A stretch of 32,323 nucleotides of DNA, from assembly GCA_035454825.1 (NCBI GenBank), contig DATIGG010000192.1, positions 1 through 32,323 of the forward strand, read 5' to 3'. The translations under genes were made by a program, and so were the position numbers. Position 1 is the first letter of the stretch. Each line of letters opens with the position of its first letter. The stretch comes from Thermodesulfobacteriota bacterium. Lineage in GTDB: Bacteria > Desulfobacterota > BSN033 > UBA1163. Shown here one piece after another: positions 1 through 32,323 of this stretch. Below the pieces are notes generated by a model that had not been told where the DNA came from, did not search any database, and saw nothing but the letters and a program-made list of their open reading frames with translations.

Positions 1-2
1 AT

Positions 3-581
3 ATCCCTTTAAAGTGGGAGATTTTTAAAAAGCTCGATGAAGTGACGCGACAGGAGGTGATCCTTGCCAGTAATACCTCTTCGATCTCCATTACCCGGAT
101 TGCCTCAGCCACGAAGAGGCCGGACCGCGTCATCGGGATGCATTTTTTCAATCCTGCACCTGTGATGAAATTGCTCGAGATCGTCCGGGGGCTCGTTACA
201 TCAGACGAGACCTTCCGGCTCGCCAAAGACCTGAGCTTAAAGCTCGGGAAGACGCCTCTCGAGGCGAATGATTTTCCCGGCTTTGTCTCGAGCCGCCTCC
301 TCTTCAACTTTATGAACGAGGGTGTCTTCGCCCTCTACGAAGGCCTGGGAAAGGCAGAGGATATCGATGCCATCATGAAAATGGGAGCGAACCATCCCAT
401 GGGTCCCCTGGAACTGGCAGATTTTGTGGGTCTGGACACGGTCCTTTCCGTCATGAGTGTCCTTCAGGAGGCATTCGGAGATAAATACCGGCCCTGTCCG
501 CTCCTGGTCAAGTATGTGGAGGCTGGATACTTGGGAAGGAAGACAGGAAGAGGTTTCTATTCCTATGGAGAAAGACGATGA
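3..581 (+). CDS. hbd: 3-hydroxybutyryl-CoA / 3-hydroxyacyl-CoA dehydrogenase, 5'-truncated by the window edge
   Basis: The frame is open from nt 3 ([14 protein letters not shown]...), so the listed start at 42 (GTG) is internal. Family hallmarks are present: [54 protein letters not shown]. The stop overlaps the next start (ATGA at 578-581). Confidence 0.9.
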
Positions 582-1735
582 TTGGATTTGATCTGACAGC
601 AGAACAGAAAGTCCTTCAGGAGAAGGCAAGGAAATTCGCGAACGAGGTGATTCTTCCTGTAGCCGCTAAATATGACCGGGAGGGGACTTTTCCCCTCGAA
701 GTCATGGAAAAGGCTCATCAGGAAGGGTTCTTCACCCCTCTCGTCCCCAAGGAATATGGAGGCCAGGGCTTAGGAGTTCTGGACAACTGCATCATCTCCG
801 AGGAGTTGGCAGCAGGCTGCATGGGGATGTATGTTTCGATCTTTGTCAGTACCCTGGCCCTTTATCCTATCATCAAGTATGGGACGAAAGATCAGAAAGA
901 ACGGTTTCTCAAGCCTTTCTGCTCGAAATTCAGCATCGCCTCTTACTGCCTGAGTGAAGTTACGGTAGGGTCTGACCCTGCGTCGATGAGAACGACCGCT
1001 GCCCTTGATGGCGATCATTACGTCCTCAATGGGACGAAGATGTGGATCACCAATGGAGGGTATGCCGATTTCTACCTCGTTTTTGCAACAGCCGATTCCC
1101 AGAAGAAGCATCACGGAATCATCAGCCTCATTGTGCCATCCAGCCTGGAAGGAGTGAGTCACGGAGAGCCCATCGATAAGATGGGCCAGAGGGCTTCGAA
1201 CACGACGGCTGTGATTTTTAAGAATGTGAGAGTCCCCAGAGAGAACCTCTTGGCCGGGGAAGGGGAGGGTTTCAGAAAGGCGATGGTGGCCCTTGACATC
1301 ACCCGGCCTATGATTGCCATAGGAGCGGTGGGCATTGCGCGGGCAGCCATGCAACTGGCCACCCGTTACGCCATGAAACGGGTCCAGTTTGGAGTCCCGA
1401 TTGCCCGGCATCAGGCCATTCAGTTTATGCTGGCCGATATGGCAAAGGACATTGAGGCGGCAAGGCTCCTTGTCCATAAGGCGGCATGGTTGGCCGATCA
1501 GGGAAGGCGGAATTCAAAAGAAGCGGCGATTGCCAAGGCCTTTGCTGGGGATATGGCCATGCGGGTGACCACGGATGCTGTTCAAATCTACGGGGGGATG
1601 GGATATACCAGGTGGCATCCTGTGGAGAAGCTGATGAGAGACGCGAAGGTCATTCAAATCTATGAAGGATCGGCGCAGGTCATGAGAATGATCATCGCCC
1701 GACATCTGCTCCAGGAAATGGAAAGAATGGTTTAG
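578..1735 (+). CDS. acyl-CoA dehydrogenase (short-chain / butyryl-CoA dehydrogenase-like)
   Basis: 385 aa. It has the typical ACAD layout, including [15 protein letters not shown] and the C-terminal catalytic-base segment [20 protein letters not shown]. It is translationally coupled to hbd. Confidence 0.9.
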
Positions 1736-1876
1736 TTTATTTCCGCACGGAGAGTCCATGGCCTGTTTGTGTTTCGGTCAGGAGAGAGGAAATTTACTTC
1801 TAACTATTGGAAATAACATAAGTCTTATGAATTGATTTTGGCAAAATTCATGTTATCATTATTTTAAATAACTTTT

Positions 1877-2863
1877 TTGAAGAGTGAAAACATTAAACCT
1901 TTCAGAAACATTTTGATTAGGCTCTCGCTGGTTGCGATTGGAGCTGCCTTTTCTCTCCTTCTAAGCCTCATTCCTTCCATTGCCGAAAACCATCAGTTCC
2001 CGGGTGAATACGGAGAAGTTATCCACCGATCCAATGAAAAAAGCCCAAATCAGCTTTTTATTATTGGAATGAGCCACAGAGATTCTCTAACCCGTCTTAA
2101 CGGAAACAGAACTTCACGGGTGCAGGCGGAAGTTTATAAAATCGGCGACTGGCTCGTCCATGATCAGGGATTACAACTTCTTCTGCCGGAAGGCTTCTTC
2201 TCGAAGACACCTGCCAGATTGCAGGAAAAGAAGGTCAAAACCAAAGCGGAGAACGGAAGCAAATGCGGCACCGACCTGTCAGACATGAGAGCAATCGAAG
2301 AGAGACTCTCTGACAACAATATTTTTGTCAATGCTGAGATGCTGTTGAACGAAAGACATCACATGCGGATCAGACAGATAGAGGACGAGAAGTCCTATGA
2401 GGCTGCTCGAAGCAGTGTCCAGAAGCTGGTCAATTGCGGGAACAATTCAAGGGATTATCTGGCCGTGAAATCAGAACTGAACTACCTGCAGGAAAAAAGG
2501 ACAGCAGCCATGCTCCAGCGGATACCCGGGGTGATCGATGAAGAGTTCCGGCAGGGAACGATCATAGCGAGAAAAGCCCTTTTCACAATCGGCATGTCTC
2601 ATCTCCATAAAATCATCGAGTACTTAAACAAGGGTCGAATAAAAATTTTTTCTCCATTAATAGCTTCGAATGAGAGCGAAGATTACATTGCCGACGTGAA
2701 CTTGCTCAAAGAAGATTTTGGTATCTCCATTGTCATTCCAAGAATGTTAGCGAATGATCAGAAAATTCTCGAAATGAACAAACTGGATAAAATCATATCG
2801 CGGTCGAGAAATATGTCTACGATGATGGATTTAGCCCTTCAACCTAATCTAACCAGCAATTAA
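1877..2863 (+). CDS. hypothetical secreted or membrane-anchored protein with two G-M-S-H motifs (possibly Tiki/TraB/GumN/ChaN-like)
   Basis: 328-aa ORF in a visibly AT-rich stretch. There is an N-terminal hydrophobic segment (LIRLSLVAIGAAFSLLLSLIPSIA). FIIGMSHRD lies near the N-terminus and FTIGMSHLHKI near the C-terminus. The only available start is TTG and I see no clear Shine-Dalgarno, so the start is uncertain. Confidence 0.5.
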   Translation: MKSENIKPFRNILIRLSLVAIGAAFSLLLSLIPSIAENHQFPGEYGEVIHRSNEKSPNQLFIIGMSHRDSLTRLNGNRTSRVQAEVYKIGDWLVHDQGLQLLLPEGFFSKTPARLQEKKVKTKAENGSKCGTDLSDMRAIEERLSDNNIFVNAEMLLNERHHMRIRQIEDEKSYEAARSSVQKLVNCGNNSRDYLAVKSELNYLQEKRTAAMLQRIPGVIDEEFRQGTIIARKALFTIGMSHLHKIIEYLNKGRIKIFSPLIASNESEDYIADVNLLKEDFGISIVIPRMLANDQKILEMNKLDKIISRSRNMSTMMDLALQPNLTSN

Positions 2864-2952
2864 ACTCTTTTTGACTATTTGAATTTCTTAATAAGATCAC
2901 TCTTGATCAAATTGCAAATAATCAAAAACAAGAGAAAATGATTCGCCATTCG

Positions 2953-2971
2953 TCCTGAGCTTGTCGAAGGA
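2953..2971. repeat. REP-like intergenic motif (tcctgagcttgtcgaagga)
   Basis: This 19-mer is the exact reverse complement of 8461-8479. It is embedded in a local imperfect hairpin (cattcgtcc ... ggatgaatg). Confidence 0.7.
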
Positions 2972-3011
2972 TGAATGGCTCTCTTAGGCATGCTTGTTAA
3001 ACGAAGGTCCA

Positions 3012-3046
3012 CAAAAAAGCGAGAGGGCGGAATTTAACCCTCTCGC
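3012..3046 (-). terminator. Rho-independent terminator downstream of prs (bidirectional shape)
   Basis: Perfect 9-bp stem gcgagaggg (3019-3027) / ccctctcgc (3038-3046) with a 10-nt loop. On the minus strand it is followed by a U-tract (plus-strand aaaaaa at 3013-3018). It lies 35 nt past the prs stop. Confidence 0.75.
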
Positions 3047-3080
3047 TTTCAATTTCCTGGAGATAGTTGCCCCTATCCTA

Positions 3081-3959
3081 TCAAGACGGTTGGAGGGCAT
3101 GATGAATGAGCGGTCCGATATCGAGGATGCGAATTTTGGGGGTACGGGTTTGTGGCAATGTGTTGGTGATGAAGATCTCTTCGATAGGCAGCTCGAGGAG
3201 GCGCTTTTTGGCTTCGTCAGAGAAGATTCCATGGGTAGCAGCCAGCCGGATGGTCTTTGCCCCTTGTTGAAGAAGAAGTTTTACCGCTTGAACGAGTGTT
3301 CTCCCCGTGTCGATGATGTCATCGACGAGAACCACGTCTTTTCCATGGACATCCCCGTGAAGAAGTTTGGCAATGGCAACGTTTGGTCGCGGCCGCACCT
3401 TGTCGATCACACCTACAACAGGATGGGTGTTGAGAAGCCCTGCAAGCTGCTTGGCCCTTGAGAGATAGCCTGCATCCGGTGAGATAATCACGTCCGGCGG
3501 ACGCCTTGAAAGGGCTTTCGCAAAAAGGGGCAGGGCAGAGAGCTCCCTTACCGAGGGGTCAAACGTTTTCCGAATCAAGTCGCTATGGACATCGATCAAG
3601 ATGAACTGCAAAGGTCTTATCTTCTGGAGCAACTCGATGACCATGATCCCGATGCTTCCCTGACCAGGCCGGCAGGGCCGGTCTTGCCGGGCATAGCCAA
3701 GATAGGGAACGACAAAGACCGTTTCCTGTGCGCCATTCTCGCGCACCAGATGATGAAGGGCCATCAGATCAAAAAGGGATTTCGGATCGGGAAGAATAGA
3801 TCCGACGATACCAATCGATTTCCCTTCCACGTCGTCCCGCAGTCGATATCCATGCTCTCCGTCTGCAAAGTCATAAGTCTCGATACGGCCCAGATCGAAG
3901 CCGAGGACCTTAAAGGACCTTCTCAGGTGTTGGGCTGAGGGAGTGAGAAATAGTTTCAT
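3081..3959 (-). CDS. prs: ribose-phosphate pyrophosphokinase (PRPP synthetase) family
   Basis: 292 aa. Motifs: VPYLGYARQDR, the LIDVHSD segment and the PRPP loop VVLVDDIIDTGRTL. Confidence 0.85.
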   Translation of the reverse strand: MKLFLTPSAQHLRRSFKVLGFDLGRIETYDFADGEHGYRLRDDVEGKSIGIVGSILPDPKSLFDLMALHHLVRENGAQETVFVVPYLGYARQDRPCRPGQGSIGIMVIELLQKIRPLQFILIDVHSDLIRKTFDPSVRELSALPLFAKALSRRPPDVIISPDAGYLSRAKQLAGLLNTHPVVGVIDKVRPRPNVAIAKLLHGDVHGKDVVLVDDIIDTGRTLVQAVKLLLQQGAKTIRLAATHGIFSDEAKKRLLELPIEEIFITNTLPQTRTPKIRILDIGPLIHHALQPS

Positions 3960-4008
3960 TCAGACCTTCCAGAAAAATACCTCAAAGACCAGTCACTACT
4001 GAAGGTCC

Positions 4009-4197
4009 CTATTCTTCTATGATGATGGCCTCCACCGGACAGGAATCGGCTGCTTCCTTACAGCTATCCTGAATTGCTTCAGGAACCTCTTCCATTTTAG
4101 TCACAGCCAGATCTCCGGACATCTCAAAGATTTCAGGACAGACGTCCACACAGGTTCCATCCCCCACACATAGTTCTTCGTCAACTCGCACTTTCAT
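4009..4197 (-). CDS. small single-cluster ferredoxin with a C-x2-D-x2-C ... CP cluster motif
   Basis: 62 aa: MKVRVDEELCVGDGTCVDVCPEIFEM...CKEAADSCPVEAIIIEE. The layout matches the Pyrococcus/Thermotoga-type monocluster ferredoxins, with Asp at the second ligand position. The SD is GAGGAGGAAAAG upstream of the ATG. Confidence 0.85.
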   Translation of the reverse strand: MKVRVDEELCVGDGTCVDVCPEIFEMSGDLAVTKMEEVPEAIQDSCKEAADSCPVEAIIIEE

Positions 4198-4321
4198 CTT
4201 TTCCTCCTCTCGACTCTATTGAGCTGTATTAGTCACTCACACTTATTATAAAGCCTAAACAACTTCAAAGAAAGAACGAAGAAAAATGGAGGGGAATTCC
4301 CTCAGTTACACCGATGTGTTC

Positions 4322-5593
4322 CTATTTTCCTTTCGTGTGGATTTTGACGTAGGTGGAACTGGCTTTGGGCATCACAGCCACAAGAGGGGGGGTGACATAC
4401 TTCGCACTTATTCTTTCGAAGGCCTCCCGGAATGTTTTGACCGGCAGGGTCATCAGGGTTCGGCTTAATTCTTCCTCGACGGATGAATAAAGGTGAACCT
4501 TCGCTTTTATTAATGAGCGACACCAGAGAAAGGCCTTATGGTCGCCCATCCTAAAGGTTTCGTTTCTAAAATGTTCGATAACCTCCTGGGGGCTCCTGTT
4601 TTTTGCCATCATCCGGTAAAAGGCTTCATCTCCGTGGCCATCCGGACACTCCGCAAAAAAGAAGATATCGCCACCTTGCCGGACGAGGGGAGTGACATGG
4701 GCTAAGGCCTTTTGAGCCTGGTAGATATTGATATCTTTGGGATATCCTCCAGGAGAGGCAAGGACCACATCATATTCTTTCGAAGATTTTGTTTCATAGA
4801 TCGTTCTGCAGAATTCGCTTCCGATTCGTTCGACCTCTATGGGATCTCCACAAAAAATCTTGACGATCCCATTCGTCTCGTTCAGAACCGCATTGACTAC
4901 CCAATGAACGCCTATCATCCTTCCGATCTCTTCAATATCCTGACGCACCGGATTATTCCGAATTTCTCCGACCACAGCTTGAGGTTGAAAGAGCATGGAA
5001 TGGTTGGCTTCGATCGTCTGCAATCCAGCCAGACCGATGGCTGCCCCCTTAACCCCACCTGTATAGCCCACAAACTGGTGGGGATCAATCAGGCCGATGA
5101 CGATACGAAGGTCAGCCTGGTGAAAAATAGGATTTACAAAGACAGGGGTTCCCCGGACGGTATTTCCCAAAAATTTCAGGTCCCTCAGTTTGGCATCGTG
5201 AGCAACGACTGAATATTTTCTTAAAATTTCAGGGGACAGGAGATTTGGAAAACGCGACGCTGCCATTGGGGGATGAAGGCCCGAGGCAATCAGGATCCAA
5301 ATGGCAGAGGGGGCGATTCCTATTCTGTCAAGCTGTTCAAAGATGGGAGGGAGGATCAGGTGATAAGGGATCAGTCTTGTTTCATCACTGATGGCAATGG
5401 AAGCGGATTGGACTCCGGAAAAATTGTCGAGGGACCTGTCTCCGAGAGGATTCTGGAGGCTTTGAAGGATTTCTCTCTGGGGATCCTCTGTCAAAAGAAC
5501 AGAGCTGGGCCGGAAGTAATCCGGCTCCCAGCCCAGGGGAAGATCAAAGGATATCTTCCCTTTTCCATAAGGAAGTTCGAGATGAGTTGTCAC
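4322..5593 (-). CDS. LarA-family (nickel-pincer-nucleotide dependent) 2-hydroxyacid racemase/epimerase
   Basis: 423 aa. ISDETRLIP, IASGLHPPM, DPHQFVGYTGGVKGAAIGLAG..TIEANHS and GGYPKDINIYQAQKAL match the positions of the LarA catalytic His residues, the cofactor-tethering Lys and the Ni-ligand His. GTG start 2 nt after the comA stop. Confidence 0.8.
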   Translation of the reverse strand: MTTHLELPYGKGKISFDLPLGWEPDYFRPSSVLLTEDPQREILQSLQNPLGDRSLDNFSGVQSASIAISDETRLIPYHLILPPIFEQLDRIGIAPSAIWILIASGLHPPMAASRFPNLLSPEILRKYSVVAHDAKLRDLKFLGNTVRGTPVFVNPIFHQADLRIVIGLIDPHQFVGYTGGVKGAAIGLAGLQTIEANHSMLFQPQAVVGEIRNNPVRQDIEEIGRMIGVHWVVNAVLNETNGIVKIFCGDPIEVERIGSEFCRTIYETKSSKEYDVVLASPGGYPKDINIYQAQKALAHVTPLVRQGGDIFFFAECPDGHGDEAFYRMMAKNRSPQEVIEHFRNETFRMGDHKAFLWCRSLIKAKVHLYSSVEEELSRTLMTLPVKTFREAFERISAKYVTPPLVAVMPKASSTYVKIHTKGK

Positions 5594-5595
5594 TC

Positions 5596-6411
5596 TTATT
5601 TTTTATATTTGGGATTGGCCGAAAAGGCCTGTTTCAACGTGTCGCCACGGAGACCGTTACGCAAAGCCTCAAGGGCCAGGATGTCTTCAGGAGGAACGTT
5701 TCCCAGATTCACATTCACGCCAAAGCGCTGAATGAGAAACTGTTGCTGATTTTTAATGGGGGCTTCCCACTCAAGCTTGGTGATGTCATCGACACCACTG
5801 ATAATGGCCTCCACCTCATCAAGCTTAGGTTTTCCATCTTTGTCGTAGATACCCACACCTTTGCCGGCCTCCCGGGCCTCAACGATGACCTTGTAGGAGC
5901 CGTTGGCCAAGTCTGCAGCAATCTCCTCGTGCATCTTGGTGGCAGCAACCTTTTCATCGGGGTCTTTCTTCCCAACCTCTGAAACCACCATGAATCCCAT
6001 GTCCACAGCTCGCCTGATGCAATCGGCCCGGGTCTTCAGATCGATCTCAATCGTTCCGTCTGAAAATTCGATGGCATTGAATCCCAATTCCTTGCACCGC
6101 TTGAGATATTTAGCATAGGTCCCCTGCCAAACAGAGACCTCCAAAAACGTTCCCCCCGGACAGAGCCAGATATCGTAGTCCTGAACCAATTCCACTTTCT
6201 CGGCGAGATAGTCGAGGTCGAGGAAGGCGCTGGTCCCGAAGGTCAGTTTGATGAAATCGATCACATCCCCGGCAGAATCAAGCAGGTCCTGGGTCGCATG
6301 CAGACCCAGACCCTTGTCAATGATCATGGTGATCCCTTCCTTCCGTGGCTTGGTTGACCGCCCGGGGACGGGCATTTCAAAGACTCCGTCAAATGCTTTT
6401 ACACGACTCAT
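5596..6411 (-). CDS. comA: (2R)-phospho-3-sulfolactate synthase (ComA) family protein
   Basis: 271 aa. KPRKEGITMIIDKGLG, DFIKLTFGTSA, CPGGTFLE, GFNAIEFSDGTIEI, VVSEVGKKDPD, EAREAGKGVGIYD, EAPIKNQQQ and LRGDT follow the ComA TIM-barrel pattern. The start lies 1 nt after the upstream stop. Confidence 0.85.
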   Translation of the reverse strand: MSRVKAFDGVFEMPVPGRSTKPRKEGITMIIDKGLGLHATQDLLDSAGDVIDFIKLTFGTSAFLDLDYLAEKVELVQDYDIWLCPGGTFLEVSVWQGTYAKYLKRCKELGFNAIEFSDGTIEIDLKTRADCIRRAVDMGFMVVSEVGKKDPDEKVAATKMHEEIAADLANGSYKVIVEAREAGKGVGIYDKDGKPKLDEVEAIISGVDDITKLEWEAPIKNQQQFLIQRFGVNVNLGNVPPEDILALEALRNGLRGDTLKQAFSANPKYKK

Positions 6412-6412
6412 G

Positions 6413-7387
6413 TCAGATTCCCTCCATGCAGTTTTTTGCGCCGGCCAAGACAGACTTAACCGGATTTAAGGCAACTTTTTCAACAAAATGGGTCATTGTC
6501 TGGAGACGTCGCTTCATCAACTCAGGTGTATCGAGACCTTCGATCGGGATCACATCATAGAGAATCACGGGAGAAGCAAATTTTTCCGTTGCATTATCAA
6601 AGAGAAGTTTTACGATCTTCTCTTTCCGGGTGATCGTTTTGACCACCGGGGTGTCGCGGCCCGATTCAATCTTGGCATCCACAATGGTCACCCGGGGATT
6701 GAGGTATCTGGGCTTCGCAGCGATGTGGCTCATGTCGATGGCGATTTTGTGGCTCCAGATATCGGATACACTCGGAATCTCAACCTTCAGTTTCTTATTC
6801 GCATCTGGGAAATCATAAATCAATGTTCCCAGTCGGATGTTATCATAGAGGGAGCCCATATAGAACTCGTATCCCTGCTGTGTGAACCGGAAGTGGGTCA
6901 TTTCCGTGCTGAAGATCTGCCAGTCGTCTTCAAGTCCCTTGAGAAGAAAGACTGTTTTTCCGGCACCCGCTCCTCCAACGACCAGGAGGAGGGTATTTCG
7001 TGAAGGGCTGAACATCGAGCTAGCATGAAAACTGTAAACCTGATGATGGCGCTCCAGCGTGACCAGAAGATATTTGAAGAAAAGCCCCAGGTTTCCGAAG
7101 AGCGAATAACGATTGTCGGAGCACTCCTTTTCGTAGCGGGTGAAATCCCCGGCTGCAAAGAGGACTTTCTCTGTGACTTTAACCTGCGGCTCAACGCTGG
7201 GATCGTCAATGGCAATGAAATAGGCATCGAGATCTTCGTGATACGGGATGGGTTCGATGGAGTGAATGTCGGTGAGCAGAGACTCCAAGATCTGTCCTTC
7301 GAAATACCGGGGCTCTGTGATCAGTTTTTCATTATTTGAAACGATGCCCATTCGGGCTTGGGCAATTCTTACAGCTCGTCTATGCAT
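6413..7387 (-). CDS. P-loop protein resembling HPr-kinase/PEPCK-fold kinases (HprK-related kinase-like); function unknown
   Basis: 324 aa. FHASSMFSPSRNTLLLVVGGAGAGKTVFLLKGL resembles the (L)HA(S/A)..-G.sG.GK(S/T) core of HprK-related kinases. It is the first gene of a tightly packed three-gene unit with comA and the larA-like gene. Confidence 0.55.
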   Translation of the reverse strand: MHRRAVRIAQARMGIVSNNEKLITEPRYFEGQILESLLTDIHSIEPIPYHEDLDAYFIAIDDPSVEPQVKVTEKVLFAAGDFTRYEKECSDNRYSLFGNLGLFFKYLLVTLERHHQVYSFHASSMFSPSRNTLLLVVGGAGAGKTVFLLKGLEDDWQIFSTEMTHFRFTQQGYEFYMGSLYDNIRLGTLIYDFPDANKKLKVEIPSVSDIWSHKIAIDMSHIAAKPRYLNPRVTIVDAKIESGRDTPVVKTITRKEKIVKLLFDNATEKFASPVILYDVIPIEGLDTPELMKRRLQTMTHFVEKVALNPVKSVLAGAKNCMEGI

Positions 7388-7443
7388 AGGACCGTAATCC
7401 CCTCCGTTTGGACGAAAAAAGGTAACCCCTCAGTCTTGGGACT

Positions 7444-7605
7444 GGAACAGGGTAGTCTCCCCTCCGAAGCCTTGAAAAGCGGGTCATTACAGATAGGTTA
7501 ACCGAGGGATTTTGCTGAAAGGACCTTTTTAAGGCCATCTACCCCATGGCTCATCGCTCAAAAATGTGCCGCTTCAAGTCTTCTCCGGAGAGACCACCCT
7601 GTTCC
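7444..7605. repeat. long imperfect palindrome in the leader of the kinase-comA-larA operon
   Basis: ggaacagggtagtctc (7444-7459) pairs with gagaccaccctgttcc (7590-7605): 15 Watson-Crick pairs and one G-U out of 16 in the minus-strand RNA. Further inner complementary blocks follow (gaagacttg/caaggcttc, aagcgg/ccgctt). Confidence 0.6.
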
Positions 7606-7651
7606 CGCGGATGAATCTCCGACCGTCTGAGGGAATACAAAAAAAAGTTTT

Positions 7652-8320
7652 TCAACCCGACTCAATATTCTTCAATGCCGACTCTCTGACATTTCGAATG
7701 TGCTCCCTCATCAGAGACTCCGCCATTGAAGGGTCTTTTTTTTCCATGGCTTCAATGATATTAAAATGTTCGACCAAAGACTGTTCAGGTCTCCCTTCAT
7801 GGGTAACCGTTTGGAGGCGAAGCATCTGGACATGGTCGTTGAGGGTATTCATGAGATTGATGAGCAGGTTATTTTTACTTGTCTTGATGACAAAGTTGTG
7901 AAATTCGAGGTCAGCGTGGGTGTACTCCTTTGATCGGTCCCTGATATTCGATTCGGAAAAATCTCTAAAAAGGGACCTCATCTGCTCGATCGCCTGCTTG
8001 CTGACATTGTCTGCGGCCAGTCTTGCCGCAAACCCTTCAAGGGCTTCCCTGACCATCATGATTTCGGTTATTTTTTCTCTGGAGTGCTTAACAACAAAGG
8101 CGCCCCGTCTGGGGATGATCTTGACAATGCCTTCATTCTCCAGGCGACATAGTGTCTCCCGAATCGGAGTCCGGCTGACTCCCAACTGTTTGGCGACGGC
8201 CTCTTCATCGATCTTTTCGCCGGGAAGGATCTCTTGAAAGATGATCGACTTCTTGAGGATTTCGTAAACCCTGTTTCGAAGGTTCGGTGATTCAATCAAT
8301 TTTTCGATTCCGAGTTCCAT
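7652..8320 (-). CDS. GntR-family transcriptional regulator (FadR/FCD-type C-terminal domain)
   Basis: 222 aa. Winged-HTH segment VAKQLGVSRTPIRETLCRLENEGIVKIIPRRGAFV followed by an all-helical FCD-like domain. Confidence 0.9.
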   Translation of the reverse strand: MELGIEKLIESPNLRNRVYEILKKSIIFQEILPGEKIDEEAVAKQLGVSRTPIRETLCRLENEGIVKIIPRRGAFVVKHSREKITEIMMVREALEGFAARLAADNVSKQAIEQMRSLFRDFSESNIRDRSKEYTHADLEFHNFVIKTSKNNLLINLMNTLNDHVQMLRLQTVTHEGRPEQSLVEHFNIIEAMEKKDPSMAESLMREHIRNVRESALKNIESG

Positions 8321-8325
8321 AATTT

Positions 8326-8351
8326 TGTATAATGTATGCCATATTACAAAA
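8326..8351. promoter_or_regulatory. candidate GntR operator (TGTATAATGTAT-N3-ATATTACAAAA) at the gntR1 / tauE divergent region
   Basis: The 12-mer TGTATAATGTAT is identical to 9481-9492 upstream of the second GntR gene. The arms TTGTA/TACAA are inverted. It starts 6 nt from the gntR1 start codon. Confidence 0.4.
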
Positions 8352-8438
8352 TCCGGTTCAATGATTTTAGGAAAAATTTGTTGACAAAACTTTTTGATGA
8401 GTTATTACGGTCTCAAAATTGGCATTGACATAGTCGTT

Positions 8439-8557
8439 GGAAAATCTCCCCTCGCCCCTCTCCTTCGACAAGCTCAGGATGGTGAGCCTCGTCGAACCCT
8501 TTGTCAAATCCCGCGGAACGCGGGACTCTCTTTGGCAAAGGGAGGCGAGGAGGGATT
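8439..8557. repeat. composite REP-like hairpin element
   Basis: The outer imperfect inverted arms are aaaatctcccctcgcccctc and gaggcgaggagggatttt. The inner hairpins are ttcgac...gtcgaa and tcccgcg-gaa-cgcggga. It contains the 19-mer shared with 2953-2971. Confidence 0.6.
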
Positions 8558-8660
8558 TTGCCAATCAATGCCTTCATTATTATGAGATTGTTAATATTTC
8601 AAAAAAGATAAAATCGATACAGGACATGTGGGTGGTAGTAGTGAAGAAGGGCGAGATTTG

Positions 8661-9386
8661 ATGAGTTTCCTCTTCTTTGTTCTAATGATCGTGGCCTTTT
8701 TGGCAGGTGTCCTTAAGAGCGGATTTGGCATTGGTGCCGGAATTTTCTTAACACCCATGCTCGCCCTGGTGATGGATCCGAAGGAGGCCGTAGTGGTGGT
8801 TGCGCCCATAATGCTCTTTACGGATATCACTGCTGTTTACCAATACTGGCGCCGGTGGAATTTGAAGGATGTTTTCGCTCTTGCTCCTCCTTGCCTGTTG
8901 GGTGCGATCGCCGGGGTATTCCTCTTAAATTGGTTTACTCCAGACATTGCACGCCGTGCCATCGGGTTTATTGGACTGGTCTATGTAGGGCAAGAAATAG
9001 TGCGAATGGGATTTCGGATGCAGCCTTTCACTCCCAGTCTCATTCGAAGTGTGCCCATCGGTATCGTTGGAGGCGTTGCGTCAGCACTGGCAAATTCGGG
9101 AGGAGTCTTTATCTCTACCTATTTTGCCGGACGTCTCGATAAAGAATATTTTGTGGGAACGCTCGTCGTTGTCTTTTTATGGTTAAATGTTACAAAGGTG
9201 GGAATGTTTACAGGATTAGGGCTCCTTAATCAGAAATTGTGGGTGACTGAATTTTCCCTCATCCCTCTCATGTTTCTGGGAAGCTTGGCGGGGAAATGGG
9301 TCAATACTCGTATTGAGGAAAAGCAATTTAAACGATGGATTTTTGGGTTGATCGTTGTGGCATGCATCAAACTGATCTTTTTTTAA
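8661..9386 (+). CDS. TauE/SafE (DUF81) family anion exporter-type membrane protein
   Basis: Polytopic. MSFLFFVLMIVAFLAGVLKSGFGIGAGIFLTPML and a second GG-rich half (GIVGGVASALANSGGV) are typical of the family. The ATG at 8661 is preferred over the track's GTG at 8628. Confidence 0.8.
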   Translation: MSFLFFVLMIVAFLAGVLKSGFGIGAGIFLTPMLALVMDPKEAVVVVAPIMLFTDITAVYQYWRRWNLKDVFALAPPCLLGAIAGVFLLNWFTPDIARRAIGFIGLVYVGQEIVRMGFRMQPFTPSLIRSVPIGIVGGVASALANSGGVFISTYFAGRLDKEYFVGTLVVVFLWLNVTKVGMFTGLGLLNQKLWVTEFSLIPLMFLGSLAGKWVNTRIEEKQFKRWIFGLIVVACIKLIFF

Positions 9387-9466
9387 AGCCTTTCCTTGAT
9401 CTCCCCCGATAAAGTTTGACCCCTAACGATACATGACGACGCGTTGTTGCAGGGTAAAAAAAATGA

Positions 9467-9495
9467 TTGACATCAAAAAATGTATAATGTATAAA
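9467..9495 (+). promoter_or_regulatory. sigma70-like promoter of the second GntR gene
   Basis: TTGACA (9467-9472), 17-nt spacer, TATAAA (9490-9495), about 27 nt upstream of the ATG at 9522. Confidence 0.45.
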
Positions 9496-9504
9496 ATATA
9501 CAAA
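9481..9504. promoter_or_regulatory. candidate GntR operator overlapping the -10 element
   Basis: TGTATA (9481-9486) and TATACA (9497-9502) are perfect inverted arms. The site shares the 12-mer TGTATAATGTAT with 8326-8337. Confidence 0.45.
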
Positions 9505-9521
9505 TTGGATGGCAGAAAAGC

Positions 9522-10211
9522 ATGCAGCGAATCGAACATGCCAACCTCTCTTTAGTCAACCAGGCCTACCGGGAACTGAAACGGATCATCCTGGAGCATC
9601 AGATCCCTCAGGGCGGAAAACTGAACGAAGGCGAATTGGCCTCAGCCCTGGGCATTAGCCGAACACCCGTCAGGGAGGCTATCAATCGCCTCGAGAAAGA
9701 AGGTCTTGTCGAAATCTTTCCCCAGCGGGGCGCCTTTGTCGTCCGGTTTTCTGAAAAAGACATCAACGAACTATTCTTGATTCGGGAAAACCTCGAAGGC
9801 CTTGCGGCCTACCTGGCAGCCGAAAAAATGACGGGGAATGATCTGGTAAAACTTGAATCATGCGTCCAGGGATTTAACGAGCCCTACAGCAAAAAGGATA
9901 TCCAGCGGTATGCCCGGGAGGATTTCAAATTTCATCAGATGATCGTCATGGTCTCTGATGCCCGGCGGTTGATCAACCTGATTTCTACCCTCCATGACCA
10001 TATCCGTATCTTTCGCCTTACTACCAAGGGATTATCCAGTCGGATGAGTACCTCCCTGGCCGAACATCAGAATCTCATTGAGGCCCTTCGAATGAGGGAC
10101 GCAGAAGAAGCGGAACGTCAGATGAGGCAGCATATCCGCCACGTCCGTCACGGCGTCATGGAAAATATTAAATTCTTCCTGGGGAATGGGGAAGGAATTC
10201 TTTCTAAATAA
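9522..10211 (+). CDS. GntR-family transcriptional regulator (FCD-type), paralog of 7652-8320
   Basis: 229 aa. LASALGISRTPVREAINRLEKEGLVEIFPQRGAFV. The C-terminal helices align by eye with the other GntR (LHDHIRIFRL vs LNDHVQMLRL, AEHQNLIEAL vs VEHFNIIEAM). Confidence 0.9.
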   Translation: MQRIEHANLSLVNQAYRELKRIILEHQIPQGGKLNEGELASALGISRTPVREAINRLEKEGLVEIFPQRGAFVVRFSEKDINELFLIRENLEGLAAYLAAEKMTGNDLVKLESCVQGFNEPYSKKDIQRYAREDFKFHQMIVMVSDARRLINLISTLHDHIRIFRLTTKGLSSRMSTSLAEHQNLIEALRMRDAEEAERQMRQHIRHVRHGVMENIKFFLGNGEGILSK

Positions 10212-10225
10212 AGACATCCTATAAA

Positions 10226-10260
10226 GGTATAATCCAGAATTCTAACCTGAGGATTATACC
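10226..10260. promoter_or_regulatory. perfect 10-bp inverted repeat GGTATAATCC-N15-GGATTATACC immediately upstream of the hydro-lyase genes
   Basis: Read directly from the sequence. It contains the same GTATAAT half-site as the two operator candidates above. The right arm abuts the SD (AGGAGGGAAAGGA-ATG). Confidence 0.5.
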
Positions 10261-10273
10261 AGGAGGGAAAGGA

Positions 10274-11155
10274 ATGGCACCGTTCACCTATCCACTCGTC
10301 GAAGAGACAGCTAAGGAGCTTTATATCCGTGCCCTCAAGATCTTGCCGCCCGACGTGCGGGAGGCCTTAAAGAAGGCTTACAACAAGGAAACAAACCCAA
10401 CGGGTAAGGAAACCCTTAAGACCATACTGCAAAATGTGGAGGTTGCCGACAAGCAGAATATGCTCATCTGCCAGGACACAGGGCTTCCCATTTATATGGT
10501 TAAGATCGGCAGCCGGTTTCCGGTGGATGGGGCCCGGATTGCCTCGGCCTTAAAGGAAGGGGCAAAAAGGGCTACGCTTGAACATCCGTTTCGAGGAAGT
10601 TCCACCCATCCCGTCACCCGGGTGAATCCTCAGACGAGCGTGGGAGATGGATTGCCGATCATCTACTGGGAATTCGTCCCCGAGAATGACTACTTGGAGA
10701 TCCTCATGATTCCTAAAGGGTCCGGCTCTGAGAACATGAGCGCCATGAAAATGTTCATCCCCGCCGACGGGATTGCTGCCGTAAAGAAATTCGTTATTGA
10801 TACCGTTCTGCAATCTGGGGCAAACCCCTGTCCTCCAGGAGTTATAGGCGTAGGAATTGGGGGTACGGCAGACCTGGTGGGGAAGTTAGCCAAGGAGGCC
10901 ATTGCCAGGCCCGTAGGTTCCCATAACCACGATCCTTTCTTTGCGAAGATGGAAGATGAGCTCTATGAAGCCATTAATTCCCTTGGCTTCGGCCCCATGG
11001 GCCTTGGAGGAACCGTGTCCACCCTGGCTGTTCACATCGAATGGGCTTATACCCACATTACCCTGAATCCTGTGGCCGTGAATACACAGTGCTGGCCTGC
11101 CCGAAGGGCAAGAGCAAAGATTTATCCCGACGGGAGAGTGGAGTATGGGTTTTAA
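10274..11155 (+). CDS. Fe-S hydro-lyase alpha subunit (class I fumarate hydratase / L-tartrate dehydratase alpha type)
   Basis: 293 aa. LICQDTGLPIYMVKIG, MIPKGSGSENMS and GVIGVGIGGT are typical of the N-terminal (alpha) catalytic module. Confidence 0.85.
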   Translation: MAPFTYPLVEETAKELYIRALKILPPDVREALKKAYNKETNPTGKETLKTILQNVEVADKQNMLICQDTGLPIYMVKIGSRFPVDGARIASALKEGAKRATLEHPFRGSSTHPVTRVNPQTSVGDGLPIIYWEFVPENDYLEILMIPKGSGSENMSAMKMFIPADGIAAVKKFVIDTVLQSGANPCPPGVIGVGIGGTADLVGKLAKEAIARPVGSHNHDPFFAKMEDELYEAINSLGFGPMGLGGTVSTLAVHIEWAYTHITLNPVAVNTQCWPARRARAKIYPDGRVEYGF

Positions 11156-11220
11156 GGGAAATAGGCAACAGGCAATAGGCAAAACAATTAACCATAGACG
11201 GTTGACGACAATCAGACAGG

Positions 11221-11826
11221 ATGGGGGAAGCCATGGCAACGTATCATTTGATGACTCCATTAACAGAAGAAGTAGTAAGAAAATTGTATGTCCGTGATGG
11301 CGTGTTTCTTAATGGAACGATTTTTGGCATCCGGGATCTTACACAGATTCGCATCTTTGATCATAAGAAGGATCCGCCAGTTTCCCTTCAGGGAGCGGCT
11401 TGTATTCATACCGCTCCAAGCCTTAAAAAGGTTGGAGATCGCTGGGAGAAGATCTGCGTGGGCACGACGACGAGCGGGCGGATGGACCGTTTTACCCCGG
11501 GACTGATGGAAAAGTACGGAGTGAGAGCGATCATCGGCAAGGGTGGCCAGTACCAGGCAAGTCTGGAGGCGATGAAAAAGTTCGGAGGTTGTTATTTAGC
11601 GATTGTGGGTGGGGCGGCTGCACTTGAGACGAATCAGATCGTTGAGGTGGAGAAGGTCTATTGGGAAGATATTCATCCTGAGGCTCTCTATCAATTCAAG
11701 GTCAGGGATTTCGGACCTCTGATTGTAGCCATGGATTCCCATGGAAATCACCTTTATTACGAAGTGAGAGCAGAGGCGGAGAAGAGACTTCCGGAGATCT
11801 ATAAACGGTTGGGAATAACAAGATAG
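11221..11826 (+). CDS. Fe-S hydro-lyase beta subunit (class I fumarate hydratase / tartrate dehydratase beta type)
   Basis: About 200 aa. GTIFGIRDLTQIRIF, HTAPSL.., GTTTSGRMD, IIGKGG and AIVGGAAAL are typical of the beta module. An alternative start at 11233 has a better-placed GGGGGAAG. Confidence 0.85.
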   Translation: MGEAMATYHLMTPLTEEVVRKLYVRDGVFLNGTIFGIRDLTQIRIFDHKKDPPVSLQGAACIHTAPSLKKVGDRWEKICVGTTTSGRMDRFTPGLMEKYGVRAIIGKGGQYQASLEAMKKFGGCYLAIVGGAAALETNQIVEVEKVYWEDIHPEALYQFKVRDFGPLIVAMDSHGNHLYYEVRAEAEKRLPEIYKRLGITR

Positions 11827-11879
11827 CGATTAATCTTATAAAATTTTGAAGCAATTATTTATGAGAACTGATTGTAGTC

Positions 11880-12000
11880 AGACAAATAAACCAACCATCC
11901 CCACCCCCACCCTGGCCCTCCCCTGAAGGGGAGGGAAATCGCTATATTCCTCCACCTTCAAGGGGGAGGTCAGGAGGGGGATGGGGCATTTGGGTTTGAT
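11880..12000. repeat. REP-like G/C-run hairpin element
   Basis: Perfect 8-bp stem ccctcccc (11916-11923) / ggggaggg (11928-11935) with a tgaa loop. A second hairpin is cctcc...ggagg. The flanking copies catcccc... / ...ggggatgggg are inverted. Confidence 0.55.
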
Positions 12001-12035
12001 TTAAATTTTGAAATTTGAAATTAGGGTTTCGGGTA

Positions 12036-12830
12036 ATGGTACTCAGTTTTCTTCTTGGGATTCTGCCATACATCACCGTTGCCATATTTCTTTCCGGTAT
12101 TCTGTTCCGGTTCTGGGTCTGGATCCGGACACCCGTTCCCCTAAGAATCGTCACGACCCCTGGTCCAAAAACCAGGATCGGCGTTGCCGGGCGATTAATC
12201 GGTGATATTCTCTGGTTCCCAAATCTGCTCAATGCGGATCAACCTCTCTGGGTTGCCGGATGGTGCTTCCACGTCCTCTTGTGGCTCGTACTCCTCAGGC
12301 ATTTGAGATACTTTCTCTATCCTGTACCCGGATGGATTGCAGGGATTCAGACGATCGGACTCTATGCAGGTTATCTCATCCCGATTCCTTTAGGCTTCCT
12401 GCTTGCTCGCAGGTTCCTTATCGACCGGACCCTTTATATCTCCATCCTGGGAGATTATTTCGTGCTGTTTCTTCTTCTGTCCATCACCTTAAGCGGAACC
12501 CTGCTTCACCTCTTTTTCAGGACCTATCTCATCGACGTGAAAGCCCTCATCAACGGACTGATCCATTTCAAATACTTGGCCCCGGAGACGCACTGGCTTT
12601 TTATCCTGCACTTCCTCCTGGTTATGGGCTTGCTGGTCTATTTCCCGTTTAGCAAGCTAGTGCATGGAGGAGGACTCATTTTAAGTCCAACCCGCAACCA
12701 GAGAGCAAACTTTGAAAAACGGTTCATCAACCCCTGGGATTTTTCTGTGAGCTATAGCGATCAAAATCTCTCCACGCCCGAGAAATACCGTGAAGCGCTG
12801 GTCGAGGCCAAAGAAGGAGAGAGAGAATGA
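12036..12830 (+). CDS. NarI / DsrM / HdrE-like membrane b-type cytochrome subunit
   Basis: About 264 aa with 5-6 predicted TM helices (MVLSFLLGILPYITVAIFLSGILFRFWVW...). His residues sit in the helices (FHVLLWLVLLRHLRY, LLHLF, ILHFLLV). The stop overlaps the next start (ATGA at 12827-12830). ATG 12036 is preferred over the track's TTG at 12015. Confidence 0.75.
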   Translation: MVLSFLLGILPYITVAIFLSGILFRFWVWIRTPVPLRIVTTPGPKTRIGVAGRLIGDILWFPNLLNADQPLWVAGWCFHVLLWLVLLRHLRYFLYPVPGWIAGIQTIGLYAGYLIPIPLGFLLARRFLIDRTLYISILGDYFVLFLLLSITLSGTLLHLFFRTYLIDVKALINGLIHFKYLAPETHWLFILHFLLVMGLLVYFPFSKLVHGGGLILSPTRNQRANFEKRFINPWDFSVSYSDQNLSTPEKYREALVEAKEGERE

Positions 12831-14230
12831 GGATGCCGATTCCGGTCCCGGAAGTCAGAATTGATGCTTCGAGTCATCTGAAGTGCCATCCAGCCAAGGA
12901 AAAGGACATGGTCAAAATCGACCTGCCCAAAGAGCGCGTCAGGGATTGGAAAGAGGCCATGCTGAAGAAGATGGCCGAGGTCCTCGATCGATACCGTTCG
13001 GTTCGACTCTTTCTCGACATTTGTGTAAAATGCGGCGCCTGTGCGGATAAGTGCCAGTTCTTTCTGGGGACCGGAGATCCGAAGAACATGCCTGTCGCAA
13101 GGGCCGATCTTTTAAGAAAAGTCTATAAACGTTACTTCACGCTGGGCGGAAAGATCTGGGGAAGGGCCAATGAGGCAGAAGAGCTGAATGAGAAAGTGAT
13201 TGAAGAATGGATGACCTACTTTTACCAGTGCAGCGAGTGCCGACGCTGCTCTGTCTTCTGCCCTTATGGGATCGATACGGCAGAGATCACCATGGCTGCA
13301 CGGGAGATCTTGGCCGCAGCCGGCTTCGCGACAAAGTATGTCACCGAAGTTGTGTCAAAGGTCTATGACACCGGGAATAACCTCGGCATCTGGCCGGCAG
13401 CATGGAAGGATATGTGCGCATTCATGGAAGAAGACCAGAAGGACCTTGAAGGAATTGACATCAAGTTTCCGGTCGATGCCATGGGCGCAGAGGTTCTTCT
13501 CATTCCTCCTTCTGCGGATATCTTCGTCAACACCAATACCATAATCGGTTATGCCAAGATGTTCCATGCTGCAGGCATCTCCTGGACGACCAGCACTTAC
13601 TGCAACGAAGGTGGAAATTTCGGTCTCTTCCTCAATTATGCAAACCTGAAGAAAATCAACAACCGGATCATAGAAGCAGCCCGTCAGCTCAAGGTCAAGA
13701 AGATTTATTGGGGCGAATGCGGGCACGCCTGGAGAGCGGGCTTGGCTTATACCCCCACCTTGAGCGGATCCATGGACTTTCTGGAGATCCCCTACCCGGT
13801 CCACCTCTGCGATCTGACCTGGAGCCTGATTTCGAAGGGGGCGTTTAAGATCGATCAATCAGCCAATGACGAGTTTATAGTCACCTATCATGATCCCTGC
13901 AATGTTGCCCGGGCGGCAGGATATGTTGAGTCTCCCAGGAATATCCTCAAGGCAACGTGCAATCATTTTGTGGAGATGCATCCGGACACGATACGAGAAA
14001 AGACATACTGTTGTGGCGGGGGCGGAGGGCTCCTTGCCGATGAGATCATGGAGATCCGCATGGCAGGAGGGAAGCCCCGGGCAGAAGCCTGCCGGGCAAG
14101 CGGAGCAAATTTCATGGCCACCCTATGCGCCATCTGTAAAGCGAACTTGCCAGAGGTGATGAAACACCACAAGGTGAATTGCCAGATCGGTGGCGTTCAT
14201 GACTTATTGGGAAGGGCCATTATTCTTTGA
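12827..14230 (+). CDS. HdrD / DsrK / TmcB-like iron-sulfur CCG-domain oxidoreductase
   Basis: 467 aa. Two ferredoxin-type motifs (CVKCGACADKCQF; CSECRRCSVFCPYG) and C-terminal CCG-type cysteines (YHDPCNVAR, TYCCGGGGG, CAICKANL). Confidence 0.85.
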   Translation: MRMPIPVPEVRIDASSHLKCHPAKEKDMVKIDLPKERVRDWKEAMLKKMAEVLDRYRSVRLFLDICVKCGACADKCQFFLGTGDPKNMPVARADLLRKVYKRYFTLGGKIWGRANEAEELNEKVIEEWMTYFYQCSECRRCSVFCPYGIDTAEITMAAREILAAAGFATKYVTEVVSKVYDTGNNLGIWPAAWKDMCAFMEEDQKDLEGIDIKFPVDAMGAEVLLIPPSADIFVNTNTIIGYAKMFHAAGISWTTSTYCNEGGNFGLFLNYANLKKINNRIIEAARQLKVKKIYWGECGHAWRAGLAYTPTLSGSMDFLEIPYPVHLCDLTWSLISKGAFKIDQSANDEFIVTYHDPCNVARAAGYVESPRNILKATCNHFVEMHPDTIREKTYCCGGGGGLLADEIMEIRMAGGKPRAEACRASGANFMATLCAICKANLPEVMKHHKVNCQIGGVHDLLGRAIIL

Positions 14231-14244
14231 ATGCGGATTGTCGA

Positions 14245-14592
14245 ATGCGAATTGCACCCTTTCTATTTCTGTGCATCCTTTTCTTGAACTGTCTTCTCGG
14301 TTGTCAGCAGGTTCAGAAGCCGGAGTTGAAAGGAGAGGGACCTCTTGCGGTTGTTGTGCCCCGGGGGTCGACTGCCCCTGAGTACCACGCTCCCATAGAG
14401 CGCTGGCGATCCTTTCATATGGAGGCGATCAACCAGGGAGACTTTACGCAGAGAGAGTGTGTGCTCTGTCACAACCCCAAAACAGGCTGCAATAAATGCC
14501 ATCAATATATAGGAGCAAAAGAGGTCTCTGTGCCTGAAGCCAATCTGTACTGGCCACCTCTCTCTCCTCCCCCTTTGACGCATAAGCGCTAA
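14245..14592 (+). CDS. small dihaem c-type cytochrome, predicted lipoprotein
   Basis: Signal peptide plus lipobox MRIAPFLFLCILFLNCLLG|C. Two CxxCH motifs sit five residues apart (CVLCHNPKTGCNKCH). Its last codons lie inside the left terminal repeat of the element at 14581-14913. Confidence 0.7.
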   Translation: MRIAPFLFLCILFLNCLLGCQQVQKPELKGEGPLAVVVPRGSTAPEYHAPIERWRSFHMEAINQGDFTQRECVLCHNPKTGCNKCHQYIGAKEVSVPEANLYWPPLSPPPLTHKR

Positions 14593-14913
14593 CTTATGAA
14601 CATCGAGTAGATTTGTGTGAAGATCCCGATAGGGATATTTGATAATAGACCGGCGATTTATCGCGGGTATCATGAACCGTAAGAGAAAGTCCCGTAGGGA
14701 CCAATGAAATAGGGATCGCGAATGACAAATTCCTATATCAGCCTTTATATGCACATCATTTTCAATACAAAGGGACGACCAGAGACGGCGAGATTCGGAA
14801 CGTCCCGAAGGGACTTGATTTTTAATCTTATTTCCACCCGGCGATAAATCGCCGGGCTATTGTCACAGGTACGCTCTCACGGGCATTGGCATCGGTTTAA
14901 GTTAGCGCTTATG
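14581..14913. mobile_element. MITE-like palindromic element carrying a stub of an IS200/RAYT-type (Y1) transposase gene
   Basis: Perfect 16-bp terminal inverted repeats cataagcgctaactta (14581-14596) / taagttagcgcttatg (14898-14913). Nested inverted pairs are gataatagaccggcgatttatcgc (14641-14664) / gcgataaatcgccgggctattgtc (14841-14864) and gtcccgtagggac / gtcccgaagggac. Confidence 0.6.
14722..14847 (+). pseudogene. remnant of an IS200-like / REP-associated tyrosine transposase (N-terminal ~19 codons only)
   Basis: MTNSYISLYMHIIFNTKGR matches the conserved N-terminal strand (..LY.HI.F.TK.R) of Y1 transposases. The reading frame then runs into REP sequence and stops after 41 codons. Confidence 0.5.
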
Positions 14914-14965
14914 CCCGCCAGGGGAGAGGGGTAATTAAGATTATTTTCCAGATAAGGAAAATTCA

Positions 14966-15439
14966 ATGATTGAGGGATCCGCGAAGCCAATGCCAGAAAA
15001 GAGCTCCCAGGTAGTCTCTGACATCCAGACCAGCCGTAGGACGCTCATGAAAGGGCTTCTTGGCTTTGTTGGAGCCCTGGGTCTGGGGAGTTTCGTGTAC
15101 GGGGCATACCGGTTCCTGGCTCCAGATGCTGGGGCTTATGCATCTGTTGAGATTTCTATCAATGACATCCCCACAGGAGGAACTTACCCGTTCCAGTTTG
15201 GCACTTCTCCCGGCCTTCTCCTCAGAGCAGAGGATGGGAGCTTGAAGGCCTTTTCACTGGTCTGCACTCATCTTGCATGCACAGTTAACTGGAATCCAGA
15301 GAAAAGGACCTTTTATTGTCCCTGCCACGACGGCCTTTTTGATGCCGAGGGTCACGTTATCAGCGGGCCTCCGCCTGCACCGCTGGAGCGGCTAAAGGTT
15401 GAGGTGAGGGGCGACAAAGTAATTGTTGGAGCTGCATAA
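14966..15439 (+). CDS. Rieske [2Fe-2S] subunit of a cytochrome bc / b6f-type complex, Tat-exported
   Basis: Twin-arginine signal SRRTLMKGLLGFVGALGLG. Rieske boxes CTHLAC and CPCHDG. SD is AAGGAAA. Confidence 0.9.
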   Translation: MIEGSAKPMPEKSSQVVSDIQTSRRTLMKGLLGFVGALGLGSFVYGAYRFLAPDAGAYASVEISINDIPTGGTYPFQFGTSPGLLLRAEDGSLKAFSLVCTHLACTVNWNPEKRTFYCPCHDGLFDAEGHVISGPPPAPLERLKVEVRGDKVIVGAA

Positions 15440-15446
15440 TTACAAA

Positions 15447-16799
15447 ATGGAGAAGGGACCTCAAAACAAAGTGAATGGAACTCGGATGAGAGAAGAGGTT
15501 CCTTCCTTTGACTTTATGACCCATTCCATCCGGGGGCTTTTTGGGCTCACCGTCTTCTCAGGAACCTTTCTCGCAGTCCATTATATCCCTGCCTTTAGTC
15601 AGGCTTTCTCCTCCGTGGTGCGGCTGAATGAGGAGGTGCCGTTTGGTTGGATGGCCCGGCGCCTCCACGCTGCAGGAGGAAGCCTTTTACTGATACTGTT
15701 TTTGTTTCATCTCTTGAGGGTTTTCTACTCCGGTGCGTACAAGGTGCGTCCCCGTATTGCCTGGGTCCTCGAAATCCTGTTGCTCTTTTACGCACTCTGG
15801 ACGAATTTCACCGGATCGGTCCTTCCCCTTTCTCAGGCTGCGTATTGGGGAGCAACCACGATTCTTTCAAACGTTTCATCCTTGCCCTGGGTCGGAAGGG
15901 TGATCGTTGAGTTTATCAGGGGTGGAAAGGAATTGGGCGGGGCTGCACTCGTCCGGTTTTACAGCATGCACGTAGGATTTTCAGTTCTGATTGGTTTGTT
16001 TCTTTTCTTTTACTATCGAATGGGATTGACCGGGAGAAAAGAGGGAAATGGTGCTTCGCCAGCTCAACATTTTGCAGTCGTTTCTGCAGTGACTGTTTTG
16101 CTTCTGGTCCTCACTACATTTGCGCCTGGATGGTTTATGGATTCGCTCAAAGAAGCAGCCAATCCAGCCCTCAATCCGGAGCGCATCTCTTTCCCCTGGT
16201 ATTTTCTTTTTTTGACTGAGACCCTTCCTCTCTTCAGCGCAGCTTATCCGTTCTGGTCCCTGCTTCTACTGGTGATCGTTCTTCTCTTGCTCTTTTTTCT
16301 TCCCTATCTGGATCGGAATCCCGAGCAGGGTCTACTGATCCGCCCCTTTGCCATGGCCCTTGCGGCGGCTTTCCTGGTTGCAGGCATCTATTTCAGCCTT
16401 GTTGGTTCCGCGAATGCCCGTTACGGTCGAGGAGTAGTTGTTCCCAATGACGGCCTGTCTCCGGTTGGAATGCGCGGAGCAAGGGTATTTGCGGAGAGGA
16501 ATTGTGCTTACTGCCATCAGATCGCAGGTAAGGGAGGAAGGCGGCAAGGACCGGATCTGACTGTAGTCACCTGGCGCGGCCGTTCCCGGGACTGGATCCA
16601 GCGCTTCATCTATAACGCCCGACTTTACCAGCCAGGCACTGCCATGCCCCGCTATGAGATTCCGCTCGATGACCTGGAGGCCTTGAGCGCTTATCTTTTA
16701 TCCCTGGACCCACGGAAAAAAACTTTTAGAATGGTTGATCGAACCCATTTCATGGATGTGAGCTTTTATCTCGAATCTCAGGCGGAAGGAAGAAGATGA
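15447..16799 (+). CDS. cytochrome b (b + subunit IV equivalent) fused to a C-terminal monohaem class-I cytochrome c domain
   Basis: Helix-B motif RRLHAAGGSLLLILFLFHLLR, the RFYSMH helix-D start and a PEWY-region equivalent ISFPWYFLF. The C-terminal domain has CAYCH ... GPDL ... GTAMP. The stop overlaps the sdhA-like start (ATGA at 16796-16799). Confidence 0.85.
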   Translation: MEKGPQNKVNGTRMREEVPSFDFMTHSIRGLFGLTVFSGTFLAVHYIPAFSQAFSSVVRLNEEVPFGWMARRLHAAGGSLLLILFLFHLLRVFYSGAYKVRPRIAWVLEILLLFYALWTNFTGSVLPLSQAAYWGATTILSNVSSLPWVGRVIVEFIRGGKELGGAALVRFYSMHVGFSVLIGLFLFFYYRMGLTGRKEGNGASPAQHFAVVSAVTVLLLVLTTFAPGWFMDSLKEAANPALNPERISFPWYFLFLTETLPLFSAAYPFWSLLLLVIVLLLLFFLPYLDRNPEQGLLIRPFAMALAAAFLVAGIYFSLVGSANARYGRGVVVPNDGLSPVGMRGARVFAERNCAYCHQIAGKGGRRQGPDLTVVTWRGRSRDWIQRFIYNARLYQPGTAMPRYEIPLDDLEALSAYLLSLDPRKKTFRMVDRTHFMDVSFYLESQAEGRR

Positions 16800-18514
16800 G
16801 CAAGCTCTCCGTTCCTGTTGTTCAGACTGACATTCTCATTCTTGGAGCGGGTGGAGCCGGTCTCTGCGCAGCTCTTCATGCGGCTGATTACGGGAAGAAA
16901 ATTAAGATCTTGATGGTTACAAAAGCCATTATCGGCAAAGGCGGATGCTCGCGCATGGTCCAGGGAGGATACAATGTGGTTCTTAATCCGGCTGACTCCT
17001 TTGAGAAACATTTTATCGACACCCTCAAAGGAGGGCAGTTCATCAATGACCAGGAGCTCGCCTGGACCCTGGTGACGGTTGCCCCTCAGCGGATCAAGGA
17101 GATGGAAACAAAGTACGGGTGTTTCTTCGATAGAAACCCGGATGGTACCATCCATCAGAAACCTTTTGCCGGACAGAGTTTTGACCGGACGGTCCACAAA
17201 GGAGACTTGACGGGCATCGAGATTGTTTCCCGTCTGTCTGAACAGGTATTTCGCAGAGAGATTGATTATCTGGATGAGCACCGTGCCATCGAACTCCTTT
17301 GGGACAAGGAGGGAACCCGGATCGTTGGAGCCTTGCTTCTCGATATGGATCGGGGAGAGTTTCTCATTGCCCATGCCCGTACAACGCTGATCTGCACAGG
17401 TGGAGGGCCGACGATGTATAAACTCTTTGCTCCCTCCCTGGATAAGTCAGCCGATGGCATCGCTGTCAGCTTTCGGGCAGGCGCCGAGATGGTGGATATG
17501 GAGATGGTTCAGTTTCACCCGACCGGGTTGATCGTCAAGGGGTCGAATACCTCCGGGACTCTGCTGGAAGAAGGTCTGAGAGGCTCCGGCGCTCAACTCT
17601 TTAATGTTCTTGGAGAACGCTTCATGGAACGGTATGCTCCGGATGTAAAGGAACGGGCCACCCGTGATGTGGTCTCACGAAGCAGTTTCATGGAGATCAT
17701 GGCTGGACGGGGGACTCCAAATGGAGGAGTGCTCATCGATGCCTCTGTCATGGGTCCTGAACTTGTGGAAAAAAATTTCCCGGGGATGGTCGAGCGCTGC
17801 CGGGATTATGGGTATGACCTGGCCCATGAACGCGTGGAGGTTTCTCCTACAGGCCACTTCTTTATGGGAGGCGTGAAGATTGACATCCGTTGCCATACGA
17901 ATCTCGATGGATTGTACGCCGCAGGCGAGGATTCCGGTGGAGTTCATGGAGCCAACCGTCTGGGAGGCAACGGCATTGCCGACTCCACAGTCTACGGAGG
18001 GATTGCCGGAGACACGATGGCCAATGAGGTCGTGGAAAGAGACCTGCCTCCTTTTGACGAAAAACAGATAGAGGAGATCATTCGGCAAGTGGAGGCGCCT
18101 CTGGGTCGAGAAGGAGGAGATCTTTATCCTCTTCGCGATGCTCTGCGGTTGAGCAACTGGGAGAAACTGGGGATCATCCGGGAAGAGAAAGGTTTGAGGG
18201 AAGGGCTCCAGACCATTCAGGAGTTGAAAGAGAAGCTGAATCAGGTGGGTATCGCAGGGGGCCGGGCCTGTAATATCGCGTGGAATGACTGGCTCAATCT
18301 GCGCAATCTTCTCGATGTTTCAGAGATGATCGGCCGGTCGGCCCTGGAGAGGAAAGAGTCCCGGGGCGCCCATTACCGGAGTGATTTTCCTAAAAAGGAT
18401 AACAGGAACTACTTAAGGAATTTCTTCATCAAGCGAGAGAGTGGAGAGATGAAGGTCTATGAGAGACCTGTGAATCTGAAACGCATGAAACCGGAAGATA
18501 TCGGTTTTGAATGA
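16796..18514 (+). CDS. sdhA: succinate dehydrogenase / fumarate reductase flavoprotein subunit-like (non-covalent FAD type)
   Basis: 572 aa. N-terminal DILILGAGGAGLCAAL, FHPTG, EEGLRGSG, GERFMERYAP, RDVVSR and ESRGAHYRSDFP. At the covalent-FAD position (consensus S-H-T-x-x-A-Q-G-G) it reads GCSRMVQGG. Confidence 0.9.
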   Translation: MSKLSVPVVQTDILILGAGGAGLCAALHAADYGKKIKILMVTKAIIGKGGCSRMVQGGYNVVLNPADSFEKHFIDTLKGGQFINDQELAWTLVTVAPQRIKEMETKYGCFFDRNPDGTIHQKPFAGQSFDRTVHKGDLTGIEIVSRLSEQVFRREIDYLDEHRAIELLWDKEGTRIVGALLLDMDRGEFLIAHARTTLICTGGGPTMYKLFAPSLDKSADGIAVSFRAGAEMVDMEMVQFHPTGLIVKGSNTSGTLLEEGLRGSGAQLFNVLGERFMERYAPDVKERATRDVVSRSSFMEIMAGRGTPNGGVLIDASVMGPELVEKNFPGMVERCRDYGYDLAHERVEVSPTGHFFMGGVKIDIRCHTNLDGLYAAGEDSGGVHGANRLGGNGIADSTVYGGIAGDTMANEVVERDLPPFDEKQIEEIIRQVEAPLGREGGDLYPLRDALRLSNWEKLGIIREEKGLREGLQTIQELKEKLNQVGIAGGRACNIAWNDWLNLRNLLDVSEMIGRSALERKESRGAHYRSDFPKKDNRNYLRNFFIKRESGEMKVYERPVNLKRMKPEDIGFE

Positions 18515-18864
18515 GGAGAGATGACATGGCGAATGGGAAGGAATGGATCTTAAGACGAGATGTGGGGGACCTGCGGGTTTGGCGAAGAACGCTTCCTGGA
18601 ATGTGGGCCTGGCTGCTTCAGAGGGTTTCAGCCATCCTTATTCTCCTCTTCCTCATCCTCCATTTCTTCTTCCCTTATCGCAGACCGCTCCAGTTTTTAC
18701 TCCTCCTCGTGGTAAGCTTCCATGCATCTCTGGGGATACGGGTCTTTCTGATCGACCTGGGAGCCAATGTGAAGACCCAGAAAATCCTCTTTGCTGTCTT
18801 TGTGCTGCTTGCTCTGTTTGGACTTTTTTTTGTGTGGAATTATCTACCCTTTGGGCAACGATAA
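18511..18864 (+). CDS. SdhC-like three-helix membrane anchor subunit
   Basis: 117 aa. WLLQRVSAILILLFLILH and SFHASLGIRVFLIDLG resemble the SdhC signature (..H/Q-R-.-S/T-G and H...GIR....D.G). There are three hydrophobic helices. It is ATGA-coupled to the sdhA-like gene. Confidence 0.65.
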   Translation: MRRDDMANGKEWILRRDVGDLRVWRRTLPGMWAWLLQRVSAILILLFLILHFFFPYRRPLQFLLLLVVSFHASLGIRVFLIDLGANVKTQKILFAVFVLLALFGLFFVWNYLPFGQR

Positions 18865-19090
18865 AATCCGAAGCACGAAATCCGAAATTCGAAACAATAT
18901 CAAATGACCAAAATTCGAAATTTCAACAAGAATTAAGATCGTAAAGAATGAAAAGTGAAGAAGTGCGGGAAAATGTCCGAACTTAATCCGGCATCCGAAA
19001 TGATCCATCAAGAAATAAGTTTGGTTTGGAAATTGTGACATTTGAATTTTGGATTTGTTTCGAGTTTCGATATTCGGATTTCGAGTTTTA
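18863..19090. repeat. two inverted, imperfect copies of a ~60-nt A/T-rich repeat (cgaaatccgaaattcgaaac...)
   Basis: The left copy is 18863-18926. The reverse complement of 19026-19090 reads ctcgaaatccgaatatcgaaac...tcaaatgtcacaatttcc. The cgaaatccgaa..tcgaaac core matches at about 20 of 22 positions. The copies are separated by about 100 bp. Confidence 0.55.
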
Positions 19091-19110
19091 AGGTTAACTG
19101 ATGGTGAGAA

Positions 19111-19854
19111 ATGATTTTTACATTTAAGATTTTTCGTTTCGATCCTAAAAAAGACACTGCGCCCTACGAACAGGAATTCCGTGTGGACCTCGGGGAGGAG
19201 GAAAAGGTTACCGTCCTCGATGCCCTCTTCAAGATCCAGCAAACCCAGGATAAGACGCTTTCCTTTCGTTACTCCTGCCGGCTCGCCATGTGCGGATCCT
19301 GTGCCCTGGTCATGAATGGAAGGGAAGGATTAGCCTGCAAAACCCTCGTTAAAAACTTGGGGACCGGGCCTATATCGCTTAAACCCCTGAGCCACCTTCC
19401 CATCATCAAGGATTTGACGGTGGACCTGAAATTTCTCATCAACCGGCTTAAGAGATTGGAGCCCTATTTCATTCCTAAGTCGCCGTCTCCTGAACCGGTC
19501 CAAATCAAACCGACCTCGAAAGAGCGGCAGACCATTGGCTTAAATACAGAGTGCATCGCTTGTGGGTCCTGTGTCTCAGCCTGCACGATGATGCACTGGG
19601 ATCCAGACTATATCGGACCCATGGGCTTGAATCGGGCCTTCTGCCTGATTGCTGACTCCCGGGACATGACAGGCAGCCGACTTGAAAAGATCTCTGATGA
19701 AAATGGGATTTATCGGTGTCACATGGAGTTTAACTGTACCGATGTCTGCCCGAAGCATATCAGTCCTACCCGGGGCATCCGTCATTTAAAGCGCCTCCTC
19801 TTCTGGGAGGGGATGAAAGAGTTGATCCCGTTTCGAAAGGACAAGCACGAATGA
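19111..19854 (+). CDS. sdhB: succinate dehydrogenase / fumarate reductase iron-sulfur subunit
   Basis: 247 aa. The 2Fe-2S motif is SCRLAMCGSCALVMNGREGLAC, the 4Fe-4S motif is CIACGSCVSAC and the 3Fe-4S motif is CHMEFNCTDVCP. Confidence 0.9.
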   Translation: MIFTFKIFRFDPKKDTAPYEQEFRVDLGEEEKVTVLDALFKIQQTQDKTLSFRYSCRLAMCGSCALVMNGREGLACKTLVKNLGTGPISLKPLSHLPIIKDLTVDLKFLINRLKRLEPYFIPKSPSPEPVQIKPTSKERQTIGLNTECIACGSCVSACTMMHWDPDYIGPMGLNRAFCLIADSRDMTGSRLEKISDENGIYRCHMEFNCTDVCPKHISPTRGIRHLKRLLFWEGMKELIPFRKDKHE

Positions 19855-22800
19855 GACCGGGACGTAAAGCGGTGCTTTTGATGGCCGGTTTGATTTTTTC
19901 CATGACGGTTTCTTCTCCGGCCTTTGCCAAGACCGCGGGATATTGTCTGGAATGCCACCCTAAGAAATTCATAGAAACCTTTTATCATCATTTCGAACAA
20001 TCCAATGGAGATAGCCGAAACGTTTACCAGATGAAGTTGGACCCGTGCCCTGGTCTCCGTTCTCTCTCCGAAGAACTTTTCTTTACAGAAAGCCGGATCG
20101 TCAAGCTGAATCAGATTCTCAGGACCCTCGAGCAGGATGGATGGAGTACGGATGGCCTCAAGAAAGGGGTCGCCGAATCCGCAGGATCTTTTTCTGAATT
20201 GAAAGAGTACGAGAAGGTTTCCATCCAGCAATTTACAAGAGAGGCATCGGCTATCCGAACAGTCCTCCAGAAGGTTTATGATCGTACCCTCCAGTCCAGA
20301 GGCGAAACGAGCCGGCGTTGCCTGATCGGGCTTGGGGCTCTCTTTTTTCTTGGGCTCCTGATCCTCATCGGGTTGGGATATCGAAAACTTGGCCGTATGG
20401 GAAGATCTCTGCTCGTCAGTTTCGTCATCGGAGGGATGTTTTCCTTAACAGCCTGCACTCCTTCACCTTCAGAACGCGAGAAGAGCCCTGGCCAGGAACG
20501 TTTGGAACAGTCGCTTTCTCTTGCGACCGAGATAACCCGTCAGATGGAAGAGACTTTTAATCAGTCCTGTCTCCTCGCGGAGATGAGCCGGGAATGGTCA
20601 AAGATGGAGCCCGCGTCTGCCAAAAGAGGGTTCCAGCTTGCCTGGCATCTATCCATGGCTGCTCGTGAAAAGGCTGGCGAGATCAAGCCTCTGAAGGAGT
20701 TGGCCCTGCAATGGACCGATCGGTCAAAGGCTTCTAAAGAGAAGATCGATTCCGATACGGTCCTTGATTTGCGCGATGAGCTTTGGAATTCGGAAGGCCG
20801 TACATGGGCACTCCGGACCATCGCAGAGGAATGGGTCCAGGTGAATCCGAAGGCTGGACGTTCTGCCCTGGAATTGGCCACGAAAGAGGCTCTGGCGATG
20901 GAGGATCTTGAAGTCCGGGACCGGGAGCTCAAGTCGATTTCTGAGGCATGGGCTGGAATCGATGAGATTCGCTCCCTTGAGGTCTCTCACTTCATTAAGG
21001 ATCCTTTCTTAAAGGCCCTGACACTGGCCCGTGTTGCCCTCTCTGTAAACGGTAAAGACAAGGGCGGAAATCTTTTGCGGGAAGCCTGGCAGGTGGCTGA
21101 AAGCATTCCACCGTCTTATTCCCAATCGAAAGCCATGATTCAGGTTTCTGTCACTGCAGCCAAGCTCTTCCCTCAAGAGAAGAACACCTGGATGGATCGA
21201 GTCCTCCTCAGAATACAAAATTTGAAGCCGGAGCAATTGAAAGCGTTTGCACTCCAAGGACTGGTTTTTCATTGGGTCTCTCTGGATATCGAGCAGGCAA
21301 AGCGCCTGGCGATGGAGATTCCACCTGCGTATCCTGAAGAAAGGGCCTATGCATTGATCCACCTGGCAAAAAATAAAGGGAACTCTAAGGTCAAAGCCTT
21401 GACCCTGTTGAAAGAGGTTTCTGCGGAGATGGTCAAAATCTCTGATCCCTTCATAGCCCAGAAGGTGAAGGGATTGATCGCAAAGGAACTGGCCATTATT
21501 GAACCCCGAGAAGCTTTTCAAATCCTTCCACAGATTGAAGACCCTTTTTATCGTTCTGAAATCCTTGGAGCCTTGGCACTGAGGATTTCGAGCACGGACA
21601 AAAGGAAAGCCCTTGAACTGGCTGAGCGGATTCCCCTTGAGTTTTTTCGCATACAGAGCGCTGTTGCCATCATCCGTCAATGGATGGACCGAGAACAGGA
21701 AAGAGTGAATGCTCTCCATCAGGAAGCCTTTCAGGCGGCCACAACGATTGCGGATCCTTATTCCAGGGCCTTGATCCTGATCGAACTGGGTAAGAGCTGG
21801 GGCCGAATCGATCGAAGGAAAGAACTGAAGTTATTAGAGATGGCCCTGGGCTCGGCAGAGAAAATCTCATCCCCATGGATGAAGGCCGAAAGCATTGAGG
21901 CTCTCTCAGAGGCAATGAAGAATTCTGATAAGGCAAGGGCCCAGGCTTTAATCGATGGGATGGAACCTTCTGTCTTTCGCAGCCGCAAATCCTTGGAGGA
22001 AGTTCGAAGATGGGCACCTGTCGATCCAGAAAAGGCAAAACAGTTGGCTGAAGCGTTTCCACCCCATTTCCCCATGGAGAAGGCAATGGCCTTCAAAGAG
22101 GCTGCCGGAGGTTTCAAAAAAGGGCAACCTCTGTTAGCCTTCGATCTCTGCTGGAGGGCGATCGACCAGGTCTTGATGTTACCTGAGGAGCATAAGGGCA
22201 GAAAATTGCTATCTTCACTGGTCACAGAGGCCGCCAGACTCAACAAGGAAGGAACCTTGCAGAGACTTCTTCAAATCTCCAAATCAGACACGAGAGACAT
22301 TCTCCTCAAAGAAGCAGGGAGCTTTTGGGCCCAGGAAGATCCTTCCTTTGCCTTGAAAGCAGCCGGGGAGATTTTAGAAGGGTCCTTGCGGTTCGTTCTT
22401 TATCAGAAGATTGCCGCCCATGAAGCCAAAAAACTTTCACGTCCGGGAAAGTCTGGAACGGAACAGCCAGTCTCTCTCGCATTTTCCCAGTGGGGCTTGG
22501 GAAGAGAAAAAGCAAAGAAGGACGAATCGCAGGCCGTCCCCTATTATGAAAAAACCCTTCAAGAAATCAAAAAAATGAAGGACCTTAAAGAACGATCCTA
22601 TCTCCTTGGAGGTTTGGCTGCGGAATGGGCAACGGTCGACGAGGAAAAGGCCCTCAAGATCGCTGAAGAGGTCCCCTCCGAATTTTCCGAGTCTCTTTCC
22701 TTTAGCCTCTTACAGATTGGAATCCAGTTGAAAAAATGGAACCGGAAAGGAGCAGAGGCTCTGTTTCAAAAAGCTGTTTCATCGGCCGTTCAGATCCGGG

Positions 22801-23456
22801 ACCATAGACTTAGGGGCCGGAGGCTTTTCCAGATCGGCCACCAATGGCAAGGGATCGACAAGGGAAAAGGGAAAGAAGTCCTGATAATGGCTGAGAATGA
22901 AGTCCGGAAGAGCGTCTCCTCTCCTGAAAAAGGAGATCCCCTTCTTACAGAGGTGCTTGTCGCCCGATTGAGAACGGATCCTCAAAGCCTCTTAAAGATA
23001 TTTCAAAATACGGACCCACCCGTCCTTCGGGCAAAGGTCTTTCTCGAGCAGGGTAAGATCGAGACCAAAGAAGTTCTCGAAGAAAATATCAAGACCTTGG
23101 AAAAAGCCTTCCAATACGCTCAGAAAACAAAGCAGCCACGTCTCCTGAGGGAGGCTGCTCTTGCATGGTATGCTCTCGATCCTGACAGAGGGATTGAAAT
23201 GACGGGTCAGATCGAATCGAGAGAAATCCGGGTAAAGACCCTTTGCCAGATGGCACGAAGGAATGGTCCTTTGCGGGAAGAAGAATCGAAACATCTCCTG
23301 GAGAGAACTTTTCAGGAGGCCATCCTGATCCCCGGGCTGACAGAAAGGATCAAGGCATTAAAGGCGATTGCTGAAACGGGGATGGTTGTTGATAAGGAGC
23401 AAGCAAAAGCCATTTATCAAATGACCTATCGAATGATTGAAAAGACTTCGTTTTAG
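19851..23456 (+). CDS. 1201-aa monohaem c-type, membrane-anchored alpha-helical repeat protein of unknown function
   Basis: ATGA-coupled to sdhB. It has a signal peptide (..SSPAFA|K), a single CxxCH (CLECH) followed by YHH, a TM helix (CLIGLGALFFLGLLILIGLGY) and a second hydrophobic stretch ending in a lipobox-like LTAC. About 1000 aa of repeats follow, each centred on ..(I/L)A..W...D(P)..A..LA..IP... Confidence 0.8.
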   Translation: MRPGRKAVLLMAGLIFSMTVSSPAFAKTAGYCLECHPKKFIETFYHHFEQSNGDSRNVYQMKLDPCPGLRSLSEELFFTESRIVKLNQILRTLEQDGWSTDGLKKGVAESAGSFSELKEYEKVSIQQFTREASAIRTVLQKVYDRTLQSRGETSRRCLIGLGALFFLGLLILIGLGYRKLGRMGRSLLVSFVIGGMFSLTACTPSPSEREKSPGQERLEQSLSLATEITRQMEETFNQSCLLAEMSREWSKMEPASAKRGFQLAWHLSMAAREKAGEIKPLKELALQWTDRSKASKEKIDSDTVLDLRDELWNSEGRTWALRTIAEEWVQVNPKAGRSALELATKEALAMEDLEVRDRELKSISEAWAGIDEIRSLEVSHFIKDPFLKALTLARVALSVNGKDKGGNLLREAWQVAESIPPSYSQSKAMIQVSVTAAKLFPQEKNTWMDRVLLRIQNLKPEQLKAFALQGLVFHWVSLDIEQAKRLAMEIPPAYPEERAYALIHLAKNKGNSKVKALTLLKEVSAEMVKISDPFIAQKVKGLIAKELAIIEPREAFQILPQIEDPFYRSEILGALALRISSTDKRKALELAERIPLEFFRIQSAVAIIRQWMDREQERVNALHQEAFQAATTIADPYSRALILIELGKSWGRIDRRKELKLLEMALGSAEKISSPWMKAESIEALSEAMKNSDKARAQALIDGMEPSVFRSRKSLEEVRRWAPVDPEKAKQLAEAFPPHFPMEKAMAFKEAAGGFKKGQPLLAFDLCWRAIDQVLMLPEEHKGRKLLSSLVTEAARLNKEGTLQRLLQISKSDTRDILLKEAGSFWAQEDPSFALKAAGEILEGSLRFVLYQKIAAHEAKKLSRPGKSGTEQPVSLAFSQWGLGREKAKKDESQAVPYYEKTLQEIKKMKDLKERSYLLGGLAAEWATVDEEKALKIAEEVPSEFSESLSFSLLQIGIQLKKWNRKGAEALFQKAVSSAVQIRDHRLRGRRLFQIGHQWQGIDKGKGKEVLIMAENEVRKSVSSPEKGDPLLTEVLVARLRTDPQSLLKIFQNTDPPVLRAKVFLEQGKIETKEVLEENIKTLEKAFQYAQKTKQPRLLREAALAWYALDPDRGIEMTGQIESREIRVKTLCQMARRNGPLREEESKHLLERTFQEAILIPGLTERIKALKAIAETGMVVDKEQAKAIYQMTYRMIEKTSF

Positions 23457-23499
23457 ATGGAATTTATGAGAAAGAACTGGCTTGACAAAAAAATCAAAA

Positions 23500-23720
23500 C
23501 AGGTAAGTTTAAGTCCAAAATCCTCTCCCCTTCACCTGTCCCGTCTCATAGGGGGAAGGTGTGAAAAAATTGTATTGAGGCCCCGCTTTTAGCGGGGTGA
23601 AAACCGGGGTCCAGTTAGTTCGTAATGGCCTGAAATAAGCTGGATTCCGGCTTTCGCCGGAATGACGTGAAAAGGAACCGAATTGATTTTTTTCTCACCT
23701 TCAGGGGACCGGGGTAACGG
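23500..23720. repeat. cluster of REP-like hairpins
   Basis: ccccgcttttagcgggg (23581-23597). Also attccgg-ctttcg-ccggaat (23644-23663). The cccgcttttagcggg core recurs at 28429-28443. Confidence 0.45.
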
Positions 23721-23735
23721 GAATCAAATGATGCT

Positions 23736-24203
23736 ATGAAGGACACCCGGAGCTACAATCGTGTTTCCGCCATTTTTTTTCTGTTTGTTGGTGTCTTCTT
23801 TACCCTCTATGCCCGGAAAGTGGAGATCGGAACCTGGACAGAACCAGGCCCTGGATTTTTGCCTTTCTGGGCAGGATTAACCCTTACAGCCATGTCAATC
23901 GCCCTCCATATAGGAAGTTATGCGAAAAAGACCTGGCAGGCCAGGTCCTCTTTCTTCCCCCAACCCGATTCCTGGAAGAGGGTCCTGGCAACCTTCCTTT
24001 CGCTGGTTGTCTATAATATCCTCCTGACCATCTTTGGTTTTACGATCACAACCTTTCTCTTTTTGCTCTTTCTGGTCAAATTCATCTTTCCTCAGACCTG
24101 GAAGAGGACATTGACCGTTTCCATCTGCGGGTCCCTCTTTGCCCGGTTGCTCTTCATCAATTTTTTAGAAACGCAACTTCCGAAGGGATTTCTCGGTTTT
24201 TAG
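23736..24203 (+). CDS. tctB: tripartite tricarboxylate transporter small membrane subunit (TctB family)
   Basis: 155 aa with 4 TM helices. It lies immediately upstream of tctA. The N-terminal pattern is R.S.IFFLFVGVFF..YA. Confidence 0.75.
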   Translation: MKDTRSYNRVSAIFFLFVGVFFTLYARKVEIGTWTEPGPGFLPFWAGLTLTAMSIALHIGSYAKKTWQARSSFFPQPDSWKRVLATFLSLVVYNILLTIFGFTITTFLFLLFLVKFIFPQTWKRTLTVSICGSLFARLLFINFLETQLPKGFLGF

Positions 24204-24210
24204 GCGCCCT

Positions 24211-25728
24211 ATGGATATCTTAAGCCACCTGGCCCTTGGAGCCCAGGTCATTTTTCAGCCTGTCAATCTTTTTTTCTGTTTTCTGGGCGTCCTCATGGGG
24301 ACCCTGGTCGGTGTGCTTCCGGGTCTTGGTCCGACGGCAGCCATTGCCTTACTCCTTCCCAATACATTCCATGTCTCCCCGGTGACAGCCATCATCATGC
24401 TCGCAGGCATCTATTATGGCGCCATGTATGGCGGATCGACGACCTCCGTCCTGGTTAATATTCCTGGAGAGGCGGCCTCGGTGATTACCTGCCTCGACGG
24501 GTATCAGATGGCCCGGAAGGGCCGCGCAGGTCCGGCTCTGGGGATCGCTGCTTTTGGGTCTTTTATTGCCGGCACGGTATCGATCATCGGACTCATGCTT
24601 GTTGCTCCGCCTCTGGCGAAGTTTGCCCTGGCCTTCGGGCCACCCGAGTATTTCAGTCTGATGCTTCTTGGCATTATTATCCTGATCTATTTGGCCTCGG
24701 GGTCAATCCTGAAGGCGCTGATGATGTTTGTCTTTGGATTATTGCTGAGCACCATTGGGATGGACTGTATTTCCGGCACCCAGCGTCTGACCTTTGGTGT
24801 CCTCGAACTCTGTGACGGGGTAGGCCTGATTCCTGCCATCATGGGCCTCTTCGGCGTGGCTGAGGTTATTGCCAATGTGGAAGAGACCATGAAGAGGCAG
24901 GTGATTGCTACCCGGGTCAAAAATCTCTTGCCCAATCTCCGGGACTGGAAGGACTCTTTCTGGCCGATCATCCGGGGTTCTGTCCTTGGTTTCTTCATCG
25001 GCATCCTTCCAGGGCCGGCGCCCGTTATTTCTTCTTTCAGTTCTTACGCCATCGAGAAAAAACTTTCAAAACACCCTGAAAAATTTGGGACAGGTGTCAT
25101 TGAAGGCGTTGCCGGTCCGGAATCTGCCAATAACGCAGCTACGGGAGGAGCTTTCATTCCTCTTTTTACTTTAGGCATTCCGGTAAATTCGGTCATTGCC
25201 ATTCTCCTGGGAGCCTTCATGATCCATGGCATTCAACCAGGTCCCATGATCATCACGAAACATCCGGACCTATTCTGGGGAACGGTCATGAGCATGTATT
25301 TAGGAAATGCTATGCTCTTGGTTCTCAATCTTCCCCTCATCGGCCTCTGGGTGCAGGTCCTGAGAGTCCCTTATCCTATTCTCTTTCCGCTCATTCTTCT
25401 TTTCTGTCTGGTCGGGGTTTACAGCCTCAATTACAGCCTGGTTGAGATTAGCCTGATGATCGGATTTGGGGTTTTCGGGTATTTAGCAAGAAAATTTCAG
25501 TTTGAGATGGCTCCCCTTGTTCTTGCCATCGTGATCGGGCCGATGATGGAGAACAACTTGCGCCTCTCCCTGGTCATCTCTCAAGGAAATCCTATGATCT
25601 TCCTCACCCATCCTATCTCGGCAGTATTTATTGGCATCACACTGGTGTTGTTGTTATCTCCTTTTGTTCCATGGATAGGGAGGCGGCGCCAAAAGCTTCA
25701 AGAGAAGGTCGAAGGAGAAGGAGTCTAA
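24211..25728 (+). CDS. tctA: tripartite tricarboxylate transporter large permease (TctA family)
   Basis: 505 aa, polytopic. GVLPGLGPTAAIALLLP, GAMYGGSTTSVL.NIPGE and GILPGPAPVISSF are typical TctA segments. Confidence 0.9.
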   Translation: MDILSHLALGAQVIFQPVNLFFCFLGVLMGTLVGVLPGLGPTAAIALLLPNTFHVSPVTAIIMLAGIYYGAMYGGSTTSVLVNIPGEAASVITCLDGYQMARKGRAGPALGIAAFGSFIAGTVSIIGLMLVAPPLAKFALAFGPPEYFSLMLLGIIILIYLASGSILKALMMFVFGLLLSTIGMDCISGTQRLTFGVLELCDGVGLIPAIMGLFGVAEVIANVEETMKRQVIATRVKNLLPNLRDWKDSFWPIIRGSVLGFFIGILPGPAPVISSFSSYAIEKKLSKHPEKFGTGVIEGVAGPESANNAATGGAFIPLFTLGIPVNSVIAILLGAFMIHGIQPGPMIITKHPDLFWGTVMSMYLGNAMLLVLNLPLIGLWVQVLRVPYPILFPLILLFCLVGVYSLNYSLVEISLMIGFGVFGYLARKFQFEMAPLVLAIVIGPMMENNLRLSLVISQGNPMIFLTHPISAVFIGITLVLLLSPFVPWIGRRRQKLQEKVEGEGV

Positions 25729-25739
25729 TGTCCCATGCC

Positions 25740-25990
25740 CGGGGGCACCCCTGCCTGCGCCAAGGCTTCGGCAGGCAGGCTCGAACCATGAAAATTGATA
25801 ACCCCCCACTGTTCCCCCCTTAATTTAAGGGGGGATGAAGGGGGGTTAGAGTTGCGGTTACGAAGCCCGTTTCGTTTAGTGTCAATGGGTTACGTCAAGT
25901 TCTAAGGACCAATCCCGCCTATAGCGGGATAACCGAATGACGATACCGGCCCCGAACCTAATATGGTACAGGGCGGGTGCCGTAACCGTT
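25740..25990. repeat. cluster of REP-like hairpins
   Basis: cctgcctgc (25750-25758) pairs with gcaggcagg (25771-25779). cccccctta (25814-25822) pairs with taagggggg (25826-25834). There is also cccgcctatagcggg. Confidence 0.45.
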
Positions 25991-26022
25991 GGACGAAACC
26001 TTTTTCTAACTAAGAAAGGAGA

Positions 26023-26994
26023 ATGAAGATGAAGCACTGGAAACAGATGGTCGTTGTCTTAGTTATTCTTTCTGCGCTTTGCATCCCCGCATGGGCTCAG
26101 GATTTTCCAAAGGGACCGGTTAATTACATGAATCCCTTCAACCCGGGTGGAGAGGTGGACATTGCTGCCCGGGCCATGCAGCCTTACATCGAGAAAAACC
26201 TGGGAGTTCCCTTTGTCATCCAGTATCTTCCCGGCGCGGGGGGAGCCCTCTGCTGGTCAAAACTGGCTGCAGCTAAGCCGGACGGGTACACGATCGGGGG
26301 ATTCAGCATCCCTCACATCATTCTCCAACCCATGTTCATGAAGGATGTCGCTTTCAAGACTGACGATTTCGTTATCCTTTCTATTGTGGAGTATACCCCC
26401 ATCGGGTTGGCTGTGAAGAAAGGTTTCAAGGCCTCGACGGTGAAGGAGTTTATCGAATATGCCAAGGCGAACCCTGGAAAGGTTTCCTGCGGAGGGGTTG
26501 GAAAGTTTACAGGCCATCATTTTGCCGCATTACAATTCATGAAGATGGCGGGGATCAAACTCAATTACGTAACCTTCACCGGGACAGCCCCTATGCAGAC
26601 GGCGCTGATGGGTGGCCATATCGATGCGGTTTTCTCCAATTCGACCATGATGGTGAGCAGCGGGGAAGAGATCAAAGTGCTTGCCATCGGGTCTGAGAAA
26701 CGAATGGGTCAGCTTGCTGATGTTCCCACGTTCAAAGAATTGGGGATGGAATTCTACCCCCGTATTGCACGGGGTGCCATGGCGCCCAAGACTGTCCCCA
26801 AGGATATCATGAAACGGCTCGAAAAGGCCTTTCTGGATACAACCTCAAAACCTGATTTTAAAGCCAAGATGGAGGCGGCGGGCTTTGTGCCCCAGGTCTG
26901 GGGAATTGAGGAGTCCCAGAAATATCTCGATTCTGAAGCAAAGCTTCTCAATAAATTGATCCAGGAGTTCGACCTATTATCGACGAAGAACTAG
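26023..26994 (+). CDS. tctC: TctC/Bug-family periplasmic solute-binding protein, copy 1
   Basis: Signal peptide ending AWA|QDFPKGP. PFNPGGEVD, LPGAGGAL, KPDGYT and FTGTAP are typical Bug/TctC motifs. The second ATG (26029) is better spaced from the AAGGAG SD. Confidence 0.85.
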   Translation: MKMKHWKQMVVVLVILSALCIPAWAQDFPKGPVNYMNPFNPGGEVDIAARAMQPYIEKNLGVPFVIQYLPGAGGALCWSKLAAAKPDGYTIGGFSIPHIILQPMFMKDVAFKTDDFVILSIVEYTPIGLAVKKGFKASTVKEFIEYAKANPGKVSCGGVGKFTGHHFAALQFMKMAGIKLNYVTFTGTAPMQTALMGGHIDAVFSNSTMMVSSGEEIKVLAIGSEKRMGQLADVPTFKELGMEFYPRIARGAMAPKTVPKDIMKRLEKAFLDTTSKPDFKAKMEAAGFVPQVWGIEESQKYLDSEAKLLNKLIQEFDLLSTKN

Positions 26995-27122
26995 GTTCGC
27001 CCCACTGTTCTTCTCCCTCGAGAGAACTGTGTTGTAACAGGGGAAGCCCTGGAATATGTCATGATAGACCTTGGGCTGAACTTTTGATTCAGCATCTACA
27101 TGGCGACATAACTCCTGTTTAG

Positions 27123-27215
27123 TTTGTCATCCCGGACTTGATCCGGGATCCAGTGTATTTCTGGATTCCCGCTGGAGTTCAGCCCATACTTGATACGGGG
27201 CCGGAATGGCACCAT
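27123..27215. repeat. REP-like element
   Basis: tcccgga-cttga-tccggga hairpin (27130-27148) followed by ctggattcccgctgg... The track's long ORF start at 27138 reads through it. Confidence 0.5.
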
Positions 27216-27299
27216 TTGCTGCGATTAATCTGGCTGTGTATAGTTTTTGATAATACAGATATTTTTAACATTACGTTCTGCTCAGGAAGGAGGTTTCAC

Positions 27300-28262
27300 A
27301 TGAAAAAAGTTTTCTGGTCGCTTATGGTGGTCGTGTTTTGTCTTTTCTCAACCCTCGCAATGGCGGCAGCCGATTTTCCGAAAGGGCCCATCACCTATAT
27401 TATCCCTTTCAATCCAGGGGGACAGTCTGATGTGGAAGCCCGCTTGCAACAGCCTCACCTCGAAAAGATCCTGGGAGTGCCTATTGTTGTCAATTACCTG
27501 CCCGGGGCAGGGGGGGCTTTGGCCTGGACAAAATTTGTTCAGATGAAGCCGGATGGATACTCGGTTTGCGGGATCAACATTCCCCATATCATCCTTCAGC
27601 CCCTTTCCCAGAAGGATGCAAATTTTAAGACGGAAGAGCTGAAACCCCTGTGCCTCTTTGAATCGACTCCCATCGGCCTGGCCGTGAAGAAAGATTCAAA
27701 AATCAACACCCTAAAAGAGTTTATCGATTTCGCAAAGGCCAATCCCGGAAAGATCACGGTCGGGATCTCCGGAAAATTCTCCGGACACCATATGGCCTCT
27801 CTCCAGTTCATGAAGATGACGGATACGAAGCTGACCCTGGTCACCTTCACGGGAGCGGCCCCGCAGGTGACAGCACTCCTGGGCGGTCATGTAGAGGCCA
27901 TCTGGGGAAATTCGTCGGACTTGGTCGGCTATCATGACCAGATGAAAATCCTGGCCATCGGCACGGAAAAACGGTTGGATACCCTCAAGGATGTATCGAC
28001 CTTCCAGGAACAGGGGATGAAATTTTACCCGCGAATCGATCGGGGTGTCGCCGTTCCGAAGGATACGCCGGCAGAGATCACTGAAAAGCTGGAGAAGGCC
28101 TTTCTTGATACCGTGAAGATGGAGGACTATCATTCCAAGATCGTGAAAGCAGGGTTTGTCCCCATGGGGCTAAACAGCCAGCAGTCGATCAAATATATTG
28201 CCGAACAGACGGAGATCTTTAAGAAGCTTCTGGCCGAGCACAACCTTCTCCTGCAGAAGTAG
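27300..28262 (+). CDS. tctC: TctC/Bug-family periplasmic solute-binding protein, copy 2 (tandem paralog)
   Basis: The ATG at 27300 is preceded by GGAAGGAGG. Signal peptide MKKVFWSLMVVVFCLFSTLAMAAA|DFPKGP. It is collinear with copy 1 over the whole length (PFNPGGQSD, LPGAGGAL, KPDGYS, FTGAAP). Confidence 0.85.
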   Translation: MKKVFWSLMVVVFCLFSTLAMAAADFPKGPITYIIPFNPGGQSDVEARLQQPHLEKILGVPIVVNYLPGAGGALAWTKFVQMKPDGYSVCGINIPHIILQPLSQKDANFKTEELKPLCLFESTPIGLAVKKDSKINTLKEFIDFAKANPGKITVGISGKFSGHHMASLQFMKMTDTKLTLVTFTGAAPQVTALLGGHVEAIWGNSSDLVGYHDQMKILAIGTEKRLDTLKDVSTFQEQGMKFYPRIDRGVAVPKDTPAEITEKLEKAFLDTVKMEDYHSKIVKAGFVPMGLNSQQSIKYIAEQTEIFKKLLAEHNLLLQK

Positions 28263-28306
28263 TTGTCTCCTTCATCAATAACATGGATCCCAAATCCCCA
28301 TTTAGA

Positions 28307-28459
28307 ATTTGTCATTGCGAGGGAACCGAAGCAATCTCGTTTTTTTCGTTGAGATTGCCACGCCTGTGTGCCGAAACTCGTACTTGCAGGGGAATTTTTT
28401 CGGGTACTCAGGCGTGCACGCGCCTTTTCCCGCTTTTAGCGGGACTTGCAATGACATTT
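28307..28459. repeat. REP-like composite palindrome
   Basis: tgtcattgc (28310-28318) pairs with gcaatgaca (28448-28456). The inner hairpin is gcaatctc (28331-28338) / gagattgc (28351-28358). It also contains cccgcttttagcggg (28429-28443). Confidence 0.5.
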
Positions 28460-28654
28460 CGGACAAAAGTTTTCTTTTTCTATATCAGGACTTGGATGGA
28501 TATATGAGGGGAGATGGAAGCTTTCATCTCCCCTATTGTAGGCGGGCGTAAGGGGTGTCTTGATCCTCCCTACGAGGTCTTTTTTGGATGGCGGACCCGC
28601 TTCGCTTGATCCACCCTACAGGGTTTACTGGTTGGCCAATTGTCAGACCCATCT

Positions 28655-28827
28655 CTATGATAATCTCTTAATGATTCTTTTAGCGAGGCCATCTTCAATT
28701 TCTTTGTGCTTGGAACAGGTTGATTTCTGCCGGTTTGAGGATTTTTGTACCGATCATGGTTGCCACCATGACGCACAAAAACACAACCACTTGAATTAAT
28801 GATTCTAAGTAGCTCTTCTCTTTTCAA
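28655..28827 (-). pseudogene. hicA: hicA-type toxin gene with a single-nucleotide frameshift
   Basis: The N-terminal 39 aa (MKREELLRIINSSGCVFVRHGGNHDRYKNPQTGRNQPVP) are HicA-like. After CCA AG the canonical C-terminus HKEIEDGLAKRIIKRLS-stop continues in another frame and ends at 28655-28657. The track frame instead runs on to 28570 with unrelated sequence. Confidence 0.65.
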
Positions 28828-29015
28828 ATTGCTACTTCCAATATCTGAAAAGGTTCTGCGTCAGGCACTAAACCTTTCCTAATATCATCATAGATTTCTA
28901 TCAAATTGTCTCTCAATTCTTCTAAGGTCTTTCCTTGGCTTTCATAGTTGGGATATTCCTGGATATGTCCCACAAACCATCCTTTTTCCTCTTTATATAC
29001 GATATTTAGTTTCAT
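28824..29015 (-). CDS. hicB: HicB-type antitoxin (short, N-terminal-domain-only form)
   Basis: MKLNIVYKEEKGWFVGHIQEYPNYESQGKTLEELRDNLIEIYDDI... is the HicB fold pattern. The GGGAGAAA SD is correctly spaced before the ATG at 29015. The stop overlaps the hicA TTG start (TTGA). Confidence 0.7.
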   Translation of the reverse strand: MKLNIVYKEEKGWFVGHIQEYPNYESQGKTLEELRDNLIEIYDDIRKGLVPDAEPFQILEVAI

Positions 29016-29054
29016 AAATTTCTCCCTTCTATTCTTCTTGATTCTCTTATGTGA

Positions 29055-29144
29055 ACAATTCCCAGCAGTCCCCGCAAGCGCTGCCCGTGCCTCTGGGGGA
29101 GGCTTCAAAGCTTCCTTTAAGAGATGAGAGAGGTTCTGTTTCAT
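29055..29144 (-). pseudogene. stub of an addiction-module antitoxin (Unstab_antitox-like N-terminus) fused in frame upstream of hicB
   Basis: MKQNLSHLLKEALKPPPEARAALAG resembles the ..LL.EAL.LP.EERA.LA.. N-terminus of that antitoxin family. The remainder is missing. Confidence 0.35.
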
Positions 29145-29549
29145 GTTCCTATTTTATCTCAGACATCAACAAAAGGCTATAATTTCCAAAGGTCTGATTT
29201 TGTCGGTAAACAAGCACGCTTGCAGGGGAGAAGCAAATAATTCTAAGGTCAGTATTCCGCAACCTGTCCCCTTTCTTCTTTGTTTATAAATTCCTGCCAG
29301 AGTCAACCCCGTTGAAAATTAGGGCGGGAATGACTCATTGAACCTTCATCGTCTCCAGTGGCGCTTTGAGGTGCTGGGATGCTTTTTGTTGTTTCCCCCC
29401 CTCTTCCTATTTACTGAGACCTCCTGCTTCTTGCAGGCTATAAGGCTAAAGGGTTGATTTGAAGAATAATCAGATAAAACCCTGACTAACCACTGCACCT
29501 ACTATTCTTCAACACCATCAATATCAATAGCAATGTTCAATGGGGTATA

Positions 29550-29584
29550 AAGAAAAAGGCAGAACCAATTACAGCTCTGCCTTT
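29550..29584 (-). terminator. second (tandem) terminator-like hairpin downstream of the cupredoxin-CHRD gene
   Basis: The stem is ggcaga / tctgcc, extendable by A-T pairs (29555-29563 / 29576-29584). On the minus strand it is followed by tttttct. Confidence 0.45.
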
Positions 29585-29659
29585 CTTGTCTGAAAAATCG
29601 GAATGTATTTTTCTTTGCCACAACTTCATTTCTTCCTGATCATCTTTTTAAAACGAGGG

Positions 29660-29698
29660 AAAAAAGGGTGGAGAATAGCTTACTCTCCACCTTTTTTC
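29660..29698 (-). terminator. Rho-independent terminator of the cupredoxin-CHRD gene (bidirectional shape)
   Basis: 8-bp stem ggtggaga (29667-29674) / tctccacc (29684-29691), flanked by an A-run upstream and a T-run downstream. It lies 25 nt past the stop at 29716. Confidence 0.7.
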
Positions 29699-29715
29699 CC
29701 CTCCGGTTATTCGCA

Positions 29716-30951
29716 TCAATAATCCCAGCACCCTGGGCAAGCGTCGTTGCTGCCTGGTGGAAAGATGATCTGACCTCGGATTTCACCTCCTGGATTGTTT
29801 CCTGTATGAATATTGACATACAGTAGATGGGCTACTAATGCGGTGAGTTGATCTGTGGTGAGGACAGTCCCCGCCGGGACTGTCCATTCCCCCGCGGTTA
29901 CACCTAATCCGCCCTCTAGGGGGATGATCACAGGACCCGGTACTCCAGCAGCGCCTTGATGGATATGTGCCGCCGTTGCATTGCCTGAAAGCCCAGTGAA
30001 ATCGACCCTTCCACTGATCGCCCCGGTATTGGTGATAATGAAAACAGCATTTCCACTTCCTGTTGTGACAACGGGGGGTACCTCCTGATCACCACTTAGG
30101 GTCGTTGTTATCACAACGACGTTCTGAACAGGGGTCAATGTGGCTCTGAAATTTGCGCTAAAAACAAATTCCCCATCGGAGGCTCCTCCTCCAATACTCC
30201 CATTCAGGCTGATGGAGACCACGGCTCCAGAGCTCTTCTTCAGTGAGCCCTTGGAATTGATAAAGAAAGGTCCTGTTTTATTTCCCCCGGTCACGGGTCT
30301 TGAAGAATCCCCTGCGCCCACCAGGAGAAGTTGATCGGTCGTGCTCCTTGTGCTAAAGGTCCTTATAAAAGAAGCATCCAAGGCACAGAATGTTGTACCA
30401 TCATCGCCTGAGAATTTAACAAAGCAACCTTCTTCGTCGGCCAGTAAGGAATCTCCTTTAAAGATTAACTTAATTGTCCCGGTAAAGGGTTGCGTCGTGG
30501 AAGTGAATTTTTGATTCCCGGTGGCATCCGGTGGAGTCGTTGAGGTGAATTTGATGGAGAAAGAGGCAGGACCACTAAAGAGTGTTTGGTTTTGTGTGGG
30601 TTGGCTGCCGACGACAACGGTACCTACCATTCCGATAAGACAATGGGGTGTACAAATATAGGGGAATGTCCCTGCTGTATCAAATACACGCTCAAAGGTC
30701 TGATTAGGATTCAGGAATCCTGAATCCCATATTCCATCGGGAGTACAGCCTGTTCCACTTGTGCTTGTATGCTGAACCCCAGTGGTTGTTTTGTTCTCCC
30801 ATTTTACCGTGTCGCCCGGATTAATGTGGACAATCGGCGGGTCAAAAGCAAAATCTTTCATGTCTACCGTGATGACTGCTGAATAAGAACTTGCTACGGA
30901 GAAAGATAAGAACGTGATCAGTGACAATGCAAACAAGGTCAACTTTTTCAT
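29716..30951 (-). CDS. secreted fusion protein: N-terminal type-1 copper cupredoxin domain, unknown beta-rich middle region, C-terminal CHRD domain
   Basis: AAGGAGGA SD before the ATG at 30951. Signal peptide MKKLTLFALSLITFLSFSVASSYSA. The copper ligand pattern is H(TSTSG) ... YICTPHCLIGMVG. CHRD signatures are LSGDQEVPPV, ATAAHIHQGAAGVPGPVI and YVNIHTGNNPGGEIRGQI. The C-terminal tail is ..ACPGCWDY. Confidence 0.8.
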   Translation of the reverse strand: MKKLTLFALSLITFLSFSVASSYSAVITVDMKDFAFDPPIVHINPGDTVKWENKTTTGVQHTSTSGTGCTPDGIWDSGFLNPNQTFERVFDTAGTFPYICTPHCLIGMVGTVVVGSQPTQNQTLFSGPASFSIKFTSTTPPDATGNQKFTSTTQPFTGTIKLIFKGDSLLADEEGCFVKFSGDDGTTFCALDASFIRTFSTRSTTDQLLLVGAGDSSRPVTGGNKTGPFFINSKGSLKKSSGAVVSISLNGSIGGGASDGEFVFSANFRATLTPVQNVVVITTTLSGDQEVPPVVTTGSGNAVFIITNTGAISGRVDFTGLSGNATAAHIHQGAAGVPGPVIIPLEGGLGVTAGEWTVPAGTVLTTDQLTALVAHLLYVNIHTGNNPGGEIRGQIIFPPGSNDACPGCWDY

Positions 30952-31004
30952 TTTAAAATCCTCCTTACTTTTAGATTTTAGTGGGTTGATATTCAAAATC
31001 TCCA

Positions 31005-31133
31005 TCACCTTTCGTCGAAGCGCCCTTCCGCGAGAGTTGTGCCCACGAAGCCGGAAGCCGGTGTCGCCAAGGCCTTTCCTACGAGCACAATAAACACCAC
31101 AAGGAACATTATGATCATAGCAATTTTCTTCAT
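31005..31133 (-). other. 42-codon ORF encoding a signal peptide plus a short tail; possible stub of a secreted cupin-type gene
   Basis: MKKIAMIIMFLVVFIVLVGKALA|TPASGFVGTTLAEGRFDER. The SD is weak. The stop overlaps the upstream extension of the next ORF. Confidence 0.3.
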
Positions 31134-31342
31134 TTTGTTTTCTGCTTTCAAAATTAGTCCTGTTTGATTGATGCCCCGAACCCTTTATTGTTCCCCGAAT
31201 GTAATCTCACCCACTCCACAATCATAAAAACCCCACCTCCTTTCATGGCCCTACGCTTTGAGTTTGACTAAAATTTAGGAAAAGGAAGTTGCCGTGCTTC
31301 CCACCAACCTACCAATAGCATTTCAATAAGTAAATAGGGTGA

Positions 31343-31373
31343 ATACTGTATTGTTGCAGAAAAAATACAGTAT
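31343..31373. promoter_or_regulatory. perfect 10-bp inverted repeat ATACTGTATT-N11-AATACAGTAT
   Basis: Read directly from the sequence. The function is unknown. Confidence 0.35.
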
Positions 31374-31408
31374 CTTTCATTGAGGGCTGTTGATTTCAAT
31401 TCGAAAGG

Positions 31409-31699
31409 TTACATTTTGAGGTAAGATTCAGGAATATGGGATACAGGAAGAAATTCTTCTTGAGAATTTTTGCCCTTAAAAAAATAGGGGATTATCCCGT
31501 TTTTCGTAAAAAATGTAACGGTGCGACCCATGCCAACCATTTGGGTCACTGAGTTGTTTTTACCAGAGACAAGGCTTTCTGCCTTTAGATCCGAATAGTC
31601 TGCGATGAGATCGAAGTGGGAGTCTGCTTGGACAAGAAGAGCGTTCTCCCTCAGAGCGGAAGCAGCGACAGAAATATCCGTATGAGGAACCTGTTGCAA
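31409..31699 (-). pseudogene. possible C-terminal remnant of a PIN-domain (VapC-like) toxin gene
   Basis: DISVAASALRENALLVQADSHFDLIA resembles the last conserved PIN segment (D..iAA.A......L.T.D..F). No N-terminal half is possible because uvrC begins 47 nt upstream on the other strand. Only a TTG start is available. Confidence 0.3.
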
Positions 31700-31745
31700 A
31701 AGTCTGAAGCATCGTATAATTTTAAAATTGGTTCCTCAGAGGGGT

Positions 31746-32323
31746 ATGACGTTAGGAATGGATTCCGTCAAAGAAACAATTGAAAATCTGCCTGATAATC
31801 CGGGTGTTTATCTTTTTAGGGATGAAAAGGGAACTATCCTCTATGTCGGTAAGGCAGGGAATATCAAACACCGGGTGATCTCATACTTCCAGAAACCGGA
31901 TGGCAAGGATGCCAAGACCCTGGCTTTATTAGAGAGGGTGGCAGACATTGACACGATTATCACGGATACCGAAAAAGAGGCTTTCATCCTTGAGAATAAC
32001 CTCATCAAAGAACACCACCCCCGCTATAATGTGAAACTGAGGGATGACAAGACTTATCCTCTTCTGAAGCTCTCCATGGAGGAGGACTTTCCCACCTTAT
32101 GCGTTGTCCGACGGGCAAAAAGAGATGGTTCTGTCTATTTCGGCCCTTACCCTTCAGCCACCTCTCTGAGGGAGACTCTGAAACTGATTCGAAGGCTCTT
32201 TCCGATACGAACCTGCCTCGATACCAAGTTCACCCATCGCTTAAGACCCTGCATTAACTATGAGATGGGCCGATGTGCTGGCCCATGCTGCGACAAGATC
32301 GACCCTGCATCCTATCGTGAAAT
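31746..32323 (+). CDS. uvrC: excinuclease ABC subunit C, 3'-truncated by the window edge
   Basis: This frame runs open to the window end, so it is absent from the ORF track. GIY-YIG module: PDNPGVYLFRDEKGTILYVGKAGNIKHRVISYF, EAFILENNLIKEHHPRYN, then GPYPSA..LRETLKLIRRLFPIRTC. An alternative start is at 31758. Confidence 0.9.
   Translation, partial: MTLGMDSVKETIENLPDNPGVYLFRDEKGTILYVGKAGNIKHRVISYFQKPDGKDAKTLALLERVADIDTIITDTEKEAFILENNLIKEHHPRYNVKLRDDKTYPLLKLSMEEDFPTLCVVRRAKRDGSVYFGPYPSATSLRETLKLIRRLFPIRTCLDTKFTHRLRPCINYEMGRCAGPCCDKIDPASYRE

Follow-up and report, generated by a model that had tools for sequence, protein, structure and literature searches.

The locus described here raises the question of what a bacterial homolog of ComA could be doing in one operon with a P-loop protein (PL) and a LarA-family protein. 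The preliminary description of this DNA (contig DATIGG010000192.1 of a Thermodesulfobacteriota bacterium, 32,323 nucleotides, the whole of which is called the window) suggested that a kinase could phosphorylate sulfolactate, that ComA running backwards could release sulfite and PEP, and that the LarA homolog would supply the correct enantiomer. Our comparative tests all agree with this proposal; biochemistry is absent and the direction of flux is inferred. To hypothesize, the operon would encode an undescribed, ATP-primed C-S cleavage of 3-sulfolactate by a 2-kinase followed by reverse ComA, with PEP and sulfite as products. We give this reading about an even chance of being right, all of its steps being inferred and none assayed.

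The route had been thought undescribed, and it is indeed absent from the searchable literature, in which we found no paper on a sulfolactate kinase, a sulfolactate racemase or a PL/reverse-ComA route. In a July 2026 review, the C-S cleavage routes listed are limited to SuyAB, Xsc, CuyA and glycyl-radical enzymes, and S-to-R processing of sulfolactate is given as required.

Organisation of the operon

The three packed minus-strand genes (by the coordinates, PL and ComA are separated by 1 nt from stop to start, and ComA and the LarA homolog by 2 nt), the GntR/FCD gene preceding them and the facing TauE gene lie where they had first been placed (Table 1). The second GntR gene, which also faces the trio, is present about 136 nt past the end of the region first delimited (9386), and the two regulators share 42% identity. 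The hairpin behind the LarA homolog is the probable, predicted end of the operon.

Table 1. Positions of genes and putative signals at the locus.
Feature	Position	Strand	Basis and remarks
Terminator-like hairpin, T-rich tail, just past LarA-homolog stop codon	4289..4303	-	pattern scan only
LarAH5-family nickel-pincer (NPN) 2-hydroxyacid racemase, proposed (S)/(R)-sulfolactate racemase	4322..5593	-	423 aa; Lar_N, LarA_C, NF052595
ComA-family protein, proposed reverse-running phosphosulfolactate sulfo-lyase	5596..6411	-	271 aa; PF02679, TIGR03849
PL, uncharacterised P-loop protein, PEP-carboxykinase-like fold, proposed ATP-dependent (R)-sulfolactate 2-kinase	6413..7387	-	324 aa; Foldseek
Long, imperfect inverted repeat (two 33-nt arms with 82% complementarity), within the 264-nt GntR-to-PL intergenic region	7444..7605		
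GntR/FCD regulator 1, first gene on operon strand, upstream of PL	7652..8320	-	GntR + FCD domains
Palindromic operator-like site ATTTTGTATAATG-N5-CATATTACAAAAT, between divergent GntR1 and TauE genes	8322..8352		sequence scan
TauE/SafE-family (TSUP) membrane transporter, divergent from operon	8628..9386	+	PF01925, 129 bits
Operator-like motif, second copy, ~30 nt upstream of GntR2	9481..9504		sequence scan
GntR/FCD regulator 2	9522..10211	+	GntR + FCD domains; paralog of regulator 1
Perfect 10-bp inverted repeat GGTATAATCC-N15-GGATTATACC, directly upstream of fumA	10226..10260		read from sequence
Class-I (Fe-S) fumarate hydratase, two subunits (alpha 10274-11155, beta 11221-11826)	10274..11826	+	PF05681, PF05683, NF004885

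The two GntR/FCD paralogs may govern both divergent transcription units by way of a common palindromic operator, as inferred from sequence. The 12-mer TGTATAATGTAT has exactly two copies across the 32-kb window, one upstream of each GntR gene, and the half-site of the repeat in front of fumA resembles this operator-like motif. No Rfam match was obtained for the imperfect inverted repeat between GntR and PL. GntR regulators and importers at one locus are usual for catabolic clusters.

The substrate of TauE is not predictable from sequence, and could be a sulfonate taken up, or sulfite or sulfate exported. The sulfite export first assigned to it remains possible, with sulfonate import or sulfate export equally likely in a host that is likely sulfite-respiring. 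The grouping of SuyZ with TauE/SafE was mistaken, as SuyZ belongs to a distinct family (PF03601).

Conservation of the PL–ComA pair

In 81/81 related loci, the gene immediately downstream of PL is ComA, an arrangement far from chance, and the pairing is retained in relatives of only 36-38% identity. The loci all come from MAGs of at least four phyla (Thermodesulfobacteriota, Methylomirabilota/Rokubacteria, Chloroflexota and Armatimonadota). Directly upstream of the pair, 17 loci encode PPDK (14 loci) or pyruvate kinase (L033, L062 and L064), which argues for PEP as the product.

Recurrent neighbours include genes for LarAH5 (25 loci), D-2-hydroxyacid dehydrogenase (20 loci), TauE-family proteins (11/82), Tct transporters (10 loci), the SuyZ-type PF03601 exporter family (7 loci), ComC-type dehydrogenases, and Ldh_2 proteins (6 loci), whose best NCBIfam match is L-sulfolactate dehydrogenase, with a score under its cut-off (383 vs 500). 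Syntrophales loci carry an aspartate-type aminotransferase and a polar amino-acid ABC importer, which would fit with cysteate uptake, while the order in Rokubacteria is PL, ComA, TauE, an FeS/NrfD fusion, a signal-less molybdopterin oxidoreductase (Soe-like) and a ThDP enzyme of the PRK08327 type, related to Xsc more distantly. Across four phyla, the neighbourhoods abound in functions linked to sulfolactate, sulfopyruvate and cysteate. None of the four counted markers (TauE, LarAH5, D-2-hydroxyacid dehydrogenase and Ldh_2) was present in 31/82 loci, among which many contigs are short or have housekeeping neighbours.

ComA homolog and the direction of flux

Profile HMMs confirmed the ComA-family assignment (PF02679, 300 bits over the full length; TIGR03849, 331 bits vs the equivalog cut-off of 280), and the protein matches ComA of M. 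jannaschii (1QWG) with E 5.5e-59 and has kept the Lys that corresponds to chain position 137. The only direction demonstrated for ComA enzymes is synthesis (PMC9457059), and reverse flux through the homolog is our inference, its reversal being undemonstrated. The known direction would suit a biosynthetic or detoxifying operon, in which ComA adds sulfite to PEP and PL replaces ComB, moving the phosphate group to ADP, or to phosphate as HprK/P does in its phosphorylase reaction, and so conserving energy. Sulfolactate would then either leave through TauE as a sink for sulfite, or serve as the precursor of cysteate, sulfolipid or a compound like coenzyme M.

We find such a function unlikely. The overall reaction of PEP, sulfite and ADP to sulfolactate and ATP is downhill by a rough estimate, but its phosphate transfer from a secondary-alcohol ester to ADP is unfavourable alone, and while the adjoining PPDK could equally supply PEP, the pyruvate kinase directly upstream of PL in three loci consumes it and is physiologically irreversible. 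A phosphoesterase gene does adjoin PL in some Chloroflexota, yet it is part of a divergent histidine-biosynthesis block. The GntR regulators, the solute importers (Tct and amino-acid ABC) and the racemase are features typical of catabolic loci, and the signal-less Soe-like molybdoenzyme of Rokubacteria suits the disposal of sulfite, not its supply. Profile searches of the window gave no ComB, ComC, ComDE or Xcb homologs, which leaves the coenzyme-M-like branch once offered as an alternative without support there. We know of no use of coenzyme M by the hosts of the pair.

LarAH5 racemase and the adjacent fumarase

The LarA homolog (Lar_N 6e-47, LarA_C 6e-19) passes the cut-off of the LarAH5 model NF052595 (504 vs 462 bits), as do all tested LarA homologs adjoining PL-ComA. 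Residue comparison recovered the complete catalytic and cofactor residues with which it had been credited (D, R, two His, Lys tether, Ni-binding His, Q, K), and 18/20 signature residues are identical to those of Mar1; none of the catalytic and cofactor residues differs, nor does the group-5 Gln. For Mar1 of Desulfitobacterium hafniense, the characterised member, a KM for malate of 55 mM was reported, making this a weak activity; malate racemisation is the sole measured LarAH5 activity, and the authors doubted malate as the native substrate and suggested tartrate (PMC7583248).

The LarAH5/Mar1 group shows full association with COG2721. Beside it in Firmicutes are pairs of SAF and GD_AH genes with 60-62% identity to the UxaA-family pair of the Cupriavidus pinatubonensis hpsN/hpsO cluster and also to the Paracoccus versutus pair adjoining a sulfate exporter; by this identity, the pairs are predicted to be SuyAB. 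Since LarAH5 adjoins SuyAB in Firmicutes, sulfolactate is probably its real substrate, and we propose, without assay data, that this probably holds for the whole LarAH5 group in place of malate. The window itself encodes no SAF/GD_AH (SuyAB) protein.

The in vitro activity of Mar1 also allows for a substrate that is not a sulfonate, such as a C4-dicarboxylate or other 2-hydroxyacid (malate, tartrate), which LarAH5 would feed to the adjacent fumarase/fumarate reductase, PL and the ComA homolog being a related kinase/lyase pair. The fumarase exceeds the cut-off of its model (NF004885, 319 bits vs cut-off 276), and FumAB adjoins the pair in 8 loci of two phyla (including L020, L032, L038, L053, L072, L001 and L067), with the order FumAB, PL, ComA, SdhA in L020; an SdhA-type flavoprotein lies beside PL-ComA in three loci. 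The genes at 3 kb from the operon encode a DsrM-like protein, DsrK (538 bits vs cut-off 400) and, after these, TfrA-like SdhA and SdhB, so that of the genes first noticed there the thiol:fumarate-reductase-like ones stand, whereas those called HdrDE-like are of the DsrMK type. Tct transporters (a TctBAC system) are likewise present in the window, and the fold of PL is that of an enzyme of oxaloacetate and PEP.

Such a substrate is nevertheless improbable in our opinion, because the ComA homolog exceeds its equivalog cut-off, aligns with the archaeal enzyme and keeps the Lys matching chain position 137, its family has no known non-sulfite chemistry, and a carboxylate is unable to replace sulfite as leaving group or nucleophile. 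The KM of Mar1 for malate and the SuyAB beside Firmicutes LarAH5 count against it as well, and it would leave TauE, the SuyZ-type exporter, the Soe-like complex, the Xsc-related ThDP enzyme and the sulfolactate-dehydrogenase-like Ldh_2 unexplained. Whether the fumarase belongs to the pathway is uncertain, and its recurrent adjacency is unexplained.

Fold and family of PL

The HprK/PEPCK-like fold earlier attributed to PL is supported by structure and not by sequence-family models. Its sequence has no Pfam or NCBIfam match, and no PEPCK or HprK sequence model matches, whereas the top Foldseek matches of its AlphaFold2 model (pLDDT 97) are all PEP carboxykinases, both ATP- and GTP-dependent (E 1e-8, ~370 aligned columns). 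In this small family (~150 clusters at 50% identity), the Walker A pattern GxxGxGK[ST] (GGAGAGKT in PL) is invariant, as are H121, G138, G143 and K144; the invariant His stands 17 residues upstream of the motif, and PEPCK and HprK have a His at a similar position. Distant relatives, without adjacent ComA, are paired with Ldh_2 2-hydroxyacid dehydrogenases or lie inside LarA/2-hydroxyacid clusters, which points to a 2-hydroxyacid as the substrate of PL. On the strength of the model, PL may be a kinase of a new family with a PEPCK-type fold, its activity being inferred without biochemical data.

The closest fold is that of PEPCK, whose substrates are oxaloacetate and PEP and not a 2-hydroxyacid, so PL might handle PEP itself. 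There is only a slim chance that PL, instead of being a sulfolactate kinase, is a mini-PEPCK or else serves ComA in a regulatory or chaperone-like role, supplying it with PEP or channelling PEP towards it (e.g., by converting oxaloacetate + ATP to PEP + CO2): its top matches are PEPCK across both domains and the adjacent fumarase could feed oxaloacetate through malate, but PL has 324 aa vs 510-600 aa in the matched chains, the structural match is partial (query-normalised TM-score ~0.5, ~10% identity), no PEPCK Pfam model matches, the distant relatives pair with 2-hydroxyacid dehydrogenases in the absence of ComA, and the adjoining pyruvate kinase/PPDK already interconvert PEP and pyruvate.

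Proposed route and comparison with known systems

In the sulfolactate-cleaving route that we prefer, sulfolactate would enter the cell, perhaps through the TauE-family permease or through TctBAC, encoded elsewhere in the window, and the LarAH5-type nickel-pincer racemase would convert (S)-sulfolactate, the enantiomer of sulfoglycolysis, to (R)-sulfolactate. PL would phosphorylate the 2-hydroxyl with ATP to (2R)-phospho-3-sulfolactate, from which the ComA homolog, performing its known Michael addition backwards as a beta-elimination, would release sulfite and PEP. The latter could go to pyruvate and ATP via pyruvate kinase or PPDK, or straight to gluconeogenesis or a C4 branch; the route would be ATP-neutral, since the step to pyruvate regains the ATP. 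As the sum of kinase and lyase is uphill under standard conditions by a rough estimate, efficient removal of sulfite is needed, and would pull the lyase step. Possible sinks are dissimilatory reduction in the DsrMK-carrying Thermodesulfobacteriota host and the cytoplasmic Soe-like molybdoenzyme in Rokubacteria.

The nearest known system is the (R)-sulfolactate sulfo-lyase pathway of SuyAB (Paracoccus pantotrophus, Chromohalobacter salexigens, Cupriavidus pinatubonensis, Desulfovibrio sp. DF1), with its SlcC/ComC two-dehydrogenase 'racemase' and SlcHFG (TTT) or SuyZ transporters. It shares with our proposal the substrate, the required (R)-enantiomer, the net reaction to sulfite and a product at the C3 keto-acid level, and accessory genes (GntR regulator, Tct-type or TauE/SuyZ-type transporters, sulfolactate/sulfopyruvate dehydrogenases). 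Unlike in that pathway, an ATP-dependent kinase would act first and a ComA TIM-barrel would then cleave the C-S bond of the 2-phosphate ester, giving PEP and not pyruvate, and a single NPN enzyme would racemise in place of two dehydrogenases.

Archaeal coenzyme M synthesis by ComA-ComB-ComC (Methanocaldococcus jannaschii) and YitD/YitC of Bacillus subtilis have in common with the pair a ComA homolog and the (2R)-phosphosulfolactate intermediate proposed here, but in our loci the ComA partner is a P-loop kinase-fold protein and not the ComB phosphatase, the surroundings are catabolic, and flux is proposed to run in the opposite direction. The bacterial coenzyme M route of Xanthobacter autotrophicus Py2 also uses a ComA homolog (XcbB) and phosphosulfolactate, and XcbC shows that enzymatic beta-elimination of the latter is possible (PMC9457059), although there phosphate is eliminated to give sulfoacrylate, while PL-ComA would eliminate sulfite to give PEP. 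The window lacks the aspartase/fumarase-superfamily Xcb genes, its adjacent fumarase being of the unrelated class-I Fe-S type.

At the level of single enzymes, our racemase falls in the same NCBIfam equivalog family as Mar1 and has the group-specific Gln after the catalytic His, although overall identity is only 41% and its neighbours are PL-ComA instead of SuyAB-like genes. PL shares fold, Walker A motif and upstream His with PEPCK and HPr kinase/phosphorylase, but would have a small acid as its acceptor, phosphorylated at the 2-hydroxyl, where the acceptors of those enzymes are an enolate or a protein serine. In logic, the pair resembles glycerate 2-kinase plus enolase, where 2-hydroxyl phosphorylation is likewise followed by beta-elimination of the C3 substituent to PEP, except that sulfite and not water would leave, and both enzymes come from unrelated families.

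If true, this would be a new way to split sulfite off sulfolactate, a common organosulfur compound, by means of a gene pair found in uncultured bacteria of several phyla.

Gene Content of the Cluster

The three closely packed minus-strand genes reported in the preliminary description are present in the ORF map, with spacers of 2 nt and 1 nt, and they encode a LarA homolog, a ComA homolog and the P-loop protein PL, accompanied by a TauE gene and two GntR/FCD regulators (GntR1 and GntR2). Judged by every sequence criterion tested, the ComA and LarA (group LarAH5) proteins are members of known families. ComA matches PF02679 with 299.7 bits (cut-off 25.2; model positions 2-243 of 243) and TIGR03849 with 331 bits (cut-off 280), and it aligns to 1QWG with E 5.5e-59, including the EVGKK motif, the second Lys of which falls at chain position 137. 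Lys137 is said to have been assigned as the general acid of ComA by Wise and co-workers in 2003. The TauE-family protein covers PF01925 at full length (129 bits, model positions 1-237 of 237), while GntR1 and GntR2, which are 42% identical, each combine an N-terminal GntR winged helix-turn-helix with a C-terminal FCD domain (FadR/FCD subfamily). A terminator-like hairpin was found by pattern scan 3' of the LarA homolog, although the terminator scan was not enriched over shuffles.

Positions of the genes and sequence elements in the 32,323-nt stretch
Feature	Position	Strand	Remarks
ORF	1877-2863	+	328 aa; no Pfam match
LarA homolog	4322-5593	-	423 aa; Lar_N and LarA_C domains
ComA homolog	5596-6411	-	271 aa; PF02679, TIGR03849
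PL	6413-7387	-	324 aa; P-loop protein
Imperfect inverted repeat	7444-7605		33-nt arms; GntR1-to-PL intergenic region
GAGGGATTTTGC, first copy	7504		12-mer
GntR1	7652-8320	-	GntR and FCD domains; same strand, upstream of the trio
Palindrome with TGTATAATGTAT, copy 1	8322-8352		inside palindrome; GntR1/TauE divergent region
GC-rich palindromic stretch	8440-8560		adjoined by second copy of GAGGGATTTTGC
GAGGGATTTTGC, second copy	8550		GntR1/TauE intergenic region
TauE gene	8628-9386	+	TauE model, PF01925; facing the operon
Operator-like site with TGTATAATGTAT, copy 2	9481-9504		about 30 nt upstream of GntR2
GntR2	9522-10211	+	GntR and FCD domains; facing the operon
GGTATAATCC-N15-GGATTATACC	10226-10260		perfect 10-bp inverted repeat; directly 5' of fumA
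Respiratory gene string	12015-19854	+	DsrM-like, DsrK, Rieske, cytochrome b/c fusion, SdhA, small ORF, SdhB
ORF	14263-14754	-	163 aa; no Pfam match
ORF directly 3' of sdhB	19851-23456	+	1201 aa; no Pfam or NCBIfam match at all
TctB, TctA and two TctC genes; cupredoxin/CHRD protein	23736-28262; 29716-31008	+; -	TTT transporter; protein with cupredoxin and CHRD domains farther along

The gene list 3' of GntR2 consists of a two-subunit class-I fumarase, a DsrM-like protein, DsrK (538 bits, cut-off 400), a Rieske protein, a cytochrome b/c fusion, a TfrA-like SdhA, SdhB, the unassignable 1201-aa ORF and TctBAC with two TctC genes; a protein with a cupredoxin domain and a CHRD domain is encoded farther along. 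The respiratory string is unusual, and the best match of its SdhA is the thiol:fumarate reductase TfrA (563 bits, below the cut-off). Parts of this region are kept in the two related loci of the same type, namely fumarase, DsrM-like, Rieske and cytochrome b in L001, and fumarase with DsrMK in L067. TTT systems serve sulfolactate uptake in Chromohalobacter.

Among the window ORFs scanned there was no match to the SAF/GD_AH lyase (SuyAB), to ComDE with Xsc or to the PLP cysteate lyase (CuyA); since the C-S cleavage enzymes of these routes are missing, the cluster is no member of any described sulfolactate route. The nickel-pincer (NPN) biosynthesis genes larB, larC and larE were likewise not found among the scanned ORFs of the window, the rest of the genome not being covered.

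PL Is a Separate Family with a PEPCK-Type Fold

Relatives of PL are annotated only as "hypothetical", and the family is small, with 590 clusters at 90% identity, most of which come from MAGs of Thermodesulfobacteriota and Deltaproteobacteria, and approximately 150 representatives at 50% identity among 1.8 billion proteins. Only H121, G138, G143 and K144 are invariant in 59 diverse members, which corresponds to the Walker A motif GxxGxGK[ST] preceded by a His at a distance of 17 residues; in PEPCK and HprK/P, too, there is a His at about this place. The AlphaFold2 model built from the 59-member alignment has a mean pLDDT of 97.3, and its best 50 Foldseek matches in the PDB are ATP- or GTP-dependent PEPCK, except for one respiratory-supercomplex chain (E down to 1.6e-8, probability 1.00, about 370 columns, query-normalised TM-score 0.44-0.53).

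The sequence comparisons gave the P-loop region only. No Pfam or NCBIfam model, including those of PEPCK and Hpr_kinase, was matched at E 0.01 or better; the PL profile reached HprK (E 0.12) and PEPCK (E 0.27) in PDB sequences through the generic Walker A alone, and phmmer against the same sequences returned only a spurious Rab P-loop match (E 1.4). Because the predicted structure matches PEPCK while the sequences do not extend beyond the P-loop, PL, as far as the model can tell, is a new sequence family, separate from the PEPCK and HprK families, with a PEPCK-type kinase fold, whose phosphotransfer and acceptor are inferred. The HprK/PEPCK-fold assignment in the preliminary description was thus right, on the strength of structure comparison and not of sequence models.

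PL relatives at 19-34% identity are found without ComA. In two loci such distant members overlap or abut Ldh_2 dehydrogenase genes (L087, 347-2291; L092, 633-2538), and in a third (L089, 860-12760) the cluster holds two LarA homologs, GlcDF-like and DHDPS-like proteins and 2-hydroxyacid dehydrogenases. This coupling points to 2-hydroxyacids as the substrates of the entire family, a reading that rests on gene neighbourhood alone, and the distant members may be kinases for other 2-hydroxyacids.

Conservation and Neighbourhoods of the PL-ComA Pair

One genome per GTDB species was scanned with an alignment of 11 close PL sequences, which gave 80 loci, and an exact-protein look-up added one more. 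According to tblastn searches with the proteins of the window, the next gene 3' of PL is ComA, in the same orientation, in all 81 of these loci, and the pairing is kept where the PL relatives are only 36-38% identical. The hosts, all of them MAGs, belong to Thermodesulfobacteriota/Syntrophales, Methylomirabilota/Rokubacteria and Chloroflexota (including Dehalococcoidales and Anaerolineae), with one Armatimonadota and one Sphingomonadaceae MAG in addition. At one locus (L091, 909-4536; PL 36% identical) a transketolase split into an N-terminal and a C-terminal subunit comes after the pair, reminiscent of the sulfofructose transketolase in the sulfo-TK pathway, which likewise has two subunits.

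Neighbouring genes were called with a codon model for which PL and ComA served as seeds, their products were clustered and the recurrent families annotated, and several independent architectures recur. The Thermodesulfobacteriota type reads aldehyde:ferredoxin oxidoreductase, CoA-transferase alpha/beta, D-2-hydroxyacid dehydrogenase, PPDK (TIGR01828, 1355 bits), PL, ComA, TctC, TctB, TctA. The Syntrophales type has a four-subunit 2-oxoacid:ferredoxin oxidoreductase and a D-2-hydroxyacid dehydrogenase upstream of PL and ComA, with an aspartate-type aminotransferase, a polar amino-acid ABC importer and a PLP (PALP) enzyme opposite, and would suit conversion of cysteate to sulfopyruvate and on to sulfolactate. 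The type to which the window belongs (also L001 and L067) consists of GntR, PL, ComA and LarAH5, facing TauE, GntR and FumAB, in some instances with a 2-hydroxyacid dehydrogenase before TauE.

In nine Rokubacteria/Methylomirabilota loci (L030, L031, L038, L039, L044, L050, L055, L061 and L066) the order is PL, ComA, TauE, FeS-NrfD fusion, molybdopterin oxidoreductase and ThDP enzyme, the module occupying approximately 9800-15200 in full-length 17-kb loci such as L055. The molybdopterin oxidoreductase (943 aa) has no Tat signal, and the ThDP enzyme is of the PRK08327 type, related more distantly to Xsc. The SoeABC sulfite dehydrogenase is built in this way, as a Mo/FeS/NrfD complex that lacks a signal and faces the cytoplasm, and the module is a candidate Soe-like cytoplasmic sulfite dehydrogenase. 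In some loci of this group (L033, L062 and L064) pyruvate kinase lies directly 5' of PL.

The Chloroflexota type has PL, ComA and LarAH5, or an Ldh_2 protein nearby, for which the best NCBIfam match is L-sulfolactate dehydrogenase (383 bits, below the cut-off of 500). A phosphoesterase adjoining PL in Chloroflexota was considered as a substitute for ComB and rejected, as it is more likely part of a divergent histidine-biosynthesis block.

An HMM census of 82 loci found a LarA homolog in 25, a D-2-hydroxyacid dehydrogenase in 20, PPDK in 14, TauE in 11, a Tct transporter in 10, FumA in 7 and Ldh_2 in 6. The PF03601 transporter family, to which the "sulfate exporter" adjoining SuyAB in Paracoccus belongs, occurs in 7 loci. 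At least one of TauE, LarAH5, D-2-hydroxyacid dehydrogenase and Ldh_2 is present in 51/82 loci, and many of the loci without these four markers are on short contigs or have housekeeping neighbours. ComB (PF04029) was not among the best 25 of 175 recurrent neighbour families, which does not exclude its rare occurrence.

LarAH5 and Sulfolactate

The window LarA homolog passes the LarAH5 "malate racemase" equivalog of NCBIfam (504 bits, cut-off 462) and fails the rival models LarAH6 (389 vs. 500) and LarA (274 vs. 460). LarA homologs beside PL-ComA in Chloroflexota, Anaerolineae, Syntrophales and another Thermodesulfobacteriota lineage pass LarAH5 as well (514-560 bits), being only 36-44% identical to the window protein. 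The statement that all catalytic and cofactor residues are in place holds in comparison with Mar1, the characterised LarAH5 member from Desulfitobacterium hafniense: the signature of the window racemase is D R H H Q F K H I Y Q Q K G H K F L W R and that of Mar1 is D R H H Q F K H A Y Q Q K G H K Y L W R, so that the two catalytic His, the NPN-tether Lys, the Ni-binding His, the substrate-carboxylate Arg, Gln and Lys, and the group-5 Gln after the catalytic His are kept.

Mar1 has a KM of 55 mM and a kcat/KM of 0.39 s-1 mM-1 for L-malate, the corresponding values of Mar2 are 0.38 mM and 185 s-1 mM-1, and group 5 is wholly associated with COG2721 "altronate dehydratase" (PMC7583248, Table S1). 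Among close relatives of Mar1, the locus in Dehalobacterium formicoaceticum encodes SAF (98 aa), GD_AH (384 aa), LarAH5, a second SAF/GD_AH pair, TctBAC and GntR/FCD, while Acididesulfobacillus acetoxydans has GntR/FCD, a transporter, SAF, GD_AH and LarAH5, then Ldh_2. In loci L082 (4521-8757) and L083 (4284-8556) such close relatives lie between or beside split SAF and GD_AH pairs, and an Ldh_2 (ComC-like) dehydrogenase is encoded there along with Tct transporters and regulators of the GntR/FCD type. By tblastn to annotated hps/suy clusters, the GD_AH proteins beside LarAH5 are 60-62% identical to the large (SuyB-type) subunit of a split UxaA-family pair, which follows hpsN, hpsO and an hpsP-like gene in Cupriavidus pinatubonensis and in Paracoccus versutus is flanked by a GntR regulator and a sulfate exporter, positions that we take to be the classical suyAB contexts (Mayer et al. 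2010, Rein et al. 2005). No literature joining SuyB with altronate dehydratase was found.

LarAH5 is, on genomic evidence, linked to sulfolactate in two unrelated settings, SuyAB and PL-ComA. Since SuyAB uses the R-enantiomer of sulfolactate while sulfoglycolysis typically gives S (PMC13436972), and since ComA makes (R)-phosphosulfolactate (PMC9457059), a sulfolactate racemase would fit both, which suggests sulfolactate as the native substrate of LarAH5, inferred though it is.

Putative Regulatory Sites

The 12-mer TGTATAATGTAT has exactly two copies in the 32-kb window, and with up to 2 mismatches there are 5 matches, compared with 0.83 expected by chance; an operator-like palindrome with this sequence stands upstream of each GntR paralog, without binding data. 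The half-site of GGTATAATCC-N15-GGATTATACC resembles that of the TGTATAATGTAT palindrome, and because it lies directly upstream of fumA it hints, unproven, that the fumarase genes may share a regulon with the GntR-operator genes. The inverted repeat between GntR1 and PL may be a repetitive element or an attenuator. No credible RNA family was found by Rfam search of region 7300-10300, and the promoter and terminator scan of the regulatory region gave no enrichment over shuffles.

Proposed Route and Its Direction

The most economical reading of these observations is a five-step scheme. LarAH5 would convert (S)-sulfolactate to (R)-sulfolactate, PL would phosphorylate the latter with ATP to (2R)-phosphosulfolactate, and ComA, running in an inferred reverse direction, would split this into PEP and sulfite; pyruvate kinase or PPDK would then turn PEP into pyruvate and ATP, and sulfite would enter dissimilatory reduction or Soe-type oxidation. 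Whereas gene content, the pairing, the fold, family membership and genomic context have been shown, what TauE does, which substrates are used and that PL works as a kinase are inferences too. The combination of kinase, reverse ComA and racemase had been put forward in the preliminary description and finds support in comparative genomics, without a biochemical test; in the absence of biochemical data we put the chances of the catabolic kinase/ComA route at about even.

The fumarase adjacency does not fit this scheme easily. The PL-ComA pair has class-I fumarase genes as neighbours in 8 loci from two phyla, and in L020 the pair stands between FumAB and an SdhA homolog. It is possible that PL-ComA was inserted into a TCA or fumarate-respiration cluster, that PEP is routed into the C4 branch, or that fumarase and the Sdh-like enzymes act on sulfonate analogues, in which case 3-sulfopropionate would be oxidised to sulfoacrylate and this hydrated to sulfolactate. 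The present data could not discriminate between the three, and the same adjacency keeps alive a reading of the cluster as one for C4-dicarboxylates.

Within the sulfolactate route the catabolic direction is favoured, because the pyruvate kinase encoded immediately 5' of PL uses up PEP and is unable to provide it, because importers, GntR regulators and a racemase are present, because the window has no ComB, and because a Soe-like complex is encoded in Rokubacteria. A rough estimate from standard free energies puts the reaction sulfolactate + ATP -> PEP + sulfite + ADP approximately 10-20 kJ/mol uphill under standard conditions, so the synthetic direction is not excluded thermodynamically; by the same estimate, the reaction would be favourable at micromolar sulfite. 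A coenzyme-M-like branch, suggested earlier from nearby "HdrDE/Tfr-like" genes, was rejected, since these genes are of the DsrMK type and one for an Sdh/Frd flavoprotein, and ComB, ComC, ComDE and Xcb genes are absent from the window.

Significance

Sulfoquinovose, DHPS and cysteate rank among the most abundant organosulfur compounds, and their degradation has sulfolactate as a central intermediate; SuyAB, Xsc, CuyA and the glycyl-radical enzymes are the marker genes by which sulfonate mineralisers are mapped. A July 2026 review lists C-S cleavage only by these enzymes, and our full-text literature search found neither a "sulfolactate kinase" or "sulfolactate racemase" nor any description of a ComA-based catabolic route. 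We rate the cluster type as a sulfonate desulfonation cluster in which one protein family of new, inferred function is combined with a biosynthetic enzyme that would be put to use in reverse.

The wider proposal, which we hold at slightly less than an even chance, is that uncultured anaerobes and phyla of soil or groundwater (Thermodesulfobacteriota, Methylomirabilota/Rokubacteria, Chloroflexota) possess a fourth mechanistic class of C3-sulfonate desulfonation. In it, an (R)-sulfolactate kinase from a hitherto unrecognised family of PEPCK-fold 2-hydroxyacid kinases and a ComA working catabolically, as phosphosulfolactate sulfo-lyase, would lead directly to PEP, and LarAH5/Mar1 proteins would be nickel-pincer sulfolactate racemases serving both this route and SuyAB. 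The proposal is directly testable, as the enzymes are easy to express and Mar1 has already been purified. If true, it would give a function to the uncharacterised PL family, show a textbook "synthase" working catabolically, offer anaerobes an energetic advantage through PEP instead of pyruvate as product, and resolve the native-substrate question of the LarAH5 nickel-pincer racemases. Uncultured lineages that are abundant in sediments, groundwater and soil appear to have the kinase/ComA route, and it would escape surveys based on the established markers, because ComA is read as a marker of coenzyme-M biosynthesis.

Follow-up and report, generated by a model that had tools for sequence, protein, structure and literature searches.

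The window, by which we mean the whole 32,323-nucleotide stretch of DNA analysed, carries a conserved operon whose final gene encodes a protein of 1201 amino acids. The genes concerned are as follows.

9522–11826, forward strand: genes for a GntR/FCD regulator and for the two subunits (alpha and beta) of a class I fumarase, which open the conserved operon
12015–12830, forward strand: DsrM-like (NarI-type) dihaem b membrane protein (Pfam Nitrate_red_gam; synteny)
12827–14230, forward strand: DsrK-like Fe-S/CCG protein (NCBIfam DsrK, 538 bits; cut-off 400)
14227–14592, forward strand: small dihaem c-type cytochrome lipoprotein (LLGC; CVLCH and CNKCH), a constant neighbour
14966–15439, forward strand: Rieske [2Fe-2S] protein (Pfam Rieske; synteny)
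15423–16799, forward strand: cytochrome b, to whose C-terminus a monohaem cytochrome c domain is fused
16796–19854, forward strand: sdhA, a 117-aa sdhC-like anchor and sdhB, an insertion specific to the long-form subfamily
19851–23456, forward strand: whole open reading frame of the final gene, 1201 aa plus stop

The last reading frame and nearly all of the features that an initial annotation had described in it were borne out, including the start codon, which overlaps the TGA of sdhB as ATGA (19851–19854) and is preceded by AAAGGA. The initial annotation did not recognise the family, and our searches of Pfam, NCBIfam and the PDB likewise assigned the protein to no catalogued family. The 1201-aa protein belongs to a conserved family that has no name.

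Organisation of the protein

From the N-terminus, the protein consists of a Sec signal peptide, a CxxCH motif, a helical stalk and a first transmembrane helix (TM1), after which come a basic loop, a lipobox-bearing second helix (TM2) and a solenoid.

19851–19928, forward strand: Sec (type I) signal peptide, residues 1–26, predicted cleavage AFA|K, read from the sequence
19944–19958, forward strand: haem c attachment motif C32-L-E-C35-H36, invariant in long, short and split forms
20046–20051, forward strand: C66-P67, candidate distal (Cys) haem ligand, invariant
20049–20318, forward strand: antiparallel three-helix stalk, residues 67–156, leading into TM1 (AF2 model mff06a31f8ddc)
20319–20378, forward strand: TM1, residues 157–176, out-to-in, a hydrophobic stretch present in all homologues
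20379–20408, forward strand: basic cytoplasmic loop, residues 177–186 (YRKLGRMGRS), n-region of the internal signal
20409–20456, forward strand: TM2, residues 187–202, h-region and lipobox S-L-T-A-C202, an internal lipoprotein-type signal
20457–23453, forward strand: periplasmic alpha-solenoid, residues 203–1201 (AF2 model m1f1ef09e6d4a)
20562–23423, forward strand: 13 copies of a 31-residue repeat core (iterated repeat HMM)

The cleavable signal peptide, the single CxxCH (CLECH), the strong TM helix and the short basic loop are all present as the initial annotation had it. The end of the signal peptide recurs in homologues in the context A-x-A|K-[TP]-A-G-[YF]-C. The haem c attachment motif follows the Sec signal peptide, and exactly one CxxCH is found in each of the 79 N-terminally complete long homologues. 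Besides CxxCH, C66 is the sole residue invariant across all forms, and in the family this Cys lies 27–34 residues downstream of the motif. Two points need correction: DPCPG contains one Cys, C66, and not a Cys pair, and Y-H-H (with H46 and H47) is not conserved in homologues. Across forms the haem module has no conserved Met or second His, and M61 is not conserved. The 1201-aa protein matched no cytochrome c model in Pfam or NCBIfam and no cytochrome c in a PDB profile search, and Foldseek returned only generic helix bundles for the N-terminal model (E > 0.4). In that model (pLDDT 83) helices span model residues 41–69, 75–93 and 99–154, and the haem loop is modelled with moderate confidence only (pLDDT 58–76). 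Within the stalk, T79, R136, K141 and Y143 are nearly invariant.

The region beyond TM2 is predicted by AF2 to be all-alpha with about 55 helices (pLDDT ~90 for residues 213–1201), i.e. an alpha-solenoid of paired helices, and Foldseek retrieved only generic TPR/HEAT solenoids (probability 1.0, TM < 0.2), a fold class shared by Ski3, IFT-A, CAND1 and the karyopherins; these data bear out the HEAT/TPR-like solenoid that had been suggested. The "at least a dozen" degenerate repeats proposed earlier correspond to 13 copies detected by the repeat HMM, starting at residues 238, 317, 356, 465, 543, 568, 639, 710, 815, 915, 988, 1097 and 1169 and having the consensus RARLLRELAREWAKIDPEKALEILEKIPDEF, compared with a mean of 0.005 matches in 200 shuffled sequences. 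The only PDB sequence match is to TON_1535 (3zpj; profile E = 5e-5 over ~90 residues). The solenoid has its fold class in common with TON_1535 and generic TPR/HEAT solenoids but differs from them in having its own repeat type, R-x3-L-x2-IA-x2-W-x3-D-x3-A-x2-LA-x2-IP; no Pfam repeat model passes, and weak TPR_12 matches occur in only 2 of 29 members.

The transmembrane hairpin and its internal lipobox

Family members occur in three forms. The long form, to which the protein in the window belongs, comprises about 90 full-length homologues (90 clusters, nearly all of 1170–1230 aa) from Thermodesulfobacteriota and Syntrophaceae MAGs. Short relatives of ~720 aa come chiefly from Chloroflexota/Anaerolineae MAGs, where they are encoded inside dsrAB-dsrC-dsrMK clusters. 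In the split form (L072 and L074), a gene for a 196–200-aa haem-anchor protein with a signal peptide, CxxCH, a Cys, helices and a C-terminal TM helix overlaps the gene after it, which encodes a lipoprotein solenoid; this arrangement directly backs the earlier idea that the protein arose by fusion of a small haem-anchor gene and a lipoprotein gene. As judged from their sequences, the family members are composed of a Sec-exported monohaem c-type cytochrome module and a periplasmic alpha-solenoid, the latter joined to the haem module by the short basic cytoplasmic loop and the second helix. Each of the two large domains is predicted to lie in the periplasm, with the helical hairpin as the anchor.

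The lipoprotein-like signal ending at C202, noted in the initial annotation, is present in the form RKLGRMGR-SLLVSFVIGGMFS-LTAC202, in which a basic n-region and a hydrophobic h-region lead up to the lipobox pattern [LVI][ASTVI][GAS]C. The signal begins at residue 177 and not at the precursor N-terminus; since M183 is not conserved, there is no conserved internal start, and only split and stand-alone forms have the signal at their N-terminus. We suggest that in the long form helix 2 would act as a working lipoprotein signal, with C202 lipidated by Lgt and signal peptidase II cutting before it, and that this cut would yield equimolar amounts of a hairpin-anchored cytochrome (residues 27–201) and a 1000-residue lipoprotein. 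Alternatively, helix 2 is a plain TM helix and C202 is neither lipidated nor cut, leaving a single 130-kDa polypeptide; we regard this as a serious possibility, albeit not the one that we favour. It is consistent with the short forms, in most of which the hairpin is present but helix 2 ends in FSLPIFR and lacks the Cys, so that cleavage is not essential to the family, and with the 16 of 79 long forms that lie outside the strict PROSITE lipobox core, mainly because of Asn at –2 (the other 63 satisfy it); moreover, our literature search found no report of processing at an internal lipoprotein signal. Against an uncleaved hairpin stand (i) the [GAS]-Cys in 79 of 79 long homologues, followed at +2 by Ser in 65 and Thr in 8, (ii) the net charge of +2 to +5 in the loop before the h-region in 62 of the 63 long forms scored, and (iii) the correspondence of this position to a genuine N-terminal lipoprotein signal in split and stand-alone forms: the TM2 stretch aligns with the true signal peptides of the stand-alone solenoids P0128, P0130, P0146 and P0213, and stand-alone lipoprotein solenoids begin exactly at the start of helix 2 (profile positions 177–186). 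The split versions in particular suggest that the internal lipobox of the long forms still works.

Conserved neighbours and the proposed respiratory module

In the long-form loci the gene order is fumAB-dsrM-dsrK-dihaem c-Rieske-cyt b-sdhACB with the family gene last, and this operon is kept down to 28% identity. DsrM, DsrK, the dihaem cytochrome, Rieske, cytochrome b, SdhA/B and FumA were all found in 11 of 11 long-form loci, and neither dsrAB nor dsrC lies within 10 kb of the long-form loci. Among 15 short-form loci with enough upstream sequence, which were fetched by patterns from one closely related subset and are not independent samples, DsrK and the dihaem cytochrome were found in 15 each and Rieske and DsrM in 14 each. 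A DsrK-like protein is encoded in every sufficiently long locus. The constant partners are the DsrM/DsrK-like proteins, the dihaem c lipoprotein and, usually, the Rieske protein; they are encoded beside the family in every lineage sampled.

Because it is always encoded beside DsrMK-type modules, in many cases within gene clusters for sulfite reduction, the family has the look of a subunit of sulfur and quinone respiration that has been overlooked. On balance, we think it probable, if far from certain, that the protein is a periplasmic haem c electron-relay subunit with a scaffold, and part of an undescribed DsrMK-Rieske module. In this model, haem would be attached at C32/C35 with H36 as the proximal and C66 as the distal ligand, and such a His/Cys haem would be of low potential as in DsrJ. 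The monohaem protein and the dihaem lipoprotein would relay electrons at the periplasmic face from a quinol-oxidising unit, which would be Rieske/cytochrome b here and Mo-FeS-NrfD in Chloroflexota, to the haems of DsrM, from which they would pass to DsrK and on to a cytoplasmic disulfide/trisulfide substrate. The solenoid would serve as a protein-binding scaffold for periplasmic partners. The DsrM-like protein of the window scores 166 bits with the NCBIfam DsrM model, under the cut-off of 300, and is without the loop insertions of a DsrMKJOP-type DsrM; hence, it may itself oxidise quinol, with no periplasmic donor needed. The presence of sdh and fumarase genes in this operon points to a link between the module and succinate/fumarate turnover in these Thermodesulfobacteriota.

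An assembly factor is also conceivable, i.e. a CcmH/CcmI- or NrfG-like chaperone with a Cys motif that handles apocytochromes and a solenoid that binds them. The operon does encode unusual small c-type cytochromes, and the layout of domains is like that of E. coli CcmH, a fusion of CcmH and CcmI with a periplasmic Cys-motif helical domain, two TM helices and a periplasmic TPR-type domain. However, we consider this function unlikely: CxxCH, which is the signature of haem attachment, occurs throughout in place of the LRCxxC of CcmH, the Pfam models CcmH and TPR_CcmH_CycH have no matches, no sequence or fold match to CcmH was found in the PDB, and homology to CcmH/CcmI or NrfG is not detectable.

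The initial annotation had also read the ATGA overlap as coupling to sdhB. The overlap is real and sdhACB lies directly upstream in all long-form loci (11 of 11 with enough upstream sequence), as would befit an extra periplasmic/membrane part of succinate dehydrogenase/fumarate reductase; the tie does not define the family, however, for sdh genes were found in none of the other locus types and are thus confined to the long Thermodesulfobacteriota subfamily. In other lineages the gene for the relative overlaps whichever gene precedes it (for the dihaem cytochrome, cytochrome b subunit IV or a 61-aa protein), and Sdh is lineage-specific because the short relatives lie in dsrAB-dsrC-dsrMK clusters. 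Moreover, Sdh has its catalytic subunits on the cytoplasmic side of the membrane, and the present protein is predicted to have its two large domains in the periplasm; an Sdh-specific accessory subunit is quite improbable.

Least likely of all is that C32, C35, H36 and C66 are ligands of a metal ion or cluster and not of haem, as their being exactly four invariant ligand-type residues and the low AF2 confidence in the cofactor-free loop might suggest. A CxxCH motif within a domain exported by Sec is the canonical site for haem c, adjacent Cys-His seldom chelate one ion, and the other c-type cytochromes encoded by neighbouring genes (the operon has two further CxxCH proteins) imply that a cytochrome maturation system must exist.

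Comparison with known systems

The proposed electron-relay subunit invites comparison with DsrJ. This c-type cytochrome is periplasmic, is tethered to the membrane and is encoded with dsrMK; its haems, one of them with Cys/His ligation by a conserved Cys, are reported to carry electrons from DsrOP to DsrM (preprint 10.64898/2026.08.25.746951). The invariant C66 is a candidate for the same role as that Cys, and the dihaem lipoprotein and the monohaem protein together have three haems, as does the trihaem DsrJ. In the relay model the pair would be a functional counterpart of DsrJ(OP). The family differs from DsrJ in having one haem, a C-terminal and not an N-terminal anchor, a TM hairpin and a solenoid of 500–1000 residues. 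With one CxxCH and not three, the protein has no match to NCBIfam NF038038 at E ≤ 1, no similarity in sequence or fold to DsrJ, cytochrome c1 or any solved cytochrome was detected, and in one locus (L016) a family member is found alongside a true DsrJ.

A second parallel is with cytochrome c1/f. The split form has the same topology, in which a signal peptide precedes a periplasmic haem domain that is anchored by a C-terminal TM helix, and in L022 and L072 the family gene takes the same place after those for Rieske and cytochrome b(6)/subunit IV. Unlike cytochrome c1/f, the family has no conserved Met or N-terminal amine ligand, and cytochrome b of the window carries a fused cytochrome c domain; the 1201-aa protein matched neither Pfam Cytochrom_C1 nor Apocytochr_F.

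Finally, the cytochrome b-c1 polyprotein FbcH of Bradyrhizobium is a precedent in which one open reading frame with an internal signal peptide gives two respiratory polypeptides in 1:1 stoichiometry. In FbcH the cut is made by type I signal peptidase, whereas the internal signal here is of the lipoprotein (type II) kind with putative cleavage; if it is cut by signal peptidase II, one gene of this family would likewise give rise to two polypeptides.

Architecture of the target protein

The target gene, which lies downstream of sdhB, begins with an ATG that shares ATGA with the sdhB TGA, and a Shine-Dalgarno-like box, AAAGGA, lies upstream of it. The initial annotation had described a 1201-residue protein starting in this overlap and containing a cleavable signal peptide, one CxxCH (CLECH), a TM helix after a coiled region, and an internal lipoprotein-like signal ahead of at least a dozen degenerate repeats; all of these are borne out. 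In the following list the signal peptide, haem motif, TM1, basic loop and helix 2 were read from the sequence, and C66-P67 from the sequence and the homologues.

19851..23456, plus strand: target ORF, translated to 1201 residues
Residues 1-26: type I signal peptide, ending AFA before K
C32-L-E-C35-H36: single CxxCH
C66-P67, after the CxxCH: invariant pair
Between C66-P67 and TM1: helical region
Residues 157-176: TM1
Residues 177-186: basic loop, YRKLGRMGRS
After the basic loop: second hydrophobic helix (helix 2), ending S-L-T-A-C202

Exactly one CxxCH is found in each of the 79 homologues with an intact N-terminus. Only four residues of the N-terminal module never vary across the long form (~1170-1230 residues), the short form (~720 residues) and split forms: both haem-attachment cysteines, the histidine and an extra cysteine. 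T79, R136, K141 and Y143 are nearly invariant. Two details of the initial annotation did not hold: DPCPG, read as a Cys pair, contains one cysteine only, and the Y-H-H following the CxxCH varies among homologues. Y-H-H and Met61 were ruled out as haem ligands, both being poorly kept.

In all 79 long homologues with an intact N-terminus, helix 2 is preceded by a basic region and closed by [Gly/Ala/Ser]-Cys; the residue at +2 is Ser in 65 and Thr in 8 of them. The strict PROSITE lipobox core is satisfied in 63/79, and most of the 16 failures have Asn at -2. Because helix 2 keeps lipoprotein-signal features in 79/79 long forms, the probable fate predicted for these proteins is lipidation at C202 and a signal peptidase II cut. 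Internal translation initiation at M183 was rejected: L, W, F or I replaces Met in many homologues, so that no internal start codon is shared by the family.

The ~1000 residues that follow C202 in the target sequence consist of repeats. Ten seed windows were used to build a repeat HMM, which after iteration on the family detects 13 copies of a 31-residue core in the target (consensus RARLLRELAREWAKIDPEKALEILEKIPDEF), as compared to a mean of 0.005 copies in 200 shuffles. In an AlphaFold2 model of residues 27-1201 (29 sequences; mean pLDDT 83.6) the solenoid portion is all-helical at a pLDDT of ~90, and Foldseek against the PDB matches the full model only to generic TPR/HEAT solenoids (Ski3, IFT-A, CAND1 and karyopherins, TM-scores <0.2), in agreement with the HEAT/TPR-like fold suggested initially. 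A profile search of PDB sequences gave a sole match, the archaeal alpha-solenoid TON_1535 (E = 5e-5). A second model, covering residues 27-210 (63 diverse sequences; pLDDT 83), forms an antiparallel three-helix stalk with the last helix running into TM1, the short, putative haem-binding region reaching a pLDDT of only 58-76; Foldseek gave no match to this N-terminal model below E = 0.4.

Extent of the family and its split forms

A search of 5.8 billion proteins identified 90 homologue clusters with 28-63% identity to the target, nearly all of 1170-1230 residues and every one annotated as hypothetical, from Deltaproteobacteria, Syntrophaceae and Thermodesulfobacteriota MAGs. When 1.84 billion representatives were searched exhaustively by profile, 3536 matches resulted, and beyond the long form these include (i) proteins of ~700-770 residues that share the N-terminal module and TM hairpin but have a shorter solenoid, (ii) stand-alone, solenoid-only lipoproteins beginning at profile positions 177-186, i.e. 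at the start of helix 2, and (iii) STAND NTPases (NB-ARC, NACHT, TIR) with the same repeat in their C-terminal arrays. The N-terminal module alone, used as profile query, retrieved 8 proteins, a yield limited by the candidate prefilter. Five STAND NTPases from the profile search (P0127, P0131, P0132, P0135 and P0136) carry arrays of the target's 31-residue repeat type (E = 1e-40 to 1e-53) to which no Pfam model matched. The initial annotation did not recognise the family; likewise, no part of the protein, in any subfamily, is matched by a Pfam or NCBIfam model, and sequence and profile searches of Pfam, NCBIfam and the PDB assigned it to no known family.

In two of the sampled metagenome loci, L072 (a Chloroflexota MAG, GCA_023475225.1) and L074, two overlapping genes replace the single family gene. 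The first encodes 196-200 residues with a signal peptide, GN(N/Y)C(V/A)ECH, IPC(Q/D)P and helices, and ends in a single TM helix with a short basic tail; the product of the second is a lipoprotein (LLSSC, LALSC) running on as solenoid. Fused proteins are of two kinds, those retaining the lipobox (all long forms as well as P0147 and P0208 from the profile search) and those without the Cys (most Chloroflexota-type forms, with helix 2 ending FSLPIFR), and with the split type there are thus three architectures. The split genes directly back the proposal that a small haem anchor and a lipoprotein are joined in one protein, by a history of fusion or fission.

Gene neighbourhoods and constant partners

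In the window, the target is part of the following operon:

Plus strand, start of operon: GntR/FCD regulator
Plus strand: class I fumarase alpha and beta subunits
Plus strand: NarI-type protein resembling DsrM
Plus strand: DsrK-like protein (NCBIfam DsrK, 538 bits against a cut-off of 400)
14227-14592, plus strand: 121-residue lipoprotein (LLGC) with two CxxCH
Plus strand: Rieske protein
Plus strand: cytochrome b with a fused cytochrome c domain
Plus strand: sdhA, 117-residue anchor, sdhB, then the target gene

The genes from DsrM-like to SdhB span 12015-19854 (plus strand) in one operon with fumarase and the regulator, and the sdh order is A-C-B with one 117-residue anchor. The full operon order is kept in 11/11 long-form loci of sufficient length, including those at 28% identity; neither dsrAB nor dsrC was found near long-form operons. 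Genes downstream, at the position of the Tct genes, differ among homologous loci, and conservation of the operon therefore ends with the target. These Tct genes (TctB, TctA and two TctC of a tripartite tricarboxylate transporter; 23736-28262, plus strand) follow a 280-bp gap in which a terminator scan found none. The region just upstream of the operon (4322-9386) hints at organosulfonate or sulfite metabolism: its minus strand encodes ComA ((2R)-phospho-3-sulfolactate synthase) and a LarA-like protein, its plus strand a TauE/SafE sulfite exporter. At 29716-31008 (minus strand) lies a gene for a 430-residue fusion of a plastocyanin/azurin-type cupredoxin domain with a CHRD domain.

The 121-residue lipoprotein looks like another unannotated mini-cytochrome: its NCBIfam matches are weak and far under cut-off, and its motif, PEYHxP..W..H..C..CHNP..C..CH.YVG, is kept beside dsrK in every locus type.

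Short forms occur mainly in Chloroflexota/Anaerolineae MAGs, with the order dsrA-dsrB-dsrC-dsrM-dsrK-dihaem c-Rieske-molybdopterin oxidoreductase-FeS-NrfD-(45-52-residue TM protein)-family gene-dsrM2-dsrK2-ferredoxin-dsrN. In such clusters (L015, L018, L021, L030-L067) the Rieske gene lies immediately 5' of the molybdopterin oxidoreductase-FeS-NrfD trio, and two distinct DsrMK pairs occur, an 'a' type of 240-290 residues and a 'b' type of 215-236 residues. Other loci have dsrABDC-dsrMK-dihaem-Rieske-cyt b6-subunit IV-family gene (L022), dsrD-dsrC-dsrMK-dihaem-Rieske-family gene (L019) or, without Rieske, dsrMK-dihaem-61-residue protein-family gene (L020). In L016 the family gene follows a complete dsrMKJOP, and thus the family can co-exist with a true DsrJ; there (3268-14222) the set is dsrC-dsrT-dsrMKJOP, with two small ferredoxins flanking and tusA-dsrEFH-like genes facing the family gene.

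Among the 15 short-form loci with at least 6.5 kb upstream, which are biased, non-independent samples gathered with patterns from one closely related subset, every locus encodes DsrK and the dihaem protein, and the Rieske protein and DsrM were each found in 14/15. What stays constant beside the family gene is DsrMK together with the dihaem lipoprotein and the Rieske protein. Loci outside the long form contain no sdh genes, and Sdh is therefore a lineage-specific insertion between cytochrome b and the family gene. The family start codon overlaps varied upstream genes (sdhB, the dihaem gene, cyt b subunit IV or the 61-residue protein). The sdhB overlap noted initially is not general, and Sdh is restricted to the long form.

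A possible electron-transfer module and comparison with known systems

From the topology signals, invariant residues, fold class and synteny established here, we infer the following mechanism. After Sec export and removal of the signal peptide, C32 and C35 would hold the haem, with H36 as its proximal ligand; C66 is the foremost candidate for the distal position because no Met or second His is conserved, and H36/C66 ligation would give a low-potential His/Cys haem resembling one DsrJ haem. TM1 would act as stop-transfer, leaving the basic loop cytoplasmic, and helix 2 would restart export of the solenoid; lipidation at C202 and the signal peptidase II cut would yield equimolar hairpin-anchored cytochrome and lipoprotein. 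Judged by gene position, the haem module and the dihaem lipoprotein could form a three-haem periplasmic relay bridging a quinol-oxidising unit (Rieske/cyt b in the window) and the DsrM haems, with the solenoid as a docking scaffold. By analogy, this relay would parallel the route reported for DsrMKJOP, with DsrP, DsrO, DsrJ, DsrM and DsrK in succession (preprint 10.64898/2026.08.25.746951). The DsrM-like protein of the window may also oxidise quinol itself, because it scores under the NCBIfam DsrM cut-off and lacks insertions present in a DsrMKJOP-type DsrM; it could be of either the quinol-site-open (DsrM-1) or the occluded (DsrM-2) kind. That the operon also carries fumarase and sdh genes points to a possible coupling with succinate/fumarate turnover in the Thermodesulfobacteriota lineage.

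We regard it as possible, if on balance rather doubtful, that all these elements combine in a polyprotein divided by Lgt and LspA into a hairpin-anchored His/Cys monohaem cytochrome and a 1000-residue lipoprotein scaffold, both working in a hitherto undescribed DsrMK-dihaem-Rieske/cyt b module that replaces DsrJOP and, in these Thermodesulfobacteriota, is tied to Sdh/fumarate reductase; the scaffold might then be sorted to the outer membrane, given Ser/Thr at +2.

Dissimilatory sulfite and sulfate reduction has DsrMK(JOP) as its terminal membrane complex, and the family may bear on what substitutes for DsrJOP in organisms without it. With the dihaem lipoprotein and Rieske protein it is a conserved, hitherto unannotated component of dsr clusters in Chloroflexota/Anaerolineae MAGs, and it recurs in the sdh-Rieske/cyt b-DsrMK operon of Thermodesulfobacteriota. 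If it is a subunit, it would provide a new electron-feeding route into DsrMK and link Rieske-centre quinol oxidation to sulfur or disulfide reduction. The conserved internal lipobox and the natural split controls make a clean case for studying polyprotein processing by type II signal peptidase, of which a literature search found no report. Searches on DsrMK-Rieske clusters and internal lipobox processing returned nothing relevant; judging by titles and abstracts, no paper in the literature searched that names both DsrMK and Rieske appears to cover the target's cluster, and this literature yielded no instance of a DsrMK module combined with a Rieske/cyt b complex and Sdh.

We rate the target as a predicted, unannotated cytochrome-scaffold subunit. 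No similarity to DsrJ or cytochrome c1 was detected, and the tests by CxxCH count and by NCBIfam and Pfam models place it outside the DsrJ and cytochrome c1/f families. E. coli CcmH/CcmI is alike in topology, but the target motif is CxxCH and homology is undetectable. With DsrJ and cytochrome c1/f the target shares the predicted character of a membrane-anchored c-type cytochrome subunit, to which it would add a TPR-like scaffold.
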